Positions 1 through 64,000 of a stretch of DNA of 64,000 nt are shown here, piece by piece. Under the pieces are notes generated by a model that did no database searches, was not told the DNA's origin, and worked only from the letters and a program-made list of their open reading frames with translations. Position 1 is the stretch's first letter, and each line of letters opens with the position of its first letter. This DNA is from Bacteroidetes bacterium GWF2_38_335 (GTDB taxonomy: Bacteria > Bacteroidota > Bacteroidia > Bacteroidales > GWF2-38-335). Position numbers and translations under genes: made by a program. The stretch covers positions 67,839-131,838 of the forward strand of contig MEOH01000005.1 in NCBI GenBank assembly GCA_001769535.1. Reading direction: 5' to 3'.

Positions 1-2715
1 TGGTTTGAATATTCCCGGATCAAATTCTTTGACAACTGTTCCTTTTTCATCCAACAGCTGCATTGAATAATTGGTGTTTTCAACCAGATTTAGTGAAATG
101 AAAAATTCATCTCCGGCCGGATTTGGATAAATACTGATTTTTTCACTTACAGGCATAATGTTTTCTACTGAAAGATACAGACTGTCAAATGTCTGCTGTG
201 CTGCTTCTGCAGCCTGGGTAATGGCCGCAAGATCTTCTCCGGCAAGCATAGCAAATACAATAACTATGGTGTCGTGGGGCAAAATATTATAAGGTCCGGC
301 CCCCATTACGTTAACTACATCATTTCCCGATTCCGTTCCTCCCGCCGAGTACCTTCCTGTTGATATCAGCAAAAATCTTTCGTCATCTGTAAGTCCATCC
401 GAAACATCAACACCCTGGTCTCCTCCCGCAATATTGTCAGCCGCATAGGGATGTGCGTCAGAGGATGACAGCAACTGCACTCCGGCAAACTGACTGAATG
501 CTTCTGTGCTGAATGAATATAGTAATTTCAGATCGCTGTCATATCCGGATTTGTTTAAGCTGTAATCCATTATGTCCCAGTCAAGAAATATTCCGGCATA
601 AAAATTATGGATAGTTGTATCACTGTTATTGACAAACCTGTATTCAAGCATGATGTAATCTTCATCCTTTACGGTATCCCATGCAAAAACACTTTGAAAT
701 ATTTCCAGTCCGAGCTTTTTGTAACCCGCATTGTTATCGTTGAAAACGGTATATATATCCTGGTCTGAGAATACACCCGGACTAACTTTTTCTGCTTTCT
801 GGACTATTGAAAAATCACCTTCACCTCTTACGCTTCCTGCAAATTTTTCTCCGGAGAGTCCCATTATTAGTCCGCCTTCGTACAACATATTTGCACTATC
901 TTTAAATTGAAAACCAATTCCCGGATTCAGTTTTGTATAATCAAATCCAATTTTCCCACAACTTGTAATGGTGGCAGTAATATTATTGGTGTCAATCTCA
1001 ACCAGAGTAGGATTGACATCAAATTTTACGTATTGGAAATCGGTATAATTCGTATCGGTATAATTCAGTTTGATGGTGATTGTATGATCATAGGGTGCGG
1101 TTGGCAGAATCCTGAATCTTAAACTTCCCGGAGGTACGGGGATAGTTTCCATTTCGCCCAAAATGCCGATAAAATCTGTGTTGTCAATAAATTCTACAAA
1201 AGGTGAACTGGACGAAAGCACCACATTTAATTCGGCGGTCTGACTCAGGTAATTAATAAAATCACCGGTTATTTCGACCGTGTCACCACCCTCCATAATT
1301 CCGTCTTCATTGTCGGTAAGCTCTTCATTTATCAGTCTGACTGAAGGAAACAAAGTATCGGTAAGTGCCCTGTAAAGGTTAACCCTTCCTTTTCCCAGCA
1401 AGCCGATGTAGGGTTCGTTATAATCAATTGTGTCTATATCGTCAGCGGTAACCCTAAGCTGTTCGCCAATTTGCAGTGGTGTCATTTCCGGAAATCGGGA
1501 CTTTACAATTCCTGCACAACCTGCAACAATAGGTGAGGCAAAGGATGTTCCGCCCCAAAGGATTCCATAGGAACTTCCCTGGGTGGTAGAATAAAGCTGA
1601 GTGGCAGGTGCACACAAATCTACATAAATACTGTAATTGGAACCCGATGATGTACCAGAATTTTCAGGTGTCCATTTTTCATCAAGTGAAGTGGTGCCGG
1701 CAATGCTAAGGACATTGTCATAAGATGCCGGATAAAAATCAAGATTTGCATTATTGTTTCCTGCCCCGGCTATCACCAGTGCATTTTTATTAAATGTGGC
1801 GTAATTAATAATATCCTGCCCGAATTCTGTTCCGGCTAAACTGCCCCAGGAGCAGTTTATAATATGACAGCCATGATCAGCAGCGTAAATTATTCCTTCG
1901 TAAGCTACGTTGAGCATGGCAAGTGAATTTTGGATTTTTATTGGAATAAACTTGGTTCTGAAACCGGGGGAGGCAATTCCCAAACCATTGTCGGTTCTTG
2001 CAGCTGCACATCCTGAAACCCAGACTCCATGATCAGAGGCATCAGATTGTGGGTTGCTGTCGTTGTCGCCCAAATCCCATCCCCTGAAATTATCGACAAA
2101 CCCGTCGTTGTCATCATCCAATCCGTTGATCGGATCATTATAATTGTAAAATACATTTTCTGTAAGATCTTCATGGTCAATATCATTGCCCGTGTCTGTA
2201 ATTCCAATTACTATATTACTATCCCCAACTGTGATATCCCAGGCCTGAGGAGCCTTTATTTTTGAAATATAATACTGACTTCCAATATAAGGATCATTAG
2301 TCTCATAATCAAGAAGTTCAGGTATAACCTTTGGTTCGGCGTAAGTCACAATCTTAGATTTTTTAAGCATTGTAATTACTTCATCTACAGAAATGTCGGC
2401 TGAATAATGAACCTGGTATATTGTGGAAATATCCACCAGGGGATTGCCATACCTGTCGGTTTCTTTTTCAGGAGATTTGGCCAAAGGAAAAAGCTTTTCA
2501 ACTGAGGATGCTTTAATGCCCGAAAATATTTTCCGAATCATCGGATCATCAATGGAACTTTTGCTGCACAAGGATTTTTCTAAGGGATTGATTTTCACAA
2601 TCACAGTGTTTTTTAAAATTTTTACACCGTTTTGGGTAACCACCAGTTCATCTTGTGCGTAAGAACAGAATGTTATTAAAAGTATGAATGCCAGAAAAAA
2701 ATATTTTATTCTCAT
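1..2715 (-). CDS. S8 (subtilisin-family) serine peptidase with T9SS type-A C-terminal sorting domain; 3' end runs off the window
   Basis: Absent from the ORF track; spot-translated by hand. ATG at 2715 gives a signal peptide (MRIKYFFLAFILLITFCSYAQD). Catalytic motifs IVIGITDTG (~2190-2216), SDHGVWVSG (~2013-2037) and WGGTSFASP (~1531-1557). KISIYPNP near 120-140 starts a type-A CTD. Confidence 0.85.
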   Translation of the reverse strand, partial: MRIKYFFLAFILLITFCSYAQDELVVTQNGVKILKNTVIVKINPLEKSLCSKSSIDDPMIRKIFSGIKASSVEKLFPLAKSPEKETDRYGNPLVDISTIYQVHYSADISVDEVITMLKKSKIVTYAEPKVIPELLDYETNDPYIGSQYYISKIKAPQAWDITVGDSNIVIGITDTGNDIDHEDLTENVFYNYNDPINGLDDDNDGFVDNFRGWDLGDNDSNPQSDASDHGVWVSGCAAARTDNGLGIASPGFRTKFIPIKIQNSLAMLNVAYEGIIYAADHGCHIINCSWGSLAGTEFGQDIINYATFNKNALVIAGAGNNNANLDFYPASYDNVLSIAGTTSLDEKWTPENSGTSSGSNYSIYVDLCAPATQLYSTTQGSSYGILWGGTSFASPIVAGCAGIVKSRFPEMTPLQIGEQLRVTADDIDTIDYNEPYIGLLGKGRVNLYRALTDTLFPSVRLINEELTDNEDGIMEGGDTVEITGDFINYLSQTAELNVVLSSSSPFVEFIDNTDFIGILGEMETIPVPPGSLRFRILPTAPYDHTITIKLNYTDTNYTDFQYVKFDVNPTLVEIDTNNITATITSCGKIGFDYTKLNPGIGFQFKDSANMLYEGGLIMGLSGEKFAGSVRGEGDFSIVQKAEKVSPGVFSDQDIYTVFNDNNAGYKKLGLEIFQSVFAWDTVKDEDYIMLEYRFVNNSDTTIHNFYAGIFLDWDIMDYSLNKSGYDSDLKLLYSFSTEAFSQFAGVQLLSSSDAHPYAADNIAGGDQGVDVSDGLTDDERFLLISTGRYSAGGTESGNDVVNVMGAGPYNILPHDTIVIVFAMLAGEDLAAITQAAEAAQQTFDSLYLSVENIMPVSEKISIYPNPAGDEFFISLNLVENTNYSMQLLDEKGTVVKEFDPGIFKP

Positions 2716-2778
2716 ATTTATTTAATTGAAAGATAAATGTACACATTTTTCAGTATATTTTAATATTAAACCGCGAAA

Positions 2779-3165
2779 ATGATAAATTTTATAATTGTTG
2801 ATGATGACCGCATGATCATTAAGCTGATCGAAGATTTTGCCTCGAAAGTGAATTTTCTGAATTATAAAGGTTCTTATACCTCTGTGGTTGATGCACTTAA
2901 TGATAATGCATCCGAAGATATTGACTTAATTTTCCTTGATGTTGAATTGCCCGAAATGTCAGGAATTGAATATTTGAAAAATTTCAGAAAAAAGCCAATG
3001 ATCATCATGATTTCAACCTATCCCGACTATGCGGTTGATGCATTTGAATACGAGGCGGTGGATTTTCTCTTAAAACCATTCGTCTTTTCCAGGTTTTTCA
3101 GAAGCGTTCAGAAAGCAGTGAAAATGAATAAATTTTTGGAAATGCAATTTAACGAGGAAGAATAG
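2779..3165 (+). CDS. Stand-alone receiver-domain response regulator (LytR/AlgR-like REC, no output domain)
   Basis: IIVDDD, LIFLDVELPEMSG and FLLKPF motifs; 128 aa only. Confidence 0.8.
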   Translation: MINFIIVDDDRMIIKLIEDFASKVNFLNYKGSYTSVVDALNDNASEDIDLIFLDVELPEMSGIEYLKNFRKKPMIIMISTYPDYAVDAFEYEAVDFLLKPFVFSRFFRSVQKAVKMNKFLEMQFNEEE

Positions 3166-3333
3166 CTGAATGATGCCGAATCATTAACCTTCACGATTCA
3201 GTCATTCAACAATCGTTGGTCAATTTTATTTTGATTTAAATATTTATTTTGCATTTTCAAATATAAAAAGTTATTAATTGTCAAAAAATTTCTATCTTTA
3301 TGTTTTATTATTGATTGAAAAAAACTTTTCATT

Positions 3334-4053
3334 ATGGTTTTAAATTGTATAATAATCGATGATGATAAGCTTTCCAGAAAGGTTATCGAAGAATTTGTAA
3401 ACCGCACTGAATCACTGAATTTAATAAATTCATACTCCAGCGCAGTTGAAGCAATCAATGTGTTCAATATCGGCGAAGAAATAAATCTGATTTTTTTGGA
3501 TATTGAAATGCCTGTTATGACCGGATTAGAATTCCTCAAAACCCTTTCAGACCCGCCACAGATTGTAATTATCTCTGCCAAGGAAAAATATGCTCTTGAA
3601 GCTTTTGAATATGATGTAACCGACTATCTGCTGAAACCTGTTTCCTATGCAAGGTTTTTTAAAGCAGTGGACAAGGTTCTTAACCACTACCGTGATTCTC
3701 ACGATAAAAGGGTTGCCGAAGAAAATGATGAAATTTTCATTAAAAAAAGCTCTTCTCTCGTGCGCCTGAAATATGATGATATCCTTTGGATTGAAGCTTT
3801 GGAAAATTATGTGATTGTCAATACTTTCTCTGAAAAATTTACCATTCACTTCACCATGAAAGCCATTGAAAAGAAATTGCCGCTTTCAAAATTTAAAAGG
3901 GTGCATCGTTCTTACATCGTCAATGTGAGCAGAATCAATGTTATCGAAGATAATGCCATCATTGTTAACATTGAGGATGGTTCAAAGGTAATACCCATCG
4001 GTAAATCATATAAGGATAAACTGATGAACGACCTGAACCTGATGGTGAAATAA
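3334..4053 (+). CDS. LytTR-family DNA-binding response regulator
   Basis: REC domain (IIIDDD, FLDIEMP, YLLKP) followed by LytTR motifs (ILWIEALENYV, FKRVHRSYIVN, IPIGKSYK). Confidence 0.92.
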   Translation: MVLNCIIIDDDKLSRKVIEEFVNRTESLNLINSYSSAVEAINVFNIGEEINLIFLDIEMPVMTGLEFLKTLSDPPQIVIISAKEKYALEAFEYDVTDYLLKPVSYARFFKAVDKVLNHYRDSHDKRVAEENDEIFIKKSSSLVRLKYDDILWIEALENYVIVNTFSEKFTIHFTMKAIEKKLPLSKFKRVHRSYIVNVSRINVIEDNAIIVNIEDGSKVIPIGKSYKDKLMNDLNLMVK

Positions 4054-4065
4054 CAGGTACATTTA

Positions 4066-5250
4066 ATGTCCTATAACCGCAGACTTTTTTTTAAGCACGT
4101 TGCTCAGACGTCTGATTTTCCTATTGGTGCCGAAATTATTCGTGCATCCGGAATTTATTTGTTTGGCCCATCCGGAGAAAAATTTGTTGATCTGGTTTCC
4201 GGTGTTTCTGTAAGCAGTTTGGGTCATAATAATCAGAAAATCATAGAAGCTATCCATGTGCAAACGGATAATTTTCTGCATCTTACTGTGTATGGCGAAT
4301 ATATTCAAAGTCCGCAGGTAATTCTTGCCCGAATGCTTGCCGATAATTTACCCGAAAACCTCAATTGTACTTATTTTGTTAATTCGGGAAGCGAAGCAGT
4401 TGAAGGAGCCATGAAACTTGCCAAAAGGTATACCGGACGAAAGGAAATTATCTCCTTTAAAAATGCCTATCACGGAAGCACGCAAGGCGCCCTTAGCATT
4501 CTGGGGGATGAGAGTTTTAAAAAGTCATTCAGACCACTTTTGCCTCAGATATGCATTATTAATTATAACGATTTTACTGACCTCAGTCTGATTTCAGACA
4601 AAACAGCTGCTGTGTTTGCCGAACCCGTTCAGGCCGAAGCCGGAGTGGTACAACCGAAAAAGGATTTTCTGAAGAAACTTAGGAAAAAATGCAATGAGAC
4701 CGGCACTTTACTAGTTTTTGATGAAATTCAGACCGGCATGGGTCGCCTCGGTGCATTGTTTGCCTTTGAAAAATATGGCGTTGTACCCGATATTTTGCTT
4801 ACAGCCAAAGCCCTGGGAGGAGGCATGCCATTGGGTGCTTTTATTTCATCCAAAAAAATTCTTGATTCCTTTAAAACCAATCCGGTCCTCGGACATATTA
4901 CCACTTTTGGTGGCCACCCCGTTTCATGCGCTGCTGCAATTGCCATGCTTAAACAGGTGAAGAACAAAAAACTTCTTGATTCGGTAATAAAAAAAGAAAA
5001 ACTCTTTAAGCAACTCCTGCTTCATGAAAAAATTAAAGAGGTGAGGGGCGAAGGTCTGCTTTTGGCTGTTGACCTTGGCAAAGCTGAACTTGTAAAGAAA
5101 TTTGTGAAAAAAGCTATTGAAAAGGGAATTATTACCGAGTGGTTCCTCTTTGATGATAAAAGTTTCAGGATCTCTCCCCCTTTAAATATCACACAAAGAG
5201 AAATCAGATCGGTTTGTAAAACCATCCTCGAAATTTTGTCTGATTTTTGA
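4066..5250 (+). CDS. Class-III PLP aminotransferase (acetylornithine aminotransferase-like)
   Basis: NSGSEAVEGA, YHGST, FDEIQTGMGRLG, PDILLTAKALGGG (PLP lysine), TTFGGHP. Confidence 0.9.
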   Translation: MSYNRRLFFKHVAQTSDFPIGAEIIRASGIYLFGPSGEKFVDLVSGVSVSSLGHNNQKIIEAIHVQTDNFLHLTVYGEYIQSPQVILARMLADNLPENLNCTYFVNSGSEAVEGAMKLAKRYTGRKEIISFKNAYHGSTQGALSILGDESFKKSFRPLLPQICIINYNDFTDLSLISDKTAAVFAEPVQAEAGVVQPKKDFLKKLRKKCNETGTLLVFDEIQTGMGRLGALFAFEKYGVVPDILLTAKALGGGMPLGAFISSKKILDSFKTNPVLGHITTFGGHPVSCAAAIAMLKQVKNKKLLDSVIKKEKLFKQLLLHEKIKEVRGEGLLLAVDLGKAELVKKFVKKAIEKGIITEWFLFDDKSFRISPPLNITQREIRSVCKTILEILSDF

Positions 5251-5456
5251 TTATACCAATTGTAATTATAAAACAGCCCCCCGATAAACGAGGGTTTAAA
5301 AACAATCTGTTTTATAATTTTACAATGGCAGAATGTGCCCGAAACACCTTTCGGCATTAATACTCGAAATGCAAAACAAAATAATTAGTCAACGGACTAT
5401 TTTATAATTCATTTCGGTATTTTTCGAATTAACCTCACAAACTTAACAAACGTCAA

Positions 5457-5690
5457 TTATTCTGAAAAACTTTCAGCTTCAGTATTTTCCTTGACTTTTT
5501 TCTTTTCCTTATAAAAAAGCAAGGCGCCAAGCAGAATGCCATATCCGATTGTTATGTAGGGGTTTGAAGTGATCGGACAACCTCCCGAAGTACAACCGAC
5601 GAAATAATAATATGCAAATCCTGCCGTTCCACCTATAAGCATTCCTATAATTAGCCGGACTGTGAATATATTTTTTAATTTTGTATCCAT
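5457..5690 (-). CDS. Small membrane protein with GCxxGxCPIT motif (DUF6132-like)
   Basis: Two hydrophobic helices flank GCTSGGCPITSNP. Start moved to the ATG at 5690 (MDTKLK) because a TATCTTTG promoter element overlaps the annotated start. Confidence 0.75.
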   Translation of the reverse strand: MDTKLKNIFTVRLIIGMLIGGTAGFAYYYFVGCTSGGCPITSNPYITIGYGILLGALLFYKEKKKVKENTEAESFSE

Positions 5691-5705
5691 TGATGATGTT
5701 TTTTG

Positions 5706-5713
5706 CAAAGATA
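5706..5713 (-). promoter_or_regulatory. Bacteroidota primary-sigma -7 element (TAnnTTTG)
   Basis: Minus-strand TATCTTTG(CA) just upstream of the ATG at 5690. Confidence 0.55.
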
Positions 5714-5743
5714 AATAAAATATATAATAATATACATATTAAC

Positions 5744-6670
5744 ATGTGTCAAAAATTTTTAATTCTTTTTTTAGTTGCTTTTATTTTTCCGGGAATCAAG
5801 CTGGTTTCACAGGATCTTGATATTGCTGAAAGGGAAGACAGTTTGCGTTTTTATTTTGAAAGCATATCCAGGGAAAAAAATGACAGCGTTAAAATCAGGT
5901 ATAATAATGAAATTATAAGGATTTTTGAAGAAGTCCTTGTTTGTCCTGAAACTTTTATTTACCCCTTTGATTCGGTTAAATATCTTGGGAAATTGTCATC
6001 TCCCGACAATGCATTCAGAATGTTTAACTGGAATATTCCCATGAATGACCGCACCAACCGGTATTTTTGCATTTTGCAATCTTCAAAAAAATACAATGAC
6101 TCGCTGATTATTTTCAAGTTCAGGGATAAATCTGCCGACATAAATGAGCCTATGGTGGCAATGCTGAATGGCAATAACTGGTATGGGGCACTGTATTATA
6201 AAATCATTGCCAACAAAGAAAGGAAATTCACAACTTATACCTTGCTTGGGATCAACTTCAATGACGAGTTCTCAAACAAAAAGATTATTGAAACCCTGAC
6301 TTTCGGAAAGGCCGGAATTCCTGAGTTTAATGCTGCCCAGATTGTGGTTGGAAAGGACAGGTACAGAAGATTGATTTTCGAATATTCTGAAAAGGCAGTT
6401 ATGACCATGAAATATGAAGAAGCCTTAAAGATGATTGTTTTTGACCATTTATATCCAATGCAATCAAAATATAAAGGCGATTATAAATATTACGTGCCTG
6501 ATGTTACCAATGACGCATTATATTATAAGGAAGGAAAATGGTATTTTGTTGAAAAAATTGATCCGAGCAATCCGGCACAAAACTGGTCGGCAAAAAGAAG
6601 GGAATACATAAAAAGCAGAAAAGAGGCCATTGTTAATGAAAAAAGGAAAAATTCTGTTTTCAATGAGTAA
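5744..6670 (+). CDS. Exported hypothetical protein
   Basis: ATG 5744 gives a signal peptide (MCQKFLILFLVAFIFPG); long ORF with WYGALYYKI and IVFDHLYP segments. Confidence 0.7.
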   Translation: MCQKFLILFLVAFIFPGIKLVSQDLDIAEREDSLRFYFESISREKNDSVKIRYNNEIIRIFEEVLVCPETFIYPFDSVKYLGKLSSPDNAFRMFNWNIPMNDRTNRYFCILQSSKKYNDSLIIFKFRDKSADINEPMVAMLNGNNWYGALYYKIIANKERKFTTYTLLGINFNDEFSNKKIIETLTFGKAGIPEFNAAQIVVGKDRYRRLIFEYSEKAVMTMKYEEALKMIVFDHLYPMQSKYKGDYKYYVPDVTNDALYYKEGKWYFVEKIDPSNPAQNWSAKRREYIKSRKEAIVNEKRKNSVFNE

Positions 6671-6738
6671 TATCAACCTTATTTTTTTATATTTTTGGTT
6701 GATTTAAAGATTATTGATCTGAAAATAAGAAGCTGAAA

Positions 6739-7629
6739 ATGAAATACTGGATTTTGATAATCGCAATTCTGATAAACGGATTGTTTTGTATATCCCAGAA
6801 TTCTGTAATTACCATTACGACTACCGAATCCGGGGCTAGATTCTATGCCGTACTAAATGGAATTCAACAAAACGGAATAGCGGATTTGTCTCTGGAATTA
6901 AAAGATATTAAACCCCAGCAATATACGCTGATGGTTACTTTTGCTGTGCAGGATATTTCGCCTCTTGTTAAAAGATTTGAACTGAAATCAGGTTCTTTGT
7001 GTGAATTTGCTGTTGTTAAAGAGGAAAATTTACAGACAGTTCCAGAGGATTCTTTGGCCTCAAATGGTAAATACAAACTAATTCTTGTTTCAGAGAAACC
7101 GCTTGGTAATGACTATGTTGATGAGGCGAATTCGGGAAATATATACCTCTATGAGGAATATATGAAAATCAACGGCGGAAACCAGAATGATAATGTCCAG
7201 GATGAAATTATCAACAAACCCGATAACCAATATAATGATGTTCACCAGGATGTTTCAGAAACCTCTGTTTCAACCAATACAACCTCGACAAATACAAATG
7301 TGTTCTATGGTTCGGGTTATACCGGAAAAACCGGTTGTGCCGCACCCATGGCTGAATCTGATTTTCAGGCCGCAAAGCAGTCTGTTGCCTCACGCGACTT
7401 TGAAGACTCAAAACTGGGTATTGCCCGACAGGTCGCAACAAATAACTGCCTTTATGCTTCTCAGGTTAAGGAATTGATGAAACTTTTCAGTTTTGAGGAC
7501 ACCCGGCTTGAATTTGCCAAATTTGCCTGGTCGCATACCTACGACATTGGAAATTATTTCATGGTGAATGATGCATTTGATTTTGAATCTTCCTCAAAAG
7601 AACTGGACGAATATATTAACCGTAAATAG
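6739..7629 (+). CDS. Exported DUF4476-domain protein
   Basis: Signal peptide; C-terminal duplicated FEDSKL/FEDTRLEFAK...YD pattern typical of DUF4476. Confidence 0.75.
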   Translation: MKYWILIIAILINGLFCISQNSVITITTTESGARFYAVLNGIQQNGIADLSLELKDIKPQQYTLMVTFAVQDISPLVKRFELKSGSLCEFAVVKEENLQTVPEDSLASNGKYKLILVSEKPLGNDYVDEANSGNIYLYEEYMKINGGNQNDNVQDEIINKPDNQYNDVHQDVSETSVSTNTTSTNTNVFYGSGYTGKTGCAAPMAESDFQAAKQSVASRDFEDSKLGIARQVATNNCLYASQVKELMKLFSFEDTRLEFAKFAWSHTYDIGNYFMVNDAFDFESSSKELDEYINRK

Positions 7630-7631
7630 GA

Positions 7632-8174
7632 ATGGCTGAAATAAATACCCAAAATGTCCAGATTTATCTGGTTGACGACGACGAGCTTCAATTGAAGATC
7701 ATCAGGAATAAGTTCCTGACGTCAACCGATTATCAGCTGCGCACATTTACTTCGGGCGAGGAATTTCTTGAAACAATTATCAGGAAACCTCTGAATAAAT
7801 GGCTTCATCATATCGTGATTCTTGATTTCCAGCTTCATTCTACCAGCAATCATGATGCAAAAAACGGACTTGAAATTCTTCAGATTCTGAAAGGAATCAA
7901 CCCTGCCATTCAGGTGATTATGCTCTCGGGAGTCAGCGATGAAGATATCCAGCAAAAAGCCACAAGGTTCGGAGCAGTTGAATTTATCAGGAAAAATGAA
8001 AATTCTTTCACCCGTATTAATAATGCCATAAAATGGATAATCAGTTCCAATGATCTTAAACGCAAACAAAGAGCAAGTAAAATGGCATTGGGTCTGTTCC
8101 TGTCTGTTCTGGGTTCTGCTGCCATACTTGTGGTAACTTTATACCTGCTTTACCCCGATTGGTTTAAAGTGTGA
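7632..8174 (+). CDS. Receiver-domain protein with C-terminal transmembrane helix
   Basis: IYLVDDD, IVILDFQL, NGLEIL, VIMLSG, FIRK; hydrophobic tail ALGLFLSVLGSAAILVVTLYLLY. Confidence 0.8.
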   Translation: MAEINTQNVQIYLVDDDELQLKIIRNKFLTSTDYQLRTFTSGEEFLETIIRKPLNKWLHHIVILDFQLHSTSNHDAKNGLEILQILKGINPAIQVIMLSGVSDEDIQQKATRFGAVEFIRKNENSFTRINNAIKWIISSNDLKRKQRASKMALGLFLSVLGSAAILVVTLYLLYPDWFKV

Positions 8175-8277
8175 CTATTTGTCAGTTTTGTAACTATCAT
8201 ATTATCAGTATTTAAAAACATTTACACTGAAAAAATTTCAGTGATTGTCTGGTTTTTGCCTTTGGTATGTATTTTGA
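8172..8277 (+). promoter_or_regulatory. Putative sigma54-like promoter with two upstream 13-bp palindromes for htpG
   Basis: TGAC-TATTT-GTCA (8172-8184), TGAA-AAAAT-TTCA (8228-8240), and TGGTAT-N5-TTGA (8263-8277) with 12-nt GG to GA spacing. Confidence 0.4.
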
Positions 8278-8319
8278 ATAAATCTGCACATCAAAATGTT
8301 TAACCTAAATTGTTGAATT

Positions 8320-10362
8320 ATGCAGAAAGGTACTATTGGAGTTACAACGGAAAACATTTTCCCTATCATTAAGAAGTTTTTATACTCTGATCAGGAAATA
8401 TTTCTCAGAGAACTTGTTTCGAACGCTGTGGATGCTACCCAAAAACTGAAGGCATTGGCTTCGGCCGGTGAATTGACAGGTGAATTGGGTGATCTTACCA
8501 TTCATGTTTCAGTTGATAAAAAGAAAAAAACCATCACTATTTCCGATAAGGGAATTGGAATGACTGAAAAGGAAATTGAAAAATATATTAACCAGATTGC
8601 CTTTTCAAGTGCCGAGGAATTCCTGAAAAAATACAAGGATAAAGCTGCTATTATCGGACATTTTGGATTGGGTTTTTACAGCTCCTTTATGGTTTCAGAA
8701 AAAGTTGAGATCGTAACCAAATCTCACAAAAGGGCCAAAGCCATCAAATGGTCATGCGACGGAAGTCCGGAATATACCATCGAAGAATTTGACAGAAAAG
8801 ACAGGGGAACTGATGTGATACTGCATATCGATAAAGAATCTTCTGAATTTCTTGAAGATAGCAGAATTGAAGGCTTGCTGAAAAAATATTGCCGGTTCCT
8901 CCCCGTTGAAATTGCCTATGGAGAGGAGCAGGAGTGGAAAGATGGAAAATACCAAAGTACTGGCAAACCTAAAATTATTAATGATACCAAACCTGCCTGG
9001 ACTAAAAAACCTGCGGATCTTAAGGAGGAAGATTATAAAAAATTCTACTCCGATTTATATCCCATGGCCGAAGAGCCACTTTTTAATATTCATCTGAATG
9101 TTGATTACCCGTTCAACCTGACCGGTATTCTGTACTTCCCGAAAATCAAAAATAATATTGAAGTCCAGAAAAATAAGATTCAATTATATTGTAATCAGGT
9201 TTTTGTGACCGACTCGGTCGAAGGAATTGTTCCCGATTTTCTCACACTGCTGCATGGTGTTCTCGATTCACCTGATATTCCGCTTAACGTTTCCAGAAGC
9301 TACCTGCAAAGCGATTCGAATGTAAAAAAGATTAGTGCACACATTACTAAAAAGGTGGCCGACAGACTCGGTGATATTTTCAAGGAATCACGCGAAGAAT
9401 ATGAAAAAAAATGGGACGACCTTAAGCTGTTTATTGCTTATGGCATGCTTACCGAAGAAAAATTCCATGAAAAAGCCGTGAAATTTGCCCTTTTCAAAAA
9501 TGTTGATGATAAGTACTTTACTTTCGATGAATACAAAGATTTGGTTAGTGCAGGTCAGACAAATAAACAGGGTGATATAATTTACCTTTATACTACCAAC
9601 AAAGTGGAACAGTTTAGTTTCATCGAAGCTGCGAAAAATAAGGGATACGATGTGCTGATTATGGACGGCCACCTGGATGCCCACTTCATCAACCATCTGG
9701 AACAAAAGCTTGAAAAAACACGGTTTATCCGTGTAGATTCAGATGTGGCAGAAAAACTCATCGAAAAAGAGGATAAGACCGAAATGAACATCAGTGAAAA
9801 TGACCAGTCTGATCTCAGACCATCTTTCCTCGGACAGGTTCCTTCTGAAAATAATTATGCCGTGGTTTTCGAGGCAATGAAAGAGGATGCTCCGCCTGCT
9901 ATCATCACTCAGAATGAGTTTATGAGAAGGATGAAAGATATGTCAAAACTTGGTGGCGGAATGAGTTTTTACGGCGAATTGCCCGATAGTTATAATCTGG
10001 TTATCAATACAAAACACAAGCTTGTCCTGAAAATTCTTGAGGAAATGAAAAGCAAAGTCGGTGCTGATCTTGAAAAAATAGGTGCTGAACTGAAGCCGTT
10101 GAATGACGAAAAAGACAAGCTCAACAAGGAAACCGAAGGTAAGAAAGATGAGGAAATTACCCAGGCTGTAAAAGATAAAAAAGAAGACTTGAACAAGAAA
10201 ATCGACGCGATCAGTGACAGCCGCAGTAAGTTACTCAAGGAATATGGAAGTGCAAATCCTTTGGTTAAACAAGTGGTTGACCTGGCACTCCTGTCAAATA
10301 ATATGCTGAAAGGGGAAGATCTGAACAGGTTTGTGAAAAGAAGTATTGACTTAATAAGTTAA
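8320..10362 (+). CDS. htpG: Molecular chaperone HtpG (Hsp90)
   Basis: YSDQEIFLRELVSNAVDA, DKGIGMT, IGHFGLGFYSSF, DSPDIPLNVSRSYLQ. Confidence 0.97.
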   Translation: MQKGTIGVTTENIFPIIKKFLYSDQEIFLRELVSNAVDATQKLKALASAGELTGELGDLTIHVSVDKKKKTITISDKGIGMTEKEIEKYINQIAFSSAEEFLKKYKDKAAIIGHFGLGFYSSFMVSEKVEIVTKSHKRAKAIKWSCDGSPEYTIEEFDRKDRGTDVILHIDKESSEFLEDSRIEGLLKKYCRFLPVEIAYGEEQEWKDGKYQSTGKPKIINDTKPAWTKKPADLKEEDYKKFYSDLYPMAEEPLFNIHLNVDYPFNLTGILYFPKIKNNIEVQKNKIQLYCNQVFVTDSVEGIVPDFLTLLHGVLDSPDIPLNVSRSYLQSDSNVKKISAHITKKVADRLGDIFKESREEYEKKWDDLKLFIAYGMLTEEKFHEKAVKFALFKNVDDKYFTFDEYKDLVSAGQTNKQGDIIYLYTTNKVEQFSFIEAAKNKGYDVLIMDGHLDAHFINHLEQKLEKTRFIRVDSDVAEKLIEKEDKTEMNISENDQSDLRPSFLGQVPSENNYAVVFEAMKEDAPPAIITQNEFMRRMKDMSKLGGGMSFYGELPDSYNLVINTKHKLVLKILEEMKSKVGADLEKIGAELKPLNDEKDKLNKETEGKKDEEITQAVKDKKEDLNKKIDAISDSRSKLLKEYGSANPLVKQVVDLALLSNNMLKGEDLNRFVKRSIDLIS

Positions 10363-10364
10363 TA

Positions 10365-10394
10365 AAAAAAACCGGAAAATTTTCCGGTTTTTTT
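10365..10394 (+). terminator. Intrinsic terminator after htpG
   Basis: AAAAAAACCGGAAA-AT-TTTCCGGTTTTTTT inverted repeat with T tract. Confidence 0.8.
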
Positions 10395-10686
10395 ATGTTT
10401 TGTGCAATTATCTCTTGACTTCGTCAATGCATCCTCGACTTGTTTTTTCACAGGGTTGCACCATGTTTCACCCTGTGGTATTACAAATCGGTCTTTCAGA
10501 CCTTAAAATCAGATGATGCAAGGGCAAAGCCCTGGGATTGTAATCGCATAGGGTGAAATAAAATGCAACCCTATGTGAAAAAAGCTATTGTAAAAAAGGG
10601 TTGCACGATATTCCATCCTCTTGTTTCGTTAGTGCGCCACCCAATTCTCAATTTATTTTTTTATGTTTTGTGCAATTATCTCTTGA
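10388..10686. repeat. REP-like palindromic element flanked by a perfect 31-bp direct repeat
   Basis: TTTTTTTATGTTTTGTGCAATTATCTCTTGA at 10388-10418 and 10656-10686; imperfect ~47-bp inverted arms at 10443-10489 and 10536-10583. Confidence 0.7.
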
Positions 10687-10716
10687 AATAAATTGGTCAG
10701 AAAATTTTCAAAAAGA

Positions 10717-11238
10717 TTAGTAAAATATTTTTACTTCTTTTTTGATAAAATCAATGGCTACCTGATTGGGAGCTTTATCCATTTCCATGATACTTTCAAG
10801 TATTTCCTTGCCCAGCTCGAGGGCAGGATCTTCGGGTTTAACGTTGTCGGCAGCGGAATTTATTATTTTTACAGTATTTTCCTTAGCACTTTTTACAACT
10901 TCCCATGCTTCGGCACTGATAAAAATCTGCTGCGACAAATTGTGTTCATACTCTGCCCTGATCAGATTGATCATTTCACTCTGAAGCTGCTTGGATTTCA
11001 TTCCCTGATGCTGAAGTTTTCTGATCAGTGAATCGGGAGCAATCCTTTCAAGAAAAAGGGTGATTCTTTCATAGGCCTGCAGCCTGATGGGAGTAATCAT
11101 TTTGCGGTTTGCCGCATGCATCTCAAATGACCTTTTTTCTCTTTCGTTTCCAATAAATTGCCTTATCAAAAGATAGGATGTGAGAAAAACTATTAGTGCC
11201 GGCAGAACGTATTTCAGTATTTCTAAAAATGTGTACAT
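10717..11238 (-). CDS. Hypothetical protein with N-terminal transmembrane helix
   Basis: 173-aa ORF; N-terminal TM; RLQAYERITLFLERI and EYEHNLSQQIFIS segments resemble a conserved Bacteroidota family. Confidence 0.75.
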   Translation of the reverse strand: MYTFLEILKYVLPALIVFLTSYLLIRQFIGNEREKRSFEMHAANRKMITPIRLQAYERITLFLERIAPDSLIRKLQHQGMKSKQLQSEMINLIRAEYEHNLSQQIFISAEAWEVVKSAKENTVKIINSAADNVKPEDPALELGKEILESIMEMDKAPNQVAIDFIKKEVKIFY

Positions 11239-11239
11239 G

Positions 11240-11321
11240 GTTATAAGTTATAAGTTATAAGTTATGGGTTATGGGTTATGGGTTATGGGTTATGGGTTAT
11301 GGGTTATGGGTTATGGGTTAT
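11240..11321. repeat. Heptamer tandem array (GTTATAA)x3 (GTTATGG)x8 GTTAT
   Basis: Read directly; fills the gap between the four-helix-bundle stop and the ATG (11238) of the next gene. Confidence 0.95.
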
Positions 11322-11686
11322 TTTGTGTGTAGTGTTTTTTTGGTTGTTATTATTGCACTTCTTAACATTTTAAGTAAAGATAGTGTTTCTGATTGTTAGC
11401 TGTCAAATAAATCTTTATTAATATATTCCGTTTCATATAAAAGTTCAAGCCAGTATGATGTTTCATCACATTCTTTTTGTGCAATACCTAATTTATGAAT
11501 GAAGTCTGGTTTACTCTCTGCATTCTGAGCTTCTCTTATCAAAGCTCCAATTGAAGTGCCGCTGCGGAGGATTTGCTTACTTAAAACAAATTCCCGTTTT
11601 TCTGTTGTTAAAAATTTATAGAGATTAATAATCCTGATTGCAAATGAAAAACTATTGTTTACTAAAAGTCCTTTTTTTTCACTCAT
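11318..11686 (-). pseudogene. Four-helix-bundle protein (23S rRNA IVS protein-like family) interrupted by an in-frame TAA
   Basis: SFSFAIRII, SKQILRSGTSIGA, EAQNAESKPDFIHKLGIAQKECDETSYWLELL. After TAA at 11396-11398 the same frame continues QSETLSLLKMLRSAIITTKKTLHTK to a TAA at 11318-11320. Confidence 0.8.
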
Positions 11687-11708
11687 AACTCATAACTTAT
11701 AACTCATA
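11681..11708. repeat. Heptamer tandem array ACTCATA/ACTTATA x4, inverted relative to the 11240-11321 array
   Basis: actcata actcata acttata actcata; contains the minus-strand ATG at 11686. Confidence 0.9.
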
Positions 11709-11792
11709 ATTAATAAAAATCTGTTTTACAATATTAGTTATTTTACCAATAATTAGTTAATTTTAAATCTTAAAAATTATAAAAAACGAATT

Positions 11793-12989
11793 ATGAATCA
11801 GAAAGTATCTTCCAGAATAGCTTCATTGGCTGTTTCTCAGACTCTCGCCATGGCGCAGAAAAGCCGTGAGCTTCAGGCACAGGGTATTGATGTGATTAAC
11901 CTTTCAGTAGGCGAACCTGATTTTCCAACTCCCGACCACATCAAGGAAGCAGCGAAAAAAGCAATCGATAATAATTTTTCATATTATTCTCCTGTTCCAG
12001 GTTATAAAGATCTCAGAGATGCCATTTCGGCAAAGTTTAAAAGAGAAAATAACCTTGATTTTACTCCGGAACAAATCGTGGTTTCATGTGGTGCAAAACA
12101 TTCCATAGCCAATGTACTTGCCTGTGTTGTTGATAAAGACGATGAAGTAATTATTCCGGCACCTTTCTGGGTCAGCTATATTGAAATGGTAAAACTGGCT
12201 GATGGTAAGTCAGTTATCATTGATGCCGGTATTGACCAGGATTTTAAAGTCACTCCGCAACAACTTGAAGCTGCAATTACTCCAAAAACAAGAGCTTTTC
12301 TGTTTTCATCACCATCAAATCCTACAGGAAGTCTTTATTCCCGCGAAGAATTAAAAGCTTTGGCAGATGTTTTTGCAAAACATGAAAATATTATCATCAT
12401 TTCAGACGAAATTTATGAACACATAAACTACGTTGGGAAACACGAAAGTATTGCCCAGTTTGAGAATTTGAAAGACAGGGTAGTGGTTGTCAACGGTGTT
12501 TCCAAAGGTTATGCCATGACAGGGTGGAGGATTGGCTACATCGGTGCGCCTCTTTGGATTTCAAAAGCCTGCGAAAAATTGCAGGGACAGGTTACTTCCG
12601 GAGTTTGTTCCATTGCCCAAAAAGCTTCGGTTGCTGCACTGAATGAATCTCTGGCTCCCACTCTTGAAATGAAAAAAGCTTTCCTGAGGAGAAGAAATCT
12701 TGTGCTAGAAAAAGCAAGACAGATCAAAGGGATGAAAGCCAACGAGCCTGGTGGTGCATTTTATGTGTTCCCGGATATCAGTTCGTTTTTTGGCAAATCT
12801 GATGGTTCCATGGTCATCAACAACTGTGATGACATGTCGCTTTATTTGCTTAAGGAAGCTTTTGTGGCCACTGTTGCCGGCTCTGCCTTTGGTGATAACA
12901 ACTGCATTCGTTTTTCCTATGCTACCAGCGATGAGATACTCGAAAAAGCTATGGACAGAATTAAAGCCGCGCTTGAGAAACTGAAGTGA
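11793..12989 (+). CDS. Class I/II PLP aminotransferase (aspartate aminotransferase-like)
   Basis: LSVGEPDF, SPSNPTG, ISDEIYE, NGVSKGYAMTGWRIG. Confidence 0.92.
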   Translation: MNQKVSSRIASLAVSQTLAMAQKSRELQAQGIDVINLSVGEPDFPTPDHIKEAAKKAIDNNFSYYSPVPGYKDLRDAISAKFKRENNLDFTPEQIVVSCGAKHSIANVLACVVDKDDEVIIPAPFWVSYIEMVKLADGKSVIIDAGIDQDFKVTPQQLEAAITPKTRAFLFSSPSNPTGSLYSREELKALADVFAKHENIIIISDEIYEHINYVGKHESIAQFENLKDRVVVVNGVSKGYAMTGWRIGYIGAPLWISKACEKLQGQVTSGVCSIAQKASVAALNESLAPTLEMKKAFLRRRNLVLEKARQIKGMKANEPGGAFYVFPDISSFFGKSDGSMVINNCDDMSLYLLKEAFVATVAGSAFGDNNCIRFSYATSDEILEKAMDRIKAALEKLK

Positions 12990-12997
12990 TTTATTGG

Positions 12998-13741
12998 TTA
13001 GTCTTCCATTTTAATTACTTCACCAATTCCTGAACTCCCGGCAACAATCACCTCGCCGGGGTTGCCTTTGTAATATATATTACCGCGGTCGTTGTATTCA
13101 ACAAAAAGCGACCCGGTTGTGTTTACAAAAATATCTCCGGTGGAGTAATTTACCAGATGTGAATACTCAGTCTGTAAGTCGCTTTGATAAATAAATGAGG
13201 TGCCATGCGAATATACATAGCTTGATCTGGACTTACCCCTGAATGTGAATTTTCCGGTTCCGGCGTTAATTTTAAGTATGCAATGGTTGGTTTTTAGCTT
13301 TAAATCTGTTTTAGTGATTTCTCCGTAAACCATCAGGAAAAATGTGTCGGTTTCAAGTGTGTCTTCACAATAAAGGTCTGATTCCCCGTTGAGTATAATT
13401 TTCTTTATTTCGGGTGAGTAAATCTCCAATGTTATGTCTTTTTTGTAAGTACGCAGCCAGTTGCATACATTCTGGTTTTTAATGACAAGAGTATGACCGT
13501 CAGACTGGCAGTCGATGCCTTTAATAACGTTTTCACCACCACGGATTACAATTTTGTGGTCATCGGAATGGTAAAACCTGACTACAAAAAGATCATTGAC
13601 TTCAATGGTGTCAAACGAATTAAGATCCTGACTTAAATAAGATTCATTTCCCCATGACATAAAGCATGATGTGTCTTCATCGTGGCTGCATGATACACAA
13701 ATTAATATTAATAGAAAAGGGAAAAAGCGTTTCATCGTCAT
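12998..13741 (-). CDS. DUF2807 / head-GIN-domain lipoprotein
   Basis: Lipobox ...ICVSC; repetitive beta-solenoid-like segments; C-terminal GNIYYKGNP. Confidence 0.7.
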   Translation of the reverse strand: MTMKRFFPFLLILICVSCSHDEDTSCFMSWGNESYLSQDLNSFDTIEVNDLFVVRFYHSDDHKIVIRGGENVIKGIDCQSDGHTLVIKNQNVCNWLRTYKKDITLEIYSPEIKKIILNGESDLYCEDTLETDTFFLMVYGEITKTDLKLKTNHCILKINAGTGKFTFRGKSRSSYVYSHGTSFIYQSDLQTEYSHLVNYSTGDIFVNTTGSLFVEYNDRGNIYYKGNPGEVIVAGSSGIGEVIKMED

Positions 13742-13775
13742 GCTTTTTTATTACAAAATAAGCAAAAAATATTCA

Positions 13776-13783
13776 TACATTTG
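13776..13783 (+). promoter_or_regulatory. Bacteroidota primary-sigma -7 element
   Basis: TACATTTG 25 nt upstream of the MBOAT start. Confidence 0.5.
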
Positions 13784-13808
13784 GCAGTGATTTGTAATAA
13801 AGAACTAT

Positions 13809-15233
13809 ATGCAGTTTAACTCCTTTGCATTCCTGTACTTTGTTATTGTGGTTTTTACCTTGTATTGGTCTTTTGCAAGAAAAGTAAAAGTTCAAAATGT
13901 AATTCTTTTGGCAGCCAGCTATGTTTTTTATGGTTGGTGGGACTGGCGATTTCTGTTTCTGATTTTTGCAAGTTCAATGATTGACTTCATTCTTGCTGCT
14001 AAAATATTTTCTGCTCAATCAAAACCAAAAAGGAAACTTTTTCTCACATTGAGCCTGACTTTAAATCTTGGTTTACTGTTTTTTTATAAGTATTTTGATT
14101 TTTTTGCCGCCTCATTTATAGAGCTTTGCAATACTTTTGGCTACCATCCGGATGCGTTTACCACAAATGTGATCTTGCCGGTGGGAATCAGTTTTTATAC
14201 TTTCCAAACGCTGAGTTACACCATTGATATTTATTATAAAAACCTGGAGCCAACACGAAACATTGTTTCATTTTTTGCCTATGTTTCATTTTTCCCCCAA
14301 CTGGTTGCCGGACCAATTGAAAGAGCAAAAAACCTGTTGCCCCAGTTTTTTGCTGCCCGTTTTTTTGATAAAAAGACCGCTTCAGCAGGTCTGAGGTTAA
14401 TTTTATATGGATTGTTCAAAAAAATTGTCATTGCCGATAATCTTGCCGCTACGGTCGAGAGTGTATACAGTTCACCTGAAGGCGCAGGTAGTATCAGTAT
14501 TATTATCGCCACAATTTTCTTCGGGATACAAATTTATTGCGATTTTTCAGGTTATTCTGATATTGCAATTGGAACAGCACGACTATTTGGTTTTGAACTG
14601 ATGAAGAATTTTAAAACACCTTATTTGTCTTTTTCTTTTTCTGAATTCTGGAGAAGATGGCATATTTCCCTTTCTACCTGGTTCAGAGATTATCTGTATA
14701 TTCCGCTTGGAGGAAATAAAAATGGCGTTTCGAAACACATCAGAAATCTGGTTATCACCTTTGTGGTCAGTGGATTGTGGCATGGTGCAAGCTGGACATT
14801 TGTTGCATGGGGTTTCTTGCATGCTGCTTTTCTCTCGGTTGAAACGCTATTGAAAATCAGGACACCGCAAGCAAAATCTTTTGTAAATTATATTTACGCA
14901 GCATTTGTGTTTTTAGCTGTAATGTTTTTATGGATTTTTTTCAGGGCATCAAGTATCGGAAATGCATTCCTTATTATTGATCAGTTAAATAATTTTCAGA
15001 TAGGTTTTAACACCGCATTTGTTTTTCCTCTTTCTCTGGATTACACTGTTTTGCTATTGGTGCTTGGAGGATTTATTATTATTGATGTTTTGATTGGTAA
15101 GGACGATTTCAGCATCCTTGCAGGTTCAATTCCGAAAGTGTTCAGATGGATACTGTATTATGTGCTGCTTTTTGCAATAATATTTTTTGGCAGATATGAT
15201 GCAGCACCGGAGTTTATATATTTTCAGTTTTAA
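13809..15233 (+). CDS. MBOAT O-acyltransferase (AlgI/PatA/DltB-like)
   Basis: LPVGISFYTFQ, FFPQLVAGPIER, YCDFSGYSDIAIG, FWRRWHISLS, SGLWHGA, terminal FIYFQF. Confidence 0.93.
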   Translation: MQFNSFAFLYFVIVVFTLYWSFARKVKVQNVILLAASYVFYGWWDWRFLFLIFASSMIDFILAAKIFSAQSKPKRKLFLTLSLTLNLGLLFFYKYFDFFAASFIELCNTFGYHPDAFTTNVILPVGISFYTFQTLSYTIDIYYKNLEPTRNIVSFFAYVSFFPQLVAGPIERAKNLLPQFFAARFFDKKTASAGLRLILYGLFKKIVIADNLAATVESVYSSPEGAGSISIIIATIFFGIQIYCDFSGYSDIAIGTARLFGFELMKNFKTPYLSFSFSEFWRRWHISLSTWFRDYLYIPLGGNKNGVSKHIRNLVITFVVSGLWHGASWTFVAWGFLHAAFLSVETLLKIRTPQAKSFVNYIYAAFVFLAVMFLWIFFRASSIGNAFLIIDQLNNFQIGFNTAFVFPLSLDYTVLLLVLGGFIIIDVLIGKDDFSILAGSIPKVFRWILYYVLLFAIIFFGRYDAAPEFIYFQF

Positions 15234-15241
15234 TATTTGAA

Positions 15242-16189
15242 ATGAAAGGATTATTTTTAAAACTCATATTGTTTTTTGCCGGCTTCGCAGTCCTTGTGGC
15301 CGCTTTGTTTAGTATTTCACCTGATGTCCGGTTCAGATATAATTTCATTAAAGGAGATTGTGATGCTCAGGGTTCATGGATTTATGAGACTATGCGGGGC
15401 AATGATAAGCCCGGAATTGTGTTTTTAGGCAGCTCGCATACCTTGAATGCTGTGAACGAAAAAATCATCATGGATGAACTGAAAAAAACAGGGACTGATA
15501 CTGTTTCTGTGGCAAATTTTGGATATTGCCGTTATGGAAGAAACCTGCAATACGTTTTGCTTAAAGATCTCATAAAAAGCAACAAGCCAAAAATGGTGAT
15601 TTTTGAAGTTACCAGTGAAGAGCCGGCATCAAGTCACCCGGTGTTTGGATATCTGGCTGAACCCGTGGATGTTTTTTCGGCGCCATTATTATTGAATTTC
15701 GATTATTTCAGGGATATATATTACTCTTTTATTATGCAGACCAGCTATATTAAAAGTATTTCGGGGATGCAAAACTATGATTTTGAAAAAGTGCGAAGAA
15801 AATCAGGCTATCACTGGGCTAATAAAGTAATTCCAAAAAATGAGCTGGTAAAATCCGGAAGGAAAAGGAGACAAAAATTTGATGGCAAATCACAGGATTT
15901 TTTTACCCGATTAGAAAAAAAACTGCCCGATTTTTATCTTGAAAAAGTAATTTCCGTTTGCAGGGAAAACAACATCAGGATAATTTTTCTATACCTTCCT
16001 TCATACGGCTTACAGGATATTTTGCCTGTCGATTATGAATTTTATAATAAAAATGGCTTATTCTGGAATCCTCCTAGCGAAATTTTTAATAACTTTGATA
16101 ACTGGGCCGATGACAGTCACCTGAATGTTTCGGGAGCCGGGAAAATTTCAGTTTGGTTGTCTGAAAAAATTGCAGAAATTATCAAATAA
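15242..16189 (+). CDS. SGNH-like periplasmic acyltransferase partner of the MBOAT
   Basis: N-terminal anchor; IVFLGSSH (block I Ser); C-terminal DDSHLN (DxxH); 8 nt downstream of the MBOAT. Confidence 0.7.
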   Translation: MKGLFLKLILFFAGFAVLVAALFSISPDVRFRYNFIKGDCDAQGSWIYETMRGNDKPGIVFLGSSHTLNAVNEKIIMDELKKTGTDTVSVANFGYCRYGRNLQYVLLKDLIKSNKPKMVIFEVTSEEPASSHPVFGYLAEPVDVFSAPLLLNFDYFRDIYYSFIMQTSYIKSISGMQNYDFEKVRRKSGYHWANKVIPKNELVKSGRKRRQKFDGKSQDFFTRLEKKLPDFYLEKVISVCRENNIRIIFLYLPSYGLQDILPVDYEFYNKNGLFWNPPSEIFNNFDNWADDSHLNVSGAGKISVWLSEKIAEIIK

Positions 16190-16235
16190 TCAGGCGATTC
16201 AAAGGTTTTCAAATTAAAACTAAAAAACAGTTTTT

Positions 16236-17285
16236 GTGAGCAGAAAAAAGAAAATTTTTATTGGAATAGCAATTTTTTTTGTTGTTGCAGTTTCCGTTGG
16301 CGGATATTTTGGTTACGGATATTATAAGATGATTTTTGATGAAAACGTAAACCACCAGGGAAAGGAAACATATATCTATATTGCCACCGGCTCAGAATAT
16401 GATGATGTGCTTGAAATGCTCAAAGAAAAGAATATAATTATGGATGCGGAGTCCTTCGATTGGGTTGCCCGACAAATGAATTATGACAAAATGGTAAAAC
16501 CCGGAAGGTATTTGATTTCAGGAGAAATAAGCTCAAATAAAGATCTGGTCGCGCTTTTAAGAAGCGGAAAACAATCGCCTGTAAAAGTGAAAATCAACAA
16601 TATCAGAAATTTTACCCAGCTTGCCGGCAAGGTTTCAGGATACATTGAGGCCGATTCTCTGGAGTTGTTCAATATTCTCATTAGCCCCGAAATCACTGAA
16701 AAATATGGTTTTACAAGGGAAACATTCCTGACCATGTTCATCCCGGATACCTATGAGTTTTACTGGAATACCTCTGCCGAGCAATTCATTGAAAGAATGG
16801 CAGAGGAATATAAAAATTTCTGGACACAGACCAGAAAAGCAAAAGCCGCCGAACTTGGTTTTTCACAGTCGCAGGTTTCTACTCTCGCCTCTATTGTTCA
16901 GGAGGAGCAGAATAAGTTTTCGGGTGAAAGGCCGATTATTGCCGGACTCTATATCAACCGCATCAGACAGGGAATGCCTTTGCAGGCAGATCCTACCTTG
17001 AAATTTGCATGGAATGATTTCAGTATTAAAAGAGTATTGGACAGACATAAGGAAATCAATTCGCCTTATAATACCTATAAAAATGCCGGTTTGCCTCCTG
17101 GTCCGATTTGCCTTCCCGAAGTTTCTTCAATTGATGCCGTGCTTAATTATGAGCAGCATGACTATATATATATGTGTGCAAAAGAAGATTTCAGCGGATA
17201 CCATAATTTTGCAAAAACCTATCAGCAGCATTTGATAAATGCAAGAAAATATCAGGAGGAACTCAATCGCAGAGGAATTAAATGA
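16236..17285 (+). CDS. mltG: Endolytic transglycosylase MltG
   Basis: N-terminal TM; LASIVQEE, GMPLQADPT, SPYNTYKNAGLPPGPI; GTG start. Confidence 0.93.
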   Translation: MSRKKKIFIGIAIFFVVAVSVGGYFGYGYYKMIFDENVNHQGKETYIYIATGSEYDDVLEMLKEKNIIMDAESFDWVARQMNYDKMVKPGRYLISGEISSNKDLVALLRSGKQSPVKVKINNIRNFTQLAGKVSGYIEADSLELFNILISPEITEKYGFTRETFLTMFIPDTYEFYWNTSAEQFIERMAEEYKNFWTQTRKAKAAELGFSQSQVSTLASIVQEEQNKFSGERPIIAGLYINRIRQGMPLQADPTLKFAWNDFSIKRVLDRHKEINSPYNTYKNAGLPPGPICLPEVSSIDAVLNYEQHDYIYMCAKEDFSGYHNFAKTYQQHLINARKYQEELNRRGIK

Positions 17286-17348
17286 AAATTGAAATAGGAT
17301 TTGTTTATTTGATTATAACTTTAACTTTACAAACTTATTAACTAAACC

Positions 17349-18761
17349 ATGACAAAAATAAAATTTGGGACAGACGGATGGAGAGCAGTAATTGCTCAGG
17401 ATTTTACGGTAGATAATGTGGCGCGTGTTAGTATTGCAACTGGCAAATGGCTGCTGGGAAAGGAAAGAAACCCCGTTGTGGTGGTTGGGCATGACTGTCG
17501 TTTTGGAGGTAAACTTTTTGCCGAAACCGTTGCAAAAGTGCTGGCATCCATGAAAATAAAAGTCCTGTTGGCCGAAGGATTTGTTTCCACACCAATGATT
17601 TCACTGGGTATAGTCAAACACAGTGCGCATCTGGGAGTTGTGATAACTGCTTCACACAATCCCCCCGGTGATAACGGATATAAGCTGAAAGGCAGCTATG
17701 GCGGTCCGCTCATGGAATCAGATACCCGCGACATCGAAAATATGATTCCCGATGAAATAGATTTGTTCCTTGATGGAATGAAAATTGATGAACTGGTGAA
17801 AAAGGGACTTATTCAAATTGTTGATCTTGAAACAACATATATTGAGCATTTAAAATCGCATTTTGATATTAAAGCCATCAGCAATTCAGGTTTTGGTTTT
17901 GCTTTTGATGCCATGTTTGGGGCCGGACAAAATGTTTTTAAAAGGATTATGCCCGAAATACATATGCTCCACTGTACTTTAAACCCGCTTTTCAACAACA
18001 TTCCGCCTGAACCGTTGCACCGAAATCTTGGTGAGTTTTCCCAATACATTAAAGATCATAAGGATATTCACTGCGGATTGGCAGTTGATGGTGATGCCGA
18101 TCGCATTGCCATGTATGACGAAGATGGAAAGTACATTGATTCACACCATATTATACTTTTATTGATACATTATCTGAAAAAATATAAAAATATTGACGGC
18201 AAGGTTGTTACCGGCTTTTCATCCACAGTAAAAGTTGAAAAACTGGCAGAAACTTATGGATTGAAAGTACTGCGGGTTAGAATTGGCTTCAAGGATATCT
18301 GCAAAGTGATGCTTACAGATGATGTTTTGGTTGGTGGCGAAGAATCAGGCGGAATTTCAATAAAAGGTCATATACCCGAGCGTGATGGAATCTGGATGGG
18401 GCTGACGCTTTGGCAGTTTATGGTGGAATCAGGAAAGACAATCAAACAGATTATTAAGGAAATATATGATATTACCGGAGAATTTGCTTTTGAAAGATCA
18501 GATCTGAGAATTGATCCCGAACTTAAAAAGAATATTGTCCAGAATTGTAATTCCGGGACTTACAAAGCTTTTGGAAAATACCAGGTGCAGCGGGTTGAAA
18601 ATCTCGATGGGTATAAATATTTCTTCAGTGAGAACCGCTGGCTGATGATCAGACCATCAGGAACCGAGCCTGTGCTAAGGACATATGCCGAAGCCGAAGA
18701 CACTGAAACAGCAAAGGATATATTGGCCGAGGGATACAAAACCATTGTAACGGAAAAATAA
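17349..18761 (+). CDS. Phosphoglucomutase/phosphomannomutase family protein
   Basis: FGTDGWR, ITASHNP, DGDADR, GGEESGG, RPSGTEP. Confidence 0.93.
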   Translation: MTKIKFGTDGWRAVIAQDFTVDNVARVSIATGKWLLGKERNPVVVVGHDCRFGGKLFAETVAKVLASMKIKVLLAEGFVSTPMISLGIVKHSAHLGVVITASHNPPGDNGYKLKGSYGGPLMESDTRDIENMIPDEIDLFLDGMKIDELVKKGLIQIVDLETTYIEHLKSHFDIKAISNSGFGFAFDAMFGAGQNVFKRIMPEIHMLHCTLNPLFNNIPPEPLHRNLGEFSQYIKDHKDIHCGLAVDGDADRIAMYDEDGKYIDSHHIILLLIHYLKKYKNIDGKVVTGFSSTVKVEKLAETYGLKVLRVRIGFKDICKVMLTDDVLVGGEESGGISIKGHIPERDGIWMGLTLWQFMVESGKTIKQIIKEIYDITGEFAFERSDLRIDPELKKNIVQNCNSGTYKAFGKYQVQRVENLDGYKYFFSENRWLMIRPSGTEPVLRTYAEAEDTETAKDILAEGYKTIVTEK

Positions 18762-18780
18762 CTTTATTCATCTTAATAAA

Positions 18781-18805
18781 GCAACTTAATAACCAATCTG
18801 TCGTC
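18781..18805 (+). promoter_or_regulatory. Putative ECF promoter 1 (upstream of the ECF gene itself)
   Basis: GCAAC-ttaataaccaatctgt-CGTC, 16-nt spacer. Confidence 0.7.
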
Positions 18806-18827
18806 ATAAGATAGAATAAAAAAGTTT

Positions 18828-19403
18828 ATGGAGTTTTCAGAAAGACCTGAATTAATTCAAATTGTACACGGCTGCGTAAAAGACGACCGTAAGTGTCAGC
18901 AAAAACTGCATGAGCTTTATTATGGAAAAATGTTGTCGGTTTGCTATCGTTATGCAAGTGATATGGATGAGGCAAAGGATATTTTGCAGGATGGCTTTAT
19001 CAAGGTTTTTCAGCGATTAAAATCATACGAATTCAAAGGCTCCCTCGAAGGATGGATCAGAAGAATCATGGTAAACAATGCCATTGACTTTGTGCGAAAG
19101 AAAAAAGAGCTGGTTTTTTCGCTTGATGACGATCACAGGATAGACAATTTAAAAGAAGACAGTGAAGAAGATTTTGAGGCAGAAAATTATTCCAGGTTAA
19201 AAGCTGAAGTAATTATGAATCTTCTGCAAAAACTTTCTCCGGCATATAAAATGGTATTTAATATGTACGTACTCGAAAATTATTCTCATAAGGAAATTGC
19301 AGATGAACTGGGCATTAGCATTGGAACATCAAAGTCCAATCTTGCCAAAGCAAAATTCAGGTTAAAGGAACTTTTTGACGAATATCAACATGGGAAATTT
19401 TAA
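18828..19403 (+). CDS. ECF RNA polymerase sigma factor
   Basis: Region 2 (EAKDILQDGFIKVF, GWIRRIMVNNAID) and region 4 (LSPAYKMVFNMY, YSHKEIADELGISIGTSKSNL). Confidence 0.95.
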   Translation: MEFSERPELIQIVHGCVKDDRKCQQKLHELYYGKMLSVCYRYASDMDEAKDILQDGFIKVFQRLKSYEFKGSLEGWIRRIMVNNAIDFVRKKKELVFSLDDDHRIDNLKEDSEEDFEAENYSRLKAEVIMNLLQKLSPAYKMVFNMYVLENYSHKEIADELGISIGTSKSNLAKAKFRLKELFDEYQHGKF

Positions 19404-19409
19404 TTTCAG

Positions 19410-19434
19410 GCAACTATTTTAAAAACCTTACGTC
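19410..19434 (+). promoter_or_regulatory. Putative ECF promoter 2
   Basis: GCAAC-tattttaaaaacctta-CGTC, 16-nt spacer. Confidence 0.7.
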
Positions 19435-19460
19435 TGTTTTATAGATTAAAGAATAAAAAA

Positions 19461-20732
19461 TTGAAAGAAAATTTAGAAAATATTGACAACTTTATTAAGA
19501 ATCAGCTTGATTCTCATGAATTTCCATATGATGGAAATGAGTGGCTGAAACTTGATAAAAAGATGTCCTCACCAGGACAAAGTCAATTCTTTAATCCAAG
19601 AAACTTTTTTATTGCCTCTGCTGTAACAATTGGAATCGTTGCAACAGTACTTCTTGTAAATACAGGAAATGAGGATGAAAACCGTGCAACTCAAAATAAA
19701 AATATCACTGAGCAGGTAAAAGTCTCTGAACAAGTAAACGGTCAGAATGTTATTCAAATCAAGCAACCTGAGAAAACTGATGTTGCAAATGAGAATCACA
19801 CAACTGTTACCCTTGAAAAACAAACTTTGCCCGATAACAATTTTAAAAATGAGATTGTAATTGAAAAACAGGATAACCGTAAACAAGGGAATGATGTAAA
19901 TAATTCAAACCAACCACCGGTTAACTGCAATAATAAAACTGAAAAGGGAATTCCAAACCAAAAGTTTCCATGTGCCCTGTTCAGAACAGATGTTAAAGAA
20001 GGATGTGCTCCTGTAACCGTGAAATTCACTCCGTTTGAGAAATGTGATACAGCGGTGTACCTTTGGGATTTTGGCGATGGGTCCGTGTCATCCGACATGA
20101 CTGCAACACATACATTTACTGATGCAGGAAAATACGATATCTCCCTGACTGTAAAATACTTCAAATCGGAAAAAATTGTTTCTAAATTCGCAGCAGAAGA
20201 AATAAGTGCACTAAAAACACCCGAAGTTAATTTCTCATATGAATCTGAGGGTGGGAAAATTTCTTTCACTGCCATGTCTGACATCACAAACAGATTTAGT
20301 TGGAGTTTCGGTGATGGAAATTCATCAAAGGAAATAAATCCGGAGCACCTGTACACCAATTCCGGAAAATATAGAGTGTCGCTTAAAGCACAGGCAATTA
20401 ACGGATGTGAAAATTCTTATGAGGAAAAAATTACCGTAGATCTTATTCCTGCCTTCGAAATGCCTGATGCATTTACCCCCAACGGCGACGGAAGAAATGA
20501 TTATTTTGGTCCGGTTGTCAATGACCTAGAATTAGTGAAATTTGAAATGGAAATCTACAATAAACTTGGCCAGATTGTTTATAAAACCACTTCTTTTGAC
20601 CAGCCATGGGACGGAAGAGTGTTGGGTAGCAACAAAATGTGCGATGCCGGAGTGTATGTGTGGCGAGTAAAAACTACCGATAAATACGGAAATTCAGACA
20701 ATTCCCAGGGATCTTTTACTCTTGTCAGATAA
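19461..20732 (+). CDS. Putative anti-sigma factor: short N-terminal domain, TM helix, low-complexity linker, two PKD domains, type-B T9SS CTD
   Basis: Follows the ECF gene; IDNFIKNQLDSHEFPYDGNEWLKL; TM FFIASAVTIGIVATVLLV; WDFGDG and WSFGDG; PDAFTPNGDGRNDYF...IYNKLG...WDG...GSFTLVR; TTG start. Confidence 0.75.
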   Translation: MKENLENIDNFIKNQLDSHEFPYDGNEWLKLDKKMSSPGQSQFFNPRNFFIASAVTIGIVATVLLVNTGNEDENRATQNKNITEQVKVSEQVNGQNVIQIKQPEKTDVANENHTTVTLEKQTLPDNNFKNEIVIEKQDNRKQGNDVNNSNQPPVNCNNKTEKGIPNQKFPCALFRTDVKEGCAPVTVKFTPFEKCDTAVYLWDFGDGSVSSDMTATHTFTDAGKYDISLTVKYFKSEKIVSKFAAEEISALKTPEVNFSYESEGGKISFTAMSDITNRFSWSFGDGNSSKEINPEHLYTNSGKYRVSLKAQAINGCENSYEEKITVDLIPAFEMPDAFTPNGDGRNDYFGPVVNDLELVKFEMEIYNKLGQIVYKTTSFDQPWDGRVLGSNKMCDAGVYVWRVKTTDKYGNSDNSQGSFTLVR

Positions 20733-20950
20733 CCACCTGTTTTCATTATCTTTTCAGACAGATTTTTAACTAAGTTATTTCACTCAATTTTTCTTTGAAT
20801 AAAAATCCGTATGACTACGGATATTAATTTTTTATCAATGAAAATTATACATTCGTCTACGAAATAGTACTGCTTATTTTAATGCATGAAAAACTTTTAT
20901 AACAAATTATTTTTCATTATATTAGACTCGTAAAATAAAATAAAAAGTAG

Positions 20951-20975
20951 GCAACCAAAACAACAAGGTATCGTC
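20951..20975 (+). promoter_or_regulatory. Putative ECF promoter 3
   Basis: GCAAC-caaaacaacaaggtat-CGTC, 16-nt spacer. Confidence 0.7.
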
Positions 20976-21021
20976 TTCTACTTAAGTACTTAATATTAGT
21001 GTTCAATTAATTGATAAACAC

Positions 21022-21591
21022 ATGAAAAACTATTTCTTACCCTTATTCTTACTTATGGTATTTTGCCATGGTATCAACGCTCAGGAAAACAGGATTGAAT
21101 TTAAGGCAAACACCCTTGGTGAAAAAATCGCTGTTGAAAATCCGGGTTTCAGAGCTGTTTCTTTTAATTTGTTTGGTGTAATCAATGAAACCAAAAGAAC
21201 AGAAATTGAAAATCTGTTCAAAAATGAAGAATTATTCAAGCGTGTTCAGATCACCATTGACGGAAAATGTTTTATGCTGCTGAATGAAAGCATTACTGCA
21301 GACCTGCTAAGGGCTCAGTATCTTATGCCCAATATGGTTGATTATGATTTTGTTTCTGTTGTTATCAAAGATCAAAGTTTGATTTCCAAAGGTCAGATAA
21401 TTCCGGAAGACTTCCCCAAATTTGTTGACACAGGAAATCCTGAATCTGACAATGCCACATTTAAAACTGCAAAAGATAAATGGATTCAGGAAAACCCTGA
21501 AAGGTATGATATGATGCACAATACCCAGAAAAATGAAGAAGAAAAACTTCGGGAGCAAATTATCAAACTTGAAAAAACCAAAACTAACTAA
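21022..21591 (+). CDS. Small exported hypothetical protein (module 1)
   Basis: Signal peptide ending in NAQ; C-terminal PEDFPKFVDTGNPESDNATFKTAKDKWIQENPERY. Confidence 0.8.
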   Translation: MKNYFLPLFLLMVFCHGINAQENRIEFKANTLGEKIAVENPGFRAVSFNLFGVINETKRTEIENLFKNEELFKRVQITIDGKCFMLLNESITADLLRAQYLMPNMVDYDFVSVVIKDQSLISKGQIIPEDFPKFVDTGNPESDNATFKTAKDKWIQENPERYDMMHNTQKNEEEKLREQIIKLEKTKTN

Positions 21592-21615
21592 CCACCACCC
21601 CAAAACTAATAAACC

Positions 21616-24600
21616 ATGAAAAAATTAATTTTTTTAATCGTTTTTGTAAGCTTATTACAGCTGCAAAATACCATGGCCCAATGTTCTAATTGTAATTCCA
21701 ATTTTCCGGGAGGTACTGCTTCAACAACATCAAGTACCCTAACGACGGTAACTACAGCTGGATGGGGAGGCGATTATTCCTATTACAATGTTGTTGCAGG
21801 ACAAACCTATACCTGGCAAACATGCGGAAGTACTTATGATACGCAACTCACCCTGTTTCAAAATGTTTGCAACGGAACATACCTGGCATACAATGACGAT
21901 GCCTGCGGAACTCAATCCATTATTACCTGGACTGCAACATTTACCGGTACTGTGGCTTTGTTGTTAAGTCAATACCCTTGCACAACCGGAACTACATCAG
22001 CCACGATACAGTGGGCATGTACAACATGCAGTGCAGCTCCCCCAATTACAGTAACCGGGTGCACAGGAACATTTTATGATTTGGGTGGTACGGGAAACTA
22101 TTCAAACAGTGAATCACAGGTCTGGACATTTTGTCCTGACAATCCCGGTTCATTGATGCAAATAAATTTTACGACATGGAGTCCCGAACCCGGAAACAAT
22201 AATGACCAGCTACTCGTCTACAATGGGAACAGCACTGCCGCCCCGTATATGCTGGGCGGTGATGGACTAAATCCCTTAGGCCTAGTGCAGGCGTCACCCC
22301 CGCCAACCAATACATCGGGGTGTCTTACTTTTGATTGGAGTTCAGATGGAGCTACTACCGCTGCCGGTTGGGTTGCCACCATAAACTGCATTGACCCCTG
22401 TCAGGATGTTGTTGCTGTTTGGAACGGCTCAACTCCTGCTGCCGTTTGGGATGCGGTTGATGGCGCTTATTACATTAATATTTGTCAGGGTGGTACGGTT
22501 ACATTTAATGCAACAGCTAATTACCCCGAAAACAATACCAGTTATACACAGAGTAATGCCACTTCCACTTTTCATTGGGATTTTGATGATGGAACATCTT
22601 CAAATGGCCAGTCAGTATCTCATACTTTCCCAACTTCAGGTGGCTATGATATCGACTTAACAGTTACTGATGTCAATGGTTGTGTAAATGCAAATGATAT
22701 TGGCGTTCGTGTAAGGGTTTCAACTACCCCCGATTTTACAGGTACCACAGTTAGTGACAATACAATTTGTGTTGGCCAGTGTGCTACTCTTACAGGCGTT
22801 GTTACTCCTGTAATGTGGCAATATCCCAGTAGCCAGACTTTAGCAGGAACAACATTCCTCCCTGATGGCTCAGGTGTTTCTTATACAACCGGTTTAACTT
22901 TTGATGAATTTAATCCTGGTCAAACTGTTACTTCAATAAATGATATTGCACAGATTTGCCTTACAATGGAGCATAGCTATCTCGGTGACCTTGATGTGTT
23001 TATTGAATGCCCTAACGGTTCAACTACCAGTCTATTCTATACTTATGGAACTGGTGCAGGGTATACCTATCTTGGTGAAGCAACCGACTTTTCAACTACA
23101 CCCGGTGATGGTTATCAATATTGTTTTGATCCGGCTTCCACAGCTGGAACTTTTGTTGAACTCGTTACTGCAGGAGCTCCAACATACAGTTATACCGATA
23201 ACGACGGAAATGTTGTTACTGCTCATCCATATATCCCTGCCGGCACATACGAGGCAGATGGTTTATGGACGAACCTGATTGGGTGCCCGTTAAATGGAAC
23301 ATGGACAATTCACGTTACTGACCATCTGGGTGCTGATGATGGATACATTTTCTCATGGGGCATCGGATTCGATCCATCCTTGTATCCTTCAATGTGGGAT
23401 TTTACTCCTACAATTGTTTCACAATCATGGTCAGGAAACGGTGTAACCGGTACCAATCCGGCAACCGCTTGTCCAACAGTGGCAGGGGTTCAAAACTATA
23501 CCTATTCTGTTACTGATAATTACGGATGTACTTATACAACGATTGTCCCAATTACAGTCTCATCACTTACTATAACTTCAAGTCAAACCAATGTTACATG
23601 TAATGGTGGAGCCAATGGCACTGCTACCATAACTTCGACCAGCGGGGGTACTGCACCTTATACTTATACATGGTCACCAGCAGTTTCAGCAACTAATAGT
23701 GCTACTGGTCTTGCTGCAGGAACCTATTCGGTAACAGTTACTGATGCTAATGGCTGTGGTGCAATTAGAGTTTTTACTATTACCCAGCCCGCAGCAATGA
23801 CCTTTACAACATCAACAACTCCCGCAAACTGTGGTGCTCCCACAGGAACTGCAACTGTTGGCGCTGTTACAAATGGCACAGCCCCTTATACTTATCTTTG
23901 GGCACCTGGTGGACAAACATCAAATCCTGCTATTAACCTGGCTGCAGGAACTTACACCGTTACAGTTACCGGTGCTAATGGCTGTACTGGAACAAACACT
24001 GCAACAGTTAATGGAACAGGAAGTGTAACTGCAGGATTCACCTCAAACGGGAACCATTGTTTAAATGGTGGTGTCAATAGTTTTTGCTTTACAAATACCG
24101 GAACAACAGGTGTTACTTATTCCTGGACTTTTGGCGATGGTGTTGGAACATCCACACTTCAAAACCCATGTTATACCTATACAAGTACTGGAACTTTTAC
24201 AGTTACTCAAACGGTTATTAATGGTTCATGTACTGCTACCTCAACAATGAATGTGACAGTCTATGCCAATCCAACCGTGACTTTTAACAATACCAATGTA
24301 AACTGCAATGGCTTCTGTAATGGTTCTTCACAGGCTTTACCTGTTGGAGGTTCAGGAACTTATTCATATACATGGAATGATCCTGCTCCTGTTCAAATAA
24401 CTCAGACAGCCACTGCCTTGTGCGCTGGTACATATAATGTTACCATTACTGATACTTACGGATGCTCTGTTGTTGGCACTACAACAATAACTCAGCCCAC
24501 TGCTTTATCTCATTCTGCCGCCAGTTCAAACTGTACCTGTAACGGAGTTTGTAACGGTACAGCTCAGGTTATTGCTTCGGGCGGAACAGGTTCCTATACT

Positions 24601-27600
24601 TATTCATGGTCGCCGGGCGGAGCAACTACATCGAACATCTCAGGGTTATGTCCAAATACCTATACTGTTACAATTTATGATGCAGCTAACCCGGCATGCT
24701 ATCAGACCGAAACGGTTATTATCACCCAACCTGCTGCTATCGTTTTAAGTACATCGGCTGTTAATGCAACATGCGGAATGTCAAATGGTTCAGCTTCAGT
24801 TAGTATTACTTCAGGTGGTACTGCTCCGTTTACTTATGCATGGAATGATCCTGCTCCCATACAGATAACGTCAACTGCAACAGGATTGGCCGCCGGAGCC
24901 TATACGGTTATTGTTACTGATGCAACAGGTTGTACTGCAACCGCAACTGTTAACGTAAATGATAACGGATCACCAACAGCTTCAATCACTGCACAAACCA
25001 ATGTGAATTGTTTTGGAGCATGCACAGGGTCTGCAACAGTTACACTTGGCGGAACCCTGAATCCAAACTTTAACTATGTCTGGTCTTCCGGTTCAAATAC
25101 TCCGGGCTCTCCATTGACAACAAATACTGCTTCAGGTTTATGTGCAGGGGCATTTTCTGTTACTGTTACTGACATTAATGGTTGTATAGCAACGGCTTCG
25201 GGAACAATTACCCAGCCAACTGCTTTAACAGCAACCACAACAACGGTCAGTGCCAATTGCGGACAGGCAAATGGTTCGGCAACAGTCAATCCTTCAGGTG
25301 GAACAGCTCCATATACCATATTTACATGGAACGATCCTGCACCCGTTCAGACAACACAAACAGCAACCGCTTTGGCTGCAGGAACATATTCAGTTACTGT
25401 TACCGACGCTGTTGGTTGTACTTTTACAACAACTGCGACCATTAGCGATATCGGTGGAATTACATCAGTTACCATGACTTCAACCAACGCTCTTTGCAAC
25501 GGGGCCTCAAACGGAACAGCAACTGCTACTCCGGCCGGTGGAACTGCACCATATATCTATACATGGGATGATCCGGCACCAGTTCAGACTACTCAAACAG
25601 CAACCGGACTTGCCGCTGGAACTTATTCAGTTACAGTTACTGATTTGTCTGGCTGTATAATGATTAATACTGTTGTTGTTGGCCAACCAACAGTTGTTAC
25701 GGCATCAATATCTGCATTTACAAATATTACCTGCAACGGTTTATCCAATGGCACGGCAACGGTTGCACCCGGTGGTGGTACTGCTCCTTATACCTATTTG
25801 TGGGCAGCGGGTTCTTCGCCAACCCTTCCAAATAACACTGGGTTACCAGTGGGTACAACAAATGTGACCGTATACGACGCCAATGGATGTACTGCAATGA
25901 CCAGTGTTACTTTGACTCAGCCAACTGCAGTTTCTCTTACAATATCAAGTGTTAACGAAAACTGTTTCCAGTGCAACGGAAGTTCAACCGTTGTGGCTTC
26001 CGGAGGTACAGCTCCATATACTTACCTCTGGCCGGCGTCTGCAGGAAGTCAGACTTCAGCAACTGCAACCGGACTTTGTTCAGGATCATACATTGTTACT
26101 GTAACTGATAACCAGGGTTGTACTGCGACTATTACCGGAACAGTGTCAAATATTCCTGCTGGTTTAGCTACCATCTCAAGCTTTACAAATGTTTCATGTA
26201 ATGGATTATGCAATGGTCAGGCAACCGTAAGTATCGGAGGGGGAATTTCTCCATACACTTATCAATGGCCGGCATCTGCAGGAAGCCAGACAACTGCTAC
26301 AGCTACCAATCTTTGTCCGGGAACTTATGTCCCATCAGTTATTGATGCTGTTGGATGTACAGTAACTTCATCGGTTACAATTACTGAACCAGCTGCACTT
26401 ACTGGAAATCTTACAATTGATCATCTTACCTGTCACGATATATGTGATGGCATTATCACTGTAAATCCAACTGGAGGTACTCCGGTTTACACTTATGCAT
26501 GGCAGGGAATGCTAAATACAACGCCAACTGTTAATTCACTTTGCCCTGGAAATTATACTGTAACTGTATCTGATGCCAATTCATGTACCATGGTTTTAAA
26601 TGGTACTGTGAATAATGCGGATGAAATATTTATTACCGGTGTTATTACAAATGCAAACTGTGGTCAGCCCGATGGAGCAATTGACATTACAGTAACCGGA
26701 GGAACAGGTCCATATACTTTTACATGGATTACCACCGCAACACCAACTCTTGAAGATCAGACAGGTCTTGCTGCCAACAATTATATTGTTGTTGTAACTG
26801 ACTCCAAAGGATGTACTCAACAACAAACATTTACTGTTGGTGAGATTGATGGTCCGACCTCTTTAATATCTGCATTTACAAATGTTTCCTGTAATGGAAG
26901 CTGTGATGGTACAGCTACTGTTACTGCATCCGGTGGATCAGGATTGTTTGGCTATCAATGGTCAGCTTCTGCAGGTGGCCAGCTAATTGCAAATGCTACA
27001 AATCTTTGCGTAGGATCGCATAGTGTTACAGTTACAGATATTTCAACAGGATGTATTACAATTTCATCAGTTACAATCACTGAACCTGCAGTTCTTGCTT
27101 ACACCATTACTGATATTGATCCTGAGTGCAACAGTATCTATGGAGCGTGCAACGGATCGGCTTCTGCAAATATTGTTGGCGGAACAACTCCATATACATA
27201 TTTGTGGAGTGGACCAGGTTTGGGTGCCGGAGCATCAACCACTACTGTAAGTAACCTTTGTGGAGGCAACTATTCTCTGCTAATAACTGATGCTCATGGT
27301 TGTACAAATCTTCAAACATTTACACTTGTTGAGCCTTCATTCATTAATCTTACCTATTCAACCGTTGCTGAACAGTGCAGTGGTGCATGCGACGGTCAGG
27401 CCGCTGTATTGCCTTCGGGTGGAACTCCGGGCTACACCTATCAGTGGAGTGCCACAGCTGGTGGGCAAACATCACAAACAGCACTTGGGCTTTGTGCAGG
27501 TACTTATCAGGTTACTGTTTATGACGATAACCTTTGTGCCCAGACAGGCAGCGTTACCGTAACAACTCCTAACCCGATGTCTTTTGTAAGCATTATCGTC

Positions 27601-30600
27601 GATCATGTTGATTGCTATGGAAACTGCAACGGAAGTGTGACAGTGAATGTTACAGGTGGCGTGCCACCATATACTTTTGGCTGGGATAATGGTTCTACAG
27701 CACAGAACCCAACCGGTCTTTGCCAGGGTGTGTACAACGTAACTGTTTATGACGACAATGACTGTTTTATTACATCTAACGTAATTGTTAACCAGCCTCC
27801 ATTGCTTACTTTGACTACTATTCCAACTAACGTAACCTGTTATGGATATGCAAACGGAAGTGTCATTGCCAATATCGGCGGTGGTCAGCCACCTTATGAT
27901 GTTGTTTGGTCACCATCAGGATCTTCTGCAACTACTCAGACAAACTTAAATCCGGGTACCTATTGCATCAGTATAACTGATTTCAACGGATGTACTATTT
28001 CAGATTGTGAAACCATTACCGGACCAACATTACTCGATATTGTTAACGTAGTTACCAATGATGCTACCTGCGGAGACAGCAATGGTTCAATAAATATTGG
28101 TATTGCAGGCGGTGTTCCTGGTTATGATATTGAATGGAGCAACGGCTGTGTTTCTGTAAATAACCCAAGCATACCTTCCGGTTGCTATGGTGTTACCATT
28201 ACTGATAATAATAACTGTGAAGCCGATACAACAATTTGTATCAACAACCTTGACGGACCGGTAATTACCGGAATTGTAAAAACCAATGTTACCTGTTTTG
28301 GCTATAGTGATGGTACGGCCACGGTTTCTTATACTGGAATTGCTCCTTTGACTGTTGAATGGTCAGATGGTCAGGTTGGAGATCTTGCAGATAATCTTCC
28401 TCCCGGAAATATAACCGTTGTTGTTACCGATGCAAACGGTTGTGAGGTTAGCCAGTTGGTTAACATTACTTCGCCTGCTCTGTTAAATGCCAATATCAAC
28501 TCATTTACCAATGTTCAGTGTTACGGCGCTTGCGATGGAACCGCCAATGTGTTTGTTGGTGGAGGTTCCATACCTTATTCTTATTCATGGCCGGTATCTG
28601 GTGACAATACTGCAACGGTTACCGGACTTTGTCAGGGTGTTCATAATGTTATTGTTACAGATATAAATGGATGTACAGCAACAGACAACCAATTAATTTC
28701 ACAGCCAGCTCAGTTTACTGTTTCGGCTACTGTAACCGATGCAACCTGTTTTGGATCTGACAATGGTATAATAACAATAATTTCGACCGGCGGAACACCA
28801 ACACATTTATATAACTGGCTGAATACAGGAACTACAATTTCAACGGATGCAAACCTGTGGCCGGGAAATCACACTGTATGCATTACCGACCAGCATGGTT
28901 GCGATACCTGTTTGACTTATGTTGTTGGTGAGCCCGATCCAATTGCTGCAACTCTTGCATCTGAACCTACTACCTGTGATGAGCCGAACGGAGTCATTTA
29001 TGTGTCGTCGGTTTCTGGCGGAACACCACCATATTCATATTCATGGTCACCTGAGTTTACCACTAATGCTGCCGGAGATATAAACTCTGATGCGCCTGAT
29101 GGAAACTATGTCCTTACCATTTATGATGACCACAACTGTTCACATGTGGTGTCGGGAACGGTAACCGCAGTTCAACCTCCGATTATAGTTAAGATTGATG
29201 TATATAATGCCACTTGTTTCGGTTATACCGATGGCTGGGCTGAAGCGGAAGTTGCTATGGGAACACCACCTTACACATATAACTGGACTCCAACCGGAGG
29301 AGATGGTTTGATAGCTACAGGACTTGGTGAGGGCGCTTATACATTTTATGTAACAGATGCTTCGGGTTGTGTGGCCAATCAAACAATTTACATTTCTGAA
29401 CCTAGTCCGGTTAACCTGACAGTTTCCGGAGAAACAACAATTTGTATCGGACAATCAACGGGTATATCTGCATTTGCAAATGGCGGTCAGCCTCCATATA
29501 CTTTTTACTGGGACGGAGTGCCTTCCACAAACACCACCTATGTTGTATCACCGGATGTGCTAACCTGTTATGATATATCATGTACCGATGCCAATGGCTG
29601 TCCGAATACCCAACCACAGGAAGTTTGTATAGATGTATACCCTGCAATCCACGTTGCAGCAATGACAAACAATCCAATGATCTGTGAAGGATCATCTGCC
29701 AGCATTATTGGTGCTGCAACAGGTGGAAATGGTGGTCCGTATGAATATTACTGGAGCACAGGAACATCCCATCTTTCAACTATTTCAGTTTCACCAACCA
29801 CCACAACCACATATCTTGTTTATGCTCAGGATAATTGCGGTTCACCTTCAGATTCTGCGACTGTAACAATAGAGGTTGATTATGCTCCGGAAATTAACGT
29901 GATTCCTGATACTTCAGGATGTGAACCGATAACCGTTCATTTCCATAACTTTATTGTTGATGAAACCGGAGTAAGCTATATATGGAATTTTGGTGATCCT
30001 TCATCGGGAACATTAAATATTTCAAATGATTCAGACCCGATACATATATATGAACACTCCGGAGATTTCGATGTAACTTTGACAGCAATATCACCAAGTG
30101 GTTGTGAAAGCGAAGCTACCTACGAAAACCTCATTAAGGTTAATGAAGTTCCTGTTGCTGATTTCCATGCAAATCCATGGGTAACTACCGTTTTCCACTC
30201 GAGAATTGAGTTTATGGATATGTCATCTGACGAAGTCACCGATTGGTATTGGGATTTTGGAGATACTTACCATTCAATAATTGAAAATCCTGAACATGAA
30301 TACAATGTGGCAGGAACATTCCCGGTAATGCTGGTAGTTTCAACCGAGTATGGCTGTATTGACACAGTTATACACGAGGTGATTATTCAGGAAGAAGTTA
30401 CTTTCTGGGCGCCGACAGCTATTACACCCGGCAACGGAGGAAGAAATGAAAACTTTATTGTGATGGGAATCGGATTGGACGAAGAGACTTACCATTTGTA
30501 CATTTATGACAGGTGGGGTGAAGTGATTTTTGAGACCACCGATTTTCAACAGTACTGGAACGGCAGGTTCGAAGGAGAGGGTGAGTTTGTTGAACTCGGA

Positions 30601-30681
30601 ACCTACACTTGGCTTGTTACCATCAGGGATATAAATGGAGTAAACCATGAATTTGCCGGTACAGTAACAGTAATCAGATAA
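21616..30681 (+). CDS. Giant T9SS type-B cargo surface protein (3021 aa): CUB-like, PKD, P-domain-like, SprB repeats, type-B CTD
   Basis: Signal peptide; CTGTFYDLGG (CUB-like); WDFDDG (PKD); EHSYLGDL; many TNVxCNGxxNGxATV..GGTAPYTYxW..TVTDANGC units; IYDRWGEVIF..WNG..GTYTW..GTVTVIR. Confidence 0.9.
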   Translation: MKKLIFLIVFVSLLQLQNTMAQCSNCNSNFPGGTASTTSSTLTTVTTAGWGGDYSYYNVVAGQTYTWQTCGSTYDTQLTLFQNVCNGTYLAYNDDACGTQSIITWTATFTGTVALLLSQYPCTTGTTSATIQWACTTCSAAPPITVTGCTGTFYDLGGTGNYSNSESQVWTFCPDNPGSLMQINFTTWSPEPGNNNDQLLVYNGNSTAAPYMLGGDGLNPLGLVQASPPPTNTSGCLTFDWSSDGATTAAGWVATINCIDPCQDVVAVWNGSTPAAVWDAVDGAYYINICQGGTVTFNATANYPENNTSYTQSNATSTFHWDFDDGTSSNGQSVSHTFPTSGGYDIDLTVTDVNGCVNANDIGVRVRVSTTPDFTGTTVSDNTICVGQCATLTGVVTPVMWQYPSSQTLAGTTFLPDGSGVSYTTGLTFDEFNPGQTVTSINDIAQICLTMEHSYLGDLDVFIECPNGSTTSLFYTYGTGAGYTYLGEATDFSTTPGDGYQYCFDPASTAGTFVELVTAGAPTYSYTDNDGNVVTAHPYIPAGTYEADGLWTNLIGCPLNGTWTIHVTDHLGADDGYIFSWGIGFDPSLYPSMWDFTPTIVSQSWSGNGVTGTNPATACPTVAGVQNYTYSVTDNYGCTYTTIVPITVSSLTITSSQTNVTCNGGANGTATITSTSGGTAPYTYTWSPAVSATNSATGLAAGTYSVTVTDANGCGAIRVFTITQPAAMTFTTSTTPANCGAPTGTATVGAVTNGTAPYTYLWAPGGQTSNPAINLAAGTYTVTVTGANGCTGTNTATVNGTGSVTAGFTSNGNHCLNGGVNSFCFTNTGTTGVTYSWTFGDGVGTSTLQNPCYTYTSTGTFTVTQTVINGSCTATSTMNVTVYANPTVTFNNTNVNCNGFCNGSSQALPVGGSGTYSYTWNDPAPVQITQTATALCAGTYNVTITDTYGCSVVGTTTITQPTALSHSAASSNCTCNGVCNGTAQVIASGGTGSYTYSWSPGGATTSNISGLCPNTYTVTIYDAANPACYQTETVIITQPAAIVLSTSAVNATCGMSNGSASVSITSGGTAPFTYAWNDPAPIQITSTATGLAAGAYTVIVTDATGCTATATVNVNDNGSPTASITAQTNVNCFGACTGSATVTLGGTLNPNFNYVWSSGSNTPGSPLTTNTASGLCAGAFSVTVTDINGCIATASGTITQPTALTATTTTVSANCGQANGSATVNPSGGTAPYTIFTWNDPAPVQTTQTATALAAGTYSVTVTDAVGCTFTTTATISDIGGITSVTMTSTNALCNGASNGTATATPAGGTAPYIYTWDDPAPVQTTQTATGLAAGTYSVTVTDLSGCIMINTVVVGQPTVVTASISAFTNITCNGLSNGTATVAPGGGTAPYTYLWAAGSSPTLPNNTGLPVGTTNVTVYDANGCTAMTSVTLTQPTAVSLTISSVNENCFQCNGSSTVVASGGTAPYTYLWPASAGSQTSATATGLCSGSYIVTVTDNQGCTATITGTVSNIPAGLATISSFTNVSCNGLCNGQATVSIGGGISPYTYQWPASAGSQTTATATNLCPGTYVPSVIDAVGCTVTSSVTITEPAALTGNLTIDHLTCHDICDGIITVNPTGGTPVYTYAWQGMLNTTPTVNSLCPGNYTVTVSDANSCTMVLNGTVNNADEIFITGVITNANCGQPDGAIDITVTGGTGPYTFTWITTATPTLEDQTGLAANNYIVVVTDSKGCTQQQTFTVGEIDGPTSLISAFTNVSCNGSCDGTATVTASGGSGLFGYQWSASAGGQLIANATNLCVGSHSVTVTDISTGCITISSVTITEPAVLAYTITDIDPECNSIYGACNGSASANIVGGTTPYTYLWSGPGLGAGASTTTVSNLCGGNYSLLITDAHGCTNLQTFTLVEPSFINLTYSTVAEQCSGACDGQAAVLPSGGTPGYTYQWSATAGGQTSQTALGLCAGTYQVTVYDDNLCAQTGSVTVTTPNPMSFVSIIVDHVDCYGNCNGSVTVNVTGGVPPYTFGWDNGSTAQNPTGLCQGVYNVTVYDDNDCFITSNVIVNQPPLLTLTTIPTNVTCYGYANGSVIANIGGGQPPYDVVWSPSGSSATTQTNLNPGTYCISITDFNGCTISDCETITGPTLLDIVNVVTNDATCGDSNGSINIGIAGGVPGYDIEWSNGCVSVNNPSIPSGCYGVTITDNNNCEADTTICINNLDGPVITGIVKTNVTCFGYSDGTATVSYTGIAPLTVEWSDGQVGDLADNLPPGNITVVVTDANGCEVSQLVNITSPALLNANINSFTNVQCYGACDGTANVFVGGGSIPYSYSWPVSGDNTATVTGLCQGVHNVIVTDINGCTATDNQLISQPAQFTVSATVTDATCFGSDNGIITIISTGGTPTHLYNWLNTGTTISTDANLWPGNHTVCITDQHGCDTCLTYVVGEPDPIAATLASEPTTCDEPNGVIYVSSVSGGTPPYSYSWSPEFTTNAAGDINSDAPDGNYVLTIYDDHNCSHVVSGTVTAVQPPIIVKIDVYNATCFGYTDGWAEAEVAMGTPPYTYNWTPTGGDGLIATGLGEGAYTFYVTDASGCVANQTIYISEPSPVNLTVSGETTICIGQSTGISAFANGGQPPYTFYWDGVPSTNTTYVVSPDVLTCYDISCTDANGCPNTQPQEVCIDVYPAIHVAAMTNNPMICEGSSASIIGAATGGNGGPYEYYWSTGTSHLSTISVSPTTTTTYLVYAQDNCGSPSDSATVTIEVDYAPEINVIPDTSGCEPITVHFHNFIVDETGVSYIWNFGDPSSGTLNISNDSDPIHIYEHSGDFDVTLTAISPSGCESEATYENLIKVNEVPVADFHANPWVTTVFHSRIEFMDMSSDEVTDWYWDFGDTYHSIIENPEHEYNVAGTFPVMLVVSTEYGCIDTVIHEVIIQEEVTFWAPTAITPGNGGRNENFIVMGIGLDEETYHLYIYDRWGEVIFETTDFQQYWNGRFEGEGEFVELGTYTWLVTIRDINGVNHEFAGTVTVIR

Positions 30682-30700
30682 ATATTTTAACACATTTTAC

Positions 30701-30733
30701 TAAAAAGGTTGCTTATATTGGGCAACCTTTTTA
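30701..30733 (+). terminator. Intrinsic terminator
   Basis: TAAAAAGGTTGC...GCAACCTTTTTA inverted repeat. Confidence 0.8.
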
Positions 30734-30755
30734 TTTTTAGAAAAAATTTTAAAGC

Positions 30756-32339
30756 ATGGAAGAAAAAAAATTTACCAAATCTCTGATCCTTTTTATTTCT
30801 TTTATTGAAGGAGGAGCTGTGATGTTCACCGAATTAATCGGAGCCAAAGTAGTTGCTCCATTTTTTGGAACATCATTATATGTTTGGTCTTCGGCTCTGG
30901 GAATTACATTGGGAAGTCTGGCAATCGGATACTATTCGGGAGGCGTCATTTCAAAGAAAATGAAAAACCTTAATCTGTTGCTTTACTTGTTTATGATTGC
31001 AGGATTTCTAATTCTTTTAATACCATTTTCAGGTAAATGGATCATGCTAAATACTATTGACATGTCTGTTCAGACTGGTGTTACCATCTCCATGCTAGTT
31101 TTTCTTGCACCTCCATTGGTGATATGCGGAATGATGTCGCCAATGATAATAAATTATCTTACGGATCAGGCTAAAATGTCGGGAAGGATTTCAGGATTGG
31201 TGTATTCTGTTTCCACTTTGGGCGGAATACTGTTTACTTATCTCACTGGATTTTACCTGTTGCCTGTTTTTGGGATTATAAAACCAACCATAATATTTGG
31301 AACTTTGATTATTTTTATGGGATTGATTCTGTTGCTGTTAAATAAGAAATATTTGTCATTGACAATGCTTTTAATTCTGATCCTATTTAACCCCTTTTCC
31401 AAATTAAAAAAGCCCGAAATAACTCAAAATGCCTATTACGTAATTTTATATGATAGTGAAGGATTGTTAGGTCAGGTTAAAGTAATTGAATATATGTACC
31501 AAACATTCGAAAGAGGAGCAAAAAGGGCGAGGGGACTGCTTGTGAATAATACCGGTCAGACTATCATGGATGTGGCGAATCCTCAATACAGTTTGTGGGA
31601 TTATTCTTTTTTCTTCCCAAATGCAGCAAGTATTTATCCTGAAAAATCTGATGCACTGATTCTTGGATTGGGCGGTGGAACATTATATAAGCAATTTGAG
31701 CGGTTAAAATTTAATATTGATGTTGTGGAACTTGATGAGCGAATCAGAGATGTGGCCTTTAAGTATTTTGCTGTGGATAAAAAAGCAAATATAGTTATTG
31801 ATGATGCACGACATTATTTGATGACTTCTGATAAAAAATATGACGTCATAACTTTTGACCTTTTTCTTAGTGAAACACCTCCAAGTCATTTGCTTACAGT
31901 CGAATGTTTCGAAAGAGTAAATGAATTGCTGAATGAAAAGGGCATGCTGATGATTAATTTTTATGGCTTTTTAACCGGTGATATCGGAATAGCATCCCGA
32001 AGTGTATATGCTACTTTGAAAGAGTCATTTAAATATGTTGATATCTGTGCCACTCCGGCAAAAGATGAACACAGCAGAAACCTGATTTTTATTGCAAGTC
32101 AGTCAGATCTTGATTTCACAAATACAAACTATTCCGAACCTGATTTGACTGTGGTCACAAATCTTGAAAAATACTTTGTAAACACTTCTGAAATAGACTT
32201 TTCAGATGCAATGGTTTTAACTGATGATTGTCCTGTTCTTGAGAACTTATATTTGGATGCCGCAATTGAATGGCGAAAATCGAGCAATAAAATATATTGT
32301 GAAAATTTCATAAAACAAAACATCCAGCTTTTTAAGTAA
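30756..32339 (+). CDS. Fused membrane domain / spermidine-synthase-like SAM-binding protein
   Basis: About 7 N-terminal TM segments; LILGLGGG, VVELDE, IDDARHY, YDVITFDLF, LTDDCP. Confidence 0.85.
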   Translation: MEEKKFTKSLILFISFIEGGAVMFTELIGAKVVAPFFGTSLYVWSSALGITLGSLAIGYYSGGVISKKMKNLNLLLYLFMIAGFLILLIPFSGKWIMLNTIDMSVQTGVTISMLVFLAPPLVICGMMSPMIINYLTDQAKMSGRISGLVYSVSTLGGILFTYLTGFYLLPVFGIIKPTIIFGTLIIFMGLILLLLNKKYLSLTMLLILILFNPFSKLKKPEITQNAYYVILYDSEGLLGQVKVIEYMYQTFERGAKRARGLLVNNTGQTIMDVANPQYSLWDYSFFFPNAASIYPEKSDALILGLGGGTLYKQFERLKFNIDVVELDERIRDVAFKYFAVDKKANIVIDDARHYLMTSDKKYDVITFDLFLSETPPSHLLTVECFERVNELLNEKGMLMINFYGFLTGDIGIASRSVYATLKESFKYVDICATPAKDEHSRNLIFIASQSDLDFTNTNYSEPDLTVVTNLEKYFVNTSEIDFSDAMVLTDDCPVLENLYLDAAIEWRKSSNKIYCENFIKQNIQLFK

Positions 32340-32426
32340 TTTGTCAATTTATTTTGTCATTTTATTAATAAAAATGCACTGTTCATATAATTGTTATTAA
32401 TTCATTATTTCTTTTTTCAATTTAAA

Positions 32427-32451
32427 GCAACCCTAAGTAATATTATACGTC
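32427..32451 (+). promoter_or_regulatory. Putative ECF promoter 4
   Basis: GCAAC-cctaagtaatattata-CGTC, 16-nt spacer. Confidence 0.7.
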
Positions 32452-32489
32452 TTACTTACTAAGTAATATTACTAAAAGGGGATTATATT

Positions 32490-33719
32490 TTGCATTCTGA
32501 AGAAACAAATCTAAATGAATTTGTTGTAAGTGAATTGGATAAATTCCAGTTTCCTTATGATTATAATGAATGGAATAAGATTGACCGCAAACTAAATCTT
32601 AAACATCGTAATAATTTAATTGTTAAGGGATTAGTTATAACATCAGTTGCCGGTTCCATCCTGTTATCTTCTAGTTATTTTTTAAAATCCGATAAAAACA
32701 GCCAACCTGAAAGGTCGGTAGAAGTACTTATAAATGACTCCGTACAGGACGCTGGAAATAATCTTGTATCCGTATTCTCCGAAAATAATCCCGAAAAATT
32801 TATTTCTGAAACAAAACAAGAAAATAATGTTACCACAATAGCAGAAGATTATCCTTCACCGGTAATCCTCGCAGAAACCAACACTTTGACCAGTGAAAAA
32901 ATAGTTAAAGAGGAAGAACAGTCCGAATCAAAAGAAATTCTTCAGAATGAAATTGATTTAATCCCTTATTTTAATACCTCTGAGAAATCGGGCTGTTCTC
33001 CTTTAACTGTGGAATTTGTTCCTTACGAAAAAGCTGAGGACATTATTTATTACTGGGAATTTAGTGACGGTTCATCATCTACCGAAAAATCTCCTTCTTA
33101 TACCTTTTCTGAAGAAGGGGAGTATTTTGTCAGGCTAACTATTAAGAAATTCAAAAAAGAAAAATTGTTTACGTGGACAGCTGAGGTTCCTGTTACAGTC
33201 TACCCGTCTCCTGAAGCAGATTATGAACAAATCAGCGAAAAGAATCCTTATGAATTTGAAGCAGCATCTGTTCCTCAGGGAACCTACCAGTGGCAAATAG
33301 GCAAAAATAACATTTCTGGAAGAAGACTGAAGTATGTATTTGCCGAAGAAGGTTTATACGATGTTGCAATGACTGTTGTAAATGAAAATGGCTGTAAATC
33401 AACAACATCAAAGATCGTTAACGTGACAGATTTAATTCCTTTTCAGAAACCAACGGGATTTTCACCCGATGGGGACGGAATTAATGATTATTATAAACCA
33501 TTGTTTGATGAGAGTACAATTATTGATTATAATCTGCAGATATATGGTTCAACAGGCATGATGGTTTTTGAAACAAATGACATTTCAAAAGCATGGGACG
33601 GAAAAATAATGGGATCTGATAAAACTGCTGAATTTGGCGTTTATGTGTGCATCATTAAAGTGAAAGATATTTATAACGTAACCAAACAAATAAAATATAA
33701 TATTACCCTTTTAAAATAA
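32490..33719 (+). CDS. Second anti-sigma-like TM/PKD/type-B CTD protein (paralog of 19461-20732)
   Basis: LDKFQFPYDYNEWNKIDRKL versus LDSHEFPYDGNEWLKLDKKM; TM; GCSPLTVEF; WEFSDG; PTGFSPDGDGINDY..WDG..ITLLK; TTG start. Confidence 0.75.
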   Translation: MHSEETNLNEFVVSELDKFQFPYDYNEWNKIDRKLNLKHRNNLIVKGLVITSVAGSILLSSSYFLKSDKNSQPERSVEVLINDSVQDAGNNLVSVFSENNPEKFISETKQENNVTTIAEDYPSPVILAETNTLTSEKIVKEEEQSESKEILQNEIDLIPYFNTSEKSGCSPLTVEFVPYEKAEDIIYYWEFSDGSSSTEKSPSYTFSEEGEYFVRLTIKKFKKEKLFTWTAEVPVTVYPSPEADYEQISEKNPYEFEAASVPQGTYQWQIGKNNISGRRLKYVFAEEGLYDVAMTVVNENGCKSTTSKIVNVTDLIPFQKPTGFSPDGDGINDYYKPLFDESTIIDYNLQIYGSTGMMVFETNDISKAWDGKIMGSDKTAEFGVYVCIIKVKDIYNVTKQIKYNITLLK

Positions 33720-33725
33720 TTACTT

Positions 33726-34211
33726 ATGAGACCGAAGATGAGACTTGTTATTTTAATCATCCTAATGACTTTTCAGCAATCAATTTTTGCTCAGGATGAA
33801 CCTGTTCAATTTGAAAAAACAATTGAGTACCAGGATTACAGACATGTATTTTTTGCAATTGACAGAGTAGCAACCGAAGCTGAAGCTAAATACCTTAGCG
33901 AAACTTTTTTGGGAACACCCGGGGTTGTTGATTTTTCAATACAGGAGGGAAAGTATTGTAAGCTTGGGATTAAATATGATAAAACAATTGATGACGTGGC
34001 TGAAGTTCTTAATCAATTTAATTTTAAAATATCCGATGAAATTGCAGTTGCCAATGACAACGACAATAAAAAAGCCGACTATCCGACTCACTATCCTGTA
34101 AGAAAAAGTACCGGAGACCCGGCCAGGGATGAACAAATTTTTCAGGAAGCATACAAATACTGGAAAACTCATTATCCTGAAGAATATAACACATACAAAG
34201 AAAATAAATAG
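33726..34211 (+). CDS. Small exported hypothetical protein (module 2)
   Basis: Signal peptide ending in FAQ; C-terminal PTHYPVRKSTGDPARDEQIFQEAYKYWKTHYPEEY resembles that of 21022-21591. Confidence 0.8.
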   Translation: MRPKMRLVILIILMTFQQSIFAQDEPVQFEKTIEYQDYRHVFFAIDRVATEAEAKYLSETFLGTPGVVDFSIQEGKYCKLGIKYDKTIDDVAEVLNQFNFKISDEIAVANDNDNKKADYPTHYPVRKSTGDPARDEQIFQEAYKYWKTHYPEEYNTYKENK

Positions 34212-34232
34212 CTAACCAAATAAAGCACTATT

Positions 34233-37200
34233 ATGAGACGCGATTTGATAAGATTAGTATTTTTTCTGGCTCTGTTTGCTTTGTCAAACAATGTCTTCTC
34301 TGCTGCAGCGCCTGCAAATGATAACTGTGCAGGGGCGACACCCCTAACTGTAAATGCGACGTGCACATACTCCAATTACACCAATGTTAATGCTACCGAG
34401 TCTGTTGCACCAGTGCCTGGTTGTGCAAACTGGATTGCGGGAAGCATGGAGGATGTTTGGTTTTCAGTTACAGTCCCTGCATCTGGACAAATTATTCTTG
34501 ATACCCAGACTGGAGGTATAACCGATGGAGGAATGGCCATATATTCAGGAACATGTGGTGCTCTCACATTGATTGAGTGTGACGACGATGACAGTGGAAA
34601 CGGTTTGATGCCTTACATTAACCGAACGGGATTAACGCCTGGATCAACAATATATATAAGGGTTTGGGAGTATGGAGGGGACGTCACAGGAACCTTCGGC
34701 ATCTGTGCATACTCACCTGTCCCGACTTGTACGGATGGAATTCAAAATGGTACAGAAACCGGAATAGATTGCGGGGGAACTTGCCCCGCATGTGGAGTCG
34801 GGTCTACCTGCGCTACAGCAAATGTGATTGCTGCGTTACCGTATACAGGTACCGCTACAACATGTGGTGCAGTCAATGATTATGACAGTGGTGATGCTTG
34901 TGCCAGCTCATATATGAATGGCCAGGATTATTTGTATCAGTATACTCCCGCTACTAATCAGGTAGTTAATATTGCTTTGACAGGTACACTAACTTATACA
35001 GGAGTTTTTGTTTATGATGGTTGTCCGGGACAAGGCGCAACCAATTGTGTTGGAATGAACACCAATTCTGCAGGAAATCCAGCTATTAACTGCTTAAGTC
35101 TTCCTGCTGGTGATACCTATTATATAATGGTTGATACATGGCCATCACCTGATTGCACACCGTTTACCATTAATATTACTTCCTCTGCGGCAACAGCGCC
35201 TGTTACCATCAATGCATGTTCAGGTACTTTTTATGATACCGGAGGAGCTGGAGGTAATTATGGTGCTTGTCAGGACTATGTTGTTACATATTGTCCTTCA
35301 ACACCAGGTATGGTAATTGAAGTAAACTTTACCACATGGAATGTTGAACCTGGTACCAACGACGATCAAATGATTGTTCATGATGGAAATAGTGTTGGAT
35401 CTCCAACAATGTTTTTTGCCGATGGTCTTAATTCAGGACTTGGACAAGTACAAGCTTCAATAACAAATCCAACAGGTTGTCTTACCTTTGAATGGACTTC
35501 TGATGATGATGCAATAACAGGTCCGGGTTGGGCAGCAACCATTTCATGTTCTTACCCATGCCAACTGGTTCAGTCAACTATTACCAGTACTACTCCAGCG
35601 GCCTCTGCTGGTTATATAAATATCTGTCAGGGACAAAATGTCGCTTTTAATGCGACGGGCACTTATCCACAAAATGGAACATATTATACTCAGGCTAATT
35701 CTACCTCTACTTTTACCTGGGATTTTGGTGATGGAACTCAACTTTCCGGAGTGAACCTGACTTCAGTTAACCATACTTATCCAACCGAAGGTGGCTATAA
35801 TGTGAACCTGACAATTACTGATGTTAATGGATGTGAAAGTACAAACAACATTAACATTCGTGTAAGGGTTTCAATGACACCTCATTTTGTTGGAACCAAC
35901 ACAAATGACAACACTTTATGTCTTGGCCAGTGCGCTACTTTAACCGGGCTGATTCAGCCGCAGCCTTTTGTAATGCCAACCGGACAGGTGCTTGCAGATA
36001 CTACTTTCTTACCTGATGGAAGCGGAGTTACCTATACAACTTCTCTTGAATTTAATAATTTCTCACCTGGTCAAGTACTTACTGCATCTACTGACATTGT
36101 TGATATTTGCTGTGAAATTGAACATTCATACATTGGTGACCTTATTGTCTGGATCGAATGTCCGAATGGAGCAACAACCATGTTGTTTGATGGTAATTTG
36201 TCACCTACTCTTTACCAATACCTTGGTGTGCCTCTAGGAGGTAGTGGTCATTCAACTTATGATAATACTCCTCTTACTGATCCAACTGTAAACCTTCCGG
36301 GAACGCCCTGGAACTATTGTTTTGATATGACAGCTGGCACGCAAATCAATGCTACTGCTACACCAGGTGACCAATCCATCCCTGCAGGTGATTACCATCC
36401 TCAGGGAACCTGGGCCGATCTGATCGGTTGCCCGTTAAACGGAACATGGACCATCCATATCACTGATGACGTGGGCGCTGACAATGGATGGATTTATTCA
36501 TGGGGGATCAATTTCTTACCTTCTATTTATCCTCCTTTATGGAGTTTCACTAATACTTATCCTACTCAGTGGTGGACCGGCAACGGTGTAACAGGAACAA
36601 ACCCTGCCACTGCCTGCCCAACAGTTGCAGGTGTTCAAAACTATGTTTTCCATACCACTGATAATTATGGTTGTTCATACGATACAACAATAACCATTAC
36701 TGTTACCGGACTTACTGTGACAACATCACATGTAAACCCAACATGCAACGGGTATTCTAATGGTACTGCTACTGTTACTGCTGTAACCGGCGGAACGGCT
36801 CCTTATACTTATTTATGGAATGACCCGGCTCCTGCACAAACCACAGCAACCTGTACCGGCCTTCCGGCTGGCACATGGAGTGTTACTGTAACCGATGCCA
36901 ATGGATGTCAGGGTTACAGCTCTCAAACTCTTACTAACCCTCCAGGGATGACCATTGCTGTTACAGGTGCAGCTACCACTTGTGGTCTGAATAATGGGTC
37001 TGCTACGGCAACAATAACGGCTGGTAACAATCCTTACGATTATTTATGGTCAAGTGGTCAACTTACTAATAACACAAACTCTTTAACAAATACCATTTCC
37101 AGTCTGCCGGCAGGTACTTATACAGTTACTGTTACAGACGATGATGGATGTACAGTTTCAGGTTCTTATGTCGTTGCAGCCAGTACGGCTCCGGTTTCAA

Positions 37201-40200
37201 CACCAACCCATAACGGGAACGACTGTTTTAACGGAAACTCGGTCAACTTCACCAACAACGGCACCCATGGTGGAACTTATGCATGGTCATTTCCGGGTGG
37301 AGCAACACCAGCAACATCAACCACTGAAAATCCGACCAACGTCTCTTGGCCTGCTGCAGGTACTTATACAGTAACCCTGACTGTGACTCTGGGTGGATGT
37401 ACTGCAACCAATACGGTTAACGTTACCATTTACCCCAGACCAACAATTACTATTACTCCAACCAATCCAACATGTTTTGGATATACTAACGGACAGGCAG
37501 TGGCCGTCGTTTCAAGTGGTACGGCTCCATATACTTATGTATGGAATGACCCGGCTCCGGTACAAACAACTGCAACCTGCACCGGATTGGGCGCAGGAAC
37601 CTGGTCGGTTACTGTTTCTGATGCCAACGGATGTACCAATACTGCATCAACAACTCTGACTCAACCTGCTGTTCTGACTGCATCTGCTTCAAGTACCAAT
37701 GTGCTCTGTAACGGGGCATGTACAGGGACCGCAAGTGCGACCGGAGTAGGTGGAACAGCTCCTTATTCTTACTCCTGGAGCAATGGCTCAACAAATGCCA
37801 ATCTTACCAATTTATGTATTGGAGCGTATACTGTCACAGTTACCAGTACGGGTGGATGTACCGCATCAACTTCAGTAAATATTACTTCTCCTCCTGCTCT
37901 TACTGCCAGCATTGTTCCGACAAATGTTGTGTGTAACGGTGCTTCAACAGGGGCAGCAAACCTTACACCCGGTGGAGGAAATGGAACTTATACATATCTT
38001 TGGTCAAGTGGACAAACAACTCAGGACCTTGCCAGCATCCCGGCTGGAACATACACAGTTACCGTAACAGACGGCAACGGATGTACTATCACTGCTTCAA
38101 CAACAATAACTCAACCTACTGCTGTAACTGCATCTATTTCAGCCCAAACAAATGTTAGCTGTAACGGTGGATCAAATGGATCTGCAACAGTTGCTGCCGG
38201 TGGTGGAACTGCTCCATATACCTATTTATGGAACGATCCGGCTCCACAACAGACCACTGCAACAGCTACCGGTCTTACTGCAGGAACATGGACTGTTACT
38301 GTTACAAGTACAGGTGGGTGTACAACAACAGCCAGTGTAACTATTACCCAGCCACCTGCCTTAACAGCAAGTATTACTGCTCAAACAAATGTGGCTTGTA
38401 ATGGTGGTGCAACAGGTAGTGCAACTGTTACACCAACAGGTGGAACGGCACCCTATACTTATGCATGGAATGACCCGGCACCAATTCAAACAACAGCAAC
38501 TGCCACGGCATTAACCGCAGGTACATGGACAGTTACCGTGACCAGCGTTGGTGGATGTACAACAACAGCCAGTGTTACCATCACTCAGCCACCGGTTCTG
38601 ACAGCCAGTATTACTGCCCAGACTAATATATTATGTAATGGCGGGTCCAATGGATCTGCAACAGTGACTGCAGCAGGCGGAACCGCTCCGTATACTTATT
38701 TATGGAACGACCCGGCTCCGGCACAAACCACTGCTACAGCCACTGCGCTTACAGCAGGCACATGGACAGTTACCGTCACAAGCGTTGGCGGATGTACTGC
38801 CACAGCCAGTGTGACCATCACTCAGCCAACATTATTGACTTCTGCCATCACAGCTCAAACCAACGTAGCTTGTAATGGTGGTGCAACAGGAAGTGCTACC
38901 GTTACACCTGCAGGTGGAACAGCACCCTATACTTATGCATGGAACGACCCTGCACCAATTCAAACCACTGCAACAGCTACTGCACTTACTGCAGGAACAT
39001 GGAATGTTACTGTTACTGATGCCAATGGGTGCACTTCTTTATCAAGTGTTACAATAACCCAGCCAGCGGCACTTACAGCCACAATTACTGCACAGACTAA
39101 TATTTTATGTAATGGTGGAGCAACAGGTAGTGCAACAGTTACTGCCGGAGGTGGTACTCCTGCATATACTTATTTATGGAACGACCCGGCACCTGCTCAA
39201 ACCACTGCAACAGCCACTGCGCTTACAGCAGGCACATGGACAGTTACTGTCACAAGCGTTGGCGGATGTACTGCCACAGCCAGTGTAACCATCACTCAGC
39301 CAACATTACTGACTTCTGCCATCACAGCTCAAACCAACGTAGCTTGTAATGGTGGAGCAACAGGTAGTGCAACAGTTACACCAACCGGTGGAACGGCACC
39401 CTATACTTATGCATGGAACGATCCTGCACCAATTCAAACCACTGCAACAGCCACTGCACTTACCGCAGGAACATGGAATGTTACCGTTACCGATGCAAAT
39501 GGATGTACTTCTACTACCAGTGTGACCATCACCCAGCCACCGGTTTTGACAGCCAGTATTACTGCCCAGACCAATATATTATGTAATGGAGGGTCAAATG
39601 GAACAGCAACAGTGACTGCAGGCGGCGGAACAGCTCCATATACTTATCTATGGAACGACCCGGCTCCGGCACAAACCACTGCAACAGCCACTGCACTAAC
39701 AGCAGGAACATGGACAGTTACCGTCACAAGCGTTGGCGGATGTACTGCCACAGCCAGTGTAACCATCACTCAGCCAACATTATTGACTTCTGCCATCACA
39801 GCTCAAACCAACGTAGCTTGTAATGGTGGAGCAACAGGTAGTGCAACAGTTACACCAACCGGTGGAACAGCACCCTATACTTATGCATGGAACGACCCTG
39901 CACCAATTCAAACCACTGCAACAGCCACTGCACTCACTGCAGGCACATGGAATGTTACTGTTACCGATGCAAATGGGTGTACATCAACAACCAGTGTCAC
40001 AATAACCCAGCCAGCTCCGGTTACTGCTGCTATAACTGCACAGACAAACATAGCATGTAACGGAGGAGCAACAGGTACAGCAACTGTCACAGCTGGAGGC
40101 GGAACCCCTGCGTATTCATATTTATGGAATGATCCGGCACCTGCTCAGACAACTGCCACTGTTACTGCATTGACAGCAGGAACCTGGAACGTAACAGTTA

Positions 40201-43200
40201 CTGATGCCAATGGATGTACTGCAACTACAAGTGTTACAATTACTCAGCCTGTTGCGCTCACTGCTTCTGCTGTGGGTACAAACCCGGGATGTAATGGTGC
40301 TACTACCGGTTCGGTAGATTTAACACCAGCCGGTGGAACAGTCGCTTATTCATATTCATGGTCAAATGGTGCAACATCTCAGGATATTTCAGGAGTTTTG
40401 GCTGGAACATATACTGTTACTGTAACTGATGCCAATGGATGTACAGCAACAGCAAGTGCTACCATTACAGCTCCTCCTGCACTTACAGCAAGTATAGCCG
40501 GCACCAATGCCGGATGTAACGGAGCCTCAACAGGTGCAGCTAACTTAACACCAGGCGGTGGAACCCCGGCATATACCTATGCATGGTCAAGTGGTCCTAC
40601 AACTCAGGATCTTACTAATATACCTGCCGGAACCTACACTGTTACCGTAACCGATGCAAATGGATGTACAATAACATCTTCATATACTGTTACTCAGCCA
40701 ACTGCTCTTACAGCTAGCATCGCCGGCACAAATGCCGGATGTAATGGTGCATCAACTGGTGCCGCAAACTTAACACCCGGCGGCGGAACCCCTGCATATA
40801 CCTATGCATGGTCAAGTGGCCCGACTACACAGGATTTAACAAACATACCGGCAGGTACATATACTGTTACTGTAACCGATGCAAATGGATGTACCATAAC
40901 CGCCTCTTATACAGTTACACAGCCAACAGCTGTTACTGCCAGTATTTCTGCTTCAACAAATGTTAGTTGTAACGGTGGTTCAAATGGAAGTGCAACTGTA
41001 ACTCCCGGTGGTGGAACACCAGCTTATACTTACTTATGGAATGACCCGGCACCGGCTCAGACAACTGCCACTTGTACAGGCCTTACAGCCGGCACATGGA
41101 CCGTTACTGTTACCGATGCCAATGGTTGTACCCAGACTGCTACTGCAACAATAACCCAACCTGTTGTTCTGACAGTTGCCGGTTCTCATACCAATGTTAC
41201 TTGTAATGCTGCCTGCAATGGAAGTGCAACTGCAACTCCGGCCGGTGGCACTGCCCCATATACATATTCATGGAACGACCCCGGTTTCCAGACAACAGCT
41301 ACTACTACCTCAACATTATGCGCAGGAACATTCTCTGTTACTGTAACTGATGCCAATGGATGTACAGCAACAACATCACAGACAATCACTCAACCTGTTG
41401 CAATTACTGTGACCATGTCATCAGTTGATGCTTCATGCGGTGGAAGTGATGGTTCTGCATCAGTTGTGGCAGCCGGTGGAACACCAGGTTATACTTATCT
41501 TTGGAATAGTGGTGGAACCACAAGTACAATTAACTTGATTCCTTCAGGAAGCTATACTGTTACTGTTACCGATGCCAATGGATGTACTATTGCAGGAACT
41601 GTCAGTGTCAATGATGGTGGCGCACCTACTGCTACAATCACAGCCTCAACAAACGTTTCATGCAATGGAGCTTGTGATGGCACAGCAACAGTAAGTGCAG
41701 TCGGCGGAACAGCACCTTATACATATAACTGGAGCTCAGTTGGAAATACTGCCACTGAAACCGGTATTTGCGCAGGAACTGTTTCTGTTACTGTTACAGA
41801 TGCATTTGGATGTGTTTCCACAGCCAATGTGGCCATTACACAGCCAACAGCTTTAAACGCTTCTATTACAGCTTCAACAAATGTCAGCTGTAATGGTGGA
41901 AGCAATGGTTCAGCAACTGTTTCCGCAAGTGGTGGAACAGCACCATATACTTATTTATGGAATGACCCGGCACCAGCACAGACAACCCCTACAAGCACTG
42001 CATTAACCGCTGGTAGTTGGACTGTCACTGTTACTGATGCCCACGGATGTACAATAACTGCCACTGCTACCATTACACAACCGACACTCCTTACTGCAGC
42101 AATTACTGCAACAACTAATGTAAGTTGTAATGGTGGAAATAATGGTTCTGCAACTGTTACTGCATCAAACGGAACACCTGGTTATACCTACTCATGGCCC
42201 GCAGGCGGAAGTCTTTCAACTCAAACAAATTTAGCTGTTGGTTCATATACTGTAACTGTTACAGATCTTAATGGATGTACTGCAACAGCCACAGCAACAA
42301 TTACTCAACCCACAGCTCTTACTGCAAGTATTGCCGGAACCAATGCCGGATGTAACGGCGCATCTACTGGTGCAGCTGATTTAACTCCTGGTGGCGGAAC
42401 TCCCGTATATACCTACGCATGGTCAAGTGGACCAATAACTCAGGATTTAACAAATATTCCTTCCGGTACCTATACTGTTACTGTTACCGATGTCAATGGA
42501 TGTACTGTTTCTGCTAACACCACCATAACTCAACCAACTGCTCTAACAGCAAGTGTTACAGGAACCAATGCAGGATGTAACGGCGCATCAACCGGTGCTG
42601 CTGATTTAACTCCGGGCGGTGGAACTCCCGCATACACCTACGCATGGTCAAGCGGACCAACCACACAGGATTTGACAAACATTCCTTCGGGAACTTATAC
42701 AGTTATTGTTACTGATGCCAATGGTTGCACCATTTCTGCCTCAACTACTATAACTCAACCAACTGCAGTTACCGCAGCAATTACCGGTACAACCAACGTA
42801 AGTTGTAACGGAGGATCTGACGGTACAGCAACAGTTACAGCAGGAGGAGGAACCCCGGCTTATACCTATCTTTGGAATGATCCGGCACCGGCTCAGACTT
42901 CTTTGACTGCAACCGGACTTACTGTTGGCTCATGGACAGTAACTGTTACTGATGCCAATGGATGTAGTGTTTCTGCAATAGCAACTATTACCCAACCAAC
43001 ACCACTTACCGCTTCTGCTACCGCTACAAATGCCCTTTGTAATGGAGCATGTGACGGAACAACAAATCTTACTGTTTCTGGTGGGACTGCTGCATATTCT
43101 TATAACTGGTCAAATGGATTTACTTCAGAAGACCTTACCGGACTATGTGCAAACAGTTATTCTGTAACGGTTACTGATGCCGAGGGTTGTACAGCAACTG

Positions 43201-46200
43201 CTTCGGCAACCGTGACTGAACCAGCAACCCTTACCGTTTCAATTATATCTTCCTCAGATGTAACTGTATTTGGTTCTTCTGATGGAAGCGCAACTGCAGG
43301 TGCCGCTGCCGGTACAGCTCCTTATTCTTATGACTGGTCGCCCAACGGATTTACAGGTGATGGTACAGCAACTTATTCAGGATTACCCTCAGGAACATAT
43401 ACCGTAACCGTTACGGATGCAAACGGTTGTACAGCAACAACTTCTGTTATAATTAATGAGCCGGGAGCAATTGTCCTTGCAACAACCACTGTTGATGCCT
43501 CATGTAATGGAACTTGCGATGGTGAAGCAACCGTATCTGTGACATCTGGTGGTGTACCACCTTTTACCTATTTGTGGACTGGAGGCGCAACGACCTCAGC
43601 AGTTACCGGTTTATGCGCCGGCACATATTCTGTTGTTGTTACAGATGACAATGGAGGAACTGCTACTGCTTCAGTAACCATAAATCAGCCAAGCTCATTA
43701 ACTGCTGCTATTTCCGCAACTGTAAATGTAAGCTGTAATGGTGGTTCAAATGGTTCAGCAACAGTAACTGCCGGTGGAGGAACTCCTTCATATACTTATT
43801 TATGGAATGATCCTGCTCCTGCTCAAACAACAGTTACTGCTACTGGCTTAACTGCAGGCAGCTGGACTGTTACTGTTACCGATGCCAATGGTTGTACTAT
43901 TGCCACAACAGCAACCATTACACAGCCAGCAGCTTTGACTGCTTCGGCAGTTGGGACGCCTGCATTATGTAATGGTGCATGCGATGGAACAGCAAACTTA
44001 ACTGTTTCAGGAGGTACAGCAGCTTATTCATATGTCTGGTCAAATGGTTTCACATCCGAAGACCTTACCGGACTTTGTGCAAATACATATAACGTAACAG
44101 TTACAGATGCTCAGGGATGTACAGCTAATGCTTCTGTTACAATTACTCAGCCGGTTATTTTAACAGCAGCCATAACTTCATCATCGGACGTTACAATTTT
44201 TGGTGCATCCGATGGAAGTGCTACAGTGGCAGGATCTAATGGAACCCCTCCATATTCTTATGATTGGTCTCCCAATGGATTCACAGGTGATGGAACTGCA
44301 ACTTATTCAGGATTGCCTGTAGGAACTTACACTGTTACAATTACCGACGCCAACGGTTGTACTGCAACAGCTTCAGTAACAATTAATGAACCGGGTGCAA
44401 TTGTTTTGACAACAACAACTGTTGATGTTTCCTGTAACGGTATTTGTGATGGTGAAGCAACAGTAGCTGTGGTTTCAGGTGGTGTACCTACATTTAACTA
44501 TTTATGGCCATCGGGAGGTACAGCAACACTTGAAACCGGCTTGTGTGCCGGCTCCTATACTGTTACTGTTACCGACGCTAATGGAGGAACAGCAACAGCA
44601 ACTGTAACAATAAATCAGCCAACTGCATTGACTGTTAGCATCATTGCTTCATCAAATGTAAGTTGTAATGGTGGAAGCGATGGAACAGCTACTTTGTCAG
44701 CAGGCGGAGGAACTCCGGCTTATACATATTTATGGTCAAATGGAAATACTGGTGTTACCGCGACAGGTTTAGCTGCCGGTTCACACTCGGTTGTTGTTAC
44801 CGATGCCAATGGCTGTACAGCAACCGTATCAGTTACTATAACACAACCGGCTATTCTGACTGCATCTGCTACCGGAATTAATGCACTTTGCTCTGGTAGT
44901 TGTAACGGATCTGCAAATTTAACTGTTGCAGGTGGTACTGTAACTTACTCATACAACTGGACAACAGGCGAAGCCATTGAGGATGTCTCGGGATTATGCG
45001 CCGGAACATACTCTGTTACTGTTACAGATTCTGAAGGATGTACTGCCACCGCTTCGGTTACAATAAATGAGCCAACAGTTTTAACTGCAACCACATCTAC
45101 TCTTAATTCAAATTGCAGCCAGTCTGATGGTGAGGCCTCAGTGGTTGCATCAGGCGGAACACCTGTTTATACTTACTTGTGGTCTTCAGGAGGAAACGGA
45201 TCAACTGAAACCGGAATTCCTTCAGGAAACTACTTTGTTACTGTTACTGATGCCAATGGTTGTTCAGTTGTTCAATCTGCAACTGTTACAGATTTATCTG
45301 GTGGTACAGTATCTATTACATCTCAAACAAACGTAAGCTGCTTTGGCGGAAACAACGGTTCTGCAACCGCTACTCCAGTTGGCGGAACAGCTCCATATAA
45401 CTATTTATGGTCAAGTGGTGGTGTTACAGCAACAGCAACAGGATTAACTGTAGGTACATACACAGTCACTGTTACTGATGATGTAGGATGCGCAGCATCT
45501 ACATCAGTCACAATTACTGAGCCTACTGTTTTCTCAGCAGCAATAACCGCAACTACAAATGTTAGCTGCTTTGGTGGAAACAATGGAAGTTTAACTGTTA
45601 CAGCCAATGGTGGCGTACCTGCTTATACATACTTGTGGACAGGCGGCAGCACTTCAGGCACTGCTACCGGACTTGTGGCTGGTACATATACCGTTACAGT
45701 TACTGATGTTAACGGATGTACTGCACAGGCCACAGGAATCATCACTCAGCCTACAGCGCTGACTGCTGCAGTTACTTTTTCTTCTAACCTGACCTGCTTC
45801 AACTCGACAAATGGCCAGGCTACAGTTACAGCTTCAGGTGGAACTACACCATACTCATATACATGGGATGGCGGTTCAACTCCCACTTCAGATGCCAACA
45901 CAGGTTTCAGTGCAGGAACATTTAATGTGACTGTTACTGATGCAAATTTATGTACTGCCACAGCATCTGTTACAATAACACAACCTACAGCACTGGTTTT
46001 GGTAATGTCAGGAGTAAATGAAAACTGTGGTCAGGAAAATGGCTCTGCTTCTGTTGTAGCATCAGGTGGAACTGTGACTACCGGTTATGTTTACGATTGG
46101 GATGATGTTATGAACTCAACCACCTCAACAGCTTCGAACTTGTCAGCTGGTACATATTGTGTAACAGTAACCGATAATAATGGTTGTACAGCCACAAACT

Positions 46201-49200
46201 GTACTGTTATTTCCAATATTTCTCCGGGTACCTTGACTCTAACCCATACAGATATCACTTGTAATGGTGCCTGCGATGGAGTAGCTACGGCTTCATTTGC
46301 CGGTGGTGTTCTTCCTTTATCCTACGAGTGGAACGATCCTGCAAGTCAAACTACATCAACTGCGACCAATCTTTGCCCGGGTTTATATCAGGTAAGTGTA
46401 ACCGATGCGGTTGGATGTCTTGTTAAAGATACCCTGACAATAACTGAACCCCCTGCCATCAGCAATGTATTTACTTCTGTCAATCCTATGTGCAACGGCG
46501 CTTGTGATGGAAGCATAACAGCAACTCCGGCCGGTGGCACACCGGGTTATTCATACGATTGGAGTGATCCGATGATGCAAACCACTATTACAGCAACAGG
46601 CTTATGCGTAGGAACATTTACAGTCACAATTACCGACAATAATGGTTGTACTTTTACCGATAATGCTACCCTTACTGAACCCGCTGCCATGGTAATAACA
46701 GGTGTTGCATTGGATGCCCATTGCGGCCAGGCAGATGGTGAATTAAATATCACTGTTACAAATGGTGTTGCTCCGTTTACCTATATTTGGAATAATGGTG
46801 AAACAACTGAGGATGTTGTCCATTTGTTGGCGGGGTCATATTGTGTGACTGCAACAGATGCAAACGGATGTACAGCTACAAACTGCTTTACTATTAATAA
46901 TATTTCTGGACCAACAGCATCTATCACCGCTTCAACAAATATCAGCTGTTTTGGTGTGTGTGACGGAACTGCAACGGTTACTGCATCCGGAGGAACACCT
47001 CCTTATTATTATCTGTGGACAGGTGGTCAGATTACCCAATCTGCAACCAACCTTTGCGCAGGCAGCCAGGCAGTAACAGTTACTGATGATGCAGGATGCG
47101 CTGCTTCGGCAAACGTTACACTTACCCAGCCTGTGGCTCTGACCTCAAACAGCTCTTCCACACAGCCGTTATGTAACGGAGGATGTGACGGTACAGCTAC
47201 GGTTAATGCCTTTGGCGGAACAACTCCGTATGTTTATTTATGGAATGCTGGTGGAGCTACTACCAGTCAGTTCAACACAGGATTGTGCGACGGCTCATAC
47301 ACTGTTGTCGTGACTGACAACCATGGATGTACCACATCACAAACTGTAAACGTGACCGAACCTACTTTCATAGCGCTCACAACAGCTATGACTCCGGCCA
47401 CCTGCTTTGGCTATTGTGATGGCAATGCAACCGTATTTCCAATAGGAGGAACAGTCACAACAGGTTATGACTATTTGTGGAGTGATCCTGCAGCCCAAAC
47501 AACACAATCTGCTTCAGGATTATGCGCCGGATCATACACCGTGACAGTAACCGATGACAATGGCTGTACTGCTACAATTTCTGTTACAGTTTCCGAACCT
47601 ACCCTGCTTACTGCTTCAATTGGCAGTTCCCAGGATGTACAGTGTAATGGAGCTTGTGATGGCTGGGCAGACGTTAACTATGCAGGCGGAACTCCGGGCT
47701 ATACCTTTAACTGGTCGGCCGGCGGAACAACCGAAATGGTAAATGCTTTATGTGCAGGAAACCATTCTGTTACCGTAACAGACGGAAACGGATGTACTGC
47801 ATCTGCAAATATTACACTTACAGAACCTGCAGCGCTCAGTCTTGTTTTGATTCCTACTAACGAAGAATGTTATGCCGCATGCGATGGTTCAATTAATACT
47901 GTGATTACAGGTGGTACAACTCCATATGATTTCAGTTGGACAAATGCAGCTTCAACCGAAGATGTTACCGGATTATGTGTTGGTTCATATTGTGTGACTG
48001 TCACCGATGATCATGGTTGTACAATAAACAACTGTGCTTCAATAAGCGGTCCGTCTATACTTGATATTACTGTAACATCAATACAGCATGCCCATTGTGG
48101 ATTAAATGATGGTTCCGCAACTGTTTCAATAATTGGAGGAGTTGTGCCTTATTCATATAGCTGGTCAAACGGAAGTATGACAAATTCAATAATTGATGTT
48201 TTATCAGGAAACTATACTTTAACTGTAACCGACGGAAATGGCTGTACAGCTGTTGAAGTTGTAAGTATATCTGACCTTGATGGTCCGAATGTGGATAACA
48301 TAGCAGTTATCAACGTGAGCTGTTTTGGTGGAAGCAACGGTTCATTGGTTGCCTCAGCATCAGGTGGAACAGGAGCGTTGACTTACCTTTGGAATAACGG
48401 TACACCGACTGCTGCCAATACTGGTTTGACTGCCGGAATTTATACAGTTACTGTTACCGATGCAACTGGATGTTTTGCTACTGGTAATGCCACTGTAACT
48501 CAGCCAACACTGCTCACAATTAACATCAATTCAACAACCGATCCATATTGTTTCGGAGGTTCTGATGGAAGTGCGTCCTCAATTGCATTCGGAGGAACTA
48601 CAGCATATACATATCTGTGGTCAAATGGAAACACCGGATCCAGTGCAACCGGATTATCAATGGGATCGGTTAGTGTTACGGTTACTGATGCTTATGGATG
48701 TACTGCAACCGATACTGATGTACTTGATCAGCCAACTCAGGTTGTAATTACAGAGGTGTCAAACAATCCATCAACCTGCTTCGGCTATGATAATGCTGTC
48801 GTAGAGATTGCGGTAACAGGCGGAACTCCGGTTTATGACATCATGTGGATGGAATCAGGTAATACCAACTCAATTGAAGGCAACCTGGCTCCGGGTACCC
48901 ATTCTGTTTGTGTAACTGATGACCATGGATGTATGGTTTGTGATGACTTTGTTACCACTGAACCTACAGGTATTGTTGCAACAACTGATTCAGATCCTAC
49001 AACCTGTGATCTGCCTAATGGTTCAGCTTATATTACTTCAATTTCGGGTGGAACAGGATCATATTCATATCTGTGGAGTCCAAGTAACCAAACAAGTTCA
49101 GTTGCAACCGGACTGGCCGAAGGCGATCATATTCTGAATATCTCTGACGGAAATGGTTGTACTGTGACTTATACAGTAACTGTTGGATCAATTCCTGCGC

Positions 49201-50696
49201 CAACCTGGTTATATATTGAAACTGACAGCGTTTCATGCTTTGGAGGTTCAGACGGATCTGCACAGATACAGTCAAGTGATGCCGTATTGCCGTATTCTTA
49301 TGAATGGTCAAATGGACAAACAAGCCCAGTTTCAACCGGTATGCCGGTTGGTCAATATTGGTTGACAATAACTGATGCCAATGGCTGTGTGATATCGCAA
49401 ATTTTTACTGTTAACCAACCGCCTCAGATTGTAATTAATGCCAATGGTGCGACAACAATCTGTCAGGGTCAGGCTACAACTATTTCGGCAAGTGCTGGAG
49501 GCGGAGTGCCGCCATATACTTACTACTGGTCAGACCCGTCATTTAATAATGAACCGGCACAATATGTTCATCCAAGTTTCTCAACAACATACACTGTTTT
49601 TGTTGTGGACGCAAATGGTTGTACTTCTTCAAACGCTGTGGTTGAGATTACCGTTAATCCTCCAATTGATGTTGCTGCAATTCCGGCTGAAATCGCAATT
49701 TGTATCGGAGAATCAACTACATTGATTTCAAGTGCTACTGGTGGCGACGGCGGACCTTACAACTATATATGGACCGGATCGACCGATCATGATAATCAGA
49801 TTGTCGTAAGTCCAACCAGTACAACTGTATATGAAGTTTATGCAACCGACGGTTGTGGTTCACCTTCAGACACTGCTTATGTAAATGTAATTGTTCAGGA
49901 ACCTCCTTTAATTAATGTCACTGCAGATGTTTATGAAGGTTGTGAACCGGTTACTGTTACTTTTAGCAATTTCACAACAGAAGACAGTGTTTCATACGTT
50001 TGGAACTTTGGAGATCCGTCTTCAGGTACCAACAACGTTTCAACACTTGAAGATCCGACTCACGAGTTTATTAACCCGGGAACCTACGACATTTCAATTA
50101 CTGCAATCAGTTCAGCAGGCTGTGAATCATCACAAACTTACGAAAACATGATTCATGTGTATGCAATTCCGGAAGCAGCATTTAATGCATTCCCAATGGT
50201 AACTTCTGTATTCCATTCAAATGTTGATTTCTATAACGCCTCTGAAGATGCCAATGAATATTATTGGTCATTTGGAGATGGTCATGAATCAATTATGGAA
50301 AACCCGAGTAATCATTACGATGCTGCAGGAACCTATCATGTGATGCTGGTTGTTGAAAGCGACTATGGTTGCGTTGATACTGCTTATGGTGAAATAATCA
50401 TTCAGGAAGAAGTTACTTTCTACGCTCCGACCGGTATTACTCCGGGTAATGGCGGAAGAAACCAGTTCTTTGTTCCGGTTAGTATCGGAATGGATGAAGA
50501 CACTTACCATATTGCTATTTACGACCGCTGGGGTGAAATCATTTTTGAATCAAATGACTTTACAGATTATTGGAACGGACGATTCCAGGGCACCGGCGAA
50601 TTTGTTGAGCTTGGTACTTATACCTGGTTGGTAACATTCAGGGATATTAACGGAGTTCATCATGAATTTGCGGGCTCGGTTACCGTAATAAGATAA
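34233..50696 (+). CDS. Giant T9SS type-B cargo surface protein (5487 aa) with dozens of SprB repeats
   Basis: Signal peptide; PANDNC; CTDGIQNGTETGIDCGG; CUB-like; PKD; EHSYIGDL; long SprB-repeat array; PKD; IYDRWGEIIF..WNG..GTYTW..GSVTVIR. Confidence 0.92.
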   Translation: MRRDLIRLVFFLALFALSNNVFSAAAPANDNCAGATPLTVNATCTYSNYTNVNATESVAPVPGCANWIAGSMEDVWFSVTVPASGQIILDTQTGGITDGGMAIYSGTCGALTLIECDDDDSGNGLMPYINRTGLTPGSTIYIRVWEYGGDVTGTFGICAYSPVPTCTDGIQNGTETGIDCGGTCPACGVGSTCATANVIAALPYTGTATTCGAVNDYDSGDACASSYMNGQDYLYQYTPATNQVVNIALTGTLTYTGVFVYDGCPGQGATNCVGMNTNSAGNPAINCLSLPAGDTYYIMVDTWPSPDCTPFTINITSSAATAPVTINACSGTFYDTGGAGGNYGACQDYVVTYCPSTPGMVIEVNFTTWNVEPGTNDDQMIVHDGNSVGSPTMFFADGLNSGLGQVQASITNPTGCLTFEWTSDDDAITGPGWAATISCSYPCQLVQSTITSTTPAASAGYINICQGQNVAFNATGTYPQNGTYYTQANSTSTFTWDFGDGTQLSGVNLTSVNHTYPTEGGYNVNLTITDVNGCESTNNINIRVRVSMTPHFVGTNTNDNTLCLGQCATLTGLIQPQPFVMPTGQVLADTTFLPDGSGVTYTTSLEFNNFSPGQVLTASTDIVDICCEIEHSYIGDLIVWIECPNGATTMLFDGNLSPTLYQYLGVPLGGSGHSTYDNTPLTDPTVNLPGTPWNYCFDMTAGTQINATATPGDQSIPAGDYHPQGTWADLIGCPLNGTWTIHITDDVGADNGWIYSWGINFLPSIYPPLWSFTNTYPTQWWTGNGVTGTNPATACPTVAGVQNYVFHTTDNYGCSYDTTITITVTGLTVTTSHVNPTCNGYSNGTATVTAVTGGTAPYTYLWNDPAPAQTTATCTGLPAGTWSVTVTDANGCQGYSSQTLTNPPGMTIAVTGAATTCGLNNGSATATITAGNNPYDYLWSSGQLTNNTNSLTNTISSLPAGTYTVTVTDDDGCTVSGSYVVAASTAPVSTPTHNGNDCFNGNSVNFTNNGTHGGTYAWSFPGGATPATSTTENPTNVSWPAAGTYTVTLTVTLGGCTATNTVNVTIYPRPTITITPTNPTCFGYTNGQAVAVVSSGTAPYTYVWNDPAPVQTTATCTGLGAGTWSVTVSDANGCTNTASTTLTQPAVLTASASSTNVLCNGACTGTASATGVGGTAPYSYSWSNGSTNANLTNLCIGAYTVTVTSTGGCTASTSVNITSPPALTASIVPTNVVCNGASTGAANLTPGGGNGTYTYLWSSGQTTQDLASIPAGTYTVTVTDGNGCTITASTTITQPTAVTASISAQTNVSCNGGSNGSATVAAGGGTAPYTYLWNDPAPQQTTATATGLTAGTWTVTVTSTGGCTTTASVTITQPPALTASITAQTNVACNGGATGSATVTPTGGTAPYTYAWNDPAPIQTTATATALTAGTWTVTVTSVGGCTTTASVTITQPPVLTASITAQTNILCNGGSNGSATVTAAGGTAPYTYLWNDPAPAQTTATATALTAGTWTVTVTSVGGCTATASVTITQPTLLTSAITAQTNVACNGGATGSATVTPAGGTAPYTYAWNDPAPIQTTATATALTAGTWNVTVTDANGCTSLSSVTITQPAALTATITAQTNILCNGGATGSATVTAGGGTPAYTYLWNDPAPAQTTATATALTAGTWTVTVTSVGGCTATASVTITQPTLLTSAITAQTNVACNGGATGSATVTPTGGTAPYTYAWNDPAPIQTTATATALTAGTWNVTVTDANGCTSTTSVTITQPPVLTASITAQTNILCNGGSNGTATVTAGGGTAPYTYLWNDPAPAQTTATATALTAGTWTVTVTSVGGCTATASVTITQPTLLTSAITAQTNVACNGGATGSATVTPTGGTAPYTYAWNDPAPIQTTATATALTAGTWNVTVTDANGCTSTTSVTITQPAPVTAAITAQTNIACNGGATGTATVTAGGGTPAYSYLWNDPAPAQTTATVTALTAGTWNVTVTDANGCTATTSVTITQPVALTASAVGTNPGCNGATTGSVDLTPAGGTVAYSYSWSNGATSQDISGVLAGTYTVTVTDANGCTATASATITAPPALTASIAGTNAGCNGASTGAANLTPGGGTPAYTYAWSSGPTTQDLTNIPAGTYTVTVTDANGCTITSSYTVTQPTALTASIAGTNAGCNGASTGAANLTPGGGTPAYTYAWSSGPTTQDLTNIPAGTYTVTVTDANGCTITASYTVTQPTAVTASISASTNVSCNGGSNGSATVTPGGGTPAYTYLWNDPAPAQTTATCTGLTAGTWTVTVTDANGCTQTATATITQPVVLTVAGSHTNVTCNAACNGSATATPAGGTAPYTYSWNDPGFQTTATTTSTLCAGTFSVTVTDANGCTATTSQTITQPVAITVTMSSVDASCGGSDGSASVVAAGGTPGYTYLWNSGGTTSTINLIPSGSYTVTVTDANGCTIAGTVSVNDGGAPTATITASTNVSCNGACDGTATVSAVGGTAPYTYNWSSVGNTATETGICAGTVSVTVTDAFGCVSTANVAITQPTALNASITASTNVSCNGGSNGSATVSASGGTAPYTYLWNDPAPAQTTPTSTALTAGSWTVTVTDAHGCTITATATITQPTLLTAAITATTNVSCNGGNNGSATVTASNGTPGYTYSWPAGGSLSTQTNLAVGSYTVTVTDLNGCTATATATITQPTALTASIAGTNAGCNGASTGAADLTPGGGTPVYTYAWSSGPITQDLTNIPSGTYTVTVTDVNGCTVSANTTITQPTALTASVTGTNAGCNGASTGAADLTPGGGTPAYTYAWSSGPTTQDLTNIPSGTYTVIVTDANGCTISASTTITQPTAVTAAITGTTNVSCNGGSDGTATVTAGGGTPAYTYLWNDPAPAQTSLTATGLTVGSWTVTVTDANGCSVSAIATITQPTPLTASATATNALCNGACDGTTNLTVSGGTAAYSYNWSNGFTSEDLTGLCANSYSVTVTDAEGCTATASATVTEPATLTVSIISSSDVTVFGSSDGSATAGAAAGTAPYSYDWSPNGFTGDGTATYSGLPSGTYTVTVTDANGCTATTSVIINEPGAIVLATTTVDASCNGTCDGEATVSVTSGGVPPFTYLWTGGATTSAVTGLCAGTYSVVVTDDNGGTATASVTINQPSSLTAAISATVNVSCNGGSNGSATVTAGGGTPSYTYLWNDPAPAQTTVTATGLTAGSWTVTVTDANGCTIATTATITQPAALTASAVGTPALCNGACDGTANLTVSGGTAAYSYVWSNGFTSEDLTGLCANTYNVTVTDAQGCTANASVTITQPVILTAAITSSSDVTIFGASDGSATVAGSNGTPPYSYDWSPNGFTGDGTATYSGLPVGTYTVTITDANGCTATASVTINEPGAIVLTTTTVDVSCNGICDGEATVAVVSGGVPTFNYLWPSGGTATLETGLCAGSYTVTVTDANGGTATATVTINQPTALTVSIIASSNVSCNGGSDGTATLSAGGGTPAYTYLWSNGNTGVTATGLAAGSHSVVVTDANGCTATVSVTITQPAILTASATGINALCSGSCNGSANLTVAGGTVTYSYNWTTGEAIEDVSGLCAGTYSVTVTDSEGCTATASVTINEPTVLTATTSTLNSNCSQSDGEASVVASGGTPVYTYLWSSGGNGSTETGIPSGNYFVTVTDANGCSVVQSATVTDLSGGTVSITSQTNVSCFGGNNGSATATPVGGTAPYNYLWSSGGVTATATGLTVGTYTVTVTDDVGCAASTSVTITEPTVFSAAITATTNVSCFGGNNGSLTVTANGGVPAYTYLWTGGSTSGTATGLVAGTYTVTVTDVNGCTAQATGIITQPTALTAAVTFSSNLTCFNSTNGQATVTASGGTTPYSYTWDGGSTPTSDANTGFSAGTFNVTVTDANLCTATASVTITQPTALVLVMSGVNENCGQENGSASVVASGGTVTTGYVYDWDDVMNSTTSTASNLSAGTYCVTVTDNNGCTATNCTVISNISPGTLTLTHTDITCNGACDGVATASFAGGVLPLSYEWNDPASQTTSTATNLCPGLYQVSVTDAVGCLVKDTLTITEPPAISNVFTSVNPMCNGACDGSITATPAGGTPGYSYDWSDPMMQTTITATGLCVGTFTVTITDNNGCTFTDNATLTEPAAMVITGVALDAHCGQADGELNITVTNGVAPFTYIWNNGETTEDVVHLLAGSYCVTATDANGCTATNCFTINNISGPTASITASTNISCFGVCDGTATVTASGGTPPYYYLWTGGQITQSATNLCAGSQAVTVTDDAGCAASANVTLTQPVALTSNSSSTQPLCNGGCDGTATVNAFGGTTPYVYLWNAGGATTSQFNTGLCDGSYTVVVTDNHGCTTSQTVNVTEPTFIALTTAMTPATCFGYCDGNATVFPIGGTVTTGYDYLWSDPAAQTTQSASGLCAGSYTVTVTDDNGCTATISVTVSEPTLLTASIGSSQDVQCNGACDGWADVNYAGGTPGYTFNWSAGGTTEMVNALCAGNHSVTVTDGNGCTASANITLTEPAALSLVLIPTNEECYAACDGSINTVITGGTTPYDFSWTNAASTEDVTGLCVGSYCVTVTDDHGCTINNCASISGPSILDITVTSIQHAHCGLNDGSATVSIIGGVVPYSYSWSNGSMTNSIIDVLSGNYTLTVTDGNGCTAVEVVSISDLDGPNVDNIAVINVSCFGGSNGSLVASASGGTGALTYLWNNGTPTAANTGLTAGIYTVTVTDATGCFATGNATVTQPTLLTININSTTDPYCFGGSDGSASSIAFGGTTAYTYLWSNGNTGSSATGLSMGSVSVTVTDAYGCTATDTDVLDQPTQVVITEVSNNPSTCFGYDNAVVEIAVTGGTPVYDIMWMESGNTNSIEGNLAPGTHSVCVTDDHGCMVCDDFVTTEPTGIVATTDSDPTTCDLPNGSAYITSISGGTGSYSYLWSPSNQTSSVATGLAEGDHILNISDGNGCTVTYTVTVGSIPAPTWLYIETDSVSCFGGSDGSAQIQSSDAVLPYSYEWSNGQTSPVSTGMPVGQYWLTITDANGCVISQIFTVNQPPQIVINANGATTICQGQATTISASAGGGVPPYTYYWSDPSFNNEPAQYVHPSFSTTYTVFVVDANGCTSSNAVVEITVNPPIDVAAIPAEIAICIGESTTLISSATGGDGGPYNYIWTGSTDHDNQIVVSPTSTTVYEVYATDGCGSPSDTAYVNVIVQEPPLINVTADVYEGCEPVTVTFSNFTTEDSVSYVWNFGDPSSGTNNVSTLEDPTHEFINPGTYDISITAISSAGCESSQTYENMIHVYAIPEAAFNAFPMVTSVFHSNVDFYNASEDANEYYWSFGDGHESIMENPSNHYDAAGTYHVMLVVESDYGCVDTAYGEIIIQEEVTFYAPTGITPGNGGRNQFFVPVSIGMDEDTYHIAIYDRWGEIIFESNDFTDYWNGRFQGTGEFVELGTYTWLVTFRDINGVHHEFAGSVTVIR
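38100..40250 (+). repeat. Intragenic tandem repeats, 237-bp unit with 474-bp higher-order period
   Basis: caacatta(t/c)tgacttctgccatcacagctcaaaccaacgtagcttgtaatggtgg starts at 38827, 39301 and 39775; array boundaries approximate. Confidence 0.85.
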
Positions 50697-50705
50697 TGCC
50701 AAAAT

Positions 50706-50746
50706 AAAAAAGAGGCTGTCTAAATTCTAGACAGCCTCTTTTTTTT
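50706..50746. terminator. Bidirectional intrinsic terminator
   Basis: AAAAAAGAGGCTGTCTA...TAGACAGCCTCTTTTTTTT between convergent genes. Confidence 0.88.
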
Positions 50747-51764
50747 ATCCTATAAATATTACCTCAGGTTCAAGAAGAACACCAAAAAGATCATATACAG
50801 ATTTTCTGATGTCTTCGGCAAGCAGTTCTATTTCCTTTCCATTGGCTTTGCCGGGGTTAATAAGTACAAGTGCTTGTTTGTCATGAACACCCGCGTTTCC
50901 TTTGCTTTTTCCTTTCCATCCAGCCTGATCAATAAGCCAACCCGCCGCAACTTTTGAAAAACCCTCGCCGGCAGGATATACAGGAATTCCCGCATACTTT
51001 TGACTGATCTTTTCAAGTAAGGCAACCGGAATAACCGGATTTTTGAAAAAACTGCCTGCATTACCTGAAATTTTTGGGTCAGGTAGTTTGCTTTCCCTGA
51101 TTTTTATAACCGCATTTCGAATTGATTTTATACTGATATCACCCGTTTCGTCAAGGATTTTTTTCAGATCACCATAGGAAGTAATGAATGAATGATCCTT
51201 GTTGGTAAGTTTGTAAGTGAGGCTTGTTACAAGATATTTGTCTTTTAACTCATGTTTGAAAATACTGTCACGATATCCGAAATTACAGTCTTTGGAATTG
51301 ATAGAAAAAGTTTCAGCAGTTTCGAGGTTGTAAATTTCAACTGAGCTTATGATGTCTGATGCTTCCACACCAAATGCGCCTATATTTTGAACCGTTGAAG
51401 CTCCGGTGTGCCCCGGAATAAGAGAAAGATTTTCAGCCCCACCCAGTTCATTTTCGGAACAATATTCCACAAAACCATCCCATTCCATACCCGATCCGGT
51501 TTTTAACCAGGTGAATTTTCCTTTTGTTTCTGTTTCCTTGATGGTATCATTTAATGGTTGAATAACTAATCCGTCAAAGTCATTTAAAAACAGAATGTTA
51601 CTGCCGCCTCCAAGAATTAATCTTTTCTGTGTTGAATATTTATTATCCTTTAGAAGATCGGTTAATTCAGAAATATGATGAAACCTGAAAAGATATCTGG
51701 CTTTCACATCCAAACCGAATGTGTTCAGATTTTTAAGGGATGCGTTTTCAATAAGTTCAGCCAT
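50745..51764 (-). CDS. murB: UDP-N-acetylenolpyruvoylglucosamine reductase
   Basis: NTFGL, LGGGSNIL, ENLSLIPG, QNIGAFG, FGYRDSIFK, GNAGSFFKNP, KQALVLIN, LEPEV. Confidence 0.95.
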   Translation of the reverse strand: MAELIENASLKNLNTFGLDVKARYLFRFHHISELTDLLKDNKYSTQKRLILGGGSNILFLNDFDGLVIQPLNDTIKETETKGKFTWLKTGSGMEWDGFVEYCSENELGGAENLSLIPGHTGASTVQNIGAFGVEASDIISSVEIYNLETAETFSINSKDCNFGYRDSIFKHELKDKYLVTSLTYKLTNKDHSFITSYGDLKKILDETGDISIKSIRNAVIKIRESKLPDPKISGNAGSFFKNPVIPVALLEKISQKYAGIPVYPAGEGFSKVAAGWLIDQAGWKGKSKGNAGVHDKQALVLINPGKANGKEIELLAEDIRKSVYDLFGVLLEPEVIFIG

Positions 51765-51768
51765 GGAT

Positions 51769-52506
51769 TCAGAATGAATGAACGGTTTTGCAGAAATCTA
51801 TTATTAAATTGGGATTTTCCTCAAAAGCAGTACCAACCACAACCATATCGGCACCTGATGAAAGTACGGCTTTGATCTGTTCTGTATTTTTAATTCCACC
51901 TCCAACAACCAAGGGGACCGAAATATTCTTTTTTACTTCGGAAATCATTTTATCGCTCACCGGATTGGTTGCACCGCTGCCCGCTTCAAGATAAATCATT
52001 TTTAGTCCGAGCAATTCCCCGGCCAGCGCTGTAGCTGCAGCGATATCACATTTTCCTGAAGGAATAGGACTGGTGTTGCTCATATATTCAACAGAAGTTT
52101 TTTTGCCGTTTTCAACCAGGATGTAACCTGTAGGAATAATTTCAATACCTGACTTTTTCAGGAAAGGTGCAGCCACCACATGGTTGCCAATCAGAAACTC
52201 GGGATTTCGTCCCGAAATCATCGAAAGAAGGAGCAGGGCATCGGCCTTGTCAGACAGTTGAAGCAGGTTTCCCGGAAATAGTACTACAGGAGTGGAAGAA
52301 ATACTTTTTATGGTATTGATAACCGGGTCAATGGAGAAACTGGTGAGACTTCCCCCGACAAAAAAGAAATCGATTCCTGCCTTATCGGATAATTGAATGG
52401 TTTTTTCCAGAGATTTTAAACTTGTTTTTCCCGGATCAATAAGCTGGGCGATTTTTTTCTTCCTGCCCTGCATAACCTGTTTAAATATTTCCTGTTTTTT
52501 TTTCAT
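51769..52506 (-). CDS. Geranylgeranylglyceryl/heptaprenylglyceryl phosphate synthase (PcrB/GGGPS family)
   Basis: LIDPGK, FFVGGS, LFPG, SGRNPEFLIG, YLEAGSGA, VGGGIK, ADMVVVGT. Confidence 0.9.
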   Translation of the reverse strand: MKKKQEIFKQVMQGRKKKIAQLIDPGKTSLKSLEKTIQLSDKAGIDFFFVGGSLTSFSIDPVINTIKSISSTPVVLFPGNLLQLSDKADALLLLSMISGRNPEFLIGNHVVAAPFLKKSGIEIIPTGYILVENGKKTSVEYMSNTSPIPSGKCDIAAATALAGELLGLKMIYLEAGSGATNPVSDKMISEVKKNISVPLVVGGGIKNTEQIKAVLSSGADMVVVGTAFEENPNLIIDFCKTVHSF

Positions 52507-52507
52507 T

Positions 52508-53140
52508 TCATTTTATTATCCAAACAACCATATAGTCGTAAATTATGCAATAGCTCAACTCGTATTCTTCAGATCGTCGTGAGGTAAGAACCCTTCCCGT
52601 AAAGGAACCCGACTCATCATAAACAAAGGGGTCGATTTTTATATTTCCCTCGAAAGCAATCTCCTTTTCCCCGAAAATTTTATATAGCGCTTCTTTGGCA
52701 CACCAATAGGTGTAAAGTTGGTTGATACGGTTTTTTTCATCTACAGCCAAACGTTCTTCACTGCTCAGAAAACGGGCTTCGATTTTCTCAACTTTCCCGG
52801 TAATTTTTTCAATATCCAGCCCAACAAGATGATTTTTGCTTAAGATAATACTGACAAGATCATCAGAATGGCTGATACTAATATTGTTGCTGGCATCAAG
52901 CAAATAAGGTTTTCCGTTGTTGTTGTAAATTATTTTTTTTTCAGAATCGGAAATTTCAGCAAGCAAAGCCCGTGTACACAACCACTGAAGCCTTCTTCTT
53001 TCATTGCTGAAATTTTTCATTGCTTCAGTTTCTTCATCACTAAGTTTGATACGGGACATCACTTCATCGAGGTTTTCGGTTATTTCCCAGAAACCTATCA
53101 CACAATCCTCGGTTATTTTCTTTTTATAAATCAGTCCCAT
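52508..53140 (-). CDS. 4'-phosphopantetheinyl transferase (Sfp-like)
   Basis: GKPYL, ISISHS, VGLDIE, WCAKEALYK. Confidence 0.9.
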   Translation of the reverse strand: MGLIYKKKITEDCVIGFWEITENLDEVMSRIKLSDEETEAMKNFSNERRRLQWLCTRALLAEISDSEKKIIYNNNGKPYLLDASNNISISHSDDLVSIILSKNHLVGLDIEKITGKVEKIEARFLSSEERLAVDEKNRINQLYTYWCAKEALYKIFGEKEIAFEGNIKIDPFVYDESGSFTGRVLTSRRSEEYELSYCIIYDYMVVWIIK

Positions 53141-53145
53141 TTATA

Positions 53146-53733
53146 TTATTTTTTCCATTGAAAAGTTTCAATCAGGTGGATAATATCCTTCTGAATGAAC
53201 TGTAAAACTGGTGCGATAGAATCTTTATTCGGTTTTTCGTTAAAGTAAAGTGCCCCCCTGAAAAAATGGGTAGTGCTGTCGGTAAGGATAAATTGTATTG
53301 CCGATGCAGCATTTCCTTTCAGTTCGTATAACACTCCGTAAACTTTTTTGGAGGTATCTGTAAAATAACTGTCTTTGATGGCTTCAGCTTTAATATTGTG
53401 CTTCTGTAACAGCGTCCAGCTTTCATCAAGATACTTGCTTAAGTTTGTGTCATTGACCATTTTGTAACTGACATTGATATCGGCATTAAATGCGGGAAAA
53501 AAGATATTGATCCAATAAGGTTCGCTGTATGATCCGGTATCTTTAACCACAATAGCATATTCAGGGTATTCGAAGGTGTAAGGGCAATCAGATTCGTACA
53601 AAACATATTTTTTTTCGGGAAGGTCAATCCTGAAATACCCCCTTGGTTTAGGAACAGATGCTTTTTTACAGGAGGCCATAGGCAGCAATAAAACAAGAAA
53701 AAGCAGGAAATATAAAAGATTATTTTTTTTCAT
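53146..53733 (-). CDS. gldD: Gliding motility lipoprotein GldD
   Basis: Lipobox MASC; PKPRGYFRIDLP; GNAASAIQF; TDSTTHFFRGALYF; downstream of gldE. Confidence 0.9.
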   Translation of the reverse strand: MKKNNLLYFLLFLVLLLPMASCKKASVPKPRGYFRIDLPEKKYVLYESDCPYTFEYPEYAIVVKDTGSYSEPYWINIFFPAFNADINVSYKMVNDTNLSKYLDESWTLLQKHNIKAEAIKDSYFTDTSKKVYGVLYELKGNAASAIQFILTDSTTHFFRGALYFNEKPNKDSIAPVLQFIQKDIIHLIETFQWKK

Positions 53734-55066
53734 TTTTCTGATCCTGTTTTATTTTCACATATACCTGCTTTATTCTTCTTATATCGGCAGCTTTTACGGT
53801 AAATTCAAACTGCTTGTATATAATAACATCGTTTTTTTGCGGAATATTGCCTTTGATTTCCAGAATTAATCCGGCAAGGGTGTCTGCATCACCTCTAACT
53901 TTGTCAAAGAAGTCATTTTCAACATGAACCACTTTATTGAAATCATTAAGTGATATTTTTGCTTCGAAAAGATACTCGTTTTCTTGGATAAATGTATAAC
54001 CGGTATCAGCAACGTCAAATTCATCATTTATTTCACCAACAATTTCTTCCAGAATATCTTCCAGAGTGATAATACCAGATGTTCCCCCATATTCATCAAT
54101 AACGATGGCCAGGTGTATTTTTTTTGTCTGGAATTCTTCAAGCAGATCGTCAATTTTCTTACTTTCCGGAACAAAATAAGGCGGTCTGATCAGTTTTCCC
54201 CAGTCAAAATTATCCTCTTTATCCAGATGAGAAAGCAAGTCTTTAATATACAGAACGCCTTTTACATGGTCGAATGATTTTTCGTAGACCGGAATTCTGG
54301 AGAAACCACTTTCAACAATTATAGAAATAAGTTTTTTATAACCGGTATTAATGTCAACGGCAATAGTGTCAATTCTTGATTTCATGATTTCTTTGACATC
54401 TATACGCCCGAATTTCACAATGCCTTTAAGCATTTTTTCATCGTCCTTTAACTCTTTTGATTGCGAAGTGATGTCAAGGGCTTGTGATAGCTCATCAATT
54501 GAAATTTGCGATTTTTTTGTGATCCTTTTGTTAACCAGTGAAGTCGAGCGGATCAGGAAAAAACTCAGGGGTGAAAATAGTTTATTCAGAAAATTAACCG
54601 GATAAGCCATTATTCCCGTGAAAATCTCAGGGTATCTTGTTGCATATACTTTCGGAATAATTTCTCCGAAGAGCAGGATCAGAAAAGTAACAACAATTAC
54701 CTGAAAAATAAAGCCCATAAGCTGTTCATCCGAAAAATCAACCAATGAAGAAGTGATGTAAGAAGAAAGAATAACAATACCCACATTTACAGTATTGTTG
54801 GCAATCAAAATAGTTGCAAGAAGCTTTTCAGGATTATTTATAAGCTTGATTACCAGTTTACTTTTTGGAGTGTTGTTGTCAATCAGTTTCTGTTTGCGCT
54901 GTGGTGTCATTGAAAAAAAAGCCACTTCTGAACCTGAAATCATTGCAGAAAAAAAGAGGAGCACAATAAGCACCAATAACATCAAAGCAATATCCACTGT
55001 GAAAGGATGGTATAGGATATCTGCAAATACAGGTTTAATATTTGTCATCAGTTGTTCCAAAATCAA
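53720..55066 (-). CDS. gldE: Gliding motility-associated CNNM/CBS/CorC protein GldE
   Basis: SGSEVAFFS, LLFGEIIPK, FSRIPVYE, DEYGGTSGIITLEDILEEIVGEI; adjacent to gldD. Confidence 0.88.
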   Translation of the reverse strand: MILEQLMTNIKPVFADILYHPFTVDIALMLLVLIVLLFFSAMISGSEVAFFSMTPQRKQKLIDNNTPKSKLVIKLINNPEKLLATILIANNTVNVGIVILSSYITSSLVDFSDEQLMGFIFQVIVVTFLILLFGEIIPKVYATRYPEIFTGIMAYPVNFLNKLFSPLSFFLIRSTSLVNKRITKKSQISIDELSQALDITSQSKELKDDEKMLKGIVKFGRIDVKEIMKSRIDTIAVDINTGYKKLISIIVESGFSRIPVYEKSFDHVKGVLYIKDLLSHLDKEDNFDWGKLIRPPYFVPESKKIDDLLEEFQTKKIHLAIVIDEYGGTSGIITLEDILEEIVGEINDEFDVADTGYTFIQENEYLFEAKISLNDFNKVVHVENDFFDKVRGDADTLAGLILEIKGNIPQKNDVIIYKQFEFTVKAADIRRIKQVYVKIKQDQKNEKK

Positions 55067-55079
55067 AACAGTTTATTAA

Positions 55080-55529
55080 CTAAAATGGCAGGTCATCAGC
55101 CAGTTCAAGTGGTTCATCTATTGAAGGAGTGGCTGTGTCAGGTTTCGACTGTTGGGTTGCTGCCGGAGCAGAGGCTGCCTGATGTTCAGAGCCATCCCTT
55201 TCTTTTTTGCCTAAAAGTTTCATTTCTTCACCAACGATTTCGGTTATGTATTTTTTTGATCCGTCGTTTGCATCGTATGTACGGTAAGTGATTTTACCTT
55301 CAATATAAAGTTGGGATCCTTTTTTTACATATTTTTCGGCAACCTCGGCAAGCCCTCTCCAAAGCACAATATTATGCCACTCGGTGTTGGTCACCTTTTC
55401 ACCGTTTTTATTTTTGTAGGTTTCACTGGTTGCCAGAGTGAAATTTGCAACACAAAGATTGTTTTCAAGATGCCTTACTTCAGGGTCTTTCCCTGCATTT
55501 CCAATCAAAATTACTTTATTTACAGCCAT
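55080..55529 (-). CDS. ssb: Single-stranded DNA-binding protein
   Basis: VNKVILIGN, TEWHNIV, C-terminal DDLPF. Confidence 0.96.
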   Translation of the reverse strand: MAVNKVILIGNAGKDPEVRHLENNLCVANFTLATSETYKNKNGEKVTNTEWHNIVLWRGLAEVAEKYVKKGSQLYIEGKITYRTYDANDGSKKYITEIVGEEMKLLGKKERDGSEHQAASAPAATQQSKPDTATPSIDEPLELADDLPF

Positions 55530-55598
55530 TTTCTAAAAATTTAGGAAATAAAAGTACGAACTATCTCCATAAAATAAAAACAATACAGACTTGTTTTA

Positions 55599-56633
55599 TC
55601 AACAGTGATTTAGTATGAATTCCTCAACAGGCCGTGGAACTGGCAGTATTTTAAGTTTTTCGTGCATAATTTTATTGAAGCTATCATTACAGAAAATTTT
55701 TGGATTGGCTGTACATTTCAGAAACCGACAAACAATAAGCTGATGGGTAAGTTTATGCTTCATTTCAACATATTTTCCCTGATATTCTATACCCTTAAAG
55801 GGATTTAAACTGCTGGTTATTATTGTGTCGGGATTTGCATCATAGTCTGTTTCAATCAGCGGAAAATCATACAGGTTTTTCCAGATGTCGTTTCCAGTTC
55901 GTTTTTTTACATAAATACTTCCCGATTCATTGATTACCAGATAATAGAAGTACCTTATGCGGATTTGCTTTTTTACTGTTTTAACAGGTAATTCGTTTAC
56001 ACAGTTGTTCTTGATCGCATAACATTCTGTCTTAAATATACAATGACTGCAATCGGGATTTGAAGGTTTGCAGTACAATGCACCAAACTCCATAACCGCC
56101 TGATTGTAAGTTCCGGGGTCAGTATTACCCATCAGTTTCTCTGAAAGTTCTTTAAACTGCTTTTTACTGGTACTGGTTCCTATAACAGTTTTAATCCCGT
56201 AAATTCTTGAAAGAACACGGAAAACATTGCCGTCTACTGCAGCAACCGGCTGCCCGAAAGCAATTGAAGCAATAGCTGCAGCAGTATAATCGCCTATTCC
56301 TTTTAGTTTTTTTATTTCGGTAAAGGTTGAAGGAAAAATTCCCTGCGCATTATTATATATATGTATGGCAGTAAAATGAAGATTTCTTGCTCTGGAATAA
56401 TATCCCAGTCCCTGCCACATTTTCAGCACAGCTTCCTCATCAGACAGTGCAAGGGTTTTAATATCAGGAAAAGTTTTTACAAAACGGTTGTAATACTCCA
56501 AACCCTGATCAATGCGTGTTTGCTGAAAAATGATTTCCGATATCCATATTTTGTAAGGATCTTTGGTATCCCTCCATGGTAACTGGCGTTGGTTTTTCTT
56601 ATACCATTTTGAAATTTCCTTACTAAATACCAT
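55599..56633 (-). CDS. mutY: A/G-specific adenine glycosylase MutY
   Basis: LPWR, QQTR, WQGLGYYSRARNL, HhH LKGIGDYTA, VDGNVFRV, 4Fe-4S CKPSNPDCSHCIFKTEC. Confidence 0.95.
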   Translation of the reverse strand: MVFSKEISKWYKKNQRQLPWRDTKDPYKIWISEIIFQQTRIDQGLEYYNRFVKTFPDIKTLALSDEEAVLKMWQGLGYYSRARNLHFTAIHIYNNAQGIFPSTFTEIKKLKGIGDYTAAAIASIAFGQPVAAVDGNVFRVLSRIYGIKTVIGTSTSKKQFKELSEKLMGNTDPGTYNQAVMEFGALYCKPSNPDCSHCIFKTECYAIKNNCVNELPVKTVKKQIRIRYFYYLVINESGSIYVKKRTGNDIWKNLYDFPLIETDYDANPDTIITSSLNPFKGIEYQGKYVEMKHKLTHQLIVCRFLKCTANPKIFCNDSFNKIMHEKLKILPVPRPVEEFILNHC

Positions 56634-56714
56634 TGTTTTAAAGATATGGGCAAAAAATTTGATAAAAAAAACAAAAATAGTTGTTAAGATTTTTATTTAT
56701 ATACAGAAATAATA

Positions 56715-56722
56715 TATATTTG
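56715..56722 (+). promoter_or_regulatory. Bacteroidota primary-sigma -7 element
   Basis: TATATTTG(CA) upstream of the HU gene. Confidence 0.55.
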
Positions 56723-56775
56723 CAGTCCGATTAAAAAAAATAATGTAATTAATTGATAATAAAATATATTTAGAC

Positions 56776-57069
56776 ATGACAAAAGCTGATATCGTAAACG
56801 AAATTTCAAAAAGTACTGGAATTGAGAAAGTTACAGTTCAGAAAACTGTTGAAACTTTCATGGATACCGTAAAAGGTTCATTAGTAAAAGGTAACAATGT
56901 TTACTTAAGAGGATTTGGTAGTTTTATAGTAAAGAAAAGAGCTAAGAAAACCGCTCGTAATATTTCAAAGAATACTACAATTATTATTCCTGAACATTTT
57001 ATTCCTTCTTTCAAACCTGCTAAAACTTTTGTTGTAAAAGTTAAAGGCAACGTAAAGAAAAGTAAATAA
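56776..57069 (+). CDS. HU/IHF-family DNA-binding protein
   Basis: MTKADIV, VYLRGFGSF, ARNI, PSFKP. Confidence 0.93.
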   Translation: MTKADIVNEISKSTGIEKVTVQKTVETFMDTVKGSLVKGNNVYLRGFGSFIVKKRAKKTARNISKNTTIIIPEHFIPSFKPAKTFVVKVKGNVKKSK

Positions 57070-57085
57070 TTAAAAAACTTGTATC

Positions 57086-57181
57086 ATGCCAAGCGGAAAA
57101 AAGAGAAAAAGGCATAAAATGTCTACTCACAAGCGCAAAAAAAGACTGCGCAAAAACAGACATAAGAAGAAGAACAGATAA
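57086..57181 (+). CDS. Small basic ribosomal protein, bS22 / AURKAIP1-COX24 (mS38-like) family, 31 aa
   Basis: Hand translation MPSGKKRKRHKMSTHKRKKRLRKNRHKKKNR*; too short for the ORF track. Confidence 0.85.
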   Translation: MPSGKKRKRHKMSTHKRKKRLRKNRHKKKNR

Positions 57182-57199
57182 CACATTATTTTTTATATG

Positions 57200-57239
57200 T
57201 GTAATAAACCTTTAGATTTGTTTCTAGAGGTTTATTACA
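57200..57239 (+). terminator. Long hairpin between the bS22-like gene and the Rne/Rng gene
   Basis: TGTAATAAACCTTTAGA...TCTAGAGGTTTATTACA, 17-bp stem with one G:U pair. Confidence 0.55.
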
Positions 57240-57279
57240 TTTGTTATTACCCCATTCTTTTTAGTTTAAAACTCAGTAA

Positions 57280-58830
57280 GTGAGCAAGGAATTAGTCATT
57301 GATGTTTCTGCCACGGAGATAAATATTGCTTTACTCGAGAATAAAAGACTCATAGAGTTAAATACCGATAAAAGCAGTACTCAGTTCTCTGTTGGTGATA
57401 TATATTTAGGTAAGGTCAAAAAAGTGATGGCCGGACTCAATGCTGCATTTGTTGATGTTGGTTATGAGAAGGATGCATTTTTGCATTATCTTGATCTTGG
57501 TCCACAGTTTCAGTCTCTGAACAAATTTATCCATCTAAATCTTTCGGGAAAACAAAAACCGGTAATGTCAAAATTCAGGATTGAACCTGACATTGACAAA
57601 AACGGTAAAATTTCTGATGTTCTTTCGGTTGGACAATATATTATGGTCCAGATCGCTAAAGAACCCATTTCGACCAAGGGCCCCCGTCTCAGCTCCGAAA
57701 TTTCCATTCCCGGCAGAAACATTGTTTTGATGCCTTTTTCAGATAAAGTTACTGTTTCTCAGAAGATTAAATCTGATGAGGAGAAAAAACGACTGAAAAA
57801 GCTTATTGAGAGTATTAAGCCAAAGAACTTCGGGGTTATTGTCCGCACTGTTGCCGAATCAAAAAAAGTAGCCGATCTCGATACCGAACTCAGGTATCTG
57901 GTCAGCAAATGGGATGAGGCTTTTAATAAGCTTAAGGATATTAAGCCACCAAAACTTTTAATTGGTGAGATCAACCGTACTTCTGCAATTCTCCGCGACA
58001 TGATGAATGCTGATTTCAACAGCATATTTGTCAACCATGACATCATCTACCGTGAAATAAAGGATTACATCAAAACGATTGCTCCCGAAAAGGAGAAAAT
58101 CGTTAAGTTGTATTCGGGTAAGGTTCCTATTTTTGAACAGTATGGCATTCAGAAGCAAATCAAACAATTGTTCGGAAAAACTGTTCCGGTTAAAGCCGGA
58201 GCTTATCTGATTATCGAACATACCGAGGCGCTTCATGTTGTTGATGTTAATTCAGGTAACCGCACCAAGTCCGATAAAGATCAGGAAGCAAATGCCATTG
58301 AGGTAAATGTGGCTGCAGCCGAGGAAATTGCCCGTCAGCTTACTCTTCGCGATATGGGCGGTATCATTGTGGTTGACTTTATTGATATGGTAACCAATGA
58401 AAATAAACAACTTCTTTATGAAAAAATGAAGGAGTTTATGGCTCTCGACCGCGCAAAACATCATTTATTGCCATTAAGCAAATTTGGTTTGATGCAGATT
58501 ACACGCCAGCGTGTTCGTCCCGAAATGAATATTAAGAATACAGAAAAATGTCCTGTGTGTATGGGATCAGGTGAAATTATTCCAAGCGTATTGCTTGTTG
58601 ATCAAATAGAGAATGAACTGGGTTATTATTTGAGCAAAAACCCGGTAAAAAAAGTTGTTTTAAAGGTACATCCGTATCTTGAAGCTTATCTTAACAGAGG
58701 GTTTTTTAACTCAATCCGCAAACAATGGCAGAAAAAACATAAGTGTAAAATTAAAATAGTTGCCAGCTCATCACTTGCATTTTTACAGCATCAGATTGTT
58801 AATGTGAATGAGGAAGTGGTTACAGTATAA
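57280..58830 (+). CDS. Rne/Rng family ribonuclease
   Basis: GDIYLGKV, AAFVDVG, KEPISTKGPRL, DVNSG, LRDMGGIIVVDFIDM, CPVCMG; GTG start. Confidence 0.94.
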   Translation: MSKELVIDVSATEINIALLENKRLIELNTDKSSTQFSVGDIYLGKVKKVMAGLNAAFVDVGYEKDAFLHYLDLGPQFQSLNKFIHLNLSGKQKPVMSKFRIEPDIDKNGKISDVLSVGQYIMVQIAKEPISTKGPRLSSEISIPGRNIVLMPFSDKVTVSQKIKSDEEKKRLKKLIESIKPKNFGVIVRTVAESKKVADLDTELRYLVSKWDEAFNKLKDIKPPKLLIGEINRTSAILRDMMNADFNSIFVNHDIIYREIKDYIKTIAPEKEKIVKLYSGKVPIFEQYGIQKQIKQLFGKTVPVKAGAYLIIEHTEALHVVDVNSGNRTKSDKDQEANAIEVNVAAAEEIARQLTLRDMGGIIVVDFIDMVTNENKQLLYEKMKEFMALDRAKHHLLPLSKFGLMQITRQRVRPEMNIKNTEKCPVCMGSGEIIPSVLLVDQIENELGYYLSKNPVKKVVLKVHPYLEAYLNRGFFNSIRKQWQKKHKCKIKIVASSSLAFLQHQIVNVNEEVVTV

Positions 58831-58864
58831 AAGAAAAACCCGGTTGAAACCGGGTTTTCTTTTT
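58831..58864. terminator. Bidirectional intrinsic terminator
   Basis: AAGAAAAACCCGGTT-GA-AACCGGGTTTTCTTTTT between convergent genes. Confidence 0.85.
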
Positions 58865-58865
58865 A

Positions 58866-61800
58866 TTACATTTTAATCAGCTTTTCTCTGAACATTTCTG
58901 TTTGTGATTTGAAAATAACAAGGTACATTCCTTTTGACAGATGCTCAATATTGATAACCTCTCTGTAAACTCCAGGTTGACAACTTAATTCTGTTGAGAA
59001 AACAAGCCTGAGTTTGTCATCATAAATGGAAACTAACGGATTATCGTTTTCAATGCATGAGTAAATTAACTCTACCTCATTGGTTGCAGGGTTTGGTTGC
59101 ATACTAAATAATCCCGATTCACCAATTACTACAGATTCAACTTTTGAATAAGCAAAATCTCCGTTAAAGTCAGTTTGTTTTAATCTGTAATAATAAATCC
59201 CGGGTTTTACATCCAAATCTTTGAAAGTGTAATTTAATATGGTGCTGCTGTTACCTCCCGGAGCAATGGACCTTACAGTTCCGATGTCAGAGAAATCTTC
59301 TGAATCCAAAGATCTTTCAATGGTAAAATAGTCATTATTGATTTCTGAAAGGGTACTCCAGCTTAAATCAACTGATTTTCCGTTATAAGCGGCTTTGAAT
59401 GACAGAAGCTCAACAGGAAGAGGGAAAGGCGCAATTCCAATGGCATACTGTGAAAAGGTTGTCCATCCGGTACGCTGTGCATATCCTCCGGCTACCGTTC
59501 TGCCCGGTGTTCCTGCTGCATTTACTGTACCTCCCAGGGCTGTCCAGTCTGCATCTGAAGTTGAAGCAGACGGCCTTTTGAGTGGTCCGAACATATCATC
59601 AGTCAGGGTTGTAAAGGGGTTTGTTCCTCCACCATCATTGAACCATAGCTTAATGGAATAGCTTCCTCCGGTTGGGGCAGCATTTGGATCAAGCTGCCAG
59701 ATACCTTCGGATGCAATGCTTAAATAAGGAGTGGTATTGTCAACCGCAGTTGCCGGATTTAATGTTCCAGACATGGTATAGGGAGATATAAATTTTGCAT
59801 CTATATACGAAACTCCATTTAGTCCCGTATTTATTAGTTCAGCTAAAGTGTAACGATCTGAAACACCTACAGGGAATACATAAGTATTTGATCCCGAAAG
59901 TATATATCTTCTAAGATTTCCTGAAACATAACAGTCTGTATTGTGGCCGCTAATAGCTGCTGTACTGGTGTTTTTTACGATTATTCTGTTTGTGCCTGTA
60001 ACAATGGTCCCGCTCATGAAATTTAAACTTCCCGAAGTACCCATTTCCATGTTGCCTCCGGTAATTGTTAATGATGGGGAAGCAGAGGTGTTGTTTATTG
60101 TTACGTTGTTAAAGTCTCCGGTACCTCCAGATCTGGTATAAGTTTGTGATATCAGTGAACTGCCGAATTCTACTCCGCCCAGATCGTTTGTGGTTATTAT
60201 ACCTGAATGGGTCATGTTTCCGCAAATCAACAGATTGGATTTGGAGTCAGAAAATGACAGCACTGCTCCGGATTGCAGGTTTAAGTTCTTGGATTCGGCC
60301 TCTTTTGTGGCATCAAATCCGATATCCGGGTCAATAGCCAGATTGGGTATGCTTACATTGGTTTCACAGGTGGGCAAACAGTTGGATGTCCAGTTTTCGG
60401 GTTTATACCAGTTGTTTGTACCGGCTGTTACGCCAAGCCAGACGATGGGGTCGGGCGGAGTCATGTATGTAACAGTAACAGTGGCGCAGGTGCTTGCTGC
60501 ACAACCCGATGGAATTGCTGAAACATAGTAGTTTGTTGTGGCAGAGACAAGTGTTGTATATGTCGATGAGGCACCGCTTTGAACGATTGTTCCACCGCAT
60601 GAGCCCGTGTACCAGTTAAAGGTATATCCTGCACCGGGTGCATTAATAAACAAAGTTACATCATTTGTCCCGCAGGTTGTTTGATTGTCAATTAAAGGTG
60701 CCGGCTCATCCTGTCCGTTTACAATTACCTCGGTACGGTCGCTGGAACAACCAAAGCTGTTGGTTGACTGCACAAAGTAAGAGTTTGCACCTGAAGGCAG
60801 GTTGCTGATGTTGTAAGATGTTCCGGATGCCAGTAAAGTTCCTCCTGTTAAAGCATCATACCATTCATATGAATAGGAGGGGTCGGGTGCGTCGACAGAT
60901 AAAGTAATGGAACCGCCGGTGCAAAGAGTGAACGGACTGCCAGAAACAGTGGGTTGTACCGGACCAGGGTAAATAGTAATGTATCTTCTAACGGTTCTTA
61001 GTGGTCCGCAACATTCAGTTTCAATATCCAGACTTACAACAAACACCTGATTAACTCCAGTGGGGTTAACAAAGGTAATATCTGTTGATGAGGCATAAGG
61101 ATCAGAAACGGTAACGGTGCAACCGCCCGGAGCAATGGCCTGCCAGTAGTATGTAAAGCCCGGACTGCCTGCTTGGGAGCTTGTGTATGTATAAGTAGTT
61201 GGACAACCTGCACCGGTTGGTGCTCCAAGAATTGATCCGGGATCGGGGGAGTCCATGGTTATGTTGACAAAATCTTTGAATATTTTTACGCTTTCCAGGA
61301 TGTCTTTTCGACTTATGGAAGTGTATTGAGCAATTATCGGACTGGCAGTGCCGGATGTTGGAACCGAACCGTTCCCAAACAACCAGTCTGGTGATCCATC
61401 AGTTGTAGTAAATGAAAGATCAATATTTGTACATGAAATGTTGCTTGCTGTAATTACCTGATAGGAACTAATGCCTACATTAGCCCAGTTAGCATTGGCA
61501 GGATCAGCTACCTGATATCCAACACCACCGGGAGGACCGCCTACAGCAAAAATTTCGCAATCTTCAATATTTCCGTTGATGCCGTCTGAAGCATAAATAC
61601 CATAAGTGTTTGTTCCTGAAGAAATAACTCTTTCATCTGCACCGATACATGGACCATTTGGAGATACTCCGATTGACCTAACCTGATTGTCAAAGTCAAT
61701 TAGGACTCCTGTGCCGGCAATTCCCCTGCCAATGGCTGAGCTTCCCGCCTGAATATGAAGATCAACAGCAGTGGCATCCCCGGTAGGATTTACAAAAGAA

Positions 61801-64000
61801 GGATTGGTAACCAATGAATTTGCATCCTGGCCTGTGCCGGTTTGAATTGCAGCTAAGGTTGTTCTGTTTGCAAGATTTGCATAAGCTAAAACTCCAAGAG
61901 CTCCATTTGTGTATATGTTGTAATTACTGGTTAGATTTGCAATGCCGGCTAAATAATATGCATAATGTGATCCGGTTCCACCACTTCTTGCATTCAAAAA
62001 AATGTTATTTCTGATGTCAGTTATTCCAGCACCTGATCTGTAATATGATCGTGAGGAGGCAGCACCAACAGCAACAATCCCACCAATATAAATCGAGTTA
62101 AAAAAAACAGATGTTGTACCAGCAGTGGCATTTTCAATACCGTATATTGTTGCATTTGATCCAACAGAGTTTCCGTTTTTATCAATACCCAATCTAATCA
62201 TGTTATTTGAAACTGTTGCTGTTCCTGTATTAATAGTTATTCCCTTTTGTATTGCAGTTGCACTTGAAGTAGTAAAACTATGAATATTGTTTCCATTAAT
62301 GATATTTGTTCCGGAAGCATTATATCCCTTAATTCCATAAACATTAATGCCAGCACCACCTGAGGCAGTTATTGAATGTATTGAATTATTGGATATTGAT
62401 AATCCACCGGTAACATTGTTGTTGTTTATTATTCCTGCAAAACAAGGCATATCAACATTAGTGGTATTTGTAGATGCAGTTGAAATATTAGATATTGTAT
62501 TTCCAATTACAGTTTGTGTACCTCCGGTTGCCTGGTTACTCAATCCAATTAGGAAAGGCATAGTTGATGTACAACCCAGTGTGACATTTGAAACAATGTT
62601 ATTTGATACAGTAGTTTTATAGTTTCCTCCTGTCCCGAAATAAATTCCGCCAAATGTTATGGCAGGGGTAGCTCCGGCTGCCGATTGAATACTATTTGCC
62701 GTGGTTTCATGCCCAATAATATTCCCATCAATTATAACATCATTTATTAATGTTCCTGTAATTTGAATGGCGTTAAAAAGTAATTGATATGGAATGGTCC
62801 CATTAATTGAAAATGAGCCAATTCTGTTATTGTTTACGGTTCCATCTCCATCTTTTAATATTCCGCTTACTCCTCCACTATATGTTGAGTTAGCATTAAT
62901 TGTTATGGTTATTGAACCCGTTGATTCATCACCAATAAGGTTATCGTTAACATCAATTCTGCCTGTGGAGGCAATTGCTAAAAATCTCACAGTTCCTGAT
63001 GAGTGGGGATAAGTTGTAAAATTTATATTTTTTATTGTATTGTTTTCAATTAACGAGACACCGGAGTTGCTTACTGTAACATTAATACCATAAAATGTCA
63101 GGATATATCCGGTAGTGCCCATTGTTAATGATGCTCCGCTACAATTTGCCGACCTTCCTCCAATATAATTATTTGAAACAATAAATTCATTACCATTCGG
63201 ACTGTTAACCAATAAAGGCCAATAATTTAAGTCGGAAAGTGCAGAAGTAAGATAGAAGCTGTTATAGGTAATAGTCCATCTTGTATTTCCTCCCTCAAGA
63301 TCAAGACCTGAAACATACGAAGGGGGGGCTGAAGCGTTATAAAAATTGCAGTACGTTACGGTATTGTCTTTATTATCCATCCCTGCAGTGCCCTCAGCGT
63401 AAAATCCTGTATAGCAGGAACCGTAAAAGCTGCAATATTCAATGTTGTTATTATTATTACCTGAAGCGGATGCTGTGCTGAAAAATAATGCGCCGGTTGT
63501 ATAGCTGGCTGCAGCGCCTTGAACACTTATATATTTTAATGTGTTATTTGTTGCATCATTTATTAGTTTTATTGTTGAACCGGTGGTTGCATTCGAGTTT
63601 GTAAATATTAAACTATTGCTTGCTCCAATTAAATTTAACCTGCCATCAATGGTTACCCGGTCAGCTCCGTTCAATGTTACAACTGAAGTAGCCAGATTTC
63701 CGGAAATGGTTCTTGTAGCCCCGGTAGGGTAAATTGTTACATTATATCCTCCTGCGCCTGAACAGTCGGTCCATTGGTTTAAGCTTGCTTCGGCAGTTTC
63801 TGTAATATTTGAAATAATCTGCAATTGCAGATCGCCTGATAAACCATTTGCATTAATGGCATCAAAAGCTGCTTTTAGGGTAGTGTAATCGCCTGCTGTA
63901 CCAACGGTTTTTATTCCGGTGAGACCCGAAGTAATGATGGTAAGCGTGGCTACAGCAGATGTAGCAGTTCCGCATGTTCCGGTCACCACACAATCATAGT
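58866..64000 (-). CDS. Large T9SS type-A cargo protein (beta-helix-like region, Ig-like repeats); 5' end lies beyond the window
   Basis: Frame stays open past 63989 (...YDCVVTGTCG); Asn/Thr-rich 'ISNNxI' repeats; YEWYDALTGGTLL Ig-like units; PLPVELLSF..YRLKQTDFNG; QPNPA..LSKGMYLV..KLIKM CTD. Confidence 0.85.
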   Translation of the reverse strand, partial: YDCVVTGTCGTATSAVATLTIITSGLTGIKTVGTAGDYTTLKAAFDAINANGLSGDLQLQIISNITETAEASLNQWTDCSGAGGYNVTIYPTGATRTISGNLATSVVTLNGADRVTIDGRLNLIGASNSLIFTNSNATTGSTIKLINDATNNTLKYISVQGAAASYTTGALFFSTASASGNNNNNIEYCSFYGSCYTGFYAEGTAGMDNKDNTVTYCNFYNASAPPSYVSGLDLEGGNTRWTITYNSFYLTSALSDLNYWPLLVNSPNGNEFIVSNNYIGGRSANCSGASLTMGTTGYILTFYGINVTVSNSGVSLIENNTIKNINFTTYPHSSGTVRFLAIASTGRIDVNDNLIGDESTGSITITINANSTYSGGVSGILKDGDGTVNNNRIGSFSINGTIPYQLLFNAIQITGTLINDVIIDGNIIGHETTANSIQSAAGATPAITFGGIYFGTGGNYKTTVSNNIVSNVTLGCTSTMPFLIGLSNQATGGTQTVIGNTISNISTASTNTTNVDMPCFAGIINNNNVTGGLSISNNSIHSITASGGAGINVYGIKGYNASGTNIINGNNIHSFTTSSATAIQKGITINTGTATVSNNMIRLGIDKNGNSVGSNATIYGIENATAGTTSVFFNSIYIGGIVAVGAASSRSYYRSGAGITDIRNNIFLNARSGGTGSHYAYYLAGIANLTSNYNIYTNGALGVLAYANLANRTTLAAIQTGTGQDANSLVTNPSFVNPTGDATAVDLHIQAGSSAIGRGIAGTGVLIDFDNQVRSIGVSPNGPCIGADERVISSGTNTYGIYASDGINGNIEDCEIFAVGGPPGGVGYQVADPANANWANVGISSYQVITASNISCTNIDLSFTTTDGSPDWLFGNGSVPTSGTASPIIAQYTSISRKDILESVKIFKDFVNITMDSPDPGSILGAPTGAGCPTTYTYTSSQAGSPGFTYYWQAIAPGGCTVTVSDPYASSTDITFVNPTGVNQVFVVSLDIETECCGPLRTVRRYITIYPGPVQPTVSGSPFTLCTGGSITLSVDAPDPSYSYEWYDALTGGTLLASGTSYNISNLPSGANSYFVQSTNSFGCSSDRTEVIVNGQDEPAPLIDNQTTCGTNDVTLFINAPGAGYTFNWYTGSCGGTIVQSGASSTYTTLVSATTNYYVSAIPSGCAASTCATVTVTYMTPPDPIVWLGVTAGTNNWYKPENWTSNCLPTCETNVSIPNLAIDPDIGFDATKEAESKNLNLQSGAVLSFSDSKSNLLICGNMTHSGIITTNDLGGVEFGSSLISQTYTRSGGTGDFNNVTINNTSASPSLTITGGNMEMGTSGSLNFMSGTIVTGTNRIIVKNTSTAAISGHNTDCYVSGNLRRYILSGSNTYVFPVGVSDRYTLAELINTGLNGVSYIDAKFISPYTMSGTLNPATAVDNTTPYLSIASEGIWQLDPNAAPTGGSYSIKLWFNDGGGTNPFTTLTDDMFGPLKRPSASTSDADWTALGGTVNAAGTPGRTVAGGYAQRTGWTTFSQYAIGIAPFPLPVELLSFKAAYNGKSVDLSWSTLSEINNDYFTIERSLDSEDFSDIGTVRSIAPGGNSSTILNYTFKDLDVKPGIYYYRLKQTDFNGDFAYSKVESVVIGESGLFSMQPNPATNEVELIYSCIENDNPLVSIYDDKLRLVFSTELSCQPGVYREVINIEHLSKGMYLVIFKSQTEMFREKLIKM

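Follow-up and report, generated by a model that had tools for sequence, protein, structure and literature searches.

What do four copies of the bipartite motif GCAAC-N16-CGTC signify in a locus encoding an ECF sigma factor, a putative anti-sigma factor and two giant adhesin modules, and which sigma factor would read them? The window, that is the whole 64,000-nt stretch analysed here, contains four exact matches, all on the forward strand, compared with a mean of 0.13 (sd 0.39, largest 2) in 100 dinucleotide-preserving shuffles of the window, none of which reached four. The matches and the surrounding genes are the following.

18781..18805, forward strand: P1, exact motif 22 nt 5' of the ECF sigma ATG at 18828; putative autoregulatory promoter.
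18828..19403, forward strand: ECF sigma factor of 191 aa (P0003), with Pfam Sigma70_r2 and Sigma70_r4_2.
19410..19434, forward strand: P2, exact motif within the 57 nt that separate the sigma gene from the anti-sigma gene, 26 nt 5' of the TTG at 19461.
19461..20732, forward strand: putative anti-sigma factor of 423 aa (P0001), with Pfam PKD_4, PKD and CHU_C, and TIGR04131.
20805..20822, forward strand: terminator-like hairpin 3' of the anti-sigma gene, weak (7 pairs, 3 GC), from a consensus scan only.
20951..20975, forward strand: P3, exact motif 46 nt 5' of the module 1 ATG at 21022.
21022..21591, forward strand: small exported protein of 189 aa, module 1, member of an eight-copy family.
21616..30681, forward strand: SprB-repeat giant adhesin-like protein of 3021 aa, with Pfam SprB (22 stretches), PKD, and CHU_C at residues 2933-3018.
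30701..30733, forward strand: terminator-like hairpin (15 pairs, then a T-run) closing module 1, read from the sequence.
32427..32451, forward strand: P4, exact motif 38 nt 5' of the module 2 TTG at 32490.
32490..33719, forward strand: orphan paralogue of the putative anti-sigma factor, 409 aa (P0002), with N-terminal module, TM segment, PKD_4, PKD and CHU_C.
33726..34211, forward strand: small exported protein of 161 aa, module 2, placed by jackhmmer in the family of 21022-21591 (E 2e-67 at convergence).
34233..50696, forward strand: SprB-repeat giant of 5487 aa, with a type B sorting domain (CHU_C) called by a custom HMM and Pfam SprB (49 stretches), the Pfam figures covering residues 1-4999.

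These data confirm the four copies with an exact 16-nt spacer reported in a preliminary description of the locus, as well as their intergenic placement 22-46 nt before start codons (4/4) and the divergence of their spacers; the gene identities given there (ECF factor, anti-sigma factor, adhesin modules) agree with the domain searches. Because all four spacers differ and the otherwise unconserved flanks share only a few positions adjoining the motif (A-R 5' of GCAAC, Y 3' of it, and T/A 3' of CGTC), P1-P4 are not copies of a repeat. P2 fits the full extended consensus. P0003 carries Sigma70_r2 at residues 28-93 and Sigma70_r4_2 at residues 128-176 (Pfam), matches TIGR02937 at 99.4 bits (cut-off 42.9), and consists of sigma domains 2 and 4 only, within the about 170-200 aa that define ECF (group IV) factors; among solved structures, it comes closest to SigE, SigW and sigma-E. 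The small exported protein of module 1 matched no family in Pfam or NCBIfam. Its relatives share a conserved C-terminal motif, and every one of the eight copies in the genome lies immediately 5' of a giant T9SS cargo gene.

The motif was then counted across the genome at spacer lengths of 14 to 19 nt, which gave totals of 17, 5, 23, 29, 6 and 11, with 1, 1, 12, 16, 2 and 0 intergenic copies, respectively, on a custom and crude gene map (88% coding). Intergenic copies thus numbered 28 for N16/17 and 4 for N14, N15, N18 and N19 combined, and 24 of the 28 face a gene on the same strand at most 200 nt away, with 14-135 nt to the start codon. At least 24 gene-proximal sites, each with a 16- or 17-nt spacer, thus make up a genome-wide set in which P1-P4 form a cluster, and the 'local regulon' originally proposed is not borne out. 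One could still suppose that the motif is no promoter at all and reflects chance or composition, the site of another regulator, or a repeat remnant, as the genome totals for N16 and N17 stand only modestly above those for other spacer lengths. We consider this very improbable given the intergenic excess, the fixed orientation and distance to starts, the unconserved spacer and flanks, the conservation of the motif at orthologous genes across species, and a form that is that of mapped ECF promoters.

The genes led by these sites have a common character. A T9SS sorting domain is encoded by the first or second gene of 22 of the 24 motif-led operons, compared with 340/2422 (14%) of all genes with an upstream gap of at least 45 nt (binomial p = 3.6e-17); when the four sites of the window are removed, 18/20 motif-led operons still encode T9SS cargo. 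Both sorting-domain HMMs were custom-built, and Pfam confirmed Por_Secre_tail in 10/11 type A cases, one falling below cut-off. For a giant on C22 (2452 aa), the custom HMM calls a type A domain and Pfam reports none. Both motif-led operons without cargo also deviate from the extended consensus. Giant SprB-repeat adhesins make up much of the motif-led cargo. The check proposed in the preliminary description, enrichment upstream of T9SS genes, is thus positive for cargo and negative for machinery, the motif being absent from the machinery operons examined (porP-gldKLMN and sprA). Among cargo genes with an upstream gap, the motif is carried by 5/29 of type B and 9/246 of type A. As most cargo genes lack it, the set represents one regulon among cargo genes and not a master switch.

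In form, the motif matches promoters of Streptomyces coelicolor sigma-E mapped by S1 nuclease and in vitro transcription, such as cwg (CGCAACC..N..CGTCTT) and hrdD (GGCAACC..N..CGTCTT) in Table 1 of PMC6767563, which share the bipartite form G[GC]AAC[CG]-N16/17-CGTCT. That system belongs to an unrelated phylum and controls a cell-envelope regulon, and the likeness would show promoter class, not kinship of systems. At the sequence level, the sites show AAC within the -35 and CGT within the -10, and one of them precedes the sigma factor's own gene. On likeness and conservation, the assignment of P1-P4 as putative ECF-type promoters, with GCAAC at -35 and CGTC at -10, holds, as the preliminary description had claimed.

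Among 80 loci from public genomes, 20 have a partner of about 420 aa carrying a type B sorting domain and 60 do not. GCA[AT]C-N15-17-CGT[CT] was found no more than 260 nt 5' of the sigma gene at 20/20 of the former and 6/60 of the latter; the exact GCAAC..CGTC occurs at 12/20 loci with a type B partner. Spacer controls give 0. The conservation of P1 at all 20 loci is what autoregulation, also suggested at the outset, would predict. The -10 element appears to follow the sigma subfamily, being CGT[CT] at 17/22 loci with a type B partner, whereas mainstream-type loci mostly have CATC at -10 (25/61, combined with a GCAAC -35). Within this genome (G000), the exact motif precedes P0003 alone among ECF genes, and P0003 is also the only one of 17 ECF-like genes with a sorting-domain partner.

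The ECF sigma factor of 18828-19403 is thus the most probable reader of P1-P4. The alternative that the sites are ECF promoters read by another paralogue, or by several with overlapping specificity, so that P0003 would have no private regulon, appears unlikely, although it has points in its favour. The genome encodes eight close ECF paralogues, most with a GCAAC(C)-like -35 upstream, and GCAAC-N16/17 variants ending in TGTC or AGTC also precede cargo (8/16 and 9/14, respectively), so specificity may overlap and another sigma factor may read some CGTC sites; C10_358052 has GCAGC-N16-CGTC upstream. In S. coelicolor, most sigma-E promoters depend on sigma-E only in part, according to the available text (PMC6767563), and the available part of a Flavobacterium psychrophilum study voices the same caveat for its promoter motif SM6 (PMC9723704). 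Against this alternative stand the match between -10 tetramer and sigma subfamily, the 20/20 versus 6/60 distribution of the upstream motif, and its exact form before this sigma gene only in G000. We infer both that the sites fire and that P0003 reads them.

The motif set is kept in a sister species (G001) and partly also in two further families of the order. G001 has 31 motif sites compared with 15 for a reversed control; 18 are intergenic, cargo lies downstream in 14 of the 15 that have downstream genes, and for 12/15 of its motif operons the best G000 match lies inside a G000 motif operon. In the other families, extended-motif sites number 10 versus 2 for the control in G026 and 12 versus 7 in G024, and gene-proximal sites lead to cargo in 4/7 and 7/10 cases, respectively. 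A counterpart of P1 lies upstream of the orthologous sigma genes in G001, G026 and G024. A syntenic copy of P3 in G001 precedes an orthologous pair of 190 aa and 3021 aa, the giant being 66% identical across its full length, and G026 shares the gene order of module 2 (405 aa with type B domain, 142 aa, and a giant). Another point not borne out is the adjacency of adhesin modules and sigma gene, which is not seen in other lineages. The separate promoter proposed between the sigma and anti-sigma genes fared in an intermediate way: P2 has a counterpart in G001 and is absent from 20/20 more distant orthologous loci, making it genus-specific. In G022, the sigma factor is 55% identical and has the same type of partner, yet carries TGTC at -10; no excess of CGTC sites was found in that genome (4 versus 3 for the control).

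The protein encoded after the sigma gene had been described as an anti-sigma factor. P0001 consists of a 40-aa N-terminal module, a TM segment at about residues 48-66 preceded by K/R, a linker of about 110 aa (residues 67-175) rich in N, Q, K and E whose disorder was judged by composition alone, two PKD domains and CHU_C. Its type B sorting domain is recognized by PF13585 (CHU_C; 55.2 bits, cut-off 27) and TIGR04131 (40.5, cut-off 35); P0002 scores 41.7 bits with PF13585 and 25.2 with TIGR04131, below the cut-off of 35. The two are paralogues, their N-terminal 70 aa aligning at E 7e-7. The architecture of P0001 is uniform among 24 orthologues, with 252-287 residues between the end of the TM segment and the sorting domain in 23 of them.

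A complex model of P0003 and P0001 gave ipSAE values of 0.81, 0.82 and 0.83 in three runs, against 0.00 for the best of three controls, on a benchmark whose mark was reached by 58/80 solved complexes and 2/110 mismatched pairs. The pLDDT of the partner was at least 73, and at least 88% of contacts were common to the runs. The predicted contacts fall on both sigma domains (sigma residues 21-61 and 116-130/148-149/176), and P0002 keeps F21, P22, Y23 and W28, the residues with the closest predicted contacts. As insertion between the two sigma domains is a well-known binding mode, likeness to solved sigma/anti-sigma pairs may account for part of the pass; a search of solved structures with the P0001 N-terminus found no relative by sequence (best E 0.12). 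Binding of the sigma factor by this N-terminus is thus supported by the model only, and the model value of 0.82, together with N-terminal homology described below, makes the anti-sigma role plausible.

Alternatively, the 423-aa and 409-aa proteins could be ordinary T9SS cargo with an odd N-terminal anchor, the sigma factor being controlled otherwise. Both contain PKD and CHU_C, as do many cargo proteins, and searches of P0001 and P0002 with Pfam and NCBIfam revealed neither a zinc finger nor any other classical anti-sigma domain. We regard this explanation as improbable, more so than the reading of the sites by other paralogues, as the partner gene lies directly 3' of the sigma gene or overlaps it in 24/24 orthologous pairs, the complex model passes where its controls score 0.00, and homology links the first 40 aa to the module with which partners of Dma architecture bind sigma. 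P0001 also begins with a cytoplasmic N-terminus and TM segment rather than a cleavable Sec signal peptide, a verdict based on the position of the sole hydrophobic stretch, which follows a conserved cytoplasmic module of 45 residues, and not on a predictor. Type B cargo has a dedicated PorP/SprF-like protein encoded nearby, according to the available text of PMC9143113; no such gene was found near P0001 (22 PF11751 matches in the genome, 0 on contig C5). The lack of a cleavable signal peptide and of a PorP/SprF-like gene on this contig also weighs against the coupling to secretion considered below.

The preferred reading of P0001 as an anti-sigma factor draws on its resemblance to the Dma family. 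ECF21 factors occur in Bacteroidota only, and their genes adjoin a partner of the Dma family (PMC13088901); in the available account of Dma1, its first 40 residues pull down Das1 (PMC10927553). The likeness extends to a Bacteroidota-restricted system, an ECF sigma gene followed by a partner with an N-terminal sigma-binding module of about 40 residues, a single inner-membrane helix and, in the periplasm, a long disordered linker. The modules preceding the TM segment in type B and OMP_b-brl_2 partners are homologous (hhalign 95.8%, E 8e-9). P0003 is 38-44% identical to sigma factors of the same order with OMP_b-brl_2 partners, its own partner being Dma-like in the N-terminal half only, and falls below the NCBIfam cut-offs of TIGR02985 (90.5, cut-off 126.4) and NF058625 (76.6, cut-off 130). 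A profile of the P0001 N-terminal module matched 18,843 representative proteins; among 71 scanned, drawn from the 150 best of these matches, 42 carry OMP_b-brl_2 and none carries CHU_C or Por_Secre_tail.

In contrast to Dma proteins, which end in an eight-stranded barrel (OMP_b-brl_2), P0001 has PKD-PKD and a T9SS type B sorting domain, and Pfam finds no barrel family in P0001, P0002 or the orthologues of L002, L004 and L005. With the barrel replaced in this way, delivery of the far end to the outer membrane or cell surface would depend on T9SS and not BAM. The Dma regulon comprises vesiculation genes (NigD), whereas the regulon here consists of T9SS cargo. Our verdict is that the system would be a new version of the ECF21/Dma type, controlling T9SS cargo.

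Other known systems share parts of this arrangement. [quoted passage not shown] There, however, PorA is a separate cargo protein whose binding partner is the kinase PorY, PorX activates SigP, which has no known anti-sigma factor in these accounts, and SigP controls genes of the T9SS machinery; in the present system, the putative anti-sigma factor itself carries the sorting domain and the motif leads cargo genes, with none at the machinery operons checked. In F. psychrophilum, start-site mapping revealed SM6, a T9SS-linked ECF-type promoter class of Flavobacteriia compared here at its -10 CGT box, with one sigma/anti-sigma operon among its targets. In contrast to the motif studied here, SM6 drives the T9SS components GldN and PorU, the sprB operon uses sigma-54 and SM5 promoters, and the available part of the study assigns no sigma factor to SM6 (PMC9723704).

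The logic of secretion-coupled reading would also resemble the FlgM/sigma-28 checkpoint, with the anti-sigma factor as substrate of the machine served by the genes that it represses. FlgM, which represses the late genes of its secretion machine, is soluble and exported whole by the type III apparatus. P0001 is instead membrane-anchored, so export of the whole protein would be impossible without cleavage.

We put at about three in four the probability that P1-P4 are ECF promoters, probably read by P0003 and part of a cargo regulon of about two dozen operons, with P0001 as a Dma-related anti-sigma factor. Inclusion of the sigma gene in this regulon would provide positive autoregulation, and inclusion of 19461-20732 and its orphan paralogue 32490-33719 negative feedback by the putative anti-sigma factors. 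The 40-residue cytoplasmic N-terminus of the anti-sigma factor would hold the sigma factor, a single helix would cross the inner membrane and the long disordered linker the periplasm, and PKD-PKD with the type B sorting domain would stand at the far end in place of the Dma barrel. The state of this far end, for which engagement, export or anchoring by T9SS and retention in the periplasm are candidates, may determine the stability of the anti-sigma factor and in turn the release of the sigma factor. Secretion may in this manner be coupled to gene expression, a coupling hinted at by the secretion tag on the sigma factor's membrane partner.

The bipartite motif GCAAC-N16-CGTC was found exactly four times in the 64-kb window, always on the + strand and each time in an intergenic gap, so that the copies, positions and distances of 22-46 nt to start codons given in the preliminary description were borne out as written. 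Dinucleotide-preserving shuffles gave a mean of 0.13 matches, and 0/100 reached four.

Motif sites in the window
P1, 18781, +, putative promoter, 22 nt before the start codon of the ECF sigma gene
P2, 19410, +, putative promoter, 26 nt before the start codon of the anti-sigma gene
P3, 20951, +, putative promoter, 46 nt before the start codon of module 1
P4, 32427, +, putative promoter, 38 nt before the start codon of module 2

Because the four spacers are unlike, and the likeness outside both boxes is limited to a short extension (A-R before GCAAC, C/T after GCAAC, and T/A after CGTC), these sites are not copies of a repeat. A sigma-70-type promoter scan was uninformative with the E. coli consensus that it used (45 found versus 49.5 expected). 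Among 22 sequencing runs listed, no RNA run carrying this DNA was found. The genes concerned are listed below; type A and type B denote the two kinds of T9SS C-terminal sorting domain (Por_Secre_tail and CHU_C, respectively), and cargo any protein carrying one.

Genes and features of the window
18828-19403, ECF sigma factor (Sigma70_r2 and r4_2; TIGR02937)
19461-20732, 423-aa putative anti-sigma factor (PF13585, 55 bits; TIGR04131, 40.5 bits, cut-off 35)
21022-21591, small exported protein of no known family, module 1
21616-30681, SprB-repeat giant of 3021 aa with a C-terminal type B sorting domain, module 1
30701-30733, strong terminator-like hairpin, end of module 1
30756-32339, fused MFS/spermidine-synthase-like gene between the modules (NF037959, 177 bits), without a motif copy of its own
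32490-33719, paralogue of the 423-aa protein, start of module 2
33726-34211, small exported protein of no known family, module 2
34233-50696, SprB-repeat giant of 5487 aa with a C-terminal type B sorting domain, module 2
53146-53733, -, gldD (gliding lipoprotein, PF25593), no associated motif copy
58866-63989, -, 1707-aa type A cargo with Ig_7 domains, no associated motif copy

The hairpin 3' of the first giant gene carries GGCAACC in its descending arm, a likeness to the -35 box that looks coincidental, as there is no CGTC at the proper spacing downstream of it.

The four sites had been described as a local regulon. A scan of the whole genome (5.27 Mb in 29 contigs, with a crude home-made gene map, ~12% intergenic) contradicted this, as they are part of a genome-wide set with spacers of 16 and 17 nt, the only ones between 14 and 19 with an intergenic excess.

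Copies of GCAAC-Nx-CGTC in the genome, by spacer length
N14, 17 total, 1 intergenic
N15, 5 total, 1 intergenic
N16, 23 total, 12 intergenic
N17, 29 total, 16 intergenic
N18, 6 total, 2 intergenic
N19, 11 total, 0 intergenic

A same-strand gene starts within 200 nt downstream of 24 of the 28 intergenic N16/17 copies, mostly at 14-50 nt; the copies without one, left out of the 24, are at C26 416832, C28 1716, C6 63557 and C17 1664 (contig and position). The copy at C28:1716, near a contig end, and that at C9:5270, inside a 1048-aa ORF, share spacer and flanks and represent a single motif match, probably owed to a gene that was duplicated or split rather than to a promoter.

Cargo was identified with home-made HMMs for both sorting-domain types, built by iterated search of this genome, which, in the 3775 genes of the crude map, called 46 proteins as type B and 305 as type A (~351, 9%). 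A sorting-domain protein was the first or second gene in 22/24 motif-led operons, against a background of 340/2422 genes with an upstream gap (14%; binomial p 3.6e-17), and in 18/20 when the window's four sites were excluded. The type A domain was confirmed by Pfam in 10/11 type A cases, in one of them with a score under the cut-off; a giant among the 11 was called by our own HMM only. Among the targets are a gingipain-family peptidase, FG-GAP and BNR proteins, and another seven type B giants. The two non-cargo genes, MauJ-like (181 nt away) and NUDIX (91 nt away), follow sites that violate the extended consensus; given this and the distances, these sites are probably chance matches.

The motif precedes only a minority of cargo genes having an upstream gap (5/29 type B and 9/246 type A). 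Control of the T9SS machinery through the motif was considered and rejected for porP-gldKLMN and sprA, as xxAAC-N16/17-xGTC is absent upstream of either. The enrichment before T9SS genes that had been proposed as a check thus holds for cargo and fails for these machinery genes. Because few cargo genes carry the motif and porP-gldKLMN and sprA lack it, the set is, at the level of sequence, a putative single cargo regulon enriched in type B giants and not a master switch. The genome also contains 22 PorP/SprF-like genes, and none was found beside the window's adhesins.

Eight small signal-peptide proteins of 111-189 aa were observed in the genome, each encoded immediately before the gene for a T9SS cargo giant, at a distance of -28 to +24 nt.

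Members of the small exported protein family
Window, 21022-21591 and 33726-34211
Contig C17, 19699-20181
Contig C22, 139199-139675 and 147217-147666
Contig C10, 507670-508011 and 49637-50143
Contig C26, 407726-408061

The neighbouring giants have 1043-5487 aa (6 type B, 2 type A). Family members share the C-terminal motif FP.FIDTGNPE.DN..F..AK..WIE.NPE.Y and have no Pfam or NCBIfam match. For the small partner protein only 4 database relatives were found, atlas matches stayed below a meaningful level (best 0.84; structural TM at most 0.42 by query), and the AlphaFold model was too poor for a fold to be named from it (pLDDT 61, pTM 0.35).

In order to assign the sites to a sigma factor, we scanned one genome per species and obtained 80 loci with relatives of the window's sigma factor, the closest being in Flavobacteriales MAGs labelled Vicingaceae, Crocinitomix, Fluviicola, Lishizhenia and Cryomorpha. 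In 20/80 loci, all with at least 47% sigma identity, the sigma gene is followed by a gene for a 404-435-aa protein with the same N-terminus as the window's partner and a type B sorting domain. GCA[AT]C-N15-17-CGT[CT] occurs within 260 nt upstream of the sigma gene in 20/20 of these type-B-partner loci (exact GCAAC..CGTC in 12/20) and in 6/60 others, 3/6 being close orthologues with the downstream gene cut off or uncalled; controls with other spacers gave no match. At loci without a type B partner the -10 is mostly CATC (25/61 with a GCAAC -35). Among the 17 ECF-like genes of the window's own genome, the window's sigma gene alone has a partner with a sorting domain and alone has the exact motif upstream. 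Given the type-B-partner loci, the CATC boxes elsewhere and this uniqueness, the most economical reading of the sequences is that the CGTC sites would be read by the window's sigma factor.

The ECF paralogues of this genome share the -35. GCAAC-N16/17 combined with TGTC or AGTC stands before genes at 16 and 14 sites, with cargo in 8/16 and 9/14 (for example C6:104620, C15:107248, C10:142011 and C22:307935), and the set includes sites before two other ECF paralogues. These are apparently the regulons of other ECF paralogues; since they too lead to cargo, several ECF sigma factors, differing in the first base of the -10 box, seem to divide the T9SS cargo of this genome between them.

The system was also recovered in other genomes. 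The sister species has a sigma factor 72% identical to the window's and 31 motif sites (18 intergenic), whereas the reversed control gave 15. The syntenic contig carries five sites, which precede the sigma gene, the anti-sigma gene, the module orthologous to module 1 (190 aa plus 3021 aa) and two additional small genes. Cargo follows 14/15 of the sister-species sites having downstream genes, and 12/15 of these operons have their best match inside a motif operon of the window's genome. In two other families of the order, the extended motif gave 10 sites versus 2 control in genome G026 and 12 versus 7 in G024; cargo follows 4/7 and 7/10 gene-proximal sites, respectively, when only the targeted site of each stretch is scored, and two more G026 sites stand before a small gene and an open-ended giant. 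In a further genome (G022) the orthologous sigma gene has TGTC at the -10, and CGTC sites are not in excess (4 versus 3 control). The sigma/anti-sigma/motif system is conserved across several Flavobacteriales families.

Nearly every sigma paralogue of the order is followed, or overlapped, by a gene for a protein of ~390-490 aa. [quoted passage not shown] In the published work on Dma1, its first 40 residues were enough to pull down its sigma partner Das1 (PMC10927553; PMC13088901). A profile of the N-terminal 75 residues matched 18,843 representative proteins at E <=1e-3. From the 150 best of these, 71 representatives were scanned (49 single-stretch N-terminal matches of at least 350 aa and the 22 best multi-stretch matches): 42 carry OMP_b-brl_2, and none of the 71 a T9SS sorting domain. 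In many profile matches (P0008-P0035 and others) the membrane helix is preceded by 2 to 9 repeats of the sigma-binding-like module, and Chitinophagaceae-type partners also have a doubled motif. A word-index search with the N-terminal 70 residues of the anti-sigma factor returned the query itself only; with the N-terminal alignment, at 'longer' lengths, it returned 10 proteins, mostly with OMP_b-brl_2.

The pre-TM modules of type B partners and barrel partners matched each other in hhalign (probability 95.8%, E 8e-9). Modelled as a complex, the sigma factor and partner residues 1-46 scored 0.81, 0.82 and 0.83 versus 0.00 for the best of three controls, a mark reached by 58/80 solved complexes and 2/110 mismatched pairs. 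The partner had pLDDT of at least 73, at least 88% of contacts were common to the runs, and contacts fell on both sigma domains. As a seat between two sigma domains is a familiar mode, this is likeness and not proof of binding; no sequence relative of the module was found among solved structures. The hhalign match and the predicted complex together tie the window's putative anti-sigma factor to the Dma family. Its orphan paralogue at 32490 retains the residues with the closest predicted sigma contacts.

The two designs differ at the far end, where Dma proteins carry an outer-membrane barrel whereas the window's partner has two PKD domains and a C-terminal CHU_C/T9SS type B sorting domain. Between these and its conserved N-terminus, the 423-aa protein has one hydrophobic helix (~residues 48-66) and an N/Q/K/E-rich stretch of ~110 residues. 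The architecture is very uniform across 24 orthologues (404-435 residues in total, 252-287 from TM end to sorting domain), which would be in keeping with a spatial constraint such as spanning the periplasm. At a more distant locus (L174, NVVI01000001.1, in a Flavobacteriales MAG), an ECF sigma gene precedes one for a 373-aa protein whose N-terminus has a Dma-like pattern and whose sorting domain is, by our own HMM, of type A; here an anti-sigma module may have been joined to a secretion tag a second time, independently.

We propose that the sigma factor would be held at the inner membrane by the anti-sigma N-terminus. Once released, it would transcribe its own gene from P1, an extra anti-sigma message from P2, module 1 from P3 and module 2, with the second anti-sigma-like gene first, from P4, as well as about twenty cargo operons outside the window. 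With positive autoregulation and two sigma-dependent anti-sigma genes, the outcome would be a self-limiting pulse. The P2-type site is specific to the window's genus (0/20 other loci have one).

Since the anti-sigma factor has a T9SS sorting domain at its far end and T9SS cargo is what the regulon yields, the input signal would most likely be what becomes of this sorting domain at the T9SS. The nearest precedent is P. gingivalis PorA, in which the sorting domain also acts as a ligand for the kinase PorY in the periplasm (PMC12152298). A more specific and tentative proposal, to which we give roughly three chances in ten, is that the anti-sigma factor is itself a T9SS client, and that engagement of its sorting domain, or failure to engage, triggers tether cleavage and sigma release in a checkpoint resembling that of FlgM. 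On this view the type B domain, at the end of a tether that spans the periplasm and is conserved in length, would compete with real cargo for the translocon, which would engage it, pull it through or anchor it. Giant adhesins and other cargo would then be transcribed to the extent that secretion capacity is free. Such a protein could have originated from a Dma-type anti-sigma factor by exchange of the barrel for a secretion tag, and the two extra anti-sigma promoter copies and the orphan paralogue in the adhesin operon would tune the feedback.

ECF promoters, T9SS-linked ECF control and the Dma design are already published. In the openly accessible literature that we searched, we came across no account of an anti-sigma factor bearing a T9SS sorting domain, of a promoter motif marking a cargo regulon, or of the pairing of small exported proteins with giant cargo.

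Bacteroidota choose among hundreds of T9SS cargo proteins, and to our knowledge the published T9SS circuits (PorXY-SigP, SM6) deal with machinery rather than cargo. For a set of giant SprB-like adhesins and other cargo, the present analysis defines a promoter motif and names candidates for both the sigma factor and the sensor. It also extends the Dma class, as the same N-terminal sigma-holding module and tether can bear a T9SS sorting domain instead of a barrel. This replacement suggests a common design principle, with the far end of an anti-sigma factor reporting on a single specific envelope export route.
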